From Ministeria vibrans ATCC 50519 (taxonomy: Eukaryota > Protista > Filasterea), in the NCBI GenBank assembly GCA_943704425.1, contig CALSCP010000439.1, positions 1 through 58,615 on the forward strand: a stretch of DNA of 58,615 nt, written 5' to 3'. The notes beneath the pieces are model-generated. The model was not told where the DNA came from. It saw nothing but the letters and a program-made list of their open reading frames with translations, and did not search any database. This document shows positions 1-58,615 of this stretch, in pieces. The stretch's first letter is position 1, and each line of letters starts with the position of its first letter. The position numbers and the translations under genes were made by a program.

Positions 1-722
1 ACGACCTTGCCGACCTCGATCACTTTGCAAGCGACGAAATCAAGGAACAGAGCGGCACGCTTCTACATCAATACCAATCATTGCCTTGTTCATGGTGTCA
101 TTTTCGTCGTTGGGTTTGATACTGGAGTGTGCATAAAGGCCTGTGATAATGTCGGACACAGCAACGCCAATTTTGGCGCGGTCGCCCGCCTCGACGCCTG
201 TGATGTGGATGAGTCCGCCCTGCGCCTGTGCGATCAGGTCGTAGCCGCCGCGATCGCGGTAGGGCCCCGTCTGGCCGTAGCCAGTCAGCGAGCAGTAGAC
301 CAGACCAGGGTTCACCCTCATGAGCTCCTCGTGCCCAAGCCCCATTCCTTCGAGCTTGCCAGGCAAGAAGTTTTCAACGAGCACGTCCGCTTCGCGAGCA
401 AGCTGAACACAAATGTCGCGCCCTTCCTCCTGGCTCAGATCGACGGCGACCGACCGTTTGTTCCGATTGCACGACAAGAAATAGGCGCTCTCCGACGTTC
501 CATTGACAAAGGGCGGGCCCCAGGCGCGAGTGTCGTCGCCGACGCAAGGCTTCTCGATCTTGACGACGTCTGCCGAGGAAAGGAGGTTGTATCCCGTTAC
601 AGTTATTATTCACACGCAGGCAGGCTAGTACCAGCGCCAAGGTCACCCAGGAGCATGGTGCAGTAGGGCCCGGCAAGGATGCGAGACAAGTCAAGGACGC
701 GTATTCCGGCGAGAGCGAGCAT
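1..722 (-). CDS. CoA-transferase family III (CaiB/BaiF; SUGCT-like), spliced, runs off the window start
   Basis: Exon 1 from ATG 722: [34 protein letters not shown] intron ~631-570. Next exon: [57 protein letters not shown]. These are canonical family III motifs. Confidence 0.92.
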
Positions 723-931
723 GAATAAAACAAATAATTATTAATAATATTATTCTAAATTATTCGGGTCGACGAAAATCAGTTCATTGTCAAAATTTGA
801 TTTCATTGCAACTTACCAAAATCACTCAAATGTCAATTATTAAATATTATAGATCTTACGAAGAAAAACTTTTATGTACGTACAGGACAGTCAAGAGAGA
901 AAACAAAACACAATCGGAGGCATGCTCATTC

Positions 932-1920
932 TTACGAGAGAGCTCCTTGTTGGCATGCAGCATAGACAACTTCGCCGATGGGCTGAACACCGGCGCTTAC
1001 AAGTGCTGTTAACCAGTCCTACAAAGGAAAAGAAGGTGAGAGCGGTATCTTGACATCATACTACAAAAGTCACAGTGTGTGTCATTATTACCGCCATTTC
1101 CTTTGCAGTATCCGCGACTAAGTGAAACTCGGGCTTTTTCTTGTCGGCGTGCCTCAGCACAAAGTACCGATAGTCGAAAAGGTTGAAACGCTTTGTTACC
1201 TGCCGCGAAAATAACGAATGGATGATATTAGTCTCTCTATCACAAGTCTCTCAATCACTTTGCCTCTCGCTCCCTCTATCCATTTCTATCACTTCGTCTC
1301 TCTCTCTCCATCGGTTATCACTATGTCTCTCTATCACTTTGTCTCTCTCTCCATCACTTTGTCGCTCTCGATCAGTTATCACTTTATCTCTCTCGATCAG
1401 TTATCACTTTGTCTCTCTCGATCAGTTATNNNNNNNNNNNNNNNNNNNNNNNNNNNNNNNNNNNNNNNNNNNNNNNNNNNNNNNNNNNNNNNNNNNNNNN
1501 NNNNNNNNNNNNNNNNNNNNNNNNNNNNNNNNNNNNNNNNNNNNNNNNNNNNNNNNNNNNNNNNNNNNNNNNNNNNNNNNNNNNNNNNNNNNNNNNNNNN
1601 NNNNNNNNNNNNNNNNNNNNNNNNNNNNNNNNNNNNNNNNNNNNNNNNNNNNNNNNNNNNNNNNNNNNNNNNNNNNNNNNNNNNNNNNNNNNNNNNNNNN
1701 NNNNNNNNNNNNNNNNNNNNNNNNNNNNNNNNNNNNNNNNNNNNNNNNNNNNNNNNNNNNNNNNNNNNNNNNNNNNNNNNNNNNNNNNNNNNNNNNNNNN
1801 NNNNNNNNNNNNNNNNNNNNNNNNNNNNNNNNNNNNNNNNNNNNNNNNNNNNNNNNNNNNNNNNNNNNNNNNNNNNNNNNNNNNNNNNNNNNNNNNNNNN
1901 NNNNNNNNNNNNNNNNNNNN

Positions 1921-2006
<86 letters not shown>

Positions 2007-2351
2007 CTTTGTCTCTCTCTATCACTTGGTCTCAGCCTCACTCTCTATCATTCTGTCTTTGTCTCTCTGTTTGTCGCTCTCTGCCCATCCCACCTTGGGG
2101 TCATCAACAGCTTCGACTGAGTAGCCCCCAATGTCCACATGCCCCTTGGCGACTTCCATCGGCTGCTTTTCGACAAAGTAGATGAGGAGACCGTTCTTCG
2201 TCAGAATAAACCATCGCTTCTTCCAGTTCTTCACACGATGCCCCTGCACAGACAAAAGCACACGGGAGAGGGCTGGGTCAGACAGGAGGGCGTGACAGGC
2301 GCTGGAAGTGACACTCGGATGTGTTACCTCCTTCGTCAGAAACCCCTCCAT
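932..2351 (-). CDS. Small PH-domain protein (multi-exon, spans N-gap)
   Basis: Exons read MEGFLTKE|GHRVKNWKKRWFILTKNGLLIYF...KGHVDI...|...RYFVLRHADKKKPEFHLVADTAKEMA|DWLTAL...*. This gives the PH beta1/beta2 motif and the C-terminal helix with conserved Trp. Stop TAA at 932-934. Confidence 0.8.
1230..2085. repeat. Intronic (CT)n microsatellite with interspersed CTCTATCACTTTG motif; includes N-gap 1430-1920
   Basis: Directly visible. The same motif recurs at ~5020-5050 (reverse), 13320-13770 and 21115-21240. Confidence 0.9.
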
Positions 2352-2624
2352 TCGCGAGTCGCCTTCGAGCGATCCAAGAATCACATTCAGTCCCATCACA
2401 CAAGTCCTTCGCTTTTCAACGAGTGAAATCGATTGAATTTCAAATCTTTTAACTTAGTCAATCACGTTGATAATAATTATTTTGGGGTTTTGACAATTGA
2501 CACACAATTTTACAATGGACAAGGGAAAACGACCCCGTCATGGCGGTGGGCAATCGTCGCAGCAGCCGAAGAAGAAACGCCCCAAGTGTACTGGCACAAA
2601 ACTTCGCTTCTGCGCGCCATTCTT

Positions 2625-5401
<2,777 letters not shown>

Positions 5402-5797
5402 AGAATTGTGTTTTGCACGAAGCATGATATTAGAGTGAACTGTACATCTCTCAAATTCAATTCCCCCCCTCCCCCACCCCCAGCAAATACAATGGGGAAG
5501 GAAACAAACTGAAATACAATCGAAATTCATGGCACGCGATCATGATTCAATTATTGGGGCTAGCCTATGATTGTTTGTACTGTGTGTTCATTTCCTTTTG
5601 AGTAAACCTTTTGACTTCATTTTTTATGTTAATTATAAATAATTTCATAACGCTTTTCGTTTCATCGTTTGTAATTGATAATAGATTGGAAATGTCTTCT
5701 TGACTTGAATGACTTCTTCTTCTTCTTCTAATATTTTTTTTGACTTTTTAGGCTTGATTGTGTTTTCTAGCTTGACTGCATTCACCAGACAGCAAGA

Positions 5798-7689
5798 ATG
5801 TCGAAAATAATGGGTCAGATGAAGGAGAATTCTGCGGCGACGAGAGACGTTCTGGAGGATTTTGCGCGATTCTCGAAAGAAATATCCAAGACGGACCAGC
5901 AGTTGTCGAGTAGTAGGGGGACTCTTGAGTCGGCGGCTGTACGGTGGTGGACGAGCAGATCGCAAAGCAAGAGAGACTGACTCCGCATCTTGTATGACAG
6001 TTTCCTCCCGTTCGCAACACAGTCGCACCTGCGACCGTCGCGGCCGTGTCCCCCGCCGCACCCGCCGCAGACAAGCCGAAGAGGATAGCGGCGTACGACT
6101 ACCGCGCCTGGGACCAATACGACGCAGTACACCGCCCAATGCAATGCGAGTGTGTGCACTGCCTGACACTGTGTGTTTTCTGTCAGGACGAAGCAAGCAA
6201 GGATGTCGACTTGGTCCGCCTGTCCGAGGAGGCTCTCGCCCGGCAAATGGCTGAGAGCGAGCGCCAAATGGGCAACGCACATTTCAAAGCGAAGCGGTTC
6301 GACGAGGCCATCCAGTGCTACACGCAAGGACTTGACGCAGATCACCATTCCGTGCTACTCCTTGCCAATCGCGCACTGGCGTACATCAGAGTGAAACGGT
6401 AGAGTGCATCGCAAAGCTGACGAGGAGTCCACCTCTGGTGTGTTTATTGACGTGTGTCTTTTAGGTTTGCTGAGGCGGAAGAGGATTGCACTCGAGCCGT
6501 CGCGTGCGACCCCAAGTGTGTTAAGGCGTACGGACGACGCGCACAGGCACGGACGTCTCTGGGTAACAGGGAGGGTGCCATTGCGGGTACGACGCAGATG
6601 CTACCGTTGCACATGTGAAACTCATGTATGTGGTAGATTGGAAGAGTGTGCTGAAAGTGGAACCGACCAACAGCGAAGCCAAGACAGCGCTGGCGGCACT
6701 ACAGCCGGAGACCATGAAGCAGCAACCTCAGAAACACACGCCAACACCCTCTCCTGTGAGTAGCAATGTAGGGCGGAGGGCAGTTCCGCCTGGAATGGTG
6801 CGCTTGGCCATCAGCGAGGTGGGTGAGCCCATCAGCTCCCCCACCACCACTACAAGTCCCCTGCCCATCACTCCTCTTCCACCATCCCCTTCCTCTTCGT
6901 CCCTTGCGACAACTGTGCCTGCCACTGTCGTCCCATCTCTTGTGCCTGCCACTGTCGTCCCGTCTCGTGCGCCCGCTGTCCCCAGCACTGAAACTGTCGC
7001 TGTTCCGGTGGAGGAGAAAATTGCCAGGGACACAGATTATCTCCTGCAAAAGGTTCGATACAGATCCGGATCAGATTGGATGTTGACTGTTCGTTGAGTC
7101 TGCTCAGGTTCCCAAAACAGTACCTAAGAATGCGGTTGAGTTTCAGAAGTTGCTGCGCCAGTTTCTCAACCACGACGAAGCACTCTTCCGTCTCATACAG
7201 GTCTCTCTTCTCGCACAAGATTGAGCCCGATTCACTTTGTCTTCATTTGTCACTTTGTTTTTTTTTTCCTTCTTTCTCTCTCTCTCTCTTTTCTTTCTTC
7301 TTTTTTCTCTCTCTCCCTTTGTCTGTCTGCCTTTTAGCTTATCCCTCCTGCTCGTCTGACGGGTCTCTTGTCCACTGCGCTCGACATGCCTCTCATTGTG
7401 CGTCTTGTGCGTCTCGTCCATGCCCTCTTCCCCGCTCACGCCACTCCTGCTGCGCCCATGCTGCGTGCTCTTGCTTCCGTCAGGCGCTTCCCTGTGCTTG
7501 TCTCTATGGCCTCCTCTACCGACCAAAGCGGTACGTTCCCTTCTTTTTAGACAGATTGTTTTGTGTTTATTTTTTGTGTTTGTTTTGATTACAGTTTTCC
7601 GGCAGTTGTACGCTGATGCAGATGCGCTGGTCGATACCGATGACACGCGTGCGCTTCTGGTGGATTATTTTGATGTACAAAACGAATAG
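5798..7689 (+). CDS. RPAP3: RPAP3/Tah1-like TPR co-chaperone (R2TP complex)
   Basis: N-terminus QMKENSAATRDVLEDFARFSKEISKTD and RIAAYDYRAWD; TPR repeat GNAHFKAKRFDEAIQCYT..LLANRALAYIRVK; C-terminal VPKNAVEFQK...RRFPVLVSM (RPAP3_C-like). Several GT-AG introns. Confidence 0.85.
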
Positions 7690-8229
7690 TAGGAATAAAT
7701 TGAAGTAGGAAGAATACAACCCATTTAGTAATGATACAAATGAAATAAGCAGTGATTCAGTCGCCACGCGAAAACAAATCAACGAAGTAAACAAAAGAGA
7801 ACAAAATAATAATATTTTATGTAGGAGCAAGAAGAGTAAATAATAGTAGTAATCTGATACTTATGTATCTGAAATATTCTTAATTGCATTGTATTACTCT
7901 TGTTGTATGTAAATTTTTACGTTTTTGAGTAAATTTCTTCCCAAGTTGAATGATCAAGTTGGATGCCATCTCTTTATTTATTCTCTTCCCCCAGTCCCCT
8001 CCCCTGATCCCTTTCCCCCTCCGATCTTCGAGATCCGTCCTCGGGCCCTTCCTCCTCCGCTATCATGGATATATCCTTCGTCTTTGTCCTAGGAGATCCA
8101 AATGTAATTCGAATTATTTATTTTGGAAATGTCTTCTTCTTCTTCAAAGTAGTTCAAACTCAAATAATTCATTATTCAATATTCACTTTTTTTTTGAAGA
8201 AAACACTACACAGGAGACCTCATACTATC

Positions 8230-8639
8230 ATGTCAAAGCTTACACTTACGTACTTTAACCTTCTTGGCCGCGCTGGATCCACCCGAGTGGCTTTGAAAAA
8301 CGCCGGTAAAAAATTGCGGCGCATCAAATAATATTTTGTTTGTTTGCTCACCTGTGTACGGCTCACTGCGCAGGAATCGACTTTGAGGACGAGCGGATAG
8401 ACTTTGCAGCGCTTGTTGCGCGACGGGGTGAGGCGGGCGCCAGCGACGATGTGCCGCTTGGAAGCCTTCCGGTGATGAAGTTTGCCGATGGTACAGTGCA
8501 TGCGCAAAGCGGCGCTCTGGCACGCTGGGCGGGCGCGCAGGGCGACAAGCCCATGTACCCGACCAAGGACCTTGCAAAGATGCTCCTTGTCGACGAGGTG
8601 CTTGAGACGTGCGCCGACATGTTTTCGACTGCGCCGCAG
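8230..8639 (+). CDS. Glutathione S-transferase (sigma-like), 5' part; 3' end lost in gap
   Basis: MSKLTLTYFNLLGRAGSTRVAL|GIDFEDERI...PLGSLPV...AQSGALARWAG. A GT donor at 8640 is followed by (TAA)n and the N-gap. Confidence 0.9.
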
Positions 8640-8660
8640 GTCAGTTGGACACTCAACACA

Positions 8661-8683
8661 AATAATAATAATAATTATATTTT

Positions 8684-8773
<90 letters not shown>

Positions 8774-8790
8774 TATTATTATTTATAATA
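8661..8790. repeat. (TAA)n microsatellite abutting N-gap 8794-9682
   Basis: Directly visible. Confidence 0.95.
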
Positions 8791-9760
8791 TTGNNNNNNN
8801 NNNNNNNNNNNNNNNNNNNNNNNNNNNNNNNNNNNNNNNNNNNNNNNNNNNNNNNNNNNNNNNNNNNNNNNNNNNNNNNNNNNNNNNNNNNNNNNNNNNN
8901 NNNNNNNNNNNNNNNNNNNNNNNNNNNNNNNNNNNNNNNNNNNNNNNNNNNNNNNNNNNNNNNNNNNNNNNNNNNNNNNNNNNNNNNNNNNNNNNNNNNN
9001 NNNNNNNNNNNNNNNNNNNNNNNNNNNNNNNNNNNNNNNNNNNNNNNNNNNNNNNNNNNNNNNNNNNNNNNNNNNNNNNNNNNNNNNNNNNNNNNNNNNN
9101 NNNNNNNNNNNNNNNNNNNNNNNNNNNNNNNNNNNNNNNNNNNNNNNNNNNNNNNNNNNNNNNNNNNNNNNNNNNNNNNNNNNNNNNNNNNNNNNNNNNN
9201 NNNNNNNNNNNNNNNNNNNNNNNNNNNNNNNNNNNNNNNNNNNNNNNNNNNNNNNNNNNNNNNNNNNNNNNNNNNNNNNNNNNNNNNNNNNNNNNNNNNN
9301 NNNNNNNNNNNNNNNNNNNNNNNNNNNNNNNNNNNNNNNNNNNNNNNNNNNNNNNNNNNNNNNNNNNNNNNNNNNNNNNNNNNNNNNNNNNNNNNNNNNN
9401 NNNNNNNNNNNNNNNNNNNNNNNNNNNNNNNNNNNNNNNNNNNNNNNNNNNNNNNNNNNNNNNNNNNNNNNNNNNNNNNNNNNNNNNNNNNNNNNNNNNN
9501 NNNNNNNNNNNNNNNNNNNNNNNNNNNNNNNNNNNNNNNNNNNNNNNNNNNNNNNNNNNNNNNNNNNNNNNNNNNNNNNNNNNNNNNNNNNNNNNNNNNN
9601 NNNNNNNNNNNNNNNNNNNNNNNNNNNNNNNNNNNNNNNNNNNNNNNNNNNNNNNNNNNNNNNNNNNNNNNNNNNNNNNNNNGGGGGGGGGAAGGTGTGG
9701 GGTGTGGGTGGGTTGTTGGTGGACAATATCGGTGATCGGTGGAGTAGGGAGGGAGCTTAC

Positions 9761-12405
9761 TCGCGAACAGAAGAGACGTCCCATGCTCCAATGGGCTGGT
9801 TGAAGTCCGCTGCGTTTTGAAACATGCTCTCCATGGTCGTCACGCGACTCGTGTCCCATGCGCCAATAGATGCGTTGAACTTGCTGTCTGAAAACATATT
9901 CTTCATTGAAAACACCTAAGCAACAACAGAGACGGATTCAACAACAGACGGATTTTGGAGGGATAAGCCAGAGTCAAACCGTTTGGCCGGGTGCTCGACC
10001 CCTCTTACGTTGCTTGTATTCCATTGATGGAGGTCTCGATTGAAGTTTGAAGAAGAGAACATACTCTCCATTGTACCGCACTACACGTCAGAGAGAGAGA
10101 GAGAGAAAAGAAAAAGGGAGAAAGGACAACGTGAGAAAAGAAAGAATGGGAAAAACACAAAGTGATAGGGGGAGAAAAATAGAAGAGAGGGAGAAATAAT
10201 GTAATGGAGAAAATTAAAGAGAGAACAAAGCGATAGAGAAAGCGGAGTGAGAGAAGAAAAGAGTGATATGGATTCGCATGCAGTGCATCTGTCGCTTACA
10301 CTGTGTGTATCCCACGCGTTGATTTCCTGATTGAACTCAAACGTGTCAAAGAACATGAATGCCATGGTCGACACCTAAAAGGGGGGGGGCATGAGACAAA
10401 ACGAAAATGATCAAAACACTTTTTTTTTTGGCTCTGCCTGTTTTAGTACCATTCCTGTGTTGAAATGGGCGAGAGCTTGATTGAAGAGGAAAGCTTCCTG
10501 GAACATGGCAGCCATAGATGTTGCCTGAGAAGGAGGAAAAAAACACACAACGCGTGCACGTGAGCCATGGACACACCCCTTTTCATTTAGTTTTTTCGTC
10601 ACTCACTGATCTGGTGTCAAAGTCAAGCGGATAATTGAAAGTGGACGCTTCGTAGAACATAAACGAAAAATCAGACACCTAAGACACGCAGAGTACACTT
10701 TGATCAAAAGAAGCAAAACAACAGCAAAGAAGAAGAAGTACCTTTGAGGTGTCCCATGAGCCAAGAGCGCTACTGAAGGACGCCGCCTGGTAGAACATGC
10801 CCTGCATGGTCACAACCTAAAAAAGATTGTTATTTCCTCCTGACACCCAGCGCTTACATATATTTATCATCGTTATTATTATTATAATTAATAATAACTT
10901 ATATATAACACAGATACTCACCACTCACACCACAAAGACACACAAAGACCAAATACACACAAAGATACACACACACACATTGTACATTTCCTGTGTTCCA
11001 TTGATCCAACGGCTGATTGAAAGCTGTCGCCAAATGGAACATATAGTCCATATGAGTCACCTGAGCGAGTCAAAGACGAACACGTATTAGGGGGAGACAA
11101 AACACTTGTTATCCCTTACTTGGCTGACATCCCAGGCATTAAAGTTGCCTTGTGTGTCGACGCCCGACTCCTTAAATGCGGCCGTAAGAGTCGTCGTACC
11201 AAGTAGGATAGGCTGGTCTGTCGCTGTGATCTTGAGGTTGGTGCAGCCCTCAAAGTAGCCGCCGCTATTGCCCAGTTGCAGCGGGCCCCACGCATCCACC
11301 GAGACAATCAACGAGGCATACTCATTGGATTGGAAAGACCAGCCGTCAATGATGCCCGTTACTTCGACGACATAAAAGCCAGTCATCGAGTACATGTGTG
11401 ATGCGTTGGGATCGTTGTACGCTGACACGGACACGGTACCACTGCCGTCGCCATAGTTGACTGAGAAATTGTAGTTGCTACCAGTTGAACCAGGGATAAT
11501 TAATGAGAAGAGATTCCAAGGAAATTCCAAGAGAAGACATTTCCAATAATGGAGAAAACGGTGACAAAAAAACAATTAAATTATTAATAATTATTATTAT
11601 TTAATTACCCGTCTGAGCGGAGAGGAAGAGCAATGATGCCACCTGCTGGAGTGGACCAGGTCGTGATGAAGCTTGTGAGTGGGGTTTTCACGGTGATGCT
11701 GAAGGTGCACTCGGCACTGCGACCGATCGAGTCGGTCGCCAGATAAGTGACACGGGTCGTGCCCACTGGAAATGCTGTGTTGTTTGTGTGACTCACAGAG
11801 AGCGAAACGGAAGTGTCATCCATTACAACGGGGTCTTCCCAGGTCGCCACAGCCGACACGGTGGTCCACAAAGTCTGATTTCGGGGACATCCCGAAGGGA
11901 ATTGTGGGGGTGTCGAGTCGATGGTGCAGGAAATGTTGAAGAGACAAAGACCGCGACGAGTGCCGCCGTCGCCGAGTGCGACCAGGAAGACGGGCGTGAC
12001 GCCCGCAGGGAAGAGTGTCACGCTGGAGGTCGCCGAAGACACCCACTCACTCACTGCCTCGCCGCTAGCGGCGGTAGGCAAGGTCCACTCGGCGAGGCAG
12101 TGCGAGCCATCGGTGAACAAGGTCTGCGATAACGGGCAATTGTCGAGCGCAATCAGAGTGGCGGCGGCGCACGAGCCCTCCAGAGTCTCCATCCTTGTCA
12201 CAAGCTCGGATATCATTGTGCCACACATGGCCTCTGTGGCAACCGCCTCGCCGTTCTGCGTCAACCGGCCGAGAACGGTGACATTGCCGCCTGTGTCAGG
12301 TGCGAGGATGACGCTCCCATCAACACTATATATCTCTGCCTCTCCTTGCACTCCCAAGGCGACTCCCAGTAGCACAACAAGTGCTAGCGGCGCGCAGCGG
12401 AGCAT
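9761..12405 (-). CDS. Secreted/surface protein: signal peptide, cubilin-N-like coiled-coil module, 2x HYR, PKD-like cap, DUF285/BspA-type 25-aa repeats; 3' end in gap
   Basis: Exons 12405-11609, 11477-11120, 11060-10986, 10816-10742, 10678-10607, 10524-10450, 10374-10300, 10080-10009, 9915-9761; all GT-AG and in frame. HYR: DSTPPQFPSGCP..FPVGTTRVTYLATD..CTFSITV. Repeat consensus V.TM..MF..A..FNQ.L..W(D/N)T. Confidence 0.9.
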
Positions 12406-12558
12406 AGATAGCGGCGAGATGATTTAGAATGAATGACTGACAGAATTCAGAATTGAGAATTCAGAGAGGAGTCATTAATTGTAAAATCACTGCTAAAAGG
12501 AGAATATTTCGCAATTCGCTCTTTCTTCACCTCACCACCAGCCCACCAATCCATCATC

Positions 12559-14433
<1,875 letters not shown>

Positions 14434-14508
14434 AACTTACTTCCTTCCCATGTATTTTCTGAAATGAACGACTCTTCAAACTGATCCCGTGAACACGTCC
14501 ACAATTCT

Positions 14509-16363
14509 TCATTCCTTCTTCATTTGCGCCTTCTCGCCAATTGCACCGCCGGGATGATTGCTGCGAAAGTGAGCAGCGTCAAAGGCAGTGCGAGACGCCA
14601 CGGCGCGCACAAGCGCATTCGCGGCGACCTCTTGGACAACAAGAGATGCCGCGGGAACACCGCCAAAAGGATCGGAGGCGAAAAGGAGAGAGTAGGGCAC
14701 GGTAGAGGGCAGGAGGAGTGGCGGAGAGGTGGGAGTAACGCCCACGATGGCAGCGAGGGTCAGCGACGGGCCGTGGCGCGCGCGGAGGTGCTCGAATGCC
14801 GATACGCATTCGGCAGTGCGACCCGAGTGCGACAGGCACACAACCAGGTCGGAGGGACGCACACAGCCAAGATCGCCATGGAGAAACTCAGTGGCGTGGG
14901 TGAAGTGTGCGGGTACGCTGATGGAGGCAAGAGACGCCGCAAGACGACGACCCACTGCGCCACTCTTGCCTACGCCCGTCACATGCACATGACCGCCAGC
15001 ACTCACCACGTCCACCACCTGCGCACTCAGCGCTACCAGTCCGTGCAGGAATGCACTGTTTTCCGGCTCAAGCAACCGCATCACTGCTACCACATCATTC
15101 ACAACCGCGTCGCCCACTGCACGCGCCAGCACATCACCCTCACCCACCGACTCTCTCACTGCCCTTTGCAGCTCCGCAAAAACTTCATCGTCGTCCATTT
15201 CGGACTCTTCTTCGTCATGGTCACCCACCTCTTCATCCTTCTCTCCGTTTTGAGCAGGCGCCTCTTCCACACTCTGTCCAGGTTGGGCAAGCAGAGAGGC
15301 AATGCGCGGCGAAAGACTCGTCAGGTGCCCTTCACTCTGACCCACCACAGGCAGTGCGCCCAGTACCTGGCAGCAGGCAGCACCGGCAGCATTTGCCAGC
15401 TCGGCTGCACGACGCATCTGCTCTTCCGTCGAGGGAATACCACCGTCGTGCACCATCGCTGCAATGAGACCGCCCAGGAAGGCATCCCCAGCCCCTGTCG
15501 CATCCACCACACTGTCGGCACTCAGCGGCAGTGCCGCCAGCGAGACAGTCACACCACTGTCACTAGAAAACACCGCTGGCTTCGCTCCGTCCGTCATGGC
15601 CACCAGTTGTGCGCCACTTGCGCTGCGCAGTCGCTCCGCCACACAATCTACAATAAAAATAGGAAAAACGTCATAATTATTTTTAATTATTATTGTATTT
15701 CTTCGGCTCAGTTTATCATGATGAATTTATCATCAATATAATCGTAATACCAGATGACATGGCAGCTGCCATTTCAAAAGTGACAGAGTTATCAAGGTGA
15801 GGCAACAGCTCAACAGCCGCGTGCATGGCAGGCTTGAGCACGTCGGCAGTGCGCACGCAAGCCAGAAGCGTCGCCATGTCGCCCAGACGTGCCTCGTCTA
15901 TGGCCACCGATGGCGACACGTCAATGTCCAGAATGCTCGGTACGGACGCCTTGCGTGCCATGTCAAGCAAAGCCTGGATATATAGGAAAACACATATAAG
16001 CGGCATGTCAATCATATGGGTGCGTGTTGTATTCTTACTTTGACGCCGGTGAGGGGAACCTGCGAAATTTCTGTAGTGACCATTCTCGACTGAGCAATCG
16101 CCTCTGAGAATGACTCTGTGGCAACTTTGGCGTCGATGGCCGAGGTTGAACCACTCGCCATAATGATAGTTCGTTCTACGTTGACAGAAGATTGGAAAGC
16201 AGGTCCTTGAGGCGTTGTAGTGCGCGATACCTCCGTCGGGCGCACTAAACACAAACGACTCGGCAGTGCTCAGGTCGTCTCCAGTCCGAATGTACTCTGT
16301 GCTTACGCCCAGCTGCACAAGCTTGTGGCGAATCATGCGACCCGAGCTGTCGTCTCCCTACGC

Positions 16364-16410
<47 letters not shown>

Positions 16411-16726
16411 AATAAGTATGACAATCTATCGAGTCACAAGGGAACCTCACCTCAAGCGCCATCAACGCTGTAGGCACCCCCAAGGCACGAGCCCATGCCA
16501 AATGGTTCAGAGTCACCCCTCCAACGATGCTATTTTCCAGAGTCTACAACGGCACAGAGTGAGCGAAGAGACAGACGAGTCCACAAAAAATTGATAATAC
16601 CTTCGTAGGAGAAGCAAAAAACCCCTTTTCGCCGGGCTTCGGGAGAGCTCTAACTTTGAAGAAGCGATCAACAACATTGCTGCCGCATCCTACAACAAAC
16701 CGCGAGGCTCGCGAAGCAATCGTCAT
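14509..16726 (-). CDS. Fusion of a PfkB/ribokinase-family sugar kinase and an SIS domain of the arabinose-5-phosphate isomerase (KdsD/GutQ/KpsF) type
   Basis: PfkB: VVGCGSNVVD, GGVTLN, DATGAGDAFLGG. SIS: VTGVGKSGAVGRRLAASLAS..F.HATE.LHGDLG, LSHSGRTAE, C-terminal FRSNHPGGAIG. The PfkB C-terminal motif and the SIS domain lie in the same uninterrupted exon (14509-15649). Confidence 0.9.
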
Positions 16727-16873
16727 TAACGAAATTTGTATTGTGTGCTAGAAATTTTAATGAAGTGAGCGTTCATTTTTGAATAGGACTTGAAAGTGTC
16801 TTGAATAGCACTACTTGAATTATGAATACATACTAATTCATTGTCAAGTCTTTCCTTCACCTTTGTTCATTAC

Positions 16874-17215
16874 ATGTCTCGCGACCCTTTCTATCTTGGA
16901 GGCATGGCCTCTAGCATGGCAGCGCTGGGCACGCACCCTCTGGAGCTGACAAAGGTATTGGCTCACCAACTGATATCCAACCTTGCTTGATCGCTGCACG
17001 ACAGGTGCGGATGCAAACACACAAGGGCGCACGAGTGGGGTTTGTCGCCACCATGATCAACATCGTCAGACACCAAGGCGTGAGGGTATGCCAGCATTTG
17101 TTTTCCACAACCGCCCGCTCACTGTCCTTTCCACACACAGACGCTCTACGACGGCATTAGCGCTTCCCTTCTCCGCCAGAGCACTTACTCTACCGTTCGC
17201 TTTGGCTCGTACGGC
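16874..17215 (+). CDS. Mitochondrial carrier, dicarboxylate carrier (SLC25A10/DIC1)-like; first repeat only, remainder lost at gap 17301-17310
   Basis: PFYLGGMASSMAALGTHPLELTK|VRMQT...LYDGISASLLRQSTYSTVRFG: carrier signature plus the DIC/OGC-type RQxTYS motif. Confidence 0.85.
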
Positions 17216-17371
17216 GTCTTATCCGATGTGGTACATGATCGAGCAGGTACAGGCGATCCAAGAAAAGAGAACGAAAAAAAAAAAAACACAACAAGGACTG
17301 NNNNNNNNNNAGAAAGCACTGAGTGGCTCACGGGACAGTACTGCCTATCACTTTTTCTCTTTCTTCCATAC

Positions 17372-20300
17372 CTTGATGCGCGGGCAACTGAGCGGCCGCC
17401 TGCATGCCGAGATCGTACTGCGAAACGGCAGGCTCGGCGGGCGTGCCCATGTCAATCTCCTTGTCGGCCACAAAAAAGTACTCCATCTTGGCGGCGCGTA
17501 GCAAGTGCACACACGATGTGCAACGGCACAGAACAGACGTGCGCCACCCGTCAGGCATGTACATGTCGCGCGGGGAGCACTGAGCCAGTGGGGGCAGGCG
17601 ACAGCCTGGAACGGGGTGCGGCGCCGGTCCCGTCTGGGCATTCGACTCGGGCGCAACGCCGGAGCGGAACTGGATCTCGATGCCACGGTAACGAGTGAGC
17701 ATGGGCAGACGCGAGACGCACTCCTGGCACAGCAAATCTTCCCACTGGTGCGGATTGGGGATGGGCTGGCCCAAACAACGGTCGTGGAACCAATCTGATG
17801 AAGCAAGGGACGTGAGTTCAACAACAACAAACAACAACAATAAAGAATAAAGAAAAATCTCTACCTTCACACATGAAGCACTGGTACATGACATCGCTGT
17901 CGGGGTTGTAAGTACCGCGGCATCGGCAGTAGCGGTTGAAGTAGTTGTGGTTGTACACGTTGCCCACGTTCTCATTGTCCTTTTGCGGACACAGCGTACA
18001 GCGCCCGCTTGCCTTCTTCGAGTTGCCGCAATCGCATCGAAAGTTACGCTTCGAAAAAAGCTCCACAACCTTATGGCCAGTGTGACACTGTTATGAAAAA
18101 AAAAAAAAAAAAAAAAACAGGGGGGGAAGGGGTAGGGTTTCGCCGAAGGATCACCTGCCACTCATCACCCCGCTGTTACTTCAACCATGGCAAATGATTG
18201 CCCATGTACCCCTACATGCGCAAGGCAGGCGGTGGCACGCACGGAACACGCACTAATTCCCATTTTCAATTGCGCATGTGAAGCATTAAAAAGAGGAAGG
18301 GGGATTCATAATAACATCCTCACAACCACCCTAACGCACGCGTGCACACTCCAGCAGCACAGCAAGTCAGCAACACTCTTACTCTTTGGGCAATAAAAAA
18401 CAATAATTTTTAGTCAGTAGTGACACTTCAATTCGTTGGACAGAAACTGATCGAATAATATCGCCACTCGGTCGGTGACTGTGTTAATTGTACAATCATA
18501 ATGAAAGAAAATATGTGAATGTGATTTGATCCCAATTGCAAGCCAGGGTAAGGGACTGATGGGGAGAAGAAGTTTCAACTGTCAAGTGGCGAAGTGATCC
18601 TATATATTTGATAAGCGCGCGTCCGAGCTCATCTTCCAACATTTTGTTATTGACGTGGGGCATAGCTCCCTCTTATGGCATTCATTCCACTACAAACTTG
18701 CACGATACGATGTGCCAAGTGAAGAGGTTAGAGGCAAGGATTCGAGACAATAGTTAATAATTAGTTATTCAATAGTATGCGCGGAGCTAGCGATGTCAAA
18801 TATATGATAGGGGAAGAACGAAAAAACCAGGCCTCAGGGGGAAGAACGGTTTAGTTCAAACTTCTGACCGAATAACTTTGAATATTTGGTTGTTTTTTAA
18901 TGTCAGATACAGACGTCAGAGAGTTGTACTTACTACTCCGTACTCCGTACGGAGTACGGAGTACTTAGTACTTACACGTCCTACAGTCTACAGAGTTGTC
19001 AGTTGCCCGCTGAATCGCTGACTAATCCAAATAACCCAATAATTGTAATTTGTAAACTAACTCTATCCGCTATCCCATTTTTTTATTGAACCTTGCGCTG
19101 GCTGAGAGAATGGAGGAAGAAGACTCACTTGTGGCACTCGCTCCGCAAATCAAACGAGAGCTGCGCATTGCGGCACGATCATGCTATGCGCGCGGACTGG
19201 TCAACGCCGCGAAATGGGCGTCTGAGGTGCGCTGTGGGCGGGGTTCCGTCGCTCCTATGCTCGTACTGAGTCCATTCTCTTAGCTTGCAGTTGCGGTACC
19301 TGTGAAAAGCACCGAGAAAGCCGCTGCGGGTGGAGAGAGCAATGCTCAGCTGAACGGTACGACTATCTTCGACTTACGCTCTCTCACGGTCCGCTCGCAC
19401 CTCGTAGCGGACGCCGAGGACCCGTTCTGGGACGACGAAGAGGACCGTGTCATGATGGCGCGTTGCTACTTTGATTCAAGAGAATTCTCGAGGTAACGTC
19501 AAAATGTCTCGTCCTCTTTTTCAAATGTTTCGCGTTAGGTGTTCGTTTGCGCTCGCCGGCTCTCGCTCACGAAAGGCCCTTTTCTTGCATCGCTACGCGC
19601 TTTTTCTTGACGGCGAGAAGGTCAAGGAGGAGAACACGTCGTTCTCGGTGGGCACAGCACCCACCGAGAAGGAAACGACCAGCGACGCGCACAATCAGCA
19701 TTTGCTGCCGCTCAAAACTGAACTTGCCAAAGAGCACGCCAGCGGAAAGCTCGATGGGTTCGACTTGTATCTTTATGGACTCGTTCTGAGCGGCTGTGAC
19801 CTCAAACGCGAGGCGATCAAGATCTTCTCATTGGTAAAATGCGATACTATTGATTCTCGACTCGCTAACACACACACACACACACACACACACCACACAC
19901 ACCACACGCACGACATACCACATACCACATACCTCACTACACATACACACACACCACAATCACGCACACATCACAACCGCATACACACTACCATCACATA
20001 CACGTACATACACACACATACACACACACGCAGTCTGTCAACGCGTATCCTTGGAACTGGAGCGCCTGGTCTGAACTCTCACGACTACTGGCAGCCGAGG
20101 ATGAAGACGCGACGCCGCACGTAAGAAAGAAAATAAAAGGAGTCTTGATGACTGTTCTTTTTTTTCTTGTTTTGTTCTACAGCTCGCTGACCATTGGATG
20201 TCGCGCTTCTTCCAAGCGCGCGCTTACCTGGACATTCAAAAGGTATCCCATTACGCTCGGAGCCGAAAAGAATAACAGGTGATGTACGTGCTTCTCTTCG

Positions 20301-20468
20301 CCTCTTTTAGAACGTTGATGCAGTGGAGCACTATGAGAGATTGCTCGCTGTGTTCCCTGACAGTGGGTTTCTGCGTCACCAGATTGCCATGGGCTATTAT
20401 GACCTTCGAGGTACGCACACACACACACACAACACACACACACACACACACACAACACACACACACAC

Positions 20469-20501
<33 letters not shown>

Positions 20502-22082
20502 CACACTCATACACACGCACACACACTTCTTTTTTTTGACTTTTGCATCACATTGTCATACTCACCCCAAAATTGTTTTTGTTTTCTGTAGCGAGGGACT
20601 GCGTAAATGTCCACAGTCGATCCCTCTTTGGATTTTGGCATCGCGAGCAGAAGAGTCTCAGTCATTGCACACCAAAGCAAGAGCTACACTGGAGAAAGCG
20701 CGTGCAAGAAACCCCAATAACCCCACTTTATGGTATGTACTATCATGTAATGTGAAGCGTGTGTCATTTCATTGGGTTGTGTGTTTATGTGTGTGTCTCA
20801 TTTGTGATTCTGTGTGTCTCTGAGTGTCATGAGAGTGACATTATTCTCCGCCTTTCTTTTGTAAAACGACTGTCTTACCTTGTGTGTGTGGCTCACTTTT
20901 TAGGTTGGAAGCAGTTCGTATCGAAGAGCGGACGGGCAACAGTGGCGCAGCACAGGGTATGCTGGCCAAGGCCATGCAGGAGTGCCCGCAGGACGGACCC
21001 TTGTGGGCCCACGCGATTGCCACAGAGTCGCGTGTCAAGCGCAAGGCAAAGAGGTAACTTTTTTCCACATTTTGCTGACTGACTCTTGTCTCTCTTCATC
21101 TCGTTATGCGAACTTTCTCTCTCTCTATCACTTTGTTTCTTTCTCCCTCCTTTCTCTCTCTCTCTATCACTTTGTTTCTTTCTTCCTCCTTTCTCTCTCT
21201 ATCACTTTGTTTCTTTCTCCTTCCTTTCTCTCTCTCTCTCTTTTAACCTTTTTTGTCCGTCTTTCTTCTGTCTCCATAGTGTTGATGCGGTCAAGCGCTG
21301 TGAGCACAATGCGCATGTGCTGATGGCTGTTGCAGCAATGATGTGGAGCGAGCGCAAAGTGGCACAAGCACGAAACTGGTTTACGCGTGCTCTCAAGATT
21401 GATCCGCAATTGGGTGATGCGTGGGCGGCACTCTATCGCTTTGAACTGCAATATGGTACTGGTTAGGGTTCGGCCTTGCATGTTTTTTCTGACACACGCT
21501 CTCTCTCTTTCCGTGTCTGTAGGCACTCCCGAACAACAATCTGAAGTTGAGCAACGTTGTGTCATGTCCGAACCCAACCGCGGTGAGAAGTGGAATGCCA
21601 TTGCAAAGCTGCCCGAGCACTGGAAGGCAAAGCCCGACGCCATTCTCAAGCTTGTCGCGCAAACAATGGAGCCTCTGTAATTAGTGCGTTTCCTTTCTTT
21701 CCTTCCTTCTTCTTCTATAGTTCTTCCATCGCACTCTTTGACTCCTCTTCTTATATTAAACAAGCACTCACCCCCCCAAACAAAAAAAAGTTTGCAAATT
21801 TCGAATTCATCGAGGACTGAACTTGAAGAGTTAAAATAATTCATTATTCAAATTTCAACTACTATTTTTTCGACATGGATGATGAAATGCCTGATCTGAT
21901 TGACATGCCGGACATTCGCGCATTGAAACCGCCTGCGGCCAAGCCGGCGAGCAAGGCGTCGGGCATGTCGGGCGGGCCGGAGCCCCGGCACGGCGTCCTG
22001 GCGGCTCCCTCGGCGCAAACACCGTCGGTGTCGGGTGCGCGATCACCATCGTCGTCGTCTGGCTCCTCACGACGCCATGAGC

Positions 22083-22119
<37 letters not shown>

Positions 22120-23447
22120 CGCCGGACGCGGCGGCGGGCGTGGCGGGGAAGGCGGGCGCGACGGCGGTCGACGACGCACCGGCGCACGCTCCAGCTCGTC
22201 CGCCTCTTCCAGGGTATGCGCTGCTTTATTGCTCCCCCGCGATCCCTCCCTGCTTTCTGCTTCACTTCTTGTTGCCTATGAGAACCCAAGCGCCATCGTG
22301 CATCTTCTCTCGTCTCTTCAAAATGACTTTTTGTGGAGGGGAAAAAAAAAAAAAAAAAAAAAAAAGTGCGCGCAATAAGAGGGCTGAACATAAATGTGAT
22401 GCTCGCTCGTCCTTTCATACCGACACACAGCACGCCTCGCAGAACCCAGCCGGAGTGGATTCTCCCTCAGTGCAAGTCATGCACGCATACACCGGCTGAC
22501 GACCATAGCCTGGAAATCAAGAAGAAGAAGAAAAAAAAAGTTACAATATCCCTGAGTCGACTCGATTTACCTTGCGGGTAGGTGCACTTGGTCACGTCAC
22601 ACGAGTAGTGCGTGCGAGCTTCGGCCTCTTGACGCAGCTGTTGTGCCAGCAACTCAGGCATGGTCAGGCTACGTTGCTGATGCTGTTGCTGAAGAAGCAT
22701 CTGCTGCTGTCGTTGCTGCTGCTGCATTGCATGCATCTGATGTTGTTGGTGGAGTCTCTGTTGCTGTGCCTGCGCCTGCGCCTGTTGCTGCTGTTGCTGC
22801 TGCTGCTGTTGAGCCTGCTGCTGGCGAATTTGCTGCTGCATCATCATATGGCGATGCTGTTGTTGCTGCTGCTGCTGTTGCTGCTGCTGAATTTGCTGCT
22901 GCATTTGCTGTTGTTGCTGAAGCTGCTGCATCTGCTGCATTTTCGCCTGTTGCGCTTGCTGCGGCGACTGACCGGTTGTTGCGGCAGCGGCAGGGGGCAG
23001 TTGAGAAGCGACCGGAGACGATTGTTGATGAGATGATGCTGGTGCTGGAGCAGCGGCAGCGGCAGGGGGAGCCGCGGTGGCGGCACCCGGAGAAGATGCA
23101 GCAACAGCAGCGGCAGGGGCAGGGGCAGGGGCAGGGGCGGTCGCTGGCGCAGATGATGGGGCAGGTGGCGGAGGCGACGACGTTGATGAAACTGGTGGAA
23201 CCGTTGTTGCGGAAGTTTCCGCAGCAGTCGCTGCTGGTTCTGCGGCAGCGGGGGTGGCTACAGCATCACTTGTGACAGTGGTCGGTGCTGCGGGCTCGAC
23301 GGCAGCCGCTGTTGATGCGACGGAAGCGGAAGCTTCTGACGAAGAGTGACTCTTGTCAGTGGCAGAAGACGCCTCAGGCGCAGCTGCGGGCACAGCCGGT
23401 GTCTCTGTAGCACTCGTGGGTAGCACAACTCCTTCTTGGTCGGACAT
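17372..23447 (-). CDS. UBR7: UBR7-like UBR-box/PHD E3 ligase with Ala/Pro- and Gln-rich N-terminal extension; exons 23447-22571, 22509-22421, 18087-17865, 17794-17372; 3' end in gap
   Basis: Spliced product: ..[24 protein letters not shown]|[24 protein letters not shown]|[40 protein letters not shown]|DWFH. Splice phases match across all junctions. Confidence 0.9.
18934..18963. repeat. Perfect 30-bp palindrome (TACTCCG)2-TA-(CGGAGTA)2
   Basis: The sequence equals its own reverse complement; it lies ~150 bp upstream of the CDC23 ATG. Confidence 0.9.
19110..20410 (+). CDS. CDC23: APC/C subunit 8 (CDC23), N-terminal half only
   Basis: [97 protein letters not shown]. The C-terminal TPR half is absent. 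Confidence 0.9.
20411..20530. repeat. (CA)n microsatellite at the CDC23/PRPF6 junction
   Basis: Directly visible. Confidence 0.9.
20592..21680 (+). CDS. PRPF6: Pre-mRNA processing factor 6 (Prp6), C-terminal HAT-repeat part only
   Basis: [26 protein letters not shown]....LW|[22 protein letters not shown]..|[36 protein letters not shown]|GTPEQQ.EV..RC..EP.RGE.W. Confidence 0.92.
21875..22213 (+). CDS. First exon of an unidentified gene (Ser/Gly-rich, low complexity); continuation not present
   Basis: ATG after an AT-rich spacer, GC-rich coding-like [23 protein letters not shown]..., GT donor at 22214. The intron then runs into poly(A) 22342-22365. Confidence 0.45.
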
Positions 23448-23737
23448 ACTTCTTGCGATTTGACTTTGTCAACTCTTTTGGCGCGAAGAAAAAAAAGTAC
23501 CAAAAAAAAAAAGAAAAAAAAAAGAAGAAAAAAAAAAGTCGCAAATTATGATCTGGCGAAGAAACAGAAGACGGTGCTTGTCTGATTGTATGCCTCCTGT
23601 TCAACGATTGCTTTCTTTTACGCATTGCGGGGTTTTGGCGAAGGAAGGGAGTTAGTGAGGCCAACTCGATCGAGATTGAAGAATGAAAAAGTCAAACCAA
23701 ACTAAATCAATCTTACCTATTCACTGACAAGTTGACC

Positions 23738-26700
23738 ATGCAGCAGCGGCATGATCTGCGCGGCATCAATGCCCTGAAACGCGCTGACGGTAAACCTTTT
23801 GCTGTCCGCTGCATCTGCTCTACCTTCCTCTACATCTGCTCCCTTACCCCTCTCCAAGACCCATTGTGCCCGACACAGTGGCACACACACATAGTTATCT
23901 AACTTGTGGACCACTCAAACCCTTCGTCGGATCCCTGGAACGCCTGAAACACGACCAACTCTGCACGTGGAGGTGTTTTTTTTTTTTTTTTTTTTTTTTT
24001 CCGATTACGTTTCTCTCTTCACCCCTCTCTCGCCTCTTCCCTTCGTCTCGACGACCTTCCCCGCCCCTCTGCCACTATGCACGCACTCACCGTCCGCCTG
24101 TCACCTCTTTTTCACCGCTCTATGCAGAATTCATCGCGGTCGGCAAGAAGCAAGTGGCGCTTGAAACGCTTCATGAAACGATCACACACAAGCGTGTGCG
24201 AACCTGGCAAGTCGCCCTCGAGCAGCTGATGATGCGCTTTGTTGAGCTGTGTGTCGAGCTGAGGAAAGGACGCCTCGCCAAGGTACGCCTTGTCTTTTTC
24301 TTTTTTTTTTTTGATGAACATCATCAACATTAAATTTTACTCGTGATTGCAGGATGGACTTCACCAGTACAGAAACGTGTGTCAACAAGTAAACGTGGCG
24401 TCCCTGGAGAAAGTTATTGTCTACCTCATTGACATGAGCGAGAAGGGCGCGCACGATGCACGCGAAAAGTCGGAACATAAGGTTGGTTTCTTACTTTGTA
24501 TGACGCCGTGTTCCTTTCTTTCTTGATGTGTGTGTGTGTGTGGCGATATCGCAAGTGATGGTTTTCAGAATCAACTTGAATGAGCAAATACCAACTGCTA
24601 TGAGTACGAGACATTTTCATGTCATCACCCATAAACTGATGCGTTTTTGTCACACACTTTCTGTTGTTGTTGTGTCGCATGTCGCATGTTGCTTTGTGCA
24701 CTTTCACTGATGATTCTCTTTCTTCAGCTGTCGGAGATCTTGACGGACTTGGATGACCTTGAGGAGACATCGACACCCGAGTCGTTGTTGCTGTCGTGCG
24801 TGACCACGCAGGACACCAAGGACCGCACCGATCGCGAAGTGCTCACTCCCTGGCTCAAGTTTCTCTGGGAGTCGTACCGCATTGTGCTGGACATTCTCAA
24901 GAACAACTCAAAGCTCGAGGAACTGTACAAATCGATGGCTCTGCGTGCCTTTGGGTTTTGCATCAAGTACCAGCGTAAGGCCGAATTCCGTCGTCTTTGC
25001 GACATGCTCCGGCAGGTATTTTTTTAAAAAAAAACGCACAAACTATTCAGAATTACGAATCATAATAATATCAAAATAATATCAAAATAATAGTAATAAT
25101 TATTATAATTATTGTTATTTATTTTTGTAATCATTCCTTTCATTGATTTCTGTCATGTTTTTTTTGTCTCTTTTGATAGCACTTGAACAACATCCAAAAG
25201 TACACCTCCCAGGCAACGTCCATTGACCTGAACAACGCCGAGTCATTGCAATGGCAAGTAGACACACGTCTGAAGCAACTGGACACGGCCATTGAGCTGG
25301 AGCTATGGCAGGAAGCCTTCAAAAGTGTACAAGATATCCATTCGCTTATGGTGCTCTCGAGCGCCCCGCCCTCCCTCAAGGTCCTCGAGCAATACTACGC
25401 CAAGCTGGAGCTGGTATTCCTCAAGAGCAACAACCACCTCTTCCACGCCGCCTCGTGGCACCGTCTCTTCTCTATTGTGCGCGGTCGCAAGCAGAGCGTT
25501 CCCAAGCAAGACCTTGTGCACCACGCCAACATGGTGCTCCTGTCCACCCTTGCCGTGCCAGTCTCTCGTCCCCGCACCACCGCCGAGGACATCCTCTCGC
25601 TTGACGAGTCGCAAATTGAAGATTCGCTCCAGCTCGCGCGTCTTCTCGACCTGCACGCCGTGCCGTCTCGCGAGACCCTCATCCAAAACATGGTATTCGA
25701 TGTGAAAATTCTGTTGTTGTGTTCTTCCAACACCCTTTTTTTGTTTGTTTGTTTCCGTTTGGCAGTCTGTTCATCACATTCTGGAGACTGTTGCGCCCGA
25801 GCTGGCCAATCTCTACGAGTGGCTCGAGGTCGACTTTCATCCGCACGGCCTCAGCGACAAGATGCAGAGTGTGTTTGAGTTCCTCGACTCCCGCCCTGAC
25901 CACTACCGCAAGTACTCCGAGCCGCTCAAGCAGATTGTTGTTATGCGCATTCTCCAACAGGTGCGACATTTTTTTTTTTTAAAAAAAAACAAAGAACAAC
26001 AACAACAAAAGCTAAAATTATTTTATTTTTATAGCTTGAACAAGTGTACGACACTGTGTCGCTCGACTACTTTTTGTCGCTGGCGTCGTTCATGGATAAG
26101 TACACGGCCGAGAAATTTATTGTGCACGCCATCAAGAGTGGCAATGTGAACGCACGCATCTGCCATCGCACACGCTCGCTTGGTTTCCGTTCCAAGACAC
26201 TCATTGGATCGGGTGTCACACCGGCCGGTCCGCAACTTCAGAGCCTTCCTGCTGTCTCGATGCGACTTCAACTCACTGGGTTGCTTCACCGCCTCGTCTC
26301 CGTGCAGGAGATGATTGCGCCGGGCATGCTCGCAACCGAGCAGGCGCATCGTAGCCACACGGTGATGATGCAAGTGAACAAGCACCTCGACACTGAGCAC
26401 CGTCGCCTTACGGGTCGTGCTGAGATCATTGACGAGCGCAAGAACAACGCTGCGACTCAGTTGCGCGCTGCCGAGACGGCTCGCAAGCGTGACGCTGCCC
26501 TGGCGCGTCAGAAGGAGCTCGAAGAGCGTGCGCGCGCCAAGGAGCAGGAGGACGCGGCGCGTGCCCGTGCGAAGCGCCAGCAAGAACTTCAGGACCTCAA
26601 GCATAAGCAAGCACTGGACAAGATTGCGCAAATCAAGCGAACGGCAGTGGGTGCCAAGGCGCTCGATGGCATCGACGAGAACGAACTCAAGGGACTCGAT

Positions 26701-27858
26701 CCTGACGCTATTGTTGCCAAACAAGTGGAGCAATTGGACAAGGAGAAGCGCGATTTGGAAGCGCGCAAGCGTGCCGTCGAGCGCAAGATGGACCACTTTG
26801 AGCGCGCATGTCGCGAAGAAGAGGTCCCCCTGCTGGAGAAGCAGTGGCAGGACCAGCAGGTGTCGGATCGCGCGTGGTGGGAGGCTGATGTTGGCCAGCA
26901 ACGCGAACTGCATCGCCGCAAGTACGACACGGATTTGTCGCTCAAGAAACGAATGCAGCGCATTGCCGCCGATCATGCCGCCTTCAAGGAGCGTCTACAC
27001 GAGCGCGCCCAGGAGGCCCTCAGCAAACGCATGGCCAAATTTGAGAAGTTCCTTGCCGATCAGCGCAAGATTCGTGAGAACGAGCGTGCGCAGCGCGAGA
27101 AGCGCGAAGCAGAGCAGCGTGCGATACAGGCCGAACAGGAGCGCATTGAGGAGGCAGAACGCGAAGAGCGTCGTCAAAAAGATCTCATTGTGGCGCGTGA
27201 ACGTAGCGAGCGTCAGCGCCTCGACGCTGAACGTCTCGAGCGTGCCGAGTCGACATCGTGGAAGCGTTCCGAGCCCTCGTCACGTCCACCCCGCGACTTT
27301 GACACCCGTAGCGATACTAGTGGTGGCAGTGGCGGTGGTGGCGGTGGTGGCGGTGCCTGGCGTCCTCGCACTCGTCCTGTCGACGACCGTGACCGTGCCC
27401 CATTGCGTGACGACCGTGACTCTCGCGACCGCTATCCTCCCTCTCGTGACGACCGTGACCGCTATCCTCCCTCTCGTGACGACCGTGACCGCTATCCTCC
27501 CTCTCGTGACGACCGTGACCGCTATCCTCCCTCTCGTGACGACCGTGATCGCTATCCTCCCTCTCGTAACGACCGTGATGCACCCTCCGAGGACGGTTGG
27601 CGCCGTTCTGGTCCTCCTTCTCGTGGGCCTCCTCGTGATGTCGGTGGTGGTGGTGACGGCGGTGGTGGTGGTGACCGTTGGCGACGACCAAGTGAACGTA
27701 CCTCAGCACGACAGCCCGACGCCGATGGTTGGCGTCAGCCGACACGTACCGCGCCCGCTTCAGATGGGTTCCGTCGTCCATCTGAACGGTCTGCTCCAAG
27801 ACGCGACGACTCACGCGAATCGGGTCGGGGTGAAGGCGGTGGTGCCTGGCGTAAATAA
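23738..27858 (+). CDS. EIF3A: Eukaryotic translation initiation factor 3 subunit A
   Basis: NALKRAD|[24 protein letters not shown]|[61 protein letters not shown]; spectrin-like region and RD-rich tail. Confidence 0.97.
27427..27576 (+). repeat. 30-nt coding tandem repeat x5 ([10 protein letters not shown]) in the eIF3a tail
   Basis: Near-identical units GACCGCTATCCTCCCTCTCGTGACGACCGT. Confidence 0.9.
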
Positions 27859-28102
27859 ATACAACTACAATGTTTTGAACAAAAAATTTTATGGTTGTTT
27901 GTTTGTTTGTTTGTTATTTCGACTTATTATTTGTCTATTAATTACTTTTCAATATTTTATTGTGCTTTGTATATTGTCTTGTTTTGACATTGAGTACAGC
28001 TCTCGATTATCTAATCTCTATTAATTTTCAATATTTTGATAAATTTTTATTTTATCCTTTATTTAAATATTTACGTTGTTGGCAGTGTTCGCACATCTTT
28101 GC

Positions 28103-31100
28103 ATGGCGACACGACGGGAGCGCGCTGAGGAGGCGCCGCCGGAGCGGGTGTTTCGTGTGGCTGGAACCCCAATTCGCTTTCCCTTCCAGCCCTACACCTC
28201 CCAAATGGCCATTATGAATAGGGTCGTGCAAGCGATGGAGAGGGTACGAAGCACAAGAGGCAACTTGCCGCGCTAATGGAGGTTTTTTCCTTGTTTCATT
28301 GTCGTGCGCGTCGGAAACTCGCTTTGTAGAGCCAAAATGCCCTCATAGAAAGTCCGACAGGCAGCGGGAAAAGCATGGCGTTGCTGTGCTCAACGCTTGC
28401 CTGGAGATCACAGTATGCACAACGACTTGTCGAGGAGCACCAGGCGCTCGTGATGGCGCAAATGGAGGAGGGGAATGTTGTGCGCAATCGCGAACGACAT
28501 GCCACGGACTTGGGCGCCGCTTCACGGGACAGACGACCTCACGACTCGGGTCGAAAGGCTCGTGGAGTGGCTAAAGCACAAGTGAAGCGCGAACGTGACA
28601 CTGATGATGTTTTTGGTGGTGACGACGACGACGATGATGATGATGACTTTCAAAGGTCGTCCAGTTCGTATTCTCACCACCTGCGAACCTCACAAGCGGC
28701 CACGAGATCAAGTCAAACAGCATCTGTTACTTCCACAACAACAACAGCCGCAACGGCAACGAGTGCCCCCAACCAACACACAAACAACGGCAAGACAGCA
28801 AAGCCTCCGAAAATATTCTATGCAACGCGCACACACAAACAAATCACACAAGTGGTCGCTGAGCTAAGGCGCACCTTTTACCGCGATCAGAGCATGACAA
28901 TTCTTTCGAGTCGCGATCACACCTGCATTCATCGCCGTGTGTCGCGCTCGTCACACAAGAACGACGAGTGCCGTTCCCTCCTGAGCGCCCACAATCCCGA
29001 GCAATGCCCGCACTTCCACAACGCACACACGCTGCGCCACGCTCAAGAGTTTCAGCCGGGTGGTTCAAAGGCAGTGTGGGACATTGAGGACCTGGTCGTC
29101 ATTGGCAAGCGTCGACGAGCGTGTCCCTACTTCGCCGCCAAGGCCATGGTCGAGGACGCCGGTATTGTCTTTTGCCCGTACAACTACCTCATTGATCCGG
29201 CCATTCGCAAGCAGATGGCCATCGATCTATCTAACCACGTCATTGTTTTTGATGAGGCTCACAATATTGAAGACGTCGCGCGCGACGCCGCCTCGCTCGA
29301 AATCGAGCTGTCCACGCTCGAGCACATTCGCGACCAGCTCATCGAGTTTGCGCCACCCGCCGGCGACTGCAGCAGCGACCAGGCCACTACATCTGCCTAC
29401 GCGATACTGACGAGGATTGCTGAGGCTCTTATTGAGCTGGTGAACAGCGGCAAGGGCACCCATCAAGAAGTACAGTTCCAGAAGACCATTGACAATTGGA
29501 CGGGCGTCGAGGCGGCCGTGTTGCTTGAACGTTGCTACGTGACGCCGGTCACCGTTGATGCACGTGCGCAAGATGTAGCTCAGCTGGCAGAGCTGTCGCG
29601 CACGGCCGCCGACGCTCACATGCCTCACATGGGCCGTCGTGCGTTGCAGGCACTCGAGGAACTCTTTCGCGTGTGCGCCTTCCTTCTCATTGACAATGGC
29701 GCACGCGCCAACGACTACCATGTGGCTATCGTCAAGGAAACTCGTCAGCAGCAACAGCAACAGCAACAATCACATCAAGGACAAAGGCGGTCCCGCTACA
29801 AGGTCAATACTGCTGCCACTGTTGCTTCTACGCCCACACTCTCCACACGGCTGTGCTTTTGGAGTTTGAGTCCCGCAACGGCATTTCGATCGCTGCGCGA
29901 CGCCGCTCGCTCAATCATTGTCACCAGTGGCACTCTAGCACCGCTTGACACGTTCTCGGGCGAACTCGAGACGGAGTTTCGCTTGCGTCTCGAGGCGAAC
30001 CATGTCATCAAATCGTCTCAAGCACTCGTCTCGTGCCTCACTCACGCCCCCGACGGTCAGCCCATCACGGCAACCTTCAAGCACACGCAAACGCTGCGTT
30101 TCCAAGACCAGATCGGCCTGATTTTGCTTGAAAGTGTTCAGGTGGTGCCTCACGGTGTACTCTGCTTTCTGTCCTCCTACTCCCTGCTCGACAAGCTTGT
30201 GCAACGCTGGCAGCAAACGGGCTTGCTGACGCGTCTTGGTCAGTACAAGATCGTCTTGAGTGAGCCCCATGGACACGCTGCCAAGGCTGACGTCGAGGGT
30301 GTTATGCGTACCTTTTACACTACAATAGCCGCCGATAAGGGAGCTCTTATGCTCGCCGTGTGTCGTGGCAAGTTGAGCGAAGGCATCGATTTCGCAGACG
30401 CTCGCTGTCGTCTTGTCCTCACCGTGGGCATTCCTTTCCCAAACACCAAGGATCCCAAGGTTGAGTGCAAACGCAAGTACAACGAAGCCAATTCGCGCAC
30501 CAAAGGACTTCTCACTGGCAGCATGTGGTATGAGATTCAGGTACTTTCTACTTTGGGGTGGGGCTTTTTTTTTGGTTTTTATTATTTTGTTTTCGTTTTT
30601 GTTTTGTTTTTGTTTGTTTTTGTTTTTGTTTTGTTTTTTTTTGTTTATTGTTAGGCCTTTCGAGCGTTGAATCAGGCTTTGGGACGGTGTATTCGCCATC
30701 GCAAGGACTGGGGCGCGATTCTCATGGTGGATGATCGGTTCAGCGAGGAGCGCAGTCGTCGAAGTCTGTCGCGATGGGTGCGCGAAGCTCTTGTAGTGCA
30801 TCCGCGTTGGAATTCACTAGCCGACTCGCTACGTCAATTTATCGACGCCAATACTTCACGTGCCCCATCGCCACTACCACCAGCACCATTGAAACCATTG
30901 CTTTTATCGTCATCATCCGCATTACCCTCATCTACCCATGCTCCCAACACCACCAAGCGACCACTGGTCGAGCCTGAATTTGAGCTACCGCCGCATAGAC
31001 TGGCAGCTACCACTTCAGCAGGCATTCCAGAGCGGCCGGCAGCGACCGCACGGGTACCCAAGCGGCTGCGAGTTGAACCCGAGTTTGAGGAGGAGGATTT

Positions 31101-31686
31101 GGACGTTGAACCGTTGTGTGAGCACCAGGTCGTCGATGAGATACCAATGGACTGTGCAGAGGATGGGGAAAGGCCGCGAGCGAAGGAGGTGGAGGAAGAC
31201 GAGATTGATGAGGAGACTCTTCGACAGCTTGTGGCCGATCCAGGCACAAGTCAGAGTCAGAAGAGCGACTTGGACATGCTGGGGAACTACGGCGATGACG
31301 ATGACGAAGTAGCACTCGCGGCAATTTGCGTGGACTTTGACGACAACACCAGTGGCACGGTGATGGCAATCACGAAAGCAACAGCAACCTCAACGACGAC
31401 AGCAACAACGACCACCACACCTCGACCTTCTCGACCAATTCGTCAGTTGCTTGAATGTGCTCGCGTGCGATATGACAGTACTGTGTGTGACAGTGACGTT
31501 AGCATCGCCACTGATGCACTTTTTGCCGAGGAGTTACCTGAGACTCCCTTGTGCTATTTCCACGACGAGCTTGGGCTTGCCTTTCGCGTACTCATGTGTC
31601 CTGCGTGTGCCAGTTGCGTTGGCGTGCGTCTTGTCAGTGCACCTCGCGAGATTTGGCGATTGTCTCATCCGTCGTGTGTTTTGTAA
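28103..31686 (+). CDS. BRIP1: FANCJ/BRIP1 Fe-S DNA helicase
   Basis: FPFQPYTSQ, ESPTGSGKSMALLCSTLAW, KIFYATRTHKQITQVVAELRRT, SSRDHTCIH, WDIEDLV..CPYF, DEAHNIED, TSGTLAP, AVCRGKLSEGIDF, NQALGRCIRHRKDWG. The THKQI variant favours FANCJ over RTEL1. Confidence 0.9.
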
Positions 31687-32068
31687 TAATATTCTCATCG
31701 TTGTATACAAGGGTTGACATAGAATACCTCATAATAACTTTTCCTCGCGTGCTTATATTCGCTTGCATGCTCTTAATTTTAATATTAACTTCACAACTGT
31801 CAACGTTAGGAGTTCGGCTCTCGATTCTCTATTAATATTAATAAAATTAATTAGTGGATTACTGGAAGTTTACGGCGGAAGTATAATTTATGAAGTCTAA
31901 AAAATCTAATTTCTTTTCTCTTTTACTATACAATTGATAGCGATATATAAAGTGCTTGCAAACAAAAAAAAAAGCGACGTATATGTGTGACGCCTCACTG
32001 ACGTGTGTCGTGCTGTTCTAATTGTATGCTTTTAACACTTGACTCTTTATTCATTTTACCAAAAGAAA

Positions 32069-32099
32069 TAAGAAGAAGAAGAAGAAGACAACCCATTTA
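32069..32099 (-). mobile_element. Ultra-short 3'-end insertion of the (TTC)n-tailed retroelement, with 13-bp target-site duplication
   Basis: TTACCAAAAGAAA at 32056-32068 and 32100-32112 flanks TAAGAAGAAGAAGAAGAAGACAACCCATTTA. Confidence 0.7.
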
Positions 32100-32156
32100 T
32101 TACCAAAAGAAAATAAAACAATAACTTACATTAAATTTTTTCTTTTCTTTTCGCTA

Positions 32157-35100
32157 ATGGCAAGACCCGAGGAATTGTTTCCATTCTACGAGACATGTAC
32201 CTCGAGGGTAGCCAACTTGACATGGGATGCAATTGATGCGGATCTCAGTGTGCGAACACAACCTCTCTCTTCACTCGCCACGTCTCGCTTTGCCGATCGT
32301 CCTCTCTTTCCTGACGTTGTCGCCAACGGTAACAACAGAGCGTAGCGCCTCTCTCTCACTCTCTCCTTCGTGGTCCCTCTTTATTTCTTTGTCTCAACCT
32401 TTTGACATGAAAAAAAAATCGCGTTGGAAACGAAAATCTGACAGCTCGTCAACCGGTCGGTATTGTCTCGCTAACGCCGCGTTTTGTAGAAGAAAATGGA
32501 CTTGTACATTACGAACAGGTGCCCCAGACGACCACACCGCGAACACCACACCGAACAGTACTGCAACAACCGCCCGAATCTCCTTCGCTTTTTTCTCCGG
32601 CATTTGCCGCCCTCGCTGCCCCTTCCTTGTCGGCAGCATCTTCTCACTCTCCTGGTGGTGCACAAATCACCTGGGTACCGCAACATACGAGTTCGCCCGA
32701 TGCCAATGCTACAACGCCAATCATTGCAAATGGTGCGTCGCCACTCTTGCTTCCTAGCGCCCCCGTACCAGCTTCGCCCTGTGCGATCACGTCGCCGTTA
32801 CGTAACACCATGGCAGGTCACACTACATCATCTGTAGCTGCTGATTCGTCGTCTATACCACGGGCACCGGGCTCGTCGCCACCATCACGCAAGCGGCCTC
32901 GGCTCTCGTCCGCGAGTGACGAAACGCCCTCGGCTTCCTCCGTGCGTTGCATCGTCGATCAGTTCAATTGGAGTCCGTCCATGGAAACTCCAGTACGCCG
33001 CCGCTCAGATGCAAGTGTCAACAACTCGATGGGGCCAGACGGAGAAGAACAGCAACGCAGTCCGCTTGCGCCACACACACCGACCTCCAAGACAAGTCCT
33101 GGACATGACATGGCCAGAAACACCGCTGTGGCTGTCACTCCGGCCGACGACGTGTCGCCTGCTCTATTTCGTGGCTCCAACACATCCCACAGACGTGTTC
33201 ATGACGATCCCGAAGAGCGGCCACTTCGTCAACGTCTCTCGTTTGGTGTGAGTGCTCAGCAGGAAGAGATGGACGCTGTTGTAACAAAGCCACAGGTTGA
33301 GCGTGTCGCCAGGATCTTATCCTCTCGTCTTGGGACGGACACTACAGAGGTGTGCACCAGCAAGATTTGCAACGACAAGATGTCGACAGGCGAGTCGCGC
33401 AGTACGCTTCCACGCGCTGAGGAGCAGGTCTCCGACGACGTGCCGCCCGCTCAAATGACTGGATTCCAGACGGCGGCCGGCAAGAAGATTGCTGTGACGC
33501 CGACTGCAATGGCACGCGCTGAGAAGCTCGCGGCCGAGGTGGAGCACGCGAACGACTCTGGACCAATGGTGAGCGAGTTTAAGACGGCGGCCGGCAAGAA
33601 GATTGCTGTGACGCCGACTGCAATGGCACGCGCTGAGAAGCTTGCGACCGAGGTGGAGCACGAGAACGATTATCGTTCTCCTGTTGGACCAATGGTGAGC
33701 GAGTTTAAGACGGCGGCCGGCCAGATGATTGCTGTGACGCCTACTGCAATGGCACGCGCTGAGAAGCTTGCGACCGAGGTGGAGCACGAGAACGATTATC
33801 GTTCTCCTGTTGGACCAATGGTGAGCGAGTTTAAGACGGCGGCCGGTAAGAAGATTGCTGTGACGCCTACTGCAATGGCACGCGCTGAGAAGCTTGCGAC
33901 CGAGGTGGAGCACGCGAACGACTCTGGGCCAATGGTGAGCGAGTTTAAGACGGCGGCCGGCAAAAAGATTGCTGTGACGCCTACTGCAATGGCACGCGCT
34001 GAGAAGCTCGCGGCCGAGGTGGAGCACGCGAACGAGCCCAAATATATGGAATCGCCTCGAACGAAAGCGCCAATTGGCCTCCAGTTGGTCCAGCGCGATG
34101 GTGATGCTTGCGTACGTGATGCGAATGCACTCGAGGATGCTCGAGAAGCTGCTACCTCTGATACTCCATCGCAGGCGCAGCACGACGCAGATGTGATGAT
34201 GGTGGCAGAAGAACACTGGACGCGACGTGACGCTTCGCTTTTTTCGAAAAGTTTTCAGTCTGCGGCGACGTCGAATGTGTCCCGACGAGCACATCGCGAG
34301 ACGCCGTTGACCGCTACATCGGACATTGCTGACGAGGAGGTGCAACATCGTCCTTTCGTCCCCACCGCTGATCGTGTTGCCACAGGCTTTAGCTTTGCCT
34401 CAGGCGGAGCAGTCTCTGTATCGAAGGAACTTTTGGATGCACAGAGCCACGATGATCATCCCAACGATAGGACGCACCACCACACATCGCCGGTAGAGGC
34501 GACGGCGCTCTTGCCACGCAACGATAGCTTCACGGGTGACCAGCTCGTCGCGTCGCCCTTCCAGACGGCCTCTCGTCGACCCGTGCTGCTTCACTCGGAA
34601 CAGAGCCACGCCAGTGTCCGTCGTGCTCGCGACACCGATGGACTTGTGTCTGTTCCATCACGTCGTTCGCCCATCATCCAACCAACTCCCTTGCGTCCAC
34701 CTCCCACATCCTCCGTGACACCTCTATCGGCTGGCGCCTCCACTCTTCTGAAGACTCCCATTCGCTCTCGTCCGTCCCCATCCACCTTTACCACCACGAC
34801 CATGGTTACGCCTGTCTCGTCGGCCAAGCGTTCTACGCCTGGCTCGCTTCGCAATACTCCGTTTAAGAAGCATCGTCTCATGTCGCCGGTCAAGCCGTTG
34901 GCCTTCCCTTCTCCCGCTTCGAAGAGCACAAATCCCTCGACCGTTACGAACGAGCCAGTCTTTGACCTGGTGTCACCTATGCATCCCGCTCGAATGGGTA
35001 TGCGCGAGTTCTTTGGCATTACCTCCCTACCTCCAACACACGACCGTGAGACACTGAAGAGTTTTTTACGCGAATGTGTGCTCGACATCACGAGCGAGAC

Positions 35101-37962
35101 GGCCGCGTCGTTTCGCTTTGCGCGCGACTACTTTATGGGCACCAGCAAACTTGAAAACGCCGGCTCTACACCCGTTGTTCAACTTGGACCGTCTCAAGTA
35201 CCCCTCGACCGGAATCACTCGTGCGGCGCGCCAGAGATGCATCGTGCTCTTGTTGAGCTGACGCCCGGTGTGCGCTCTGATCTTATCACGCCCGAGTGGA
35301 CGCGCAATCACTACCGCTGGATCGTGTGGAAGCTCGCGTCGCAAGAGATTCATTTTCCCGAGATGTGTGCCGACCGACGTCTCACTCCCGAGCGGGTGAT
35401 TGCGCAGCTGCGCTATCGCTACGAGCGAGAGATCAATCGAGCGGAACGCTCCGTTTTGCGTCGCATTGTCGAGAAGGATCACTCGCCTGCAGCTCTTCTC
35501 GTTCTTATCGTGACCCGATTGCACCGCTCAAATGCCGGTGGACTCTGTGACTCTGTTGAGTTGTCGGATGGCTGGTATGGCGTGTCGGCGACGCTGGATG
35601 CGGGACTTGATCGACTCGTGCAGCTCGGTCGTCTCGCCGTCGGCCACAAGATTTGGGTGTGGGGAGCCGAACTTCAGGGGTTGCCGGAGGCTGCGCCGCC
35701 ACTGGAGTTGCCGCCGTCGTGTCGTCTGGTGATCGCACTGAACAGCACGCGACTTGCACGCTGGGACACGCGTTTGGGTTACCAGCAGCGCAAATGGCTG
35801 CCTATGCCGGTGAGGGCGGTGCGTCCGAGTGGTGGCATTGTGCCCTGTCTCGACGTGGTCGTTGTGCGCAAGTACCCGCTGCTCTTTCTGGAGCAAGGTA
35901 CACGTGTGGTCCGCAACGAGCGTGCTGAGGATCGCGTTGCCATCCGCCATAGTCGGGAACGCGACCGTCACATGAGTGTGCTCGTCAACGAGTTTGACCG
36001 ATCCTCACACCATGCCGTTGGCAGCAGTCACGGCGGCGATGGCGACGAGGAGGAGGCGGACGAGGATGATGAGGCTCTCGCGCCAGTTGGATCCATTCAC
36101 GAGCTCGAGGACGCCGCAGAGATCGCGGCGTGGGTTCGACATGCGCGTGACCCGTATGAGGCACAGCGTCGCCTGAGTGCGACGCAAACGACGGCACTTG
36201 AGACGTACACGCTGCAACGTCACGAGGCCCAACGGCAGGATCTGTTGGCACGCATTGAAGAGAAGCTGGAGGAGCGTGGCGTGCGGGAGCGACAGGTGTC
36301 GTCGTTTGTGGACCTGTGGTTGCGTGATGCGGCAGCTGGCGACGACGACGAGGCGCTCGGACAGAGTGATTGTTTCTTGCGTGTGTGGCGGCCGGATGTA
36401 GACACGCTGTCGCTACTCAACGAGGGCTGTAGAGTGCGCGTGTTTGGCACGACGGCGACCAAACTAAAGGGGGGTCCCCACAAGAAGCAGGTTCAGCTGA
36501 GCGTGTCAAAGACGACTCGCTACCAGCAGCTTGCGCGCTATTATGAGCCCATGCGTGATGTGTGGACACGCACGCTGGTACCGCTGGACAATGTACGACA
36601 TGTGCCGCTTTTGCAAGAGGTTGACCTGGTGGGCGTGGTAGTGCGTGTGGGCGAGACGGAACTGCACACGAATGGAGGTGCCGTGCAAATGTCGGAGCAG
36701 ACGCTGTTTGTGACCGATCTCAATTCCCCTGGCTCACTTCTCGTGGTTCTGGTACGTGGTGGTCTGGAGTCTCTTGCGCTAGACGATGTGTGTTGTCGTG
36801 GAGTGCCCATGGCCTTCTCCAACTTAATTTCTCTTGGGTGCGATCAAGGCATGGACGAAATGGCACGGTGTGGGGCGCGCGAGCATGCTGTGCTCACTAT
36901 GTCACCGTCGGACACGAACATGCGTGCGGCGCTCGCTGCTCAGCGTGACTTGCTTGTTGCTGCCGGAGACGAAGACACCGCCTTTGCAAGCGTTGACGAC
37001 AAAATTCACTACTTGCTGTCGCCGCAGGTGGTCGTGGGTGCCAGTCGTCCCTCGTTCATGGGGAACTCGATGATGGGCAGCTCTTCGACAACTGCGGGAG
37101 CACCCGCGGTTTGTTCGCTGAGTGCGAGTGTGTCGTGTGCAGTGGCGGTCATCAAGTGGCACGCAGGCCACGTGTTTATTGGGAGCGCTGCGCAGCGACC
37201 CGAATTGAGGGCGCATTTTGGACGAACGTGTGCGATTCATGGGCCTGTCGACGTCGCAACACGCGCGATTGCCGAGCAACGAGGCGGAATGTTTGTAGTA
37301 AGCCTTGAGGATGGACAGACGCAGCACGAGCGAGTGCTCATGGACACCGAGCAGGCACAGGTATTTCTGCAGCTTGTGTTGGCGCTGGATGAATCTGCGT
37401 GGATTGTGGATGATGCGGGCGAGCCCTTTTCGCTGGACGTGCTCCACCGCTCACTCACACGAGCGCACCTGTTGCCCGACTCGGAAGATGGTAGTGACGA
37501 GCGCTCGGTTAACGACGACGACAACGATGACGAGCATCGGATGCGCGGCCTCAGCTGTGCCAGTGGCTTTGTCGCAGACTGTCCTGTGTGCGCTGTGAAC
37601 GAGGCAGAAGATGCCGATGGTGTGCCTTTTACTCGCTCCGAATGGGACGATTTTTCGGCGCGCATGTGCCACGGACTGTGTGCGCCTACGCTGCAGGTGA
37701 GACACAAGACGGGTGCGTAGTGTGATTAACTTTTTATTATTATTATTTATTTCGTTTCAAGTTTGAATTGGAAGCGTGTGACCCGCGCGATCATTTGAGT
37801 GAAGTGGCGAACTGGATTGTGCGCGACGTAAGCAGAACCATTATTGGTATTTTCTGCGTTATACTATTCTTTGTGTAGGTTTCTCGAGTGGCTCCCGTGA
37901 AGCGCCTCGAGACTTTGCTTGCGCCATATCGTCCTCCGCGCAGAGTGCGCCATGATGAATGA
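32157..37962 (+). CDS. BRCA2: BRCA2 homologue (BRC repeats, helical domain, OB folds, tower)
   Basis: BRC F(Q/K)TAAGKKIAV..AMARAEKL; WTRNHYRWIVWKLAS; QLRYRYEREIN; VELSDGWY; NSTRLARWDTRLG; VVVRKYPLLFLE..VRNERAE. The terminal small exons are less certain. Confidence 0.93.
33464..34035 (+). repeat. Tandem array of 5 near-identical BRC repeats (spacings 114, 126, 126, 114 nt)
   Basis: Repeat starts at 33464, 33578, 33704, 33830, 33944. Confidence 0.92.
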
Positions 37963-38382
37963 AACCTATGTATTATTATTAATTATTTGTCTTTTTCTGA
38001 GTAATTATTATTTCGATAAACAAAGACTGCCTTTTTTAGTGAGTTTTAACGTCTTCTATCAGCACAATAATCATCTTCCTGTAACATTAATAATAATAAA
38101 TAAAAAATTATTGCTCACCTGAGAGAAGAACTATGGCCTTGTACGATGAATTGAGCGAACCTTAACATATTTATCCGCTATATAGCACTAGAAGGTCTCA
38201 CTCCCCCTTATCCTTGCAGTAATAAAACCAGCCCACTCGCAACTTATTGAATATATACAATACACTACTATGCAAAAGCACAATAATATTATTATTATTA
38301 TGTTCAACTTTCTATCGAATATTTTAGCTGAGTTTTTGATTTTTCATCATAATTCATATATACACTTTTTCCTCCGTGCACG

Positions 38383-39122
38383 ATGACCGAGTCCTGGTCA
38401 CAGACAGCAGCGGAGTGGAGGAGCAACCTTCCGGCATCCTTGACGACGGGCTTCTCTGAGTTGTCAGGCAAACTTCCCGTGTCGCTCACCAAAGTGTTCT
38501 CGTCTGCGCCGCTGAACGATGCAGAGACGGGTGGCGCTGCATCTGGCGATCAGTCTGACGAAGCCTCGCTGTTTGCACGCCTTGGCGAACACACCCGACT
38601 CACCCACAAGCAGCGCGCCGTGGGATTCGTTGGGTTTCTTATTGGCAGTGCGATTTCGTTTACTCTCGCGTCCCTCTTTCTTCCATTTGTCTCTATTTTC
38701 CCCAGGTACCCACCACTACCTCTATTGGAACCGTGCTGCTCAAGCCTGAGAGGACGCGCACTGACCTGCTCGCAAATGTGTCTTGCAGGAAATTCTTTCT
38801 GTTGTTTACGCTCGGCTCGCTCTTTTCCATGTGTGCCTTTTCGATGCTCCACGGGCCATGGGAGCACCTGAAGCACATGATGTCGGCCGAGCGGCGGGTT
38901 TTCTCCTTGTCGTACATTGGTTCGCTGTTTGCAACACTCTATGCGGCGATGGCGTTGCACAGTGCTATTCTGACTTTGATCTGTGGATCACTTCAAATCT
39001 ACGCACTTCTCTGGCTACTCTTTGCCTACATTCCGGGCGGAACGTACGGCCTTCAGATTCTCTTCAAAATCGCGTGGGTTGCCTTGCGATCGCTATTTAA
39101 TCAGTTCCTTGCAACGCAATGA
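38383..39122 (+). CDS. SFT2/Got1-family vesicle transport membrane protein
   Basis: LTHKQRAVGF..LFLP...PR|KFFLLFTLGSLF..LHGPWEHLKHMMSAER...YIGSLFATLY..QIYALLW...YIPGG. Confidence 0.9.
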
Positions 39123-39260
39123 GCGAAACGCAATGGGCAAAACGAGTGTACAATATTATTGCATAGAGAAGAATGAAGAAGTACATTAGTATTAATACAT
39201 TTTTATTATTATTCGCGTTGTGAGCCGTTGTCACTAATGACTAATTTTTTTGTTTTAAAT

Positions 39261-39354
39261 TCGATATTAATTAGAAGAAGAAGAAGAATACAACCCATTT
39301 ATTAATGATATTAATTAGAAGAAGAAGAATACAACCCATTTATCGATATTAATT
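39261..39354 (-). mobile_element. Two tandem ultra-short 3'-end insertions of the same retroelement, with target-site duplications
   Basis: TCGATATTAATT (39261-39272 and 39343-39354) and GATATTAATT (39307-39316) separate two copies of (AGA)nATACAACCCATTTA. Confidence 0.75.
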
Positions 39355-39727
39355 GATTTAATTACAATAATAATAGTAATCAATCCGAGAGACAAACACA
39401 CACACAGACAGGCAGGCAGAAAGTCAGACGGAGAGAGTGAGAAAAAGACACAGAAAAACTTCAGAGACGAACCAGAGACAGGCACAGTCAGAGAGACAAA
39501 TAGACAGGAGGCAGACGCACGGACAGGCAGACAGAATGATAGACAAGCACAAGTAGGAGAGGAGAGACAAAGAGTCATTCAGACCGAAACGTAAACGTTA
39601 CCAACGTCGGTGATTTTGATCAAGTAGCAACTTAGTAATTAATAGTAATAATAATCATTATTACGGTTTGACCACCCATAGATCTAAGATCTAGACTAGC
39701 ACGGGCCTAAAAAGAAGGAGCACTGGA

Positions 39728-39784
<57 letters not shown>

Positions 39785-39786
<2 letters not shown>

Positions 39787-40290
39787 GAAAGAAAAAAGAA
39801 TACTACCCATTTATTAATGATACAGCCACCACGCGAAGACACAGCCAGACCGCCTTGCAAACTCAACCGAAACTCTAGAGGTAACATGGGAGAACAGTGG
39901 CGGGTCATAGTGCTGTGTCGACGCTATCCAGTGAGGCAATCGCAATGGTACGCCATACCCCCAGAGGAGGCTTAGGGCTCTGACACCATGAAGGTGTCTG
40001 TCGGCAAGGAGTGTAAAGTCGAAGTCGTGGTTGAGGCAATTGGATCGGTGGTCGGCGGCGGCAAGTCCAGGTGTCTGCGGGGCGCTCCCGTGGTACACAG
40101 GCGGCGCGGGTCGGCTGTAGGGCGGCTGGTGTGCTTGTTGTCGTGACTGTGTGTTAGATTATGAGGATAGNNNNNNNNGGCAAGTCCAGGTGGCTGCGGG
40201 GCGCTCCCGTGGTACACAGGCGGGGCGGGTCGGCTGTAGGGCGGCTGGTGTGCTTGTTGTCGTGACTGTGTGTTAGATTATGAGGATAAA
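39785..40290 (-). mobile_element. Decayed 3' fragment of a non-LTR retrotransposon, probably CRE/REL-endonuclease type
   Basis: Near-identical to 58510-58615. The minus strand ends in a stop codon overlapping AATAAA, then GGGT(T/A)GTATTC and a TTC-rich tail. Frameshifted remnants II*HTVT..PGLAAA..C..DFDFT.LA/TDTF..RVSVEFARRS resemble the REL C-terminus. Adjacent to (TAA)n. Confidence 0.6.
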
Positions 40291-40497
40291 AAGGATATGG
40301 ATGGGTGGGGAGGGGGAAGAAAACGGGGGGTTCAAGAGGGTGAAGAATCACTGGCTGGCGTTGATGGCGACGATGAAGATAAATTTATTGGGATTAGCAG
40401 AACGATCGTATACATTGAACAGTTCCGCCAGTCACCAATTAATATAATTTATAGTAAGAATAAAAATTTAATAATAGTGAAAAGATAGTTTACTAAT

Positions 40498-43400
40498 TCA
40501 AATAAAAGACTCATCATTTTCAACTGGAGTCATCTCAGGGGAAGGTTCAGTTGATTGGAAGCCCATACTCAACGGCACCGTCCTCGTCTCTGATGAAACG
40601 CCTACGCGAGGGAACTCCTCAAAATGAGCATCTCTACTCGATTCGGTGAAATTGTTCGAGTCGTCGTCATCATCCTGGCCAATGACAGTACGGTGCACAG
40701 GATTATCGCTTGAAGTCGGTGGTGCTGAAAGAGAGCTTCCTATTGAAGTCCCGGCAGAACGGGGGTGACTGTCCAAACCGACAGCCTCCACAAGTTCCAT
40801 CTCCAAAGTGGTTTTCTCCACCTGACTTTCATTTATGCTGCGTACGTTGATTTTCGTGCTCGTCTTTCGCTTTCGAGGACATTTCCACCACAGCAATGCA
40901 AGAGCGGCCACAACAACAACGACCACCACAACTCCAATGATGATACCAAAGCTCGATCCAGACGTCAGCTGAGCCTCACATGTGACGCCCGTGTAGCCAG
41001 CAGCACACGTGCAGTTGAAGCCCGTGGCACCTTCGGGAGCGCACTCCGCGCCGTTCAGACACGGATACGATGTGCAGCCGTTCTGCTCAAAAACCGCGAA
41101 CGAGGTCGCCTCCGCAAACGCATAATAGTCCTGTGCACCAGTGGCTCGGCGACGCCCAGCAAATGTGACGGGAAAGCGCTGAATCCACGGGCCAGTGCCC
41201 TGCGTCGCGTACAGCCCAGTTCCCGATGGCAGTGCCGGCAGACCCACAGTCGTCGAGCCGTTCACGAAGAAGTACGGGCTCACAGCAGGCGAGGCAGGTG
41301 GACTCGCATTGGTGTCGGGCACAAAGACCGAGTCGGGCGACGGTCCATAATCAAACGCGATGGCCGTGTACGTCACAACTGTCACGTTGACAGCCTGGTG
41401 CGTCGGCGAATTCGAACTCGGGACATGGACGGAAGTACCAGGTGACGGCGATGGAGGAATGACTCGGCGAGTGTACGTTGCACAGAGACGGCCACGATAG
41501 TTGGTCTGAGGCGAGGGACACGCGCACGTGAAGTCATCGACCGCCACAAAGCGCGAGTACGGCTGTGTCCAACAGACACCATTGTGGCACGGATTCACTG
41601 GCAGGCATGGGCTTCGGACTTGGCAGAATTCGCCGACCCATTCGCTCGAGCATGTGCAAAAGCCAGTCGCTGGGTGGCACGTCGCCCCATTTTGACAGGG
41701 TGAAGAGACACACAGGTCACAAGTGTCTCGGAGTCTTGGCCACCCGTACACACAATGGCACTTGTAGTGACCGAAATTGTCAATTTTGTGACAGGTTCCG
41801 CCGTACTCACACGGAAAAGACGCACACCCATCGCTCATTTTGCATTGATCTCCCCATGTGCCCGACGGGCAATCGCATGTGAACGACCCAACGGGATTCG
41901 ACGAGCGACGACATGTGCCGCCATTTGTGCACGGACTCGATTCGCACGCCACGTGCTCTAACTCGCATAGAGTTCCAATGTAGCCAGGGGGACAGACACA
42001 CCCAAACGAGCCAAATTCGTTGTGGCAGTGTCCCCCGTTCAGACAAGGACTCGACTTACACTCGTCGATGTCCTCTTCACACCAAGCGCCTGTCACTCCC
42101 GACGGGCAATCACATTGGACAGCAGACGGAGAGCCACGAACGGGAGGGTCTTCAATACATTGTCCGCCGTTTTGGCATGGTTTCGACAGACACTTGGACA
42201 TATGGTAGTCGCATTGTGCACCGGTGAACTCAGCGCTACAGTGGCAGAGGAACTCGGACGGGAGGTTCTCGCACACACCGACGACACACGGGGAGGACGC
42301 ACAGTGATTGATGAGAGACTCGCACTGAGTGCCAGTGTGTCCCAACACACAGCTGCATACGAACGCGTTCACATCGTCTGAGCAAGTCGCCCCGTTCTGA
42401 CACGGGCTGCTCAAGCACTCATCAATGTTCACAGCGCACTCAACGCCCGTGTAGCCAGGCACACAGGTGCACGTGAAGCCATTCACACTGTCAGTGCAAG
42501 TTCCTCCGGTCTGACACGGACTGCTCAAGCACTCATCAATGTTCACAGCGCACTCAACGCCCGTGTAGCCAGGCACGCAGGTGCACGTGAAGCCGTTCAC
42601 ATCGTCTGTGCAAATCGCCCCGTTCTGACACGGGTTGCTCAAGCACTCGTTCGTGTCCGTGCCACACACTGTCCCTCCGTAGCCCGCAGCACACGCACAC
42701 GTGTAGCCCCCCACAACATCAGTGCACGTCGCCCCGTTCTGGCACGGGCTCGACGAACATTCGTCCGTCTCCACCTCGCAGACCACTCCAAAGAACCCCA
42801 CGCCACATGTGCACGAGAAACCGCACACACTGTCGACACACGTTCCTCCGGTCTGACATGGGTTGCTTGCGCACTCATCCGTGTTGCTCCCGCACAATAT
42901 GTCCTCCCAACCACATGCACACACACACGTGAACCCGTTTACGTTATCATTGCACGTCGCCCCGTTCTGACACGGGCTGCTCAAGCACTCATCAATGTTC
43001 ACAGCGCACTCAACGCCCGTGTAGCCAGGCACGCAGGTGNNNNNNNNNNNNNNNNNNNNNNNNNNNNNNNNNNNNNNNNNNNNNNNNGGGCTGCTCAAGC
43101 ACTCATCAATGTTCACAGCGCACTCAACGCCCGTGTAGCCAGGCACACAGGTGCACGTGAAGCCATTCACGCTGTCAGTGCAAGTTCCTCCGTTCTGACA
43201 CGGGCTGCTCAAGCACTCATCAATGTTCACAGCGCACTCAACGCCCGTGTAGCCAGGCACACAGGTGCACGTGAAGCCATTCACACTGTCAGTGCAAGTC
43301 GCCCCGTTCTGACACGGGTTGCTCAAGCACTCATCAATGTCCGACTCGCACAGCAGACCGGTGTAGCCGGCGAAACAGGTGCACGAAAAGAAGTTGGACT

Positions 43401-46400
43401 GGGCAATGCTGGGCGACACGGTGATCGCCTCAACGCGCATCAAGGGACGTGTTGACGTCAGACCCGACGCATTCGTCAGGGTGCACCCGTCGGCTGCGAC
43501 CGTCGTCGACGTCGCCACGGCCGCAAGTGTTCCCGACAAAATCGACGCAATCGACACGTCAATGGTGAGCGGCAACAGAGGCGCACGGAAACAGAAATTA
43601 ATCACCATCGTGTCGACTCCATTGTGCACAAAAGGCGTCGTAAAAGTGAACGAGTTCCAGCCGGAAACAATGGTGTGCGGCGAGGACACGAGCACGTCTG
43701 TGGCGCCCGTCATGTCAATGAAAGCAGGACCCGTCTGCACCGGCGCCAGGGTCGTCTCCGTTGTGTGCAGCACGCTGATGGACACAATGGCACTGCCGGG
43801 GATCCCTGTGGCAAGGTGCAGCTCGAGACTGGTCACGTCGCCCGTGCGAATCTGCTTGAGATCCGACGCACGCACAAGCACCTGCAGACGACCGGCCGTG
43901 TGCGACCTGAACGGCAACACACCAACAATTTCCGTCTCGGTCGCTTGCGCCACTGTCACCACATTGGCACCGGTGACCGCCAGGAAACCCTCGACACACG
44001 AGCCAAAGTTCTGGCAGGGTGTCGACAGACACTCGTCAATGTCCGTCTGGCAACGCACGCCAGTGAAGCCCGCCAGACAGTCACACACGTACAGTCCGGG
44101 TGTGCTCGACTCGGTGCAGGTGCCGGCGTTGACACACGGCGACGAAAGACATTCGTCAATCTCCGTGTCACACAGTGTGCCGGTGTAACCGGCACTGCAG
44201 GTGCACTCAAAGCTGACAATGAGATCGCCACAGACGCCATTCTCACACGGATTCGAATCGCACTCGTTCACCTCCGTCTCGCAATGGATGCCCGTGTAGC
44301 CAGCCAGGCAGCTACACGCAAACGCGTCGGCCAAGTTCTGGCACGAGGCGCCATTGACACATGGCACCGAGGCACACTCATCCGTGTCGCCCGCACAGAG
44401 TGTGCCAAAGAAGCCGTCGGAGCAATTGCATGTGAAGCCGTCCACACCGTCAATGCACGTCGCACCGTTCTCACACGGCTCACTCACACACTCATTCACG
44501 TCCGTCTCGCAGTGCAAGCCCGTGTAGCCGGCGTGGCACGCACACGAGAAGGAATTTAGATGGTCCACGCAGGTGGCACCGTTGACGCACGGGGCACTCG
44601 CGCACTCGTCCACGTCCGTCTCGCACACATCGCCCTCGGCACCATTGGGGCACGAGCACGCAAAAGCACCGACCGACTGGAAACAGACACCGCCACGCTG
44701 GCACGGCGCACTCGCACACTCGTCAATGTCCGTCTCACACTTCGCGCCCGTGTAGCCAGTCGGGCAGGTGCACGTCAGCGACGCCACCAGGTCTTTGCAT
44801 GTTGCGCCATTCTCACACGGATTGCTCGCACAATCGTCAATGTCTGTCTCGCAACGCCTGCCCACATAGCCAATGTGACACGAGCACTCAAAAAGGCCAA
44901 ACAGGTTCACACAAGTGCCATCGTTGACACACGGGTTGCTCGAGCACTCGTCAAAGTCCTGGTCGCACAAGGTCCCCGTGTACGGTGCCGTGCACACACA
45001 GAAGAAGTTGTTCAGGCCATCTTCGACGCATGAAGCGTCATTCTTGCATGGTGTCGACTGACATTCGTTGACGTCCACTTCGCACTGTGAACCGGTCGAG
45101 CCGGCGTCGCAAACACATACGTAGCCGTTGTTTCCGTCCATGCAGGTGCCGCCATTGTGACATGGCATCGAAAGACACTCGTCAACGTTTGTCTCGCACG
45201 TCTCACCCGCAAACCCAGTCACACACGAGCAGCCGTACGTGTTTACGGCGTCGATACAGAGTCCACCGTTCTGGCACGGCGACGAATCACACTCGGACTC
45301 GCAGTTGCTGCCACCACTGGCAATGCTCACGGGGCAACCAGTGCACACGTAGCTTTCGACACCGTCAGTGCAAGTGCCTCCCGAGCCGCACGGGTTGCTT
45401 GCACAATCGTCCATGTTCGTTTCGCAGGTGAGACCGGTAAATCCGTCAACGCACGCACACGTAAACGTGTTGACAGCGTTTCCCTCCGTACACGTGCCTC
45501 CGTTGGCACACGGCTCGCTGTCGCACTCGTTGATGTCGCTTTCGCACACCGAGCCGGTGTAGCCCGCCTCGCAAATGCACGAGTAGAAGTTGGGAATGAA
45601 CATGGCGGCAACCACACCGGACACACCAACGCGAATGGCCGGACGGAAAGTGGAAATGCCAGGGTTCAGGTCACAGGCCAGGTCCGAAAGGTCACCACCG
45701 ACGCCGGGCAGTGCAAACGTGCTGCGGCCCGAGATGACAGTCTCGGCGCTCACCTTGGTCTGAATTGCCGAGGCGGTTGTCTGGCACAGGTTGACAATGA
45801 TGTTGCTCCTGCCGTCGTAGACAAAGGGAGTTGTGAATGTGAAGGTGTTCCAGCCGGACACGAGCACAATGGGCGCCGCGTCAAGAACCGTCACGAAAAC
45901 CGTCGAGTTGTCCAACGGCGCCAATGAAGTGGCCGTTGTGTGCTTGATGCTGATGGTGAGCGCGTCGACAGGACCCTGAATGTCAAAGGTGAGGAATTCG
46001 ACGTTGAGCGACAACGACGAAATGGGACCACTGAGTTGACTTGTGGCCGCGGCCGTGAGCAGATCCTGCTGTGAAAAGAAGATCTGCTGACGGGCATGCG
46101 TGCCCTGGAACACATTGAGATTGGTGAACGCGACCGAGTTGGGCACAACGCTCACAGTGACCGTCCCCGTGGCCGAACCAGTGCCCTCGACACAGGCACT
46201 GCCATGGATGCACGGCGACGACTCGCACTCGTCGATTTCAACAAGGCAATTGTCACCAGTGAAACCCTGAGCACACGTGCACACATAGGTATTCGGTTGG
46301 GCGCCCTGAGCACACGTGGCACCGTTGCCACACGGGTCACTTGTGCACTCGTCCACATCGTTGGTGCACTGGGCGCCCGAGAAACCGTCTGTGCACGAAC

Positions 46401-49400
46401 ACGAATAACCATTCACCTGGTCAGTGCAAGTGCCGCCGTTGGAACACGGCAACGAAAGGCACTCGTCGATATTGGTCTCACACCGAACACCCTGGTAGCC
46501 ATCGATGCAAGAACAAGCATACAAGTCGACACCGTCCACACAGGTGCCGCCGTTGGTGCATGGCGACGAAGCGCACTCGTTGATGTCCGACTCGCACTGG
46601 ATGCCAGTGAAGCCCGGAGGGCACGTACACTGCCAGAAGTCACCGGTGGAGTCCTGGTCGCAGGTGCCGCCGTTGCTGCAAGGCGACGAAGTACACTCGT
46701 TGATGTCAGTCTCACACATGACGCCGGTCCATCCGGTCACGCAAGTACACTGCCAAAAATCGGGTGTCGCACCCTGGTCACATGTGCCACCGTTGGAGCA
46801 TGGTGATGAGGCACACTACAAGGTAGTAGAAGAAGAAAAAGGATCAGAGACAGAGAGAAACGCAGGAACTGTCATATTCTTCCTGTTTTACCTCATCAAT
46901 GTCAGTCTCGCAAACGTCACCGGTAAATCCGGCGTGGCAAAGACACAGAGGCTGCGCGGTCGAAAAATGCACGTGGGGGCCAATGTAAAGACTAGCGCCG
47001 ACGGTGCCGGTCAGTGAAGTGGAGTCGATGTTGCTGATGAAGTTGAGCACATTGGTGAAGCGGAAGCCGCGAGTGATCGAGCTCGTCGACTCCACAGTGA
47101 ACTGGTTGCTAATGATGTAGCCATCCGAGGTCATGGGGAACTTGGCCTGGATGGTGTACACAGAGTTGGCATTGACAGTGACGCGGGGCGACAGGAACGT
47201 CTTGAGGATCTTAAAACCCTCGGGCGACGTCTCAGAAGGACCCGAAACGAGAATGGTCGCCTGAGCGACAATGGCGCCGCCAGTCAGGACCGCAACCTCG
47301 TGGGTTTGAGTCACGTCAAAAATGGCGTTAGAGGGCACGTAGAGGGCCAGGAAGTCGATGTCCTTGGTGACGGTAGGCTGGAACTCATAGCCTACAATGA
47401 CGTTCTCGCTCGCGGAGCTCGAGGGCTGCGAGGTGATGAGGGTCTCCACAAGAGGGCCAACGTTGATCTCAGTCGGTTGGCATGTGCCAGCGTTGGTACA
47501 AGGGNNNNNNNNACAATGACGTTCTCGCTCGCGGAGCTCGAGGGCTGCGAGGTGATGAGGGTCTCCACAAGAGGGCCAACGTTGATCTCAGTCGGTTGGC
47601 ATGTGCCAGCGTTGGTACAAGGGTTTGAGTTGCACTACGGAACGAAGAAATGAGTTCGTACAAAACAAAATTGACGACGCTAACGTTACCTCCGAGACGG
47701 GAGACTCGCAAATGTCGCCGGTAAAGCCAGCCGGACAGATACATTGCCAGAAGTTCGCCATGAGCCCTTGGCTACACAGACCTCCATTGAGACAGGGTTC
47801 CGACAAACACTAAGCACAAAAAAATTAATAATCATTAATCTTTCCTAATGACGAGGAAAAAATACAATCGGGTACCTCGTTGGTGTCAGTCTCGCATTGG
47901 TCGCCGGCAAACCCGATAACGCAAGTACAGTCGTAGAGGTTGGGTTGGTTTCCCTGGCTGCAGGTGCCACCGTTGCTGCAGGGCGACGAGTCACACTCGT
48001 TGATGTCTGACTCACACTGCGTGCCGGTGAAGCCAGCGGCACAGCTGCACTGCCAGAAGTCGTACGAGGAGCCCTGGTCGCAGGTGCCGCCGTTGGTGCA
48101 CGGCGACGAGTCGCACTCGTTGATGTCCGACTCGCACTGGATGCCAGTGAAGCCCGGAGGGCACGTACACTGCCAGAAGTCACCGGTGGAGTCCTGGTTG
48201 CAGGTGCCGCCGTTGCTGCAAGACGACGAGGTACACTCGTTGATGTCAGTTGCGCACATGACGCCGGTCCATCCGGTCACGCAAGTACACTGCCAGAAAT
48301 CGAGCTGGCTGCCCTGGTCGCATGTGCCACCGTTGGAGCACGGCGACGAGTCGCACTCGTTGATGTCGGATTCACAGGTCACACCGGTGGAGCCCGCAAC
48401 ACATTCGCAGGTGAAGCCGTCGAAAAGGTCGATACAGGTGCCGCTGTTGGTGCATGGCGACGAGGCGCACTCGTCGATGTTGGTTTCGCAGTGTTCACCG
48501 GTGGTGTACGAATGACACGAGCAAGTGTACTGGTCTGGAATGACATCGCCACCAAAGATGGCATTAGGGCCGAAGTAGGTTGTGGCCGAGAACGAACCGA
48601 AGAAGTAGGGGTTGTGGGGATCCTGGAGGTGTGGATCAAAAGCATTCAAAACAAACAGCTTGTGGCCTTCGACAAAGTGGATGCCACGCTGGTATGTGAA
48701 GATGTTGGAGGCAATCCAGTGGTCGTTGGCACCAACATTCTTGTACACAGCCTGCAGCGTGTAGGTCTCGCCAGCAACAAGGGACACCGGCGACGAGAGC
48801 GTCTCGTAGTGGAACTCTCCATCAATGCTGTTGGGCGGATCGGCAAAATCCCGAACGACCGACGAGTTGCCGATAGTGACGTTGGCAAGGAGGTTGAACG
48901 CTGAGTCGAACAGGCCAACATCGTGTGTCTCTGTCAGCATGTTGGGGTTGGTCCAGTGCAGACCGAGGTGGCTCACCGAGCGGCCCGCGTACACATTGGT
49001 AAACGTGTAGCCTGTAAGCACTGCGATATTGGACGCACTCTCTTCTTGGCCGGTCTCCCAGCCGGTGGCCACGGGCTCGTTCGCGGCCGAATCGGGCGTG
49101 CAAGTGCCGTCGTTTGTGCATGGACTCGACTCGCAACCGTGTAACTCGATTTCGCAATGGTCTCCCATGTATTCGCTTGAGCAGCTGCACGTGTACGTGT
49201 TGATGCTCGTCGTGACGCACATGTCACCAGCGACGCCAGGTGTATTGGCAATGCGGTCGGTGGCGCGACCGCTGCAGTTGCACTTGAAGCACTTGAGCGA
49301 GTCACCGTTGGCGTCGAGGACGTAGCCTGCGGAGGGGTTGCCGTTGAGCCAGCCGAGCACCGCCTGGTTCGTAGGCATGCCGTAGTAGCCATCCTCGCAG

Positions 49401-52400
49401 CTGTCGCACTCCATGCCCGTCGTGTGTCCCAGGCAGTTGGTGCACGTGAGCGCACCCGATTCCTGCTTGGCCGCACAGTTGTTCTGGTTCGACCTCTGTT
49501 CAATGTTGTTGTTGCAGATGCACGGAATGCACGGGTAGAAGTCGTTGCCTTTGCAGCCAATCGTCGTCGAGTCGTCGGCAATGAGCAAGTCGTTGCCCGA
49601 GTTGTCGGCGCACACGGCCGGACGGCCAAAGTAGGCCATGTTGTTGCAGGCGGCGCACTGGCGATCCGACTCGTCGTAGGCAACGCCCGAGTAGCCCTGC
49701 ATGCTGGCCGGATCGTGACGCGGGCAGTTGCAACGAATGTAGGCGCTGTGGTCGGCCGAGCCCTGGAGCGTAGCAATGGCAGTGGCGTCGAGGAGCGACT
49801 CGTCGAGCACGCAGCGTGTGGACTGCGCGAGACCATTCTCAAAGGCACACTTGAGGTAGGCGTCGAGCGCGTTGGGGAAGTTAGCCTGGAACGAGTTGTA
49901 GGCGTTGGGCACGCCGGTGCTGGCCGCGTCCACGTAGTGGTTGCATTTGCACGGCACACAAGGAATGCCGTCGGCGGGGCTGCCGTAGTAGCCGGCGTCG
50001 CACAGCTCGCAACGGAAGCCATGCGTGTGCGCCGGGCAGTTGGTGCACATACCCGAGTCGGTGACACACTCGTTGTTGCCCGTGCCAAAGCACTGCTGCT
50101 CGCACGGACGGCAGGCGCTCGTCACCGTGTCCATGTTGCAGTTGGTACCGTCAACGAGGTCGCACGCGCGACACACGTCGGCCGACGCGTCAAAGCTGCC
50201 GGCCATGTGGCGGAAGTAGTTGGCCGCACACGTCTCGCACTGGCCCTGCGGACCGTTGACGGTCCAGTTGCCGCACTGGTGGCACACAGAGCTGTAAGGG
50301 TCGCAGATGCCGTCGCCCGAGTTTGCGTCCGCCTTGGAGTGACCATTGCAAAAGCACGGCGAGCAGTTCTCAAAGCGGATCGCCTCGGACTGCGCGGCAT
50401 CCGGGTTGGTGCCATCGGAGTCGGCGTTCGGGTAGAGGTTGTGGTTGTCGCGGTAGTTGGAGGCAATGCACTTTTCACAGCGGTTCTCAGCGCCATTCTC
50501 CGTGTTGTCACCGCAGCCGGAGCACACACCAAAGTTGCTGCAGGTCGACGAGTGGCCGTAGCAGGCGCACGGGGCACAGTCAACGCCGTTAGTCGCGTCT
50601 CCCCGGGTGCTCCAGGTGTTCACCTTGCACGACTCGCAGTTGAAGCCTTCCGAGTTGGACACGCCCGTGCACGTGCACTCACCGCCTACGGGGTTGCAGA
50701 AATCCTCGCCAGTCGCGTCAGTCGTTGTGGCATGGCCATTGCAATCACACTGGGTGCAGTTGTGCGCAAGATTGACAGCGTTCACGCCAACGAAGGGACG
50801 GTAGTAGCCAGCGTCACAGCCACCGCAGTTCTGACCGTCGGTGTGGTCGTTGCACGGCTGCGGGTTACCATTGTAATTGAGCTCGCAGCTGCCTCCGAGC
50901 ACGGCGCACTCGTTGAAAGCGTACGACTTGTGACCATTGCACTGGCACACGAGGCAGACAGAGCCATTGCGCGCACCGCCCGCCTCGTTCCAGTAGCCAA
51001 CCTGGCAGGCTTCGCAGTTGTCGCCCATGACTTGATCATCCGGGTCACAGTTGCAGAGACCACCCTTGGGGTTGCAGACGGCCTTGGTGCCCGCGGCCCA
51101 GCCATGATCAGGGTACTCGATGGCGAGACCGTGCTGGTTGCAGGCGCACGGCTGGCAATCGTCAGTGAGGTCAACGTTGCCCTGGGCGTCGACGGGGCGG
51201 AAGAAGCCGGGCACGCACAGTTTGCAGTGCTCGCCCATGGTGTTTCCATCGCACGGCAGCGCGTTGCCGTTGCGGTCAAACTCACAGTGACCACCAGTGG
51301 TGTGGCACTCGTCCTGGTTGTCACTGTCCGTGTACTTCTTGTGGCCGTAGCACTGGCACGCCTGGCAGTTGACGCCGTTGGTCGAGTCACCCTGGGCGCT
51401 CCAGTAGCCGGTCTCGCAGAACTCGCAGTGGGGACCAACGGCGTGGTCACCGGGAGTGCAGTGGCAGCCGCAGAAGTCCTTGTCACAGGTGTCGGCACCG
51501 CTGCTCGTCTTCACGACGGCGTGCAGGTTGCAGTCGCAAGCGGTGCACACCTCCTCGCGGCACACCTCGTAGGCGAGGCGACCCTCGGTGGCGTCGCACG
51601 AGGCACGGCAGAAACCGTCGACGCAGGTCTCGCAGCTAAAGCCCTTGGTGTTGGTTGAGGCCTCGCAGCGGCACTCGCCCGTGTCGAAAGCACAGCCCTC
51701 GGGGCAGTTACGCTTGTCCGAGTCCTCGCACAGGTCGAAGATGGAGTGGGTGTTGCAGGTGCAGGGGATGCAGGGGCCCGTGGGCGGGAAGAAGACCTGG
51801 AATTGGTCGGGACGGGTGGCACCCATGGCGCCCGACAGACCGTTGTAGGTGAAAGAGCCGGCCTCGATTTCGACGGGGGTGATCTCGGGCAGAAGGGGAC
51901 CGTCGCACTTGTGGTTCTCATCCTCGCTCTCGCAGTTGAACGACTCGACGGGGCTATCGTTCTGGATTTCGGCACGGTAGCCGGGCTGGCAGAACTGGCA
52001 CGAGGTACCCGTGGTGAAGTGACCGCAGTCCTGAACAATGTCCTTACTACCGCTCTCCTCGACGAAGCAGAATCCGGTGTTGGTGTCGCAGGTGCGCGAG
52101 TGACCGTTGCAAAGGCAGTAACCGGTGACACGCAGCTCACGCACCGAGTAGTAGCGGTAGCGCACATCACCAAAAGCACTCATCTGGGCAAAACGCACCG
52201 AGATGTAGCGCCAGCCAAAGTTGGCAGGCTTGTCAAGAACCTCACGGGTGTAGCCCTCGACGAGGAACTCAATGTCGCACGCCTTTCTGTTGAAGGCGCT
52301 CACACAGGTGGTACCCTTGGTGAAGACGGGGCCGCCGGCCGGGTCGTACTGGTTCTCAGAGCCAGTCAGATCGATCCACGGCTCGCTCTCATTGTTACGC

Positions 52401-55400
52401 ACCCAGAGTTCGAGACGGGAGATGAAGGGCGACGAGTCGGCCTGACGGTTGGGCTTGGGCAAAAACGACGCCAGCGGGTTCTGGAAGGGACCGGTGCCGG
52501 ACGGGACGGGAAGAGGGTAGTTACCGAGACGCACGGTGAGCGTCGAGATGCCGAACTCACCGAGAAGATCGAGTTCCAGACGGCGGTAGGTGGGGCGCAG
52601 ATCGAGGTTGGTGCACTCGAGAACGTTCTCGGCGATCTGCGCGGCGTTAGTGGGGCCGCAGCGGAGCGACGCCCACTCGTTAAGATCCGAGGCGGAACCA
52701 GCAACGTTGAGGTTGGCATCGGTGAGCCAGAACTCGCGGTCGGTCGAGTGAGCAAAGGCCGTGGCGGACACGGCGGCGTCAATGGAGAACTCCCACTCGC
52801 TCGTGGCCGTGTTGTACAAGGCCTTGAGGCAACGATTGTTGCTGTTGTGGACGCACAGCTTGACACGATCGGTGGCAACGAAGGGAAGATCCTCGGCGGC
52901 CGGGTCGGCGACCGTGGCGGCAATGACATCCCACAGGGCGGTGTCGTCGTTGGTGGCGATGCGACCACCACCAAGGTACTCGACGGTGGCGGACGAGGCG
53001 GTGTCGTGGTGGGTGAGGAAGGCCTTGATGGACGCCTGAATGGTGGTGAAGCCAGGGTTGACGGGTGCCGTGGACATGGGGCAGAAGTTGTTGGAGCCGG
53101 TCATGGTGGTGAAGACACCGCAGGTGCCGGCAACGGCACCGGCCGCACCGAGCGCCGCGATGAGCTGTGCGGAGGTGACAGCCTCACCGGAGATGACGTT
53201 GCGAGCGGTCACGACGACATTCTGGGGGTTGTTCTGAGCGGTGATGGTGGCCGAGATGATGTTGATGGCGACATTTGTGAAGCCACCGTGAGCGAGAAGG
53301 GCATTCTTGACAATGGCGATAAATTGCGACTCGAACGTGGCCGCGTTGGAGATGAACGAGTTGGTGAATGTGACCTTGACATACTGATCGGTGAGGGTCC
53401 AGTACGTGTCGACACCGGCCGTGTCGAGGGCGTCAAGGTCGATCTGATAGCCCGAGGCGTCGATGATGCCTGCGAGGTAGTCGCGGTGGTCGGGGTCGGT
53501 GCTGACCACACGGAACATGGAGACCTTTTGGTCCTGGAAGTTGCCATCGCTCGGGTACGACCAGTAGTTGGAGACCTTCTTGCCAAAGGCAAGGTTCTCA
53601 ATTTTGGTGTTTTGCAAGAGAATGTACTCACCGGCGTCAAAGGTGAAGATGATTTCTTGTGAAACGACCACAGTGCCATTGGAGGCAACGGCACGGACGC
53701 GGAACTTGATGCTTCGGTAGGAGGAGACGATGCTACGAATGGTGAGTGTAATGAGACGGAGCGCCGGAATGTTCTGGAGGTTGACGAGGCCGGCCGAGAC
53801 GAGGTTGCTCTGGTCGACGTCCTCCCAGTTGGTGTCCTCGAGGTTGGCCACCTGGTAGGTGAACGACTGGAGAGTGTCGTACTCGTTGACGGGGTCGGTG
53901 CTAGCCTGGACGTTGTACGAGTCACCCTCGGCAAGATCGGTGGAGGGCGCCGTCTCGGAGAGCTTCACGGTGAAGACGACAGGCGAGTCGCATGTGTAGG
54001 ACTCTATGCCATCGTGACAAATGTCACCATTCTGACACGGGTTCGAAGCGCAGTCATCAATGCTGGTCGAGCATGTGGTGTCGGTGAAGCCGCTGACGCA
54101 GTTGCAGGTGTACGAGTTAACACCATCGTTGCAGCTGGCACCATTCTGACACGGGTTCGAAGCGCACTCGTTGATGTCAGTCTCGCAATGCTTTCCCGTG
54201 TAACCGTTGCCGCAGACACACGTATACGTGTTAGCGCCATCAGCACATGTGCCACCGTTTTCGCAAGGGTTCAAGGCGCAATCGTCAATGTCAATGGTCT
54301 CGCAGTTATCACCGGCAATGCCATTGACGCAGGTACAATCGGTGATGGACTCGATGTTAAGACGAATGTTGATCACAACGGCGTCACCAAGATAGGGAAA
54401 GTCTGGCGCAATGGGAGTGAGTTTGTCTTTGCCAGGCGGAGTGCACGGTTCGGCGGAGATGTACGAAGTGCCCGTCTCAAAGTGGGCGTCGCCGTTGATG
54501 GTAAAGAACACATGGGCGTTTCGCCCGGAGAGGGTGGGGCTGTCGAGCTCGGCGACAATGTAGTCGCCGCACGTCACCGTGACCGGGCTAGGAAGAGCCA
54601 CCGAGTGGTACTGTTCGCCGGCGAGGTAGGCGGTCTGGAGCGTCGTGAGTGGCACGGTTGCCTCAGACAGCGTCGAGAGTTGTGAAAAGGCAGGAGTGCC
54701 AACATTTCCAGCGGCAATGGAAGACAGACGCAGGGTGAGAGTCTTTCCAGACACGTCACCGTCTATGCTCTGAATGCCAAACTCAATGTGAGTAACATCA
54801 ACGGAAGTACCACTGTAGTTGGCGTCGCCACACGGCTCGTAGATGCGGAAGAGACGGTTGGCGAACGTGTGCGACCCAGAGCCGCAGCTCACACCGCGAA
54901 ACACGTTGAAATCGGAGAAGTCGGTTGCTTGGTTCTGGAAGAGCACGGCCGCGTCACCACCGCTGCAAGTGCCGCCGTTGAGGCAGGGCGTCGCATTGCA
55001 CGATCCAACGAACGTGTCGCACACGTTGCCACCGTAGCCTTCGGAACACACACAAGTAGCTCCACTGCAGCTTCCGCCGTTTGCACAGCCAGTTCCAGGG
55101 CAGGTGTTGTCACGGCGTTGGCGCTACGAAAGAATTAGCGTGAGTGCGTTATGGAGCAAACGAGAAAAGGAAAAGTGCACTGAGACGATTTCGTATTGCC
55201 ACAGGGCATGGAATAGTTAATAGTTCAATAATCAATAAGGATGTAAAGGTAGGAGCAACTGACAAGAAGTCAGAAAAACGAATAGCCTGTGATCAGCGCA
55301 TAATAAAAAACTAAATGAACGAAGCTGTCAATCAAATAAAGACGAAGAAGGGCTTCCCAGTTCCCATCATGCCTTAATGATTAGGTATACCCAATTACAC

Positions 55401-55874
55401 GTGGGAAGTCAGTCCTGAGATAAACATGCACATCGGGAACGGAGCCGGAATTTGATGTTTGGACGAAGTTTGGACAAACGAAACAGAACGACTCTCCAAG
55501 GGTTTTCTTCAGTCGATTCGCAAGACACTTTCAATGTAAGATAAAGATAGTTAAAACAGCCACGGTCCAACCTATTCTGGTGTGAGATAAACTTAGCGCA
55601 AGCAACAAGTGGAAAAAGACGCGAGATTATTATTTTTCCGTCTACGCGGAATCCACACGGAGAGAGAATGGGCAAGGGCTGCTCGACGGTCACTGGCCAC
55701 AGCCCACAGGGCCTGGGTGAGATGTTGCGTCACGCGACGGTATTGTACCTGAAATGAAGCGGGAGAGTCGTGAAATATGGTCGGTTTGTTGAGTGGCAGG
55801 GCACCCCGAGTCGAGGAGATGAAGATGCACACAAGGAGAACAAGAAACAGCCTCTTTGGTCGTCTACACGGCAT
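40498..55874 (-). CDS. Giant (~4,800 aa) type-I membrane protein: signal peptide, EGF, laminin-N-like domain, ~12-13 laminin-EGF repeats, ~50 (mostly Ca-binding, Notch-like) EGF repeats with five inserted beta-sandwich domains, TM, short tail
   Basis: Exons 55874-55749 (signal peptide, tentative), 55123-47876, 47809-47690, 47634-46892 (with artefactual duplication), 46815-40498; all phase 0. Many DI(N/D)EC.S.PC.NGGTC repeats. YYSVRELRVTGYCLCNGHS marks the LamNT/LE junction. TM FGIIIGVVVVVVVVAALALLWW followed by KCPRKRK. Confidence 0.9.
42385..43340 (-). repeat. 114-nt near-identical EGF-coding repeats ([37 protein letters not shown]); N-gap 43040-43087 inside
   Basis: Nucleotide-level identity between units, e.g. 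CTCAAGCACTCATCAATGTTCACAGCGCACTCAACGCCCGTGTAGCCAGGCAC recurs 5 times. Confidence 0.85.
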
Positions 55875-56865
55875 AACCATCTACTGGTAGAGGCGAATGA
55901 AACGATTAAATTGTGTGTGTAATCAATCAACTTTTTTTTTCTTCGATTTAGAGCCTTCGTTCACTATAGCTAGCTAGATGACGTCTCTGTATTGTAAAAT
56001 TGAAGAAAGCCTTCGAAGGACATGCACTGTGTGTGATGTAGCAGACGCAAAATTCGAATGGATTCGTCGCAAACGCAAACTTACAACCGAACTTGAACTG
56101 AACACTCGTTCCAGTCCTCCTACGCGCCTTGTGTGGCGAGTGGCGACAAGAATCACAAGATTGGCATCGCGGCGATTATCCATGCTTGTAGTGATGGTCG
56201 GCGGCAAGAAAAGGTATATCAAACCTGCGGGTTTCACTTTTTTCAGTTTGGATATTTCACTTTTTTTGACTTTTGCTTTTTTGCTCGAAGAATTATACAC
56301 CATTGTAACGCAAACAATAAGTACGTATGTGTTGTGTGGTTGATGTGCTATCATTAGTGAGTATTTGAGGGCGTTTGGGGCGGCTTGAGGAGATTTTTGT
56401 CTGTGTCGTTTTTTTTGGAAAGCTCGCCTACAGATTGTACGTAATTTCCGTTGCGCTCGTTCGTGGCAGTGGTGTGTGGGGTTTATATGTGGCTGGTTTG
56501 TGGGGTCGATGAGGGGTAGGATGAGCACTAACTTTGTTTGGTTTTTTTTTTCTTTTGGGTTTTGTCTCGCCTGGGGGGCCTGCAGCTGGGCGTTTGTACG
56601 AAGTTTGTACTTCGTTTGTACGTGATTTTCAGTGCTATCATTCGTGCCAGTGATGTATGCAGTATGGGGTTGATGAGTGACTGTTTTGTGGGATTGGTGA
56701 GGGTCGGATGAGCGGTAATGTTTTTGTTTCGTTTTTGTTATCGCGCGCAACTCAAGCAAAATCAACAACCAAACCCCACCAGGCTGGGTCCCTTGATTAT
56801 ATCGTGCTTTTTTCTGTTGCGTGGTATGAGTGGTTCTGTATGATTGCTAACCACTTTTGCAGGCA

Positions 56866-57688
56866 ATGTTTCTGCTCGTGTTTTCTCTCTTCTTGAACTC
56901 GGCAATGGGTGAGAGTGCACAGGTGTACAACGACCAGGGCAATATTGTACTTCTCCCAACCCAAAACAGCTCCGTATTTATCGGATCTGTTGACGTTCTC
57001 AGGGAGATGGCAGCCATGAAAGCAGAAATATCTCTGCTGAAACAACAATTGCGAAATTCTTCAAGTGAAGGTGAGAGTAAAAATAATTATAATATTACGT
57101 GTGTATTTTATTGACCACTCACCAAACTCCGCATTTACGCCGTATGCGCACCTTTTCGCAGAAATCGTTTCTTTGACTGGAATCCGTAACATCACAGCGT
57201 TTACTTCCAGCGGCCAGCATGTTACGTATGGACCGCCTGATGCCACGCATGCATACGTCGAAATTGCAGGTGGTGGGGGTGGTGGCGGCGCCGCGGAGGG
57301 AAGCTCTTCCGGAAATCTGCACAAAGGAGGAAATGGCGGATTATCTACGTTTTCCTTTGGTTCATGTACTCTTGTTGCATTCGGTGGTAAAGGTGGTGCA
57401 CATGGGCATGGTGTTGGTGTGGTCGGGGCAGCCCACGGAACTGCAACTGGTCCAGTGTCAGTCACTGGAAGAGGGGCAGCTGGGGGAAGAGGCGGTGTGA
57501 ATCACCGGGCACCATCAACAGGCATGTCTGGTGGGAATGGAGGCTATGCTTCATGCATTGTTGATGTTCCCCACGGATTACCGGTTTCCGTAATCATTGG
57601 CGCTGGTGGCTTGGGTGGAGTGTCGAATGTGTATCCAGGCGACGGTGCCTCTGGAGTGGATGGTTGGGCTACACTGCTATGGTTTTAG
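56866..57688 (+). CDS. Secreted protein: signal peptide, cubilin-N-like/coiled-coil module, phage-tail-type glycine-rich domain
   Basis: Exon 1 MFLLVFSLFLNSAMGESAQVYNDQGNIVLLP..VLREMAAMKAEISLLKQQL. Phase-1 GT-AG intron 57071-57161. Exon 2 FTSSG....[58 protein letters not shown]. Confidence 0.75.
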
Positions 57689-58015
57689 CAGTCTAATCAA
57701 CGGGTTATTTTACTCTGTACTGGAGTTTGCTTAGAAATGAACACGGTGACATTTCACGGAGAAGGCTCGTTATTTTTCTTTCTATGTGTCCCATTGTTCG
57801 CCGCAGTAACCGGGCTAAGAAGCCAAAAAAGAGGTGATGTCGGTGGTTGAGTGCAGTCGCAAAAGACCTATTAGGGCGATAAACTTGGGTTTTATTATGA
57901 GACTTATTACCGGGCTTGGTAACTGGCTTGTTTATTGTCTCCCTTCGGTCGATTCGTCATTTCGGGATCCACATTAACACCTAAAAAGTTGAGCGTTTTA
58001 TGAAGTATACAATGG

Positions 58016-58418
58016 ATGACAAACATAGCGAATAAAGTTCGCAAAAAAGAACGCGACGCTAAACGATATCTTGCTAATAAGGAGAAGTTTCAGGCACAAC
58101 ATAAACAATACTATGCTGATCGTAGATGAACAGCAACAAAAGATAAGGTGTGATTGCGGTCAAGTCGTTGCTAAATATGCTCTGTCTCATCATCTGCGCT
58201 CTATTTTGCATAAAAATTGGCTCTCTGATGGCTGCTTTAAAAAGTTCACCATTGTTGACGACGAAGTTAATAAGCATGTTAAGATACAATATCGCGACAA
58301 AGACGGTAATCATAAGAGCATTACAAAACGATACCTGCGCTGTGGATATGATGCTGCTTATGAGGCCATTGTTGCAAAACAAGCCGAGTTAATAATTCTT
58401 GAATATGGTACTCAATAA
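58016..58418 (+). pseudogene. Frameshifted, intronless AT-rich gene resembling viral/Polinton-like or homing-endonuclease-associated DNA-binding proteins
   Basis: Frame 1: MTNIANKVRKKERDAKRYLANKEKFQAQHKQYYADRR* (stop 58127-58129). Continues in the +1 frame: KIRCDCGQVVAKYALSHHLRSILH (C.C..H..H zinc finger), then KSITKRYLRCGYDAAYEA. Confidence 0.5.
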
Positions 58419-58509
58419 TTCATTACTAACTCACTAAAAATTAGAATAACACATTTTGAATAATTTATTATAAGTTTTTACATAAGAATAATAATAATTA
58501 TTATTAATT

Positions 58510-58615
58510 AGAAGAAGAAGAATACAACCCATTTATTAATGATACAGTCACCACGCGAAGACACAGCCAGACCGCCTTGCAAACTCGACCGAAACTCTAG
58601 AGGTAACATGGGAGA
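58510..58615 (-). mobile_element. 3' end of the same non-LTR retroelement, running off the window end
   Basis: Matches ~39795-39893 with a few substitutions; has an (AGA)n/(TTC)n tail next to ATTAATT. Confidence 0.7.

What the first reader, a model, noticed from the sequence alone, without database searches (positions are those of the whole stretch)
9761..11120. DUF285/BspA repeats encoded one per exon, all phase 0
Seen: seven consecutive GT-AG introns fall at the identical repeat position (after W(D/N)Txx, before V). They give six single-repeat exons of 75, 75, 72, 75, 75 and 72 nt: VTHMDYMFHLATAFNQPLDQWNTGN / VVTMQGMFYQAASFSSALGSWDTSK / VSDFSFMFYEASTFNYPLDFDTRS / ATSMAAMFQEAFLFNQALAHFNTGM / VSTMAFMFFDTFEFNQEINAWDTHS / CGTMESMFSSSNFNRDLHQWNTSN. 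A two-repeat exon follows. The ORF track largely misses this. Established: DUF285 is mainly a prokaryotic surface LRR-like repeat. Inference: an acquired repeat gained an intron and was amplified as a symmetric cassette. Any exon can be skipped, duplicated or exchanged between paralogues without frameshift, which is a potential combinatorial receptor-diversification system analogous to exon-per-repeat LRR/TPR genes.
Basis: partly seen in the sequence, partly recalled or inferred. Interest (0 to 1): 0.78.

Follow-up and report, generated by a model that had tools for sequence, protein, structure and literature searches.

The report
Bacterial repeat gene, one exon each
A protist gene for a predicted secreted protein carries prokaryote-type DUF285 repeats, six of them each on its own small exon, and RNA assemblies confirm the splicing; the layout was likely made long ago by copying one intron along the array, and nothing found here shows it being used to vary the protein.

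Summary
Seven consecutive phase-0 GT-AG introns sit at one repeat position, giving exons of 75/75/72/75/75/72 nt. RNA-type contigs from two studies splice them as predicted, while DNA-type contigs keep the introns. The gene reads signal-like N-terminus, HYR, PKD-like cap, then at least nine PARCEL/DUF285 repeats, and runs into an assembly gap. 'All phase 0' holds only for these seven: the introns on either side are phase 2, the downstream one off register.

The diversification idea is unsupported. The main contig keeps every exon, the introns share no similarity, no stray repeat exons occur, and no variant lies in a repeat exon. The repeats are more diverged (0.39) than 54 of 57 comparison arrays. 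At least two paralogues likely exist; their introns could not be read.

The intron site is the repeat's strongest built-in AG|GT site, and an unrelated eukaryote-like contig has one intron at the same site (L080). One-repeat-per-exon arrays are known for LRR and TPR genes. I found no DUF285 case in papers or in this scan's notes; the scan noted the same layout for other repeats.

The parts
11609..12405 (-). Exon 1 (797 nt): ATG at 12405, hydrophobic signal-like N-terminus (judged by eye), about 140 unassigned residues, HYR domain, start of the PKD-like cap
   Evidence: HYR E 1e-13; covered by RNA-type contigs
11478..11608 (-). Intron, 131 nt, phase 2
   Evidence: joint in 4 of 4 runs and in X5
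11120..11477 (-). Exon 2 (358 nt): PKD-like domain plus the cap that precedes DUF285 arrays in prokaryotes
   Evidence: PKD weak, E 0.026; 6172 clusters at E<=0.001; up to 50% identity to prokaryotic loci
11061..11119 (-). Register intron 1, 59 nt, phase 0
10986..11060 (-). Single-repeat exon 1 (75 nt)
   Evidence: DUF285 E 2.6e-6
10817..10985 (-). Register intron 2, 169 nt, phase 0
   Evidence: bridged by contiguous record coordinates (table 8)
10742..10816 (-). Single-repeat exon 2 (75 nt); the only one that ends in AG
   Evidence: DUF285 E 3.3e-5
10679..10741 (-). Register intron 3, 63 nt, phase 0
10607..10678 (-). Single-repeat exon 3 (72 nt), degenerate
   Evidence: no Pfam hit alone; PSSM 32.9; both flanking joints seen
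10525..10606 (-). Register intron 4, 82 nt, phase 0
10450..10524 (-). Single-repeat exon 4 (75 nt)
   Evidence: DUF285 E 0.0017
10375..10449 (-). Register intron 5, 75 nt, phase 0
10300..10374 (-). Single-repeat exon 5 (75 nt)
   Evidence: DUF285 E 0.0005
10081..10299 (-). Register intron 6, 219 nt, phase 0
   Evidence: bridged by X4 record 9; low-depth intronic contigs in X1 and X3
10009..10080 (-). Single-repeat exon 6 (72 nt)
   Evidence: DUF285 E 0.00026
9916..10008 (-). Register intron 7, 93 nt, phase 0
   Evidence: an unspliced contig at depth 12 against 103-109 in X2
9761..9915 (-). Two-repeat exon (155 nt) with no intron at the internal repeat boundary; ends 8 nt into a ninth repeat
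   Evidence: DUF285 E 3.4e-17; TIGR02167 30.9 bits against cut-off 30; loose end at 9761
9683..9760 (-). Start of the next intron, phase 2, off register; runs into the gap
8794..9682 (.). Assembly gap (889 N) that hides the 3' end; RNA-type contigs carry about 480-920 further nt

Best explanation
This is an expressed gene for a predicted secreted or surface protein whose prokaryote-type DUF285 array has seven introns at one repeat position, likely because a single intron entered at the repeat's built-in splice-like site and was long ago copied from repeat to repeat. Shown: the exon layout, the splicing, the domain content, and that the site before the conserved Val is the repeat's commonest AG|GT site. 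Inferred steps: (1) a PKD-cap-plus-PARCEL module came from a prokaryote or virus and was fused behind a signal peptide and a HYR domain; (2) one intron was gained at Lys/Gln-Val (AG|GT); (3) in-register recombination between repeats, by unequal crossing-over of an exon-plus-intron unit or by gene conversion, spread it over seven neighbouring boundaries; (4) copying then stopped, the introns lost all likeness and the repeats drifted apart; (5) today the exons are spliced constitutively into one main mRNA for a single fixed binding or adhesion protein. Its ligand is untested; bacterial prey or substrate surfaces are a guess.
For: Splicing as predicted in 5 of 5 RNA-type runs from two studies, with a main contig that keeps every exon it spans. 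Eight introns flank or cut about 600 nt of repeat coding sequence, against one in the upstream 1155 nt, and the window has stop-free frames of 2.4-7.3 kb, so something repeat-specific multiplied them. Only about 10% of units carry AG|GT at the site under host codon usage, so seven neighbours are easier to get by copying than by separate gains. The site holds 38% of all AG|GT in 567 prokaryotic units, 26% in 506 viral units and 70% under host codon usage. L080 has one 67-nt intron at AAG|GT at this very site, and removing it opens the frame. Age: no intron-intron similarity; repeat identity 0.39, with 3 of 57 comparison tracts as low. Prokaryotic type: 545 of 667 matched stretches in prokaryotic genomes encode relatives of exon 2.
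Against: The single-repeat exons are no closer to each other than to the repeats of the intron-less exon (the highest pair, 0.52, involves the last repeat), so no cassette clade is visible. Relatives already carry long arrays (57 tracts of 6 or more units in 40 of 60 sampled proteins), so amplification is not needed to explain repeat number. Only 1 of 7 upstream exons still ends in AG. The tree gave no donor. The C-terminus, hence anchor or secretion, is in the gap. Both folds were low in confidence.
Confidence: 0.58

Rival explanations
1. The introns arose separately at the repeat's AG|GT site. In an array once homogenised for Lys/Gln-Val, any two in-register AG|GT copies can serve as donor and acceptor, so whole repeats were turned into introns. 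This gives phase 0 and one register without any exon-plus-intron cassette.
For: If gains are confined to AG|GT under host codon usage, 7 of 7 at this site has P 0.08 and at least 7 of 8 has P 0.26. L080 shows a lone intron at the site among otherwise intron-less repeats. Two introns measure 75 and 219 nt, one and about three repeat lengths. The mechanism is described for Drosophila genes (PMC2891723, passages).
Against: No intron resembles a repeat (best z 2.5 among 56 pairs). Five of seven lengths do not fit whole repeats. Only 1 of 7 exons ends in AG. With a looser AG|G preference P falls to 3e-6 or less.
Confidence: 0.27
2. The array is an active diversification device: exons are skipped, duplicated or swapped among paralogues to make a repertoire of surface receptors, as proposed for brown-algal ROCO genes.
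For: All six exons are frame-neutral. At least two paralogous PKD-cap modules appear in RNA-type and DNA-type runs at host-like depth. The repeats are highly diverged at non-core positions.
Against: The dominant contig keeps all exons it spans in 5 of 5 RNA-type runs. No spare or inverted repeat exons occur in the window, unlike Ectocarpus (PMC3341825, passages). The introns are not homogenised. 0 of 5 listed variants lie in repeat exons across runs dated 2011-2025, which may all be one strain. The paralogues match only over 41-44 nt at 80-89%, so they are old.
Confidence: 0.1
3. The module was inherited vertically from the archaeal ancestor of eukaryotes and not acquired sideways; the introns are old insertions.
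For: Many of the 79 nearest prokaryotic loci are Asgard archaea, including 18 Promethearchaeota rows.
Against: The query alignment held an archaeal sequence (P0184), which biases that sample. The window row falls in no supported group. The family is patchy and mobile (PMC2996958, sections 5 and 8) and common in viruses (94 of 100 matched stretches).
Confidence: 0.05

Closest known systems
PARCEL/DUF285 repeat proteins (PF03382, TIGR02167; Roske et al. 2010, PMC2996958; passages and sections 5 and 8 part 1 read)
   Same: Tandem 24-25-residue repeats, each of unique sequence, in a protein with a membrane-targeting-like N-terminus; the same PKD-like cap as in many bacterial and archaeal proteins.
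   Different: Here the array is cut by spliceosomal introns at one register. The paper's main text has 0 occurrences of intron, exon or splic-, and its eukaryotes are green algae and diatoms. The repeats here are more diverged than most arrays.
Ectocarpus and Saccharina ROCO LRR and NB-ARC-TPR genes (Zambounis et al., PMC3341825, passages; Teng et al. 2024, PMC11378527, abstract)
   Same: One repeat per phase-0 exon of 72 nt or similar; frame-neutral for skipping or duplication.
   Different: Those are large intracellular receptor families with spare and inverted repeat exons in introns, recombination between recent duplicates, positive selection and reported alternative splicing. None of these was seen here; selection was not tested.
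[quoted passage not shown]
   Same: A protist repeat array with one intron phase and register, read as clonal expansion of an exon-plus-intron unit.
   Different: Thousands of genes, phase 2, young families that keep nucleotide similarity, and a linked retrotransposon; here one visible gene with unrelated introns.
[quoted passage not shown]
   Same: The intron site is an AG|GT site that the repeat array supplies in tandem.
   Different: No footprint of repeat sequence remains in these introns, so the mechanism is possible but not shown.

Membership tests
PARCEL/DUF285 | Match to the family profile | tested here: met
   PF03382 in 6 of 7 repeat exons, 2 of them above the gathering score when scanned alone; TIGR02167 above its cut-off on the two-repeat exon
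PARCEL/DUF285 | Tandem array of about 25-residue units | tested here: met
   8 contiguous units, five of 25 and three of 24 residues, in the spliced model
PARCEL/DUF285 | Dyad symmetry of the coding sequence | tested here: inconclusive
   unit against its own reverse complement, z from -1.0 to 3.0 over 8 units
PARCEL/DUF285 | Membrane-targeting sequence | tested here: inconclusive
   hydrophobic N-terminus judged by eye, no predictor run; C-terminus in the gap
BspA/TpLRR (PF13306 LRR_5) | TpLRR profile match | tested here: not met
   no LRR family at E<=1 for any of 9 exons, scanned singly
LRR-like solenoid fold | Structural match to solved LRR proteins | tested here: inconclusive
   no PDB sequence hit; single-sequence model of homologue P0193 had mean pLDDT 45.8 and no Foldseek match at E<=0.001
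Exon-shuffling receptor arrays (ROCO-LRR, NB-ARC-TPR type) | One repeat per frame-neutral exon | tested here: met
Exon-shuffling receptor arrays (ROCO-LRR, NB-ARC-TPR type) | Spare, inverted or inactivated repeat exons in introns | tested here: not met
   six-frame motif scan and 25-residue PSSM scan of the window found only this gene's exons and one unrelated weak motif hit; the gap was not readable
Exon-shuffling receptor arrays (ROCO-LRR, NB-ARC-TPR type) | Alternative splicing of repeat exons | tested here: inconclusive
   no skipping joint in 5 RNA-type runs, but contigs drop rare forms
Exon-shuffling receptor arrays (ROCO-LRR, NB-ARC-TPR type) | Recent paralogues that differ in or share repeat exons | tested here: inconclusive
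   only short 80-89% matches to the cap region among 26 of 125 pieces shown; no genome held
Exon-shuffling receptor arrays (ROCO-LRR, NB-ARC-TPR type) | Positive selection on exposed repeat residues | not testable with these tools
   no orthologue found; repeats about 50% alike in DNA
Exon-shuffling receptor arrays (ROCO-LRR, NB-ARC-TPR type) | Attached signalling domain | not testable with these tools
   none in the visible 585 residues; 3' end in the gap

The most novel reading that the evidence does not exclude
A bacterivorous protist took a mobile prokaryotic repeat module, fitted it with one intron per repeat and expanded it into a family of surface receptors whose exons are skipped or traded among paralogues, giving a repertoire for recognising bacteria. 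The repeat's own AG|GT site would make DUF285 arrays turn into exon cassettes again and again wherever they enter an intron-making genome.
Probability: 0.1. Interest if true: 0.75.

Novelty: new variant of a known kind. Interest (0 to 1): 0.36.

Why it matters
If the module came in by transfer it arrived without introns, so every intron here would have been gained inside a eukaryote. That makes the gene a clean case for asking how repeat arrays come to have one intron per repeat: by copying a cassette, or by repeated gain at a built-in AG|GT site. The second same-site intron in L080 suggests the test can be repeated across lineages. As biology of the protein it adds little yet: no ligand, no sign of diversification, and the layout itself is well known for LRR and TPR genes.

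Tried and rejected
No whole genome is held, so paralogues could not be read. Exon skipping: no such joint in X1-X5, although minor unspliced contigs at about 3-12% of the main depth did appear; contigs cannot show absence. No DNA joint deleting a repeat exon was listed in X7 or X8; the three DNA joints listed join two AT-rich intron stretches and look like mis-placed simple repeats. X6 holds a small share and is not used as evidence of habitat. Orthologue searches found none: exon 2 gave 2 hits among 849 candidates, best 44%; exon 1 gave 7 HYR-type proteins; the metagenome scan confirmed 0 of 167 stretches; the Atlas gave no hit for residues 20-160. A pattern for a TAG acceptor directly before a repeat gave 1 viral and 16 metagenome loci. 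Of these 17, only L080 is an intron; the rest are in-frame TAG in intron-less repeats or chance matches. The pattern misses CAG acceptors and degenerate repeats (it finds 2 of the window's 7), so it does not measure how common such genes are. DNA for the dinoflagellate homologue P0165 was not on record. P0193 is an intron-less ORF, but its contig may be cDNA. The cap-domain tree (81 rows, 117 columns, quick search only) was unresolved. Both folds were low in confidence and the fold search was uninformative. The first identity comparison (0.40 against a median of 0.57 in 130 tracts) used a strict pattern that favours canonical units; the PSSM version narrowed the gap (0.39 against 0.50) and is the one to trust. 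Lineage of the host was not tested; 'unicellular holozoan-like' is only an impression from its EGF and laminin-EGF genes. Literature: searches showed no paper on introns in DUF285 genes, judged from listings; 40 of 54 DUF285 papers were listed. Supplements were not read.

Full report
Observation. The minus strand at 12405-9761 holds nine exons that join into 585 codons without a stop. Six consecutive exons of 75, 75, 72, 75, 75 and 72 nt each encode one repeat and are separated by seven GT-AG, phase-0 introns of 59, 169, 63, 82, 75, 219 and 93 nt, all at the boundary before the usually conserved Val. Uniform chance for seven introns at one of 75 positions is 5.6e-12. Pfam finds DUF285 in 6 of 7 repeat exons, HYR in exon 1 and a weak PKD in exon 2; NCBIfam finds the PARCEL models. 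No TpLRR family was hit.

Expression and splicing. Eight of nine listed runs hold the stretch or a part of it. Contigs of X1-X4 (one study; RNA status is the tool's guess) show joints at 5 of the 7 register introns and at the upstream intron in all four runs. The other two joints were filtered at simple repeats, but X4 record 9 is contiguous across both (32 of 48 pieces shown). X5, from a second study, shows the same six joints, and the DNA-type runs X7 and X8 keep the introns (26 of 125 pieces shown). In all five RNA-type runs the contig leaves the window at 9761, so the next intron is phase 2 and 8 nt off register; read by hand, the loose end continues the repeat. About 480-920 nt of transcript lie in the 889-N gap. 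No skipping joint was listed, while minor unspliced contigs (depth 4, 6.5 and 12 against about 100) were; contigs can still lose rare forms. The five variant positions listed are one intronic, two missense in exon 2 and two upstream of the ATG; none is in a repeat exon.

What the protein is. It reads: hydrophobic signal-like N-terminus (by eye), about 140 unassigned residues, HYR, PKD-like cap, and at least nine PARCEL repeats. The cap-plus-repeat module is widespread: 6172 clusters at E<=0.001, and 545 of 667 matched stretches in prokaryotic genomes, at up to 50% identity, across Asgard and DPANN-type archaea, Bacteroidota, Myxococcota and others. The repeats also occur in viral contigs (94 of 100 stretches), Durusdinium and Aureococcus. 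A eukaryote-like protein, P0193, joins EGF domains to the same module as one open frame. A quick tree placed the window's domain in no supported group, so no donor can be named. Transfer from a prokaryote or virus is inferred from the patchy distribution (PMC2996958, sections 5 and 8 part 1; DUF285 exchange between a virus and its algal host is noted in 10.1101/2024.10.30.620910, passages). Folds were uninformative.

Paralogues. At 80% likeness, X5, X7 and X8 hold other contigs that match only 41-44 nt of the cap's most conserved motif, with 5-8 mismatches. Their loose ends, read by hand, continue as two different homologous caps, and their depth (173-270) is like that of the gene itself (180-318). 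So at least two old paralogues likely exist in this genome. A co-cultured organism is not excluded, and their introns could not be read.

Is the array young or active? The introns show no similarity to each other (best off-diagonal z 2.9) or to repeats (best z 2.5). Repeats are about 50% alike in DNA and 0.39 in protein; 3 of 57 comparison tracts, from 40 of 60 sampled homologues, were as low, against a median of 0.50. The single-repeat exons are not closer to each other than to the repeats of the intron-less exon. No spare or inverted repeat exons occur in the window. This differs from Ectocarpus ROCO genes (PMC3341825, passages; PMC11378527, abstract) and from young Tetrahymena LRR genes (PMC6564038, passages).

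Why this position? In intron-less repeats the boundary before Val is the commonest AG|GT site: 38% of all AG|GT in 567 prokaryotic units, 26% in 506 viral units (tied there with one other site), and 70% when the prokaryotic units are recoded with the window's codon usage. A scan for a TAG acceptor before a repeat gave 17 loci; one, L080 (34% GC, tandem DUF285 genes), has a single 67-nt GT-AG intron at AAG|GT at the same boundary, and removing it opens the frame. It has no RNA support and its organism is unknown. Separate gains confined to AG|GT would give 7 of 7 with P 0.08, but with a looser AG|G preference P is 3e-6 or less. Only about 10% of units carry AG|GT there and only 1 of the 7 exons still ends in AG. 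Copying of one intron along the array is therefore preferred (0.58) over repeated gain or intronisation of whole repeats (0.27; mechanism in PMC2891723, passages). The sequences are too diverged to separate the two.

Verdict. A real, RNA-supported one-repeat-per-exon array in a PARCEL/DUF285 gene. Searches of the paper library (listings, except where passages are named; supplements unread) and of this scan's notes showed no DUF285 case, but 35 notes hold the words for the same layout in other repeat families (8 shown). It is a new variant of a known kind. The receptor-diversification reading is not excluded but has no positive support (0.10). Interest 0.36.

Noticed in passing
L080:1958-2024: An AT-rich contig with three tandem DUF285 genes; one has a single 67-nt GT-AG intron at the same repeat boundary (AAG|GT) as the window's introns, while the other repeats are uninterrupted.
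   Followed up: partly
L079, L085-L087, L092, L094, L095: DUF285 arrays with repeated in-frame TAG, several at positions where Gln or similar is usual; looks like TAG recoding in phage-like contigs. Not tested.
   Followed up: no
L096:2-2443 (P0193): Eukaryote-like protein with signal-like start, two EGF domains, PKD-like cap and DUF285 array as one open frame: a parallel fusion of the same prokaryotic module.
   Followed up: partly
window:8230-8640 (+): A gene that looks like a glutathione S-transferase N-terminus (label recalled, not confirmed by a call) runs toward the same gap; its 3' end and the DUF285 gene's must both fit there, so the gap may exceed 889 nt or the 3' ends overlap.
   Followed up: no
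window:12403: In run X3 the contig starts with 30 letters that are not in the window (best match 21 of 30): an alternative 5' end, another allele or a chimera.
   Followed up: partly
window:40498-46815 and 47825-55123 (-): Two adjacent stop-free frames of 2105 and 2432 codons with many EGF repeats; one has laminin-type EGF domains, the other a likely membrane helix. They may be parts of one giant gene, and their repeats have no introns.
   Followed up: no
window:32411-37720 (+): BRCA2 homologue in one 1769-codon frame, with several near-identical BRC-type repeats.
   Followed up: no
window:14509-15726 (-): PfkB kinase region followed by an SIS domain in one frame, an apparent fusion.
   Followed up: no

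What the first reader, a model, noticed from the sequence alone, without database searches (positions are those of the whole stretch)
43384..54964. EGF modules used as a display scaffold: five bacterial-type beta-sandwich domains inserted at the same Cys3-Cys4 hairpin
Seen: five EGF repeats of the giant membrane protein are split at exactly the same position, after the third Cys and before C-x-C. The inserts are 54964-54338 (209 aa; CNATPCLNGGTC...CTCVNGIAGDNC), 49099-48524 (192 aa), 47479-46946 (178 aa), 46191-45580 (204 aa) and 43995-43384 (204 aa). No introns lie at the insert boundaries, so this is not simple exon shuffling. The inserts fall into at least three different families. Inserts 2 and 3 look DUF4082-like (GY.F...V..LG/LA...TH.V.....LLA..TI....L.SPV.L.A..TYT). 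Inserts 4 and 5 are paralogues sharing VSGWN(T/S)FTFTTPFV.(D/N)G....VN.C, a motif I recall from Bacteroidetes secreted proteins. Insert 1 is a third type. Established: Cys3-Cys4 flank the major beta-hairpin of EGF. Inference: the hairpin turn tolerates whole-domain insertion, giving a rigid cbEGF rod with laterally projecting, horizontally acquired binding domains, possibly a prey/glycan-capture or adhesion receptor. Repeated use of one site by unrelated cargo suggests a reusable design that ordinary annotation would miss, because the split EGFs and inserts score poorly.
Basis: partly seen in the sequence, partly recalled or inferred. Interest (0 to 1): 0.88.

Follow-up and report, generated by a model that had tools for sequence, protein, structure and literature searches.

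The report
Lectin-like domains nested inside EGF modules
A giant membrane protein of an unidentified small-genome eukaryote has five ordinary EGF modules that each carry a whole beta-sandwich domain looped out of the same hairpin; this is real and probably translated, but it repeats with new parts the design that laminin uses for its L4 domain.

Summary
On the minus strand, five EGF modules are each split between Cys3 and Cys4 by 178-209 residues, at the coordinates given. The third one crosses an 8-N assembly gap flanked by a 111-bp duplication.

- **Inserts are coding.** They lie in frame, have exon-like GC3 (0.68-0.76) and show dN/dS of 0.14-0.22 against paralogues. I could not get RNA evidence.
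- **The split EGF refolds in a model.** An AlphaFold model of EGF-splitEGF(insert 4)-EGF superposes on contiguous Notch EGF11-13 (Z 11.0, rmsd 2.4 Å). The insert is a lectin/CBM/PHR-like jelly roll.
- **Origins of the inserts differ.**
  - Inserts 4/5 belong to an unnamed family otherwise found in bacterial giant surface proteins, several with T9SS sorting tails.
  - Inserts 2/3 belong to a paralogue family, several members of which score as DUF4082.
  - Insert 1 has no relatives that I could find outside this genome.
- **The module recurs.** All three types occur across the genome, about 40 matches, and almost always in the same split-EGF context. I saw a fourth insert type on another contig, and a metagenomic eukaryote carries the insert-4/5 type.

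The design itself is known: laminin L4 domains sit between Cys3 and Cys4 of LE modules (PMC5338690). This scan had already reported the same architecture on other DNA of this genome.

Verdict: a new variant of a known kind. Horizontal origin is plausible but unproven, and the function is inferred.

The parts
54302..55000 (-). Split EGF 1: N half 55000-54965, insert 1 at 54964-54338 (209 aa, orphan beta-sandwich type), C half 54337-54302
   Evidence: Translation. The Pfam EGF profile (positions 1-12) hits the N half. Three further copies exist in the genome, two of them in a split EGF. The model is of low confidence, pLDDT 54.7.
48488..49135 (-). Split EGF 2: N half 49135-49100, insert 2 at 49099-48524 (192 aa, DUF4082-like), C half 48523-48488
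   Evidence: DUF4082 scores E 0.052 here, below the cut-off. At family level, 6 of 11 members hit DUF4082. The nearest Atlas cluster is DUF4082, score 0.94.
46910..47634 (-). Split EGF 3: N half 47634-47599, an 8-N gap at 47505-47512 with a duplicated 111 bp, insert 3 at 47479-46946 (178 aa, the same type as insert 2), C half 46945-46910
45544..46227 (-). Split EGF 4 (calcium-binding-type IDEC prefix): N half 46227-46192, insert 4 at 46191-45580 (204 aa, unnamed bacterial-type jelly roll), C half 45579-45544
   Evidence: AlphaFold model with pLDDT 74. The three EGFs superpose on Notch EGF11-13, and the insert is lectin/CBM/PHR-like.
43348..44031 (-). Split EGF 5 (IDEC prefix): N half 44031-43996, insert 5 at 43995-43384 (204 aa, paralogue of insert 4), C half 43383-43348
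47810..47875 (-). Intron between EGF modules (gt..ag, AT-rich)
   Evidence: GC is about 0.28, against 0.56-0.60 in the inserts.
47635..47689 (-). Intron between EGF modules
46816..46891 (-). Intron between split EGF 3 and the next EGF
49200..52700 (-). Laminin-N-like region and array of laminin-type (8-Cys) EGF modules in the same protein
   Evidence: Read from the translation (C-x-C-N-G-H type repeats). I did not run it against Pfam. Another note on this window, s1-781050, describes it.
40885..40950 (-). Transmembrane helix followed by a basic stop-transfer stretch and a cytoplasmic tail; stop codon at 40498-40500

Best explanation
The gene encodes a giant type-I membrane protein. It has a laminin-N-like part with laminin-type EGFs, at least 42 canonical six-cysteine EGF modules, a transmembrane helix and a cytoplasmic tail.

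In five EGF modules the four-residue turn of the major beta-hairpin, between Cys3 and Cys4, is replaced by a complete jelly-roll beta-sandwich of about 180-210 residues. The sandwich is of the lectin/CBM/PHR-like class. The two EGF halves come back together as a normal EGF, so the EGF rod stays continuous and the extra domain projects sideways.

The nested unit (half EGF, sandwich, half EGF) behaves as one evolutionary module. It has been duplicated many times in this genome. Three sequence types occur in this gene and at least four in the genome.

One type (inserts 4/5) descends from a domain family that is otherwise found in giant bacterial surface proteins. This is consistent with a single transfer followed by expansion.

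By inference only, the projecting domains are the ligand-binding parts, probably binding glycans or other surface molecules, and the EGF rod is the spacer.

**Shown:** the split, its fixed position, purifying selection on the inserts, family membership, and a model-level reassembly for insert 4.
**Inferred:** disulfide pairing, translation into a stable protein, binding function, and horizontal origin.
For: - **Position of the split.** Sequence and Pfam mapping of the EGF halves. No other EGF loop in this gene carries an insert.
- **Coding nature of the inserts.**
  - dN/dS is 0.14-0.22 at dS 0.76-1.13 against the nearest paralogues.
  - GC3 is 0.68-0.76, while real introns are 55-76 nt long at 28-40% GC.
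  - The frames are open in every copy.
- **Reassembly of the split EGF.** The model has pLDDT 74.
  - Foldseek against 7alj_A, Notch EGF11-13: TM 0.81, rmsd 2.4 Å across the whole model.
  - VIA against 2vj3_A: Z 11.0, rmsd 2.4 Å, 112 of 120 residues aligned over model residues 1..312.
- **Fold of insert 4 (VIA).**

| Match | Z |
|---|---|
| phi812 baseplate protein | 11.1 |
| Cwp84 lectin-like domain | 9.5 |
| carbohydrate-esterase CBMs | 8.8-9.0 |
| PHR domains | 7.4-8.3 |
| laminin beta2 LF | 6.3 |

- **The module is a unit.** 12 of 12 insert-4-type copies, 10 of 10 insert-2-type copies and 3 of 4 insert-1-type copies that I inspected sit in the same split EGF.
- **Single clade.** All nested insert-4-type copies, including one from another eukaryote, form one clade among about 200 bacterial domains, SH-like support 92.
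- **Bacterial relatives.** The profile search found 1370 hits.
  - 370 of 378 domains in the top 150 proteins have no EGF-like flank on either side.
  - The proteins carry T9SS tails.
  - Source names include Ignavibacteria, Bacteroidia and Victivallales.
Against:
- Only insert 4 gave a usable model. The insert-1 model has pLDDT 54.7, and its EGFs do not superpose well (rmsd 12.6 Å). Insert 2/3 was not folded.
- No ligand-binding residue or sugar site was identified. The authors who solved the laminin beta2 LF structure state that no function is known for the L4 or LF domains (PMC5338690).
- Eukaryotes are thinly sampled in the libraries searched, so the apparent bacterial bias may be partly a sampling effect.
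Confidence: 0.8

Rival explanations
1. One ancestral nested module. A single beta-sandwich was inserted once into an EGF hairpin in this lineage. All present insert types are its descendants, diverged beyond sequence recognition, so the shared site reflects common descent and not repeated use.
For: - The insert-4 model and the weak insert-1 model hit the same structures: PHR, Cwp84 lectin-like, phi812 baseplate, PBCV-1 capsid protein and esterase CBMs.
- Atlas features place inserts 1 and 2 near the same clusters: DUF4082, PHR and Lectin_like.
- Each type clearly spreads as a unit.
Against: - Inserts 4/5 are far closer to non-nested bacterial domains (E down to 2e-37) than to the other nested types (hhalign probability below 1%).
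- Several insert-2-type copies match the Pfam DUF4082 model at up to 1e-11.
- Descent from one nested ancestor would predict the opposite ranking.
Confidence: 0.25
2. Repeated independent insertion or cassette replacement. Different domains, at least some acquired from bacteria or phages, were placed into the same hairpin several times. That turn is the one place where an EGF tolerates a domain whose two ends lie side by side.
For: - There are three sequence-unrelated types in this gene and a fourth on contig C320.
- Laminin reached the same site with L4 in a different EGF subtype (PMC5338690).
- Another note of this scan reports a cupredoxin at the same site; I did not check it.
Against: - The number of independent events is small, 3-4.
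- No transfer donor was identified.
- The sister of the nested clade is poorly supported, 73.
- Insert 1 has no outside relatives.
- A shared fold class leaves common descent open.
Confidence: 0.5
3. The inserts are not part of the mature protein: they are unusual introns, assembly chimeras or bacterial contamination joined to EGF sequence.
For: - The region contains two assembly gaps (47505-47512 and 43040-43087), one with a duplicated flank.
- No RNA evidence was obtained.
Against: - The inserts are in frame and free of stops in about 40 copies on many contigs.
- They evolve under purifying selection with exon-like codon composition.
- They lack gt..ag boundaries. Known introns here are 55-76 nt long and AT-rich.
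- An independent metagenomic contig from another eukaryote has the same nested layout, with ordinary short introns inside the insert.
Confidence: 0.03

Closest known systems
Laminin (and perlecan) L4 / domain IV nested in a laminin-type EGF (LE) module
   Same: [quoted passage not shown]
- The module array is predicted to continue undisturbed (PMC5338690).
- The protein here also has a laminin-N-like part and an LE array.
   Different: - The host here is the ordinary six-cysteine Notch-type EGF, not the eight-cysteine LE.
- The inserts are not Laminin_B/L4 by sequence. There was no Pfam hit, and the structural match to laminin beta2 LF is only Z 6.3.
- Several insert types are used, five times in one protein and about 40 times in the genome.
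Laminin beta LF domain placed after a truncated LE5
   Same: It is a CBM35-like sandwich that interrupts an EGF-type array without breaking the packing of the neighbouring modules (PMC5338690).
   Different: LF follows a truncated module; it does not sit inside the Cys3-Cys4 loop. The closest parallel in this gene is the EGF truncated after Cys4 at about 53990, not the five inserts.
Pfam DUF4082 (PF13313)
   Same: Six of 11 members of the insert-2/3 family hit it, best E 1.1e-11. Six places in the genome pass the curated cut-off. The nearest Atlas cluster is DUF4082.
   Different: The window's own copies score 14 bits (insert 2) or nothing (insert 3), against a cut-off of 28.4. I found no report of DUF4082 inside an EGF; only two papers in the library mention the family at all.
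Unnamed domain of giant bacterial surface proteins, several with T9SS sorting tails (Bacteroidia, Ignavibacteria, Victivallales)
   Same: Inserts 4/5 match it with E down to 2e-37. The shared core motif is G-W-N-x-F-x-F-x-x-P-F-x-(Y/W)-D-G-x-S-N.
   Different: - In bacteria it is a free-standing tandem domain next to fn3, PKD, Ig or MAM domains and T9SS tails.
- 370 of 378 bacterial domains have no EGF-like flank on either side, and none has both.
- It has no Pfam or NCBIfam model.
Integrin beta PSI/hybrid/betaI nesting (from general knowledge, not tested here)
   Same: An extracellular cysteine-rich module is split by a whole inserted domain and closed by disulfides.
   Different: The host fold, the insert and the organisms are all different. 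It is cited only as a second precedent for nested extracellular domains.

Membership tests
EGF-like domain (PF00008), host modules | Six cysteines with the spacing C-x4-C-x5-C ... C-x-C-x8-C, and a match to the family profile | tested here: met
   - The halves align to profile positions 1-12/15 and 16/20-31.
- Split EGFs 4 and 5 pass the cut-off (21.7 and 24.4 bits against 21.5). Split EGFs 1-3 are below it because only half the profile is matched at a time.
- The ends of the A4 profile hit solved factor VII/IX and Notch EGFs.
EGF-like domain, host modules | Disulfides 1-3, 2-4 and 5-6, and the major beta-hairpin formed across the insert | tested here: inconclusive
   The model of EGF-splitEGF4-EGF superposes on contiguous Notch EGF11-13 (TM 0.81, rmsd 2.4 Å; Z 11.0). 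Strands 53-56 and 257-260 are in the expected places.
Calcium-binding EGF (cbEGF) | An N-terminal D/N-x-D/N-E/Q-x-C consensus, plus a D/N two residues after Cys3 and an aromatic two residues before Cys4 | tested here: inconclusive
   - The prefix I-D-E-C is present for split EGFs 4 and 5 only. Split EGFs 1, 2 and 3 lack it.
- The aromatic before Cys4 is kept in inserts 2, 4 and 5 (Y/F-x-C).
- The residue two after Cys3 is Glu in 4 and 5.
- Calcium binding itself is not testable here.
DUF4082 (PF13313), inserts 2 and 3 | A score at or above the Pfam gathering cut-off of 28.4 bits | tested here: not met
   Insert 2 scores 14 bits (E 0.052) and insert 3 has no hit. At family level, 6 of 11 paralogues hit (best E 1.1e-11) and six genome places pass the cut-off. 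I therefore file them as DUF4082-like, divergent relatives, and not as scored members.
Laminin L4 / Laminin_B nested in LE | The host is an eight-cysteine LE module | tested here: not met
   The hosts have six cysteines and Notch-type spacing.
Laminin L4 / Laminin_B nested in LE | The insert lies between Cys3 and Cys4 | tested here: met
   The definition is taken from PMC5338690.
Laminin L4 / Laminin_B nested in LE | The insert is homologous to Laminin_B (L4) | tested here: not met
   There is no Pfam hit at E up to 1 and no PDB sequence hit. At fold level there is only a shared CBM-like sandwich, with laminin beta2 LF at Z 6.3.
Unnamed bacterial surface-protein domain (inserts 4 and 5) | Significant profile similarity over most of the domain to the bacterial members | tested here: met
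   There are 1370 hits at E up to 1e-3 and 182 at up to 1e-10, and the alignments cover profile positions of roughly 30-200 of 215. 203 domains have E below 1e-5 and at least 120 profile positions.

The most novel reading that the evidence does not exclude
In this protist lineage the Cys3-Cys4 hairpin of ordinary EGF modules would serve as a general insertion socket. It would have taken up several independent, horizontally acquired bacterial or phage surface-recognition domains. The result would be a large, fast-diversifying family of rod-and-knob receptors for recognising bacteria, prey or glycans. It would also be a living analogue of the step that produced L4-in-LE in the ancestor of laminins.
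Probability: 0.3. Interest if true: 0.75.

Novelty: new variant of a known kind. Interest (0 to 1): 0.55.

Why it matters
- **Generality of the site.** The Cys3-Cys4 turn of EGF-type modules tolerates whole-domain insertion in ordinary six-cysteine EGFs as well as in laminin LE modules. It does so at scale, with several insert families and dozens of copies in a genome of about 30 Mb.
- **A natural system for study.** It offers a way to study how nested extracellular domains arise and spread, and how bacterial surface domains may be recruited into eukaryotic receptors.
- **A template for engineering.** It suggests a way to display a binding domain on a rigid EGF stalk.
- **A possible link to laminin.** The same protein carries laminin-N-like and LE parts, so it may bear on the origin of the laminin L4 arrangement.
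- **An annotation problem.** In practice, domain annotation under-calls both the split EGFs and the inserts: three of the five split EGFs fall below the Pfam cut-off and no insert has a scoring model.

Tried and rejected
**RNA evidence**

**Insert 1**
- The structure model has pLDDT 54.7 from a four-row alignment. Its fold matches are only a hint, and it gives no support for EGF reassembly.
- Relatives outside the genome: none among 5758 word-sharing candidates, none in viral contigs and none in GTDB genome contigs.

**Inserts 2/3**
- No hit among giant proteins by region search.
- No hit in genome contigs with the two-row alignment.

**Across the insert types**
- Profile-profile comparison of the three types was negative, even with 215 rows for the insert-4 family.
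- NCBIfam found nothing. PDB sequence searches found only the EGF halves.

**Limits reached**
The split-EGF census covers only about 290 kb of loci plus the window.
- I considered exon shuffling. The metagenomic relative has introns inside the insert, about 11 and 30 residues after Cys3, but none exactly at the junctions. The question stays open.
- I did not use complex prediction, because the report makes no protein-protein binding claim.
- The organism could not be named with the tools allowed.

Full report
**1. What is in the sequence**

The finding lies on the minus strand, in a eukaryotic gene with very long exons and a few short AT-rich introns.

- The large open frames are 47825-55051 and 40498-46740, with two small exons between them.
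- The introns I could place are 47875-47810, 47689-47635 and 46891-46816. All lie between EGF modules. Another intron ends near 55125.
- From the membrane-distal end, the protein has:
  - a short EGF region that contains split EGF 1;
  - an EGF truncated after Cys4, followed by a long cysteine-poor stretch;
  - a laminin-N-like part with an array of laminin-type EGFs;
  - long arrays of six-cysteine EGFs, at least 42 by pattern;
  - a transmembrane helix at 40950-40885 and a cytoplasmic tail.
- The genome, G000, is 29.7 Mb in 2860 contigs. I could not name the organism.

**2.

- Pfam's EGF profile aligns positions 1-12/15 to the N halves and 16/20-31 to the C halves.
- A profile of the insert-2 family with its half-EGFs hits solved EGFs of factor VII, factor IX and Notch, and only through its first 15-17 and last 18 positions.
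- Inside the EGF arrays of this gene, the only long cysteine-free gaps are these five. No other EGF loop carries an insert.
- One correction concerns the third module. It is interrupted by an 8-N gap (47505-47512) flanked by an exact 111-bp duplication, which is an assembly artefact. Its true N half is at 47634-47599.

**3. The inserts are coding**

The indirect evidence is nevertheless strong.

| Insert, compared with its nearest paralogue | dN/dS | dS |
|---|---|---|
| 4 | 0.14 | 1.04 |
| 5 | 0.17 | 0.86 |
| 2 | 0.22 | 0.76 |
| 1 | 0.15 | 1.13 |

- These dN/dS values are similar to those of the flanking EGFs.
- The inserts have GC 0.56-0.60 and GC3 0.68-0.76, like the neighbouring EGF array. 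The real introns are 55-76 nt long at 28-40% GC.
- Every copy in the genome is in frame and free of stops.

**4. Structure**

- I modelled the natural stretch EGF-splitEGF4-EGF (312 residues) with an alignment of 12 paralogues. Mean pLDDT was 74.
- Foldseek aligned the whole model to Drosophila Notch EGF11-13 (7alj_A) with TM 0.81, normalised to the target, and rmsd 2.4 Å.
- VIA-align gave Z 11.0, rmsd 2.4 Å and 112 of 120 residues aligned for human Notch-1 EGF11-13 (2vj3_A), over model residues 1..312.
- Three contiguous Notch EGFs can only be matched this way if the two halves of the middle module have come together. In the model, then, the rod is continuous and the insert is looped out.
- Residues 59-251 form a jelly-roll sandwich. 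The best matches are:

| Match | Z |
|---|---|
| phage phi812 baseplate protein | 11.1 |
| Cwp84 lectin-like domain | 9.5 |
| Bxb1 tail tip | 9.5 |
| carbohydrate-esterase CBMs | 8.8-9.0 |
| PHR domains | 7.4-8.3 |
| Eph ligand-binding domains | 6.2-6.9 |
| laminin beta2 LF | 6.3 |

- I had no coordinates, so disulfide distances were not measured. Confidence at the junctions is modest, about 60.
- The insert-1 model was poor (pLDDT 54.7). It hits the same list of folds, but that is only a hint, and its EGFs do not superpose well.

**5. What the inserts are**

*Inserts 4 and 5*
- They are 35% identical.
- Their profile found 1370 cluster representatives at E up to 1e-3 among 1.84 billion proteins.
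- In the top 150 proteins, 370 of 378 domains have no EGF-like flank on either side, and none has both.
- Those proteins carry T9SS sorting tails and fn3, PKD, Ig or MAM domains. Source names include Ignavibacteria, Bacteroidia and Victivallales.
- The domain has no Pfam or NCBIfam model.

*Inserts 2 and 3*
- They are 26% identical.
- The window's copies are below the DUF4082 cut-off (14 bits, or no hit). Six of 11 members of their paralogue family hit DUF4082, best E 1.1e-11.
- Six places in the genome pass the curated cut-off. The nearest Atlas cluster is DUF4082, score 0.94.

*Insert 1*
- It has three paralogues in the genome and no relative that I could find elsewhere.
- Its language-model neighbours are phage hypothetical proteins and, further off, Lectin_like, DUF4082 and PHR clusters.

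*Relation between the types*
- The three types are unrelated by profile-profile comparison, with probability below 1%.
- They nevertheless appear to share one fold neighbourhood.

**6. The nested module is a genome-wide family**

- Profiles of the three types find 19, 17 and 4 places in the genome.
- Of the copies I inspected, 12 of 12, 10 of 10 and 3 of 4 sit in the same context, C-x-S-S-P-C-x-N-G-G-x-C | insert | C-x-C-x-x-G-(F/Y)-T-G-x-x-C.
- A pattern scan of about 290 kb of fetched loci plus the window gave 43 distinct split-EGF candidates:
  - 19 of the insert-2 type, 17 of the insert-4 type and 3 of the insert-1 type;
  - two of a fourth type on contig C320 that has no Pfam match;
  - of the remaining two, one looks like a divergent insert-2-type copy and one is a chance match.
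- In a FastTree of 12 own copies and 203 database domains, all nested copies form one split of 15 rows, support 92. The three database members of that split are two fragments of this genome and P0098.
- P0098 comes from a JGI metagenome contig of another eukaryote. Its best identity to this genome is 38%. The contig has GT-repeat introns and several nested copies.
- Each type therefore became nested once and then spread as a unit. The number of independent uses of the site is 3-4, not five or forty.

**7. Origin**

- The insert-4/5 type is much closer to non-nested bacterial domains than to the other nested types, and the insert-2 type is closer to DUF4082 than to the others.
- That ranking argues against a single nested ancestor. 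It favours repeated insertion or cassette replacement at one permissive site.
- The shared fold class, and the long, poorly supported branches around the nested clade, leave common descent open.
- A bacterium-to-eukaryote transfer is the simplest reading for inserts 4/5. No donor was identified, and eukaryotes are under-sampled.
- The absence of introns at the junctions says little, because this genome is intron-poor. The metagenomic relative has introns inside the insert, but not exactly at its ends.

**8. Comparison with what is known**

- They also state that L4 and LF are CBM-like sandwiches, that the LE array is expected to continue undisturbed, and that the function of these domains is still unknown (PMC5338690).
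- The present case is the same design. It differs in three ways: ordinary six-cysteine EGF hosts, different insert families, and far greater multiplicity.
- I found no paper describing a whole domain nested in a canonical EGF, or DUF4082 in an EGF. The library is limited, however.
- This scan has already reported the same architecture on other pieces of this genome, with the same laminin comparison. My tests were run independently on this window and agree. Those notes also mention expression and a cupredoxin insert, which I did not check.

**9. Verdict**

  - nested display on an EGF rod: yes, at model level and for one insert;
  - bacterial-type: yes for inserts 4/5, at family level for inserts 2/3, no for insert 1;
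  - a new design: no.
- This is a new variant of a known kind. Interest is moderate, 0.55.
- Function is inferred from fold class and architecture only: lateral ligand-binding knobs on a spacer rod, perhaps for glycans or bacterial surfaces.

Noticed in passing
window 47505-47512 and flanks 47513-47623 / 47394-47504: An 8-N gap is flanked by an exact 111-bp direct duplication inside split EGF 3. This is an assembly artefact that shifts the apparent frame and duplicates part of the N half and the start of the insert.
   Followed up: yes
window 43040-43087: A 48-N gap lies inside the array of near-identical EGF repeats downstream of insert 5. The repeat copy number there is uncertain.
   Followed up: no
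L032:3256-3942 (-) and L032:892-1569 (-), i.e. G000 contig C320 20001-30000: A fourth insert type (about 202-205 aa, ending in an I-D-D-(L/V) motif) sits at the same Cys3-Cys4 site of two EGFs. It has no Pfam match beyond the EGF halves, apart from a weak CBM_35_2 hint at E 0.14.
   Followed up: partly
L049 (JGI metagenome contig, 5448 bp), e.g. 2009-2914: Another eukaryote carries insert-4-type domains nested in EGFs. Its best identity to this genome is 38%, its introns are rich in GT repeats, and those introns lie inside the insert, not at its ends.
   Followed up: partly
window 53989-53123: An EGF is truncated right after Cys4 and followed by a 289-residue cysteine-free stretch leading into the laminin-N-like part. 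This recalls the way laminin beta LF follows a truncated LE. Another note on this window covers it.
   Followed up: no
window N halves of the split EGFs, e.g. 46227-46192, 44031-43996, 49135-49100: The N halves keep the consensus sites known from Notch-type EGFs for O-glucose (C-x-S-x-P-C) and O-fucose (C-x4-S/T-C). I recall these motifs from general knowledge. I did not check whether the genome encodes the transferases.
   Followed up: no
window 55880-55593 and 55123-55100: A possible first exon carries a signal-peptide-like start (a hydrophobic stretch after M-V-M-P-C-R-R-P-K-R). An R-Q-R-R motif lies just before the first EGF, which could be a furin-type processing site.
   Followed up: no
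G000 genome-wide: EGF modules are hugely expanded. One 301-aa query gave 360 matches on dozens of contigs, inside open frames of up to 6129 codons.
   Followed up: no
window 1-2000 and 8001-10000: These are very AT-rich stretches (GC 0.25-0.37) that include long N runs (1430-1920 and 8794-9682). They contrast with the 0.55-0.63 GC of the exons.
   Followed up: no
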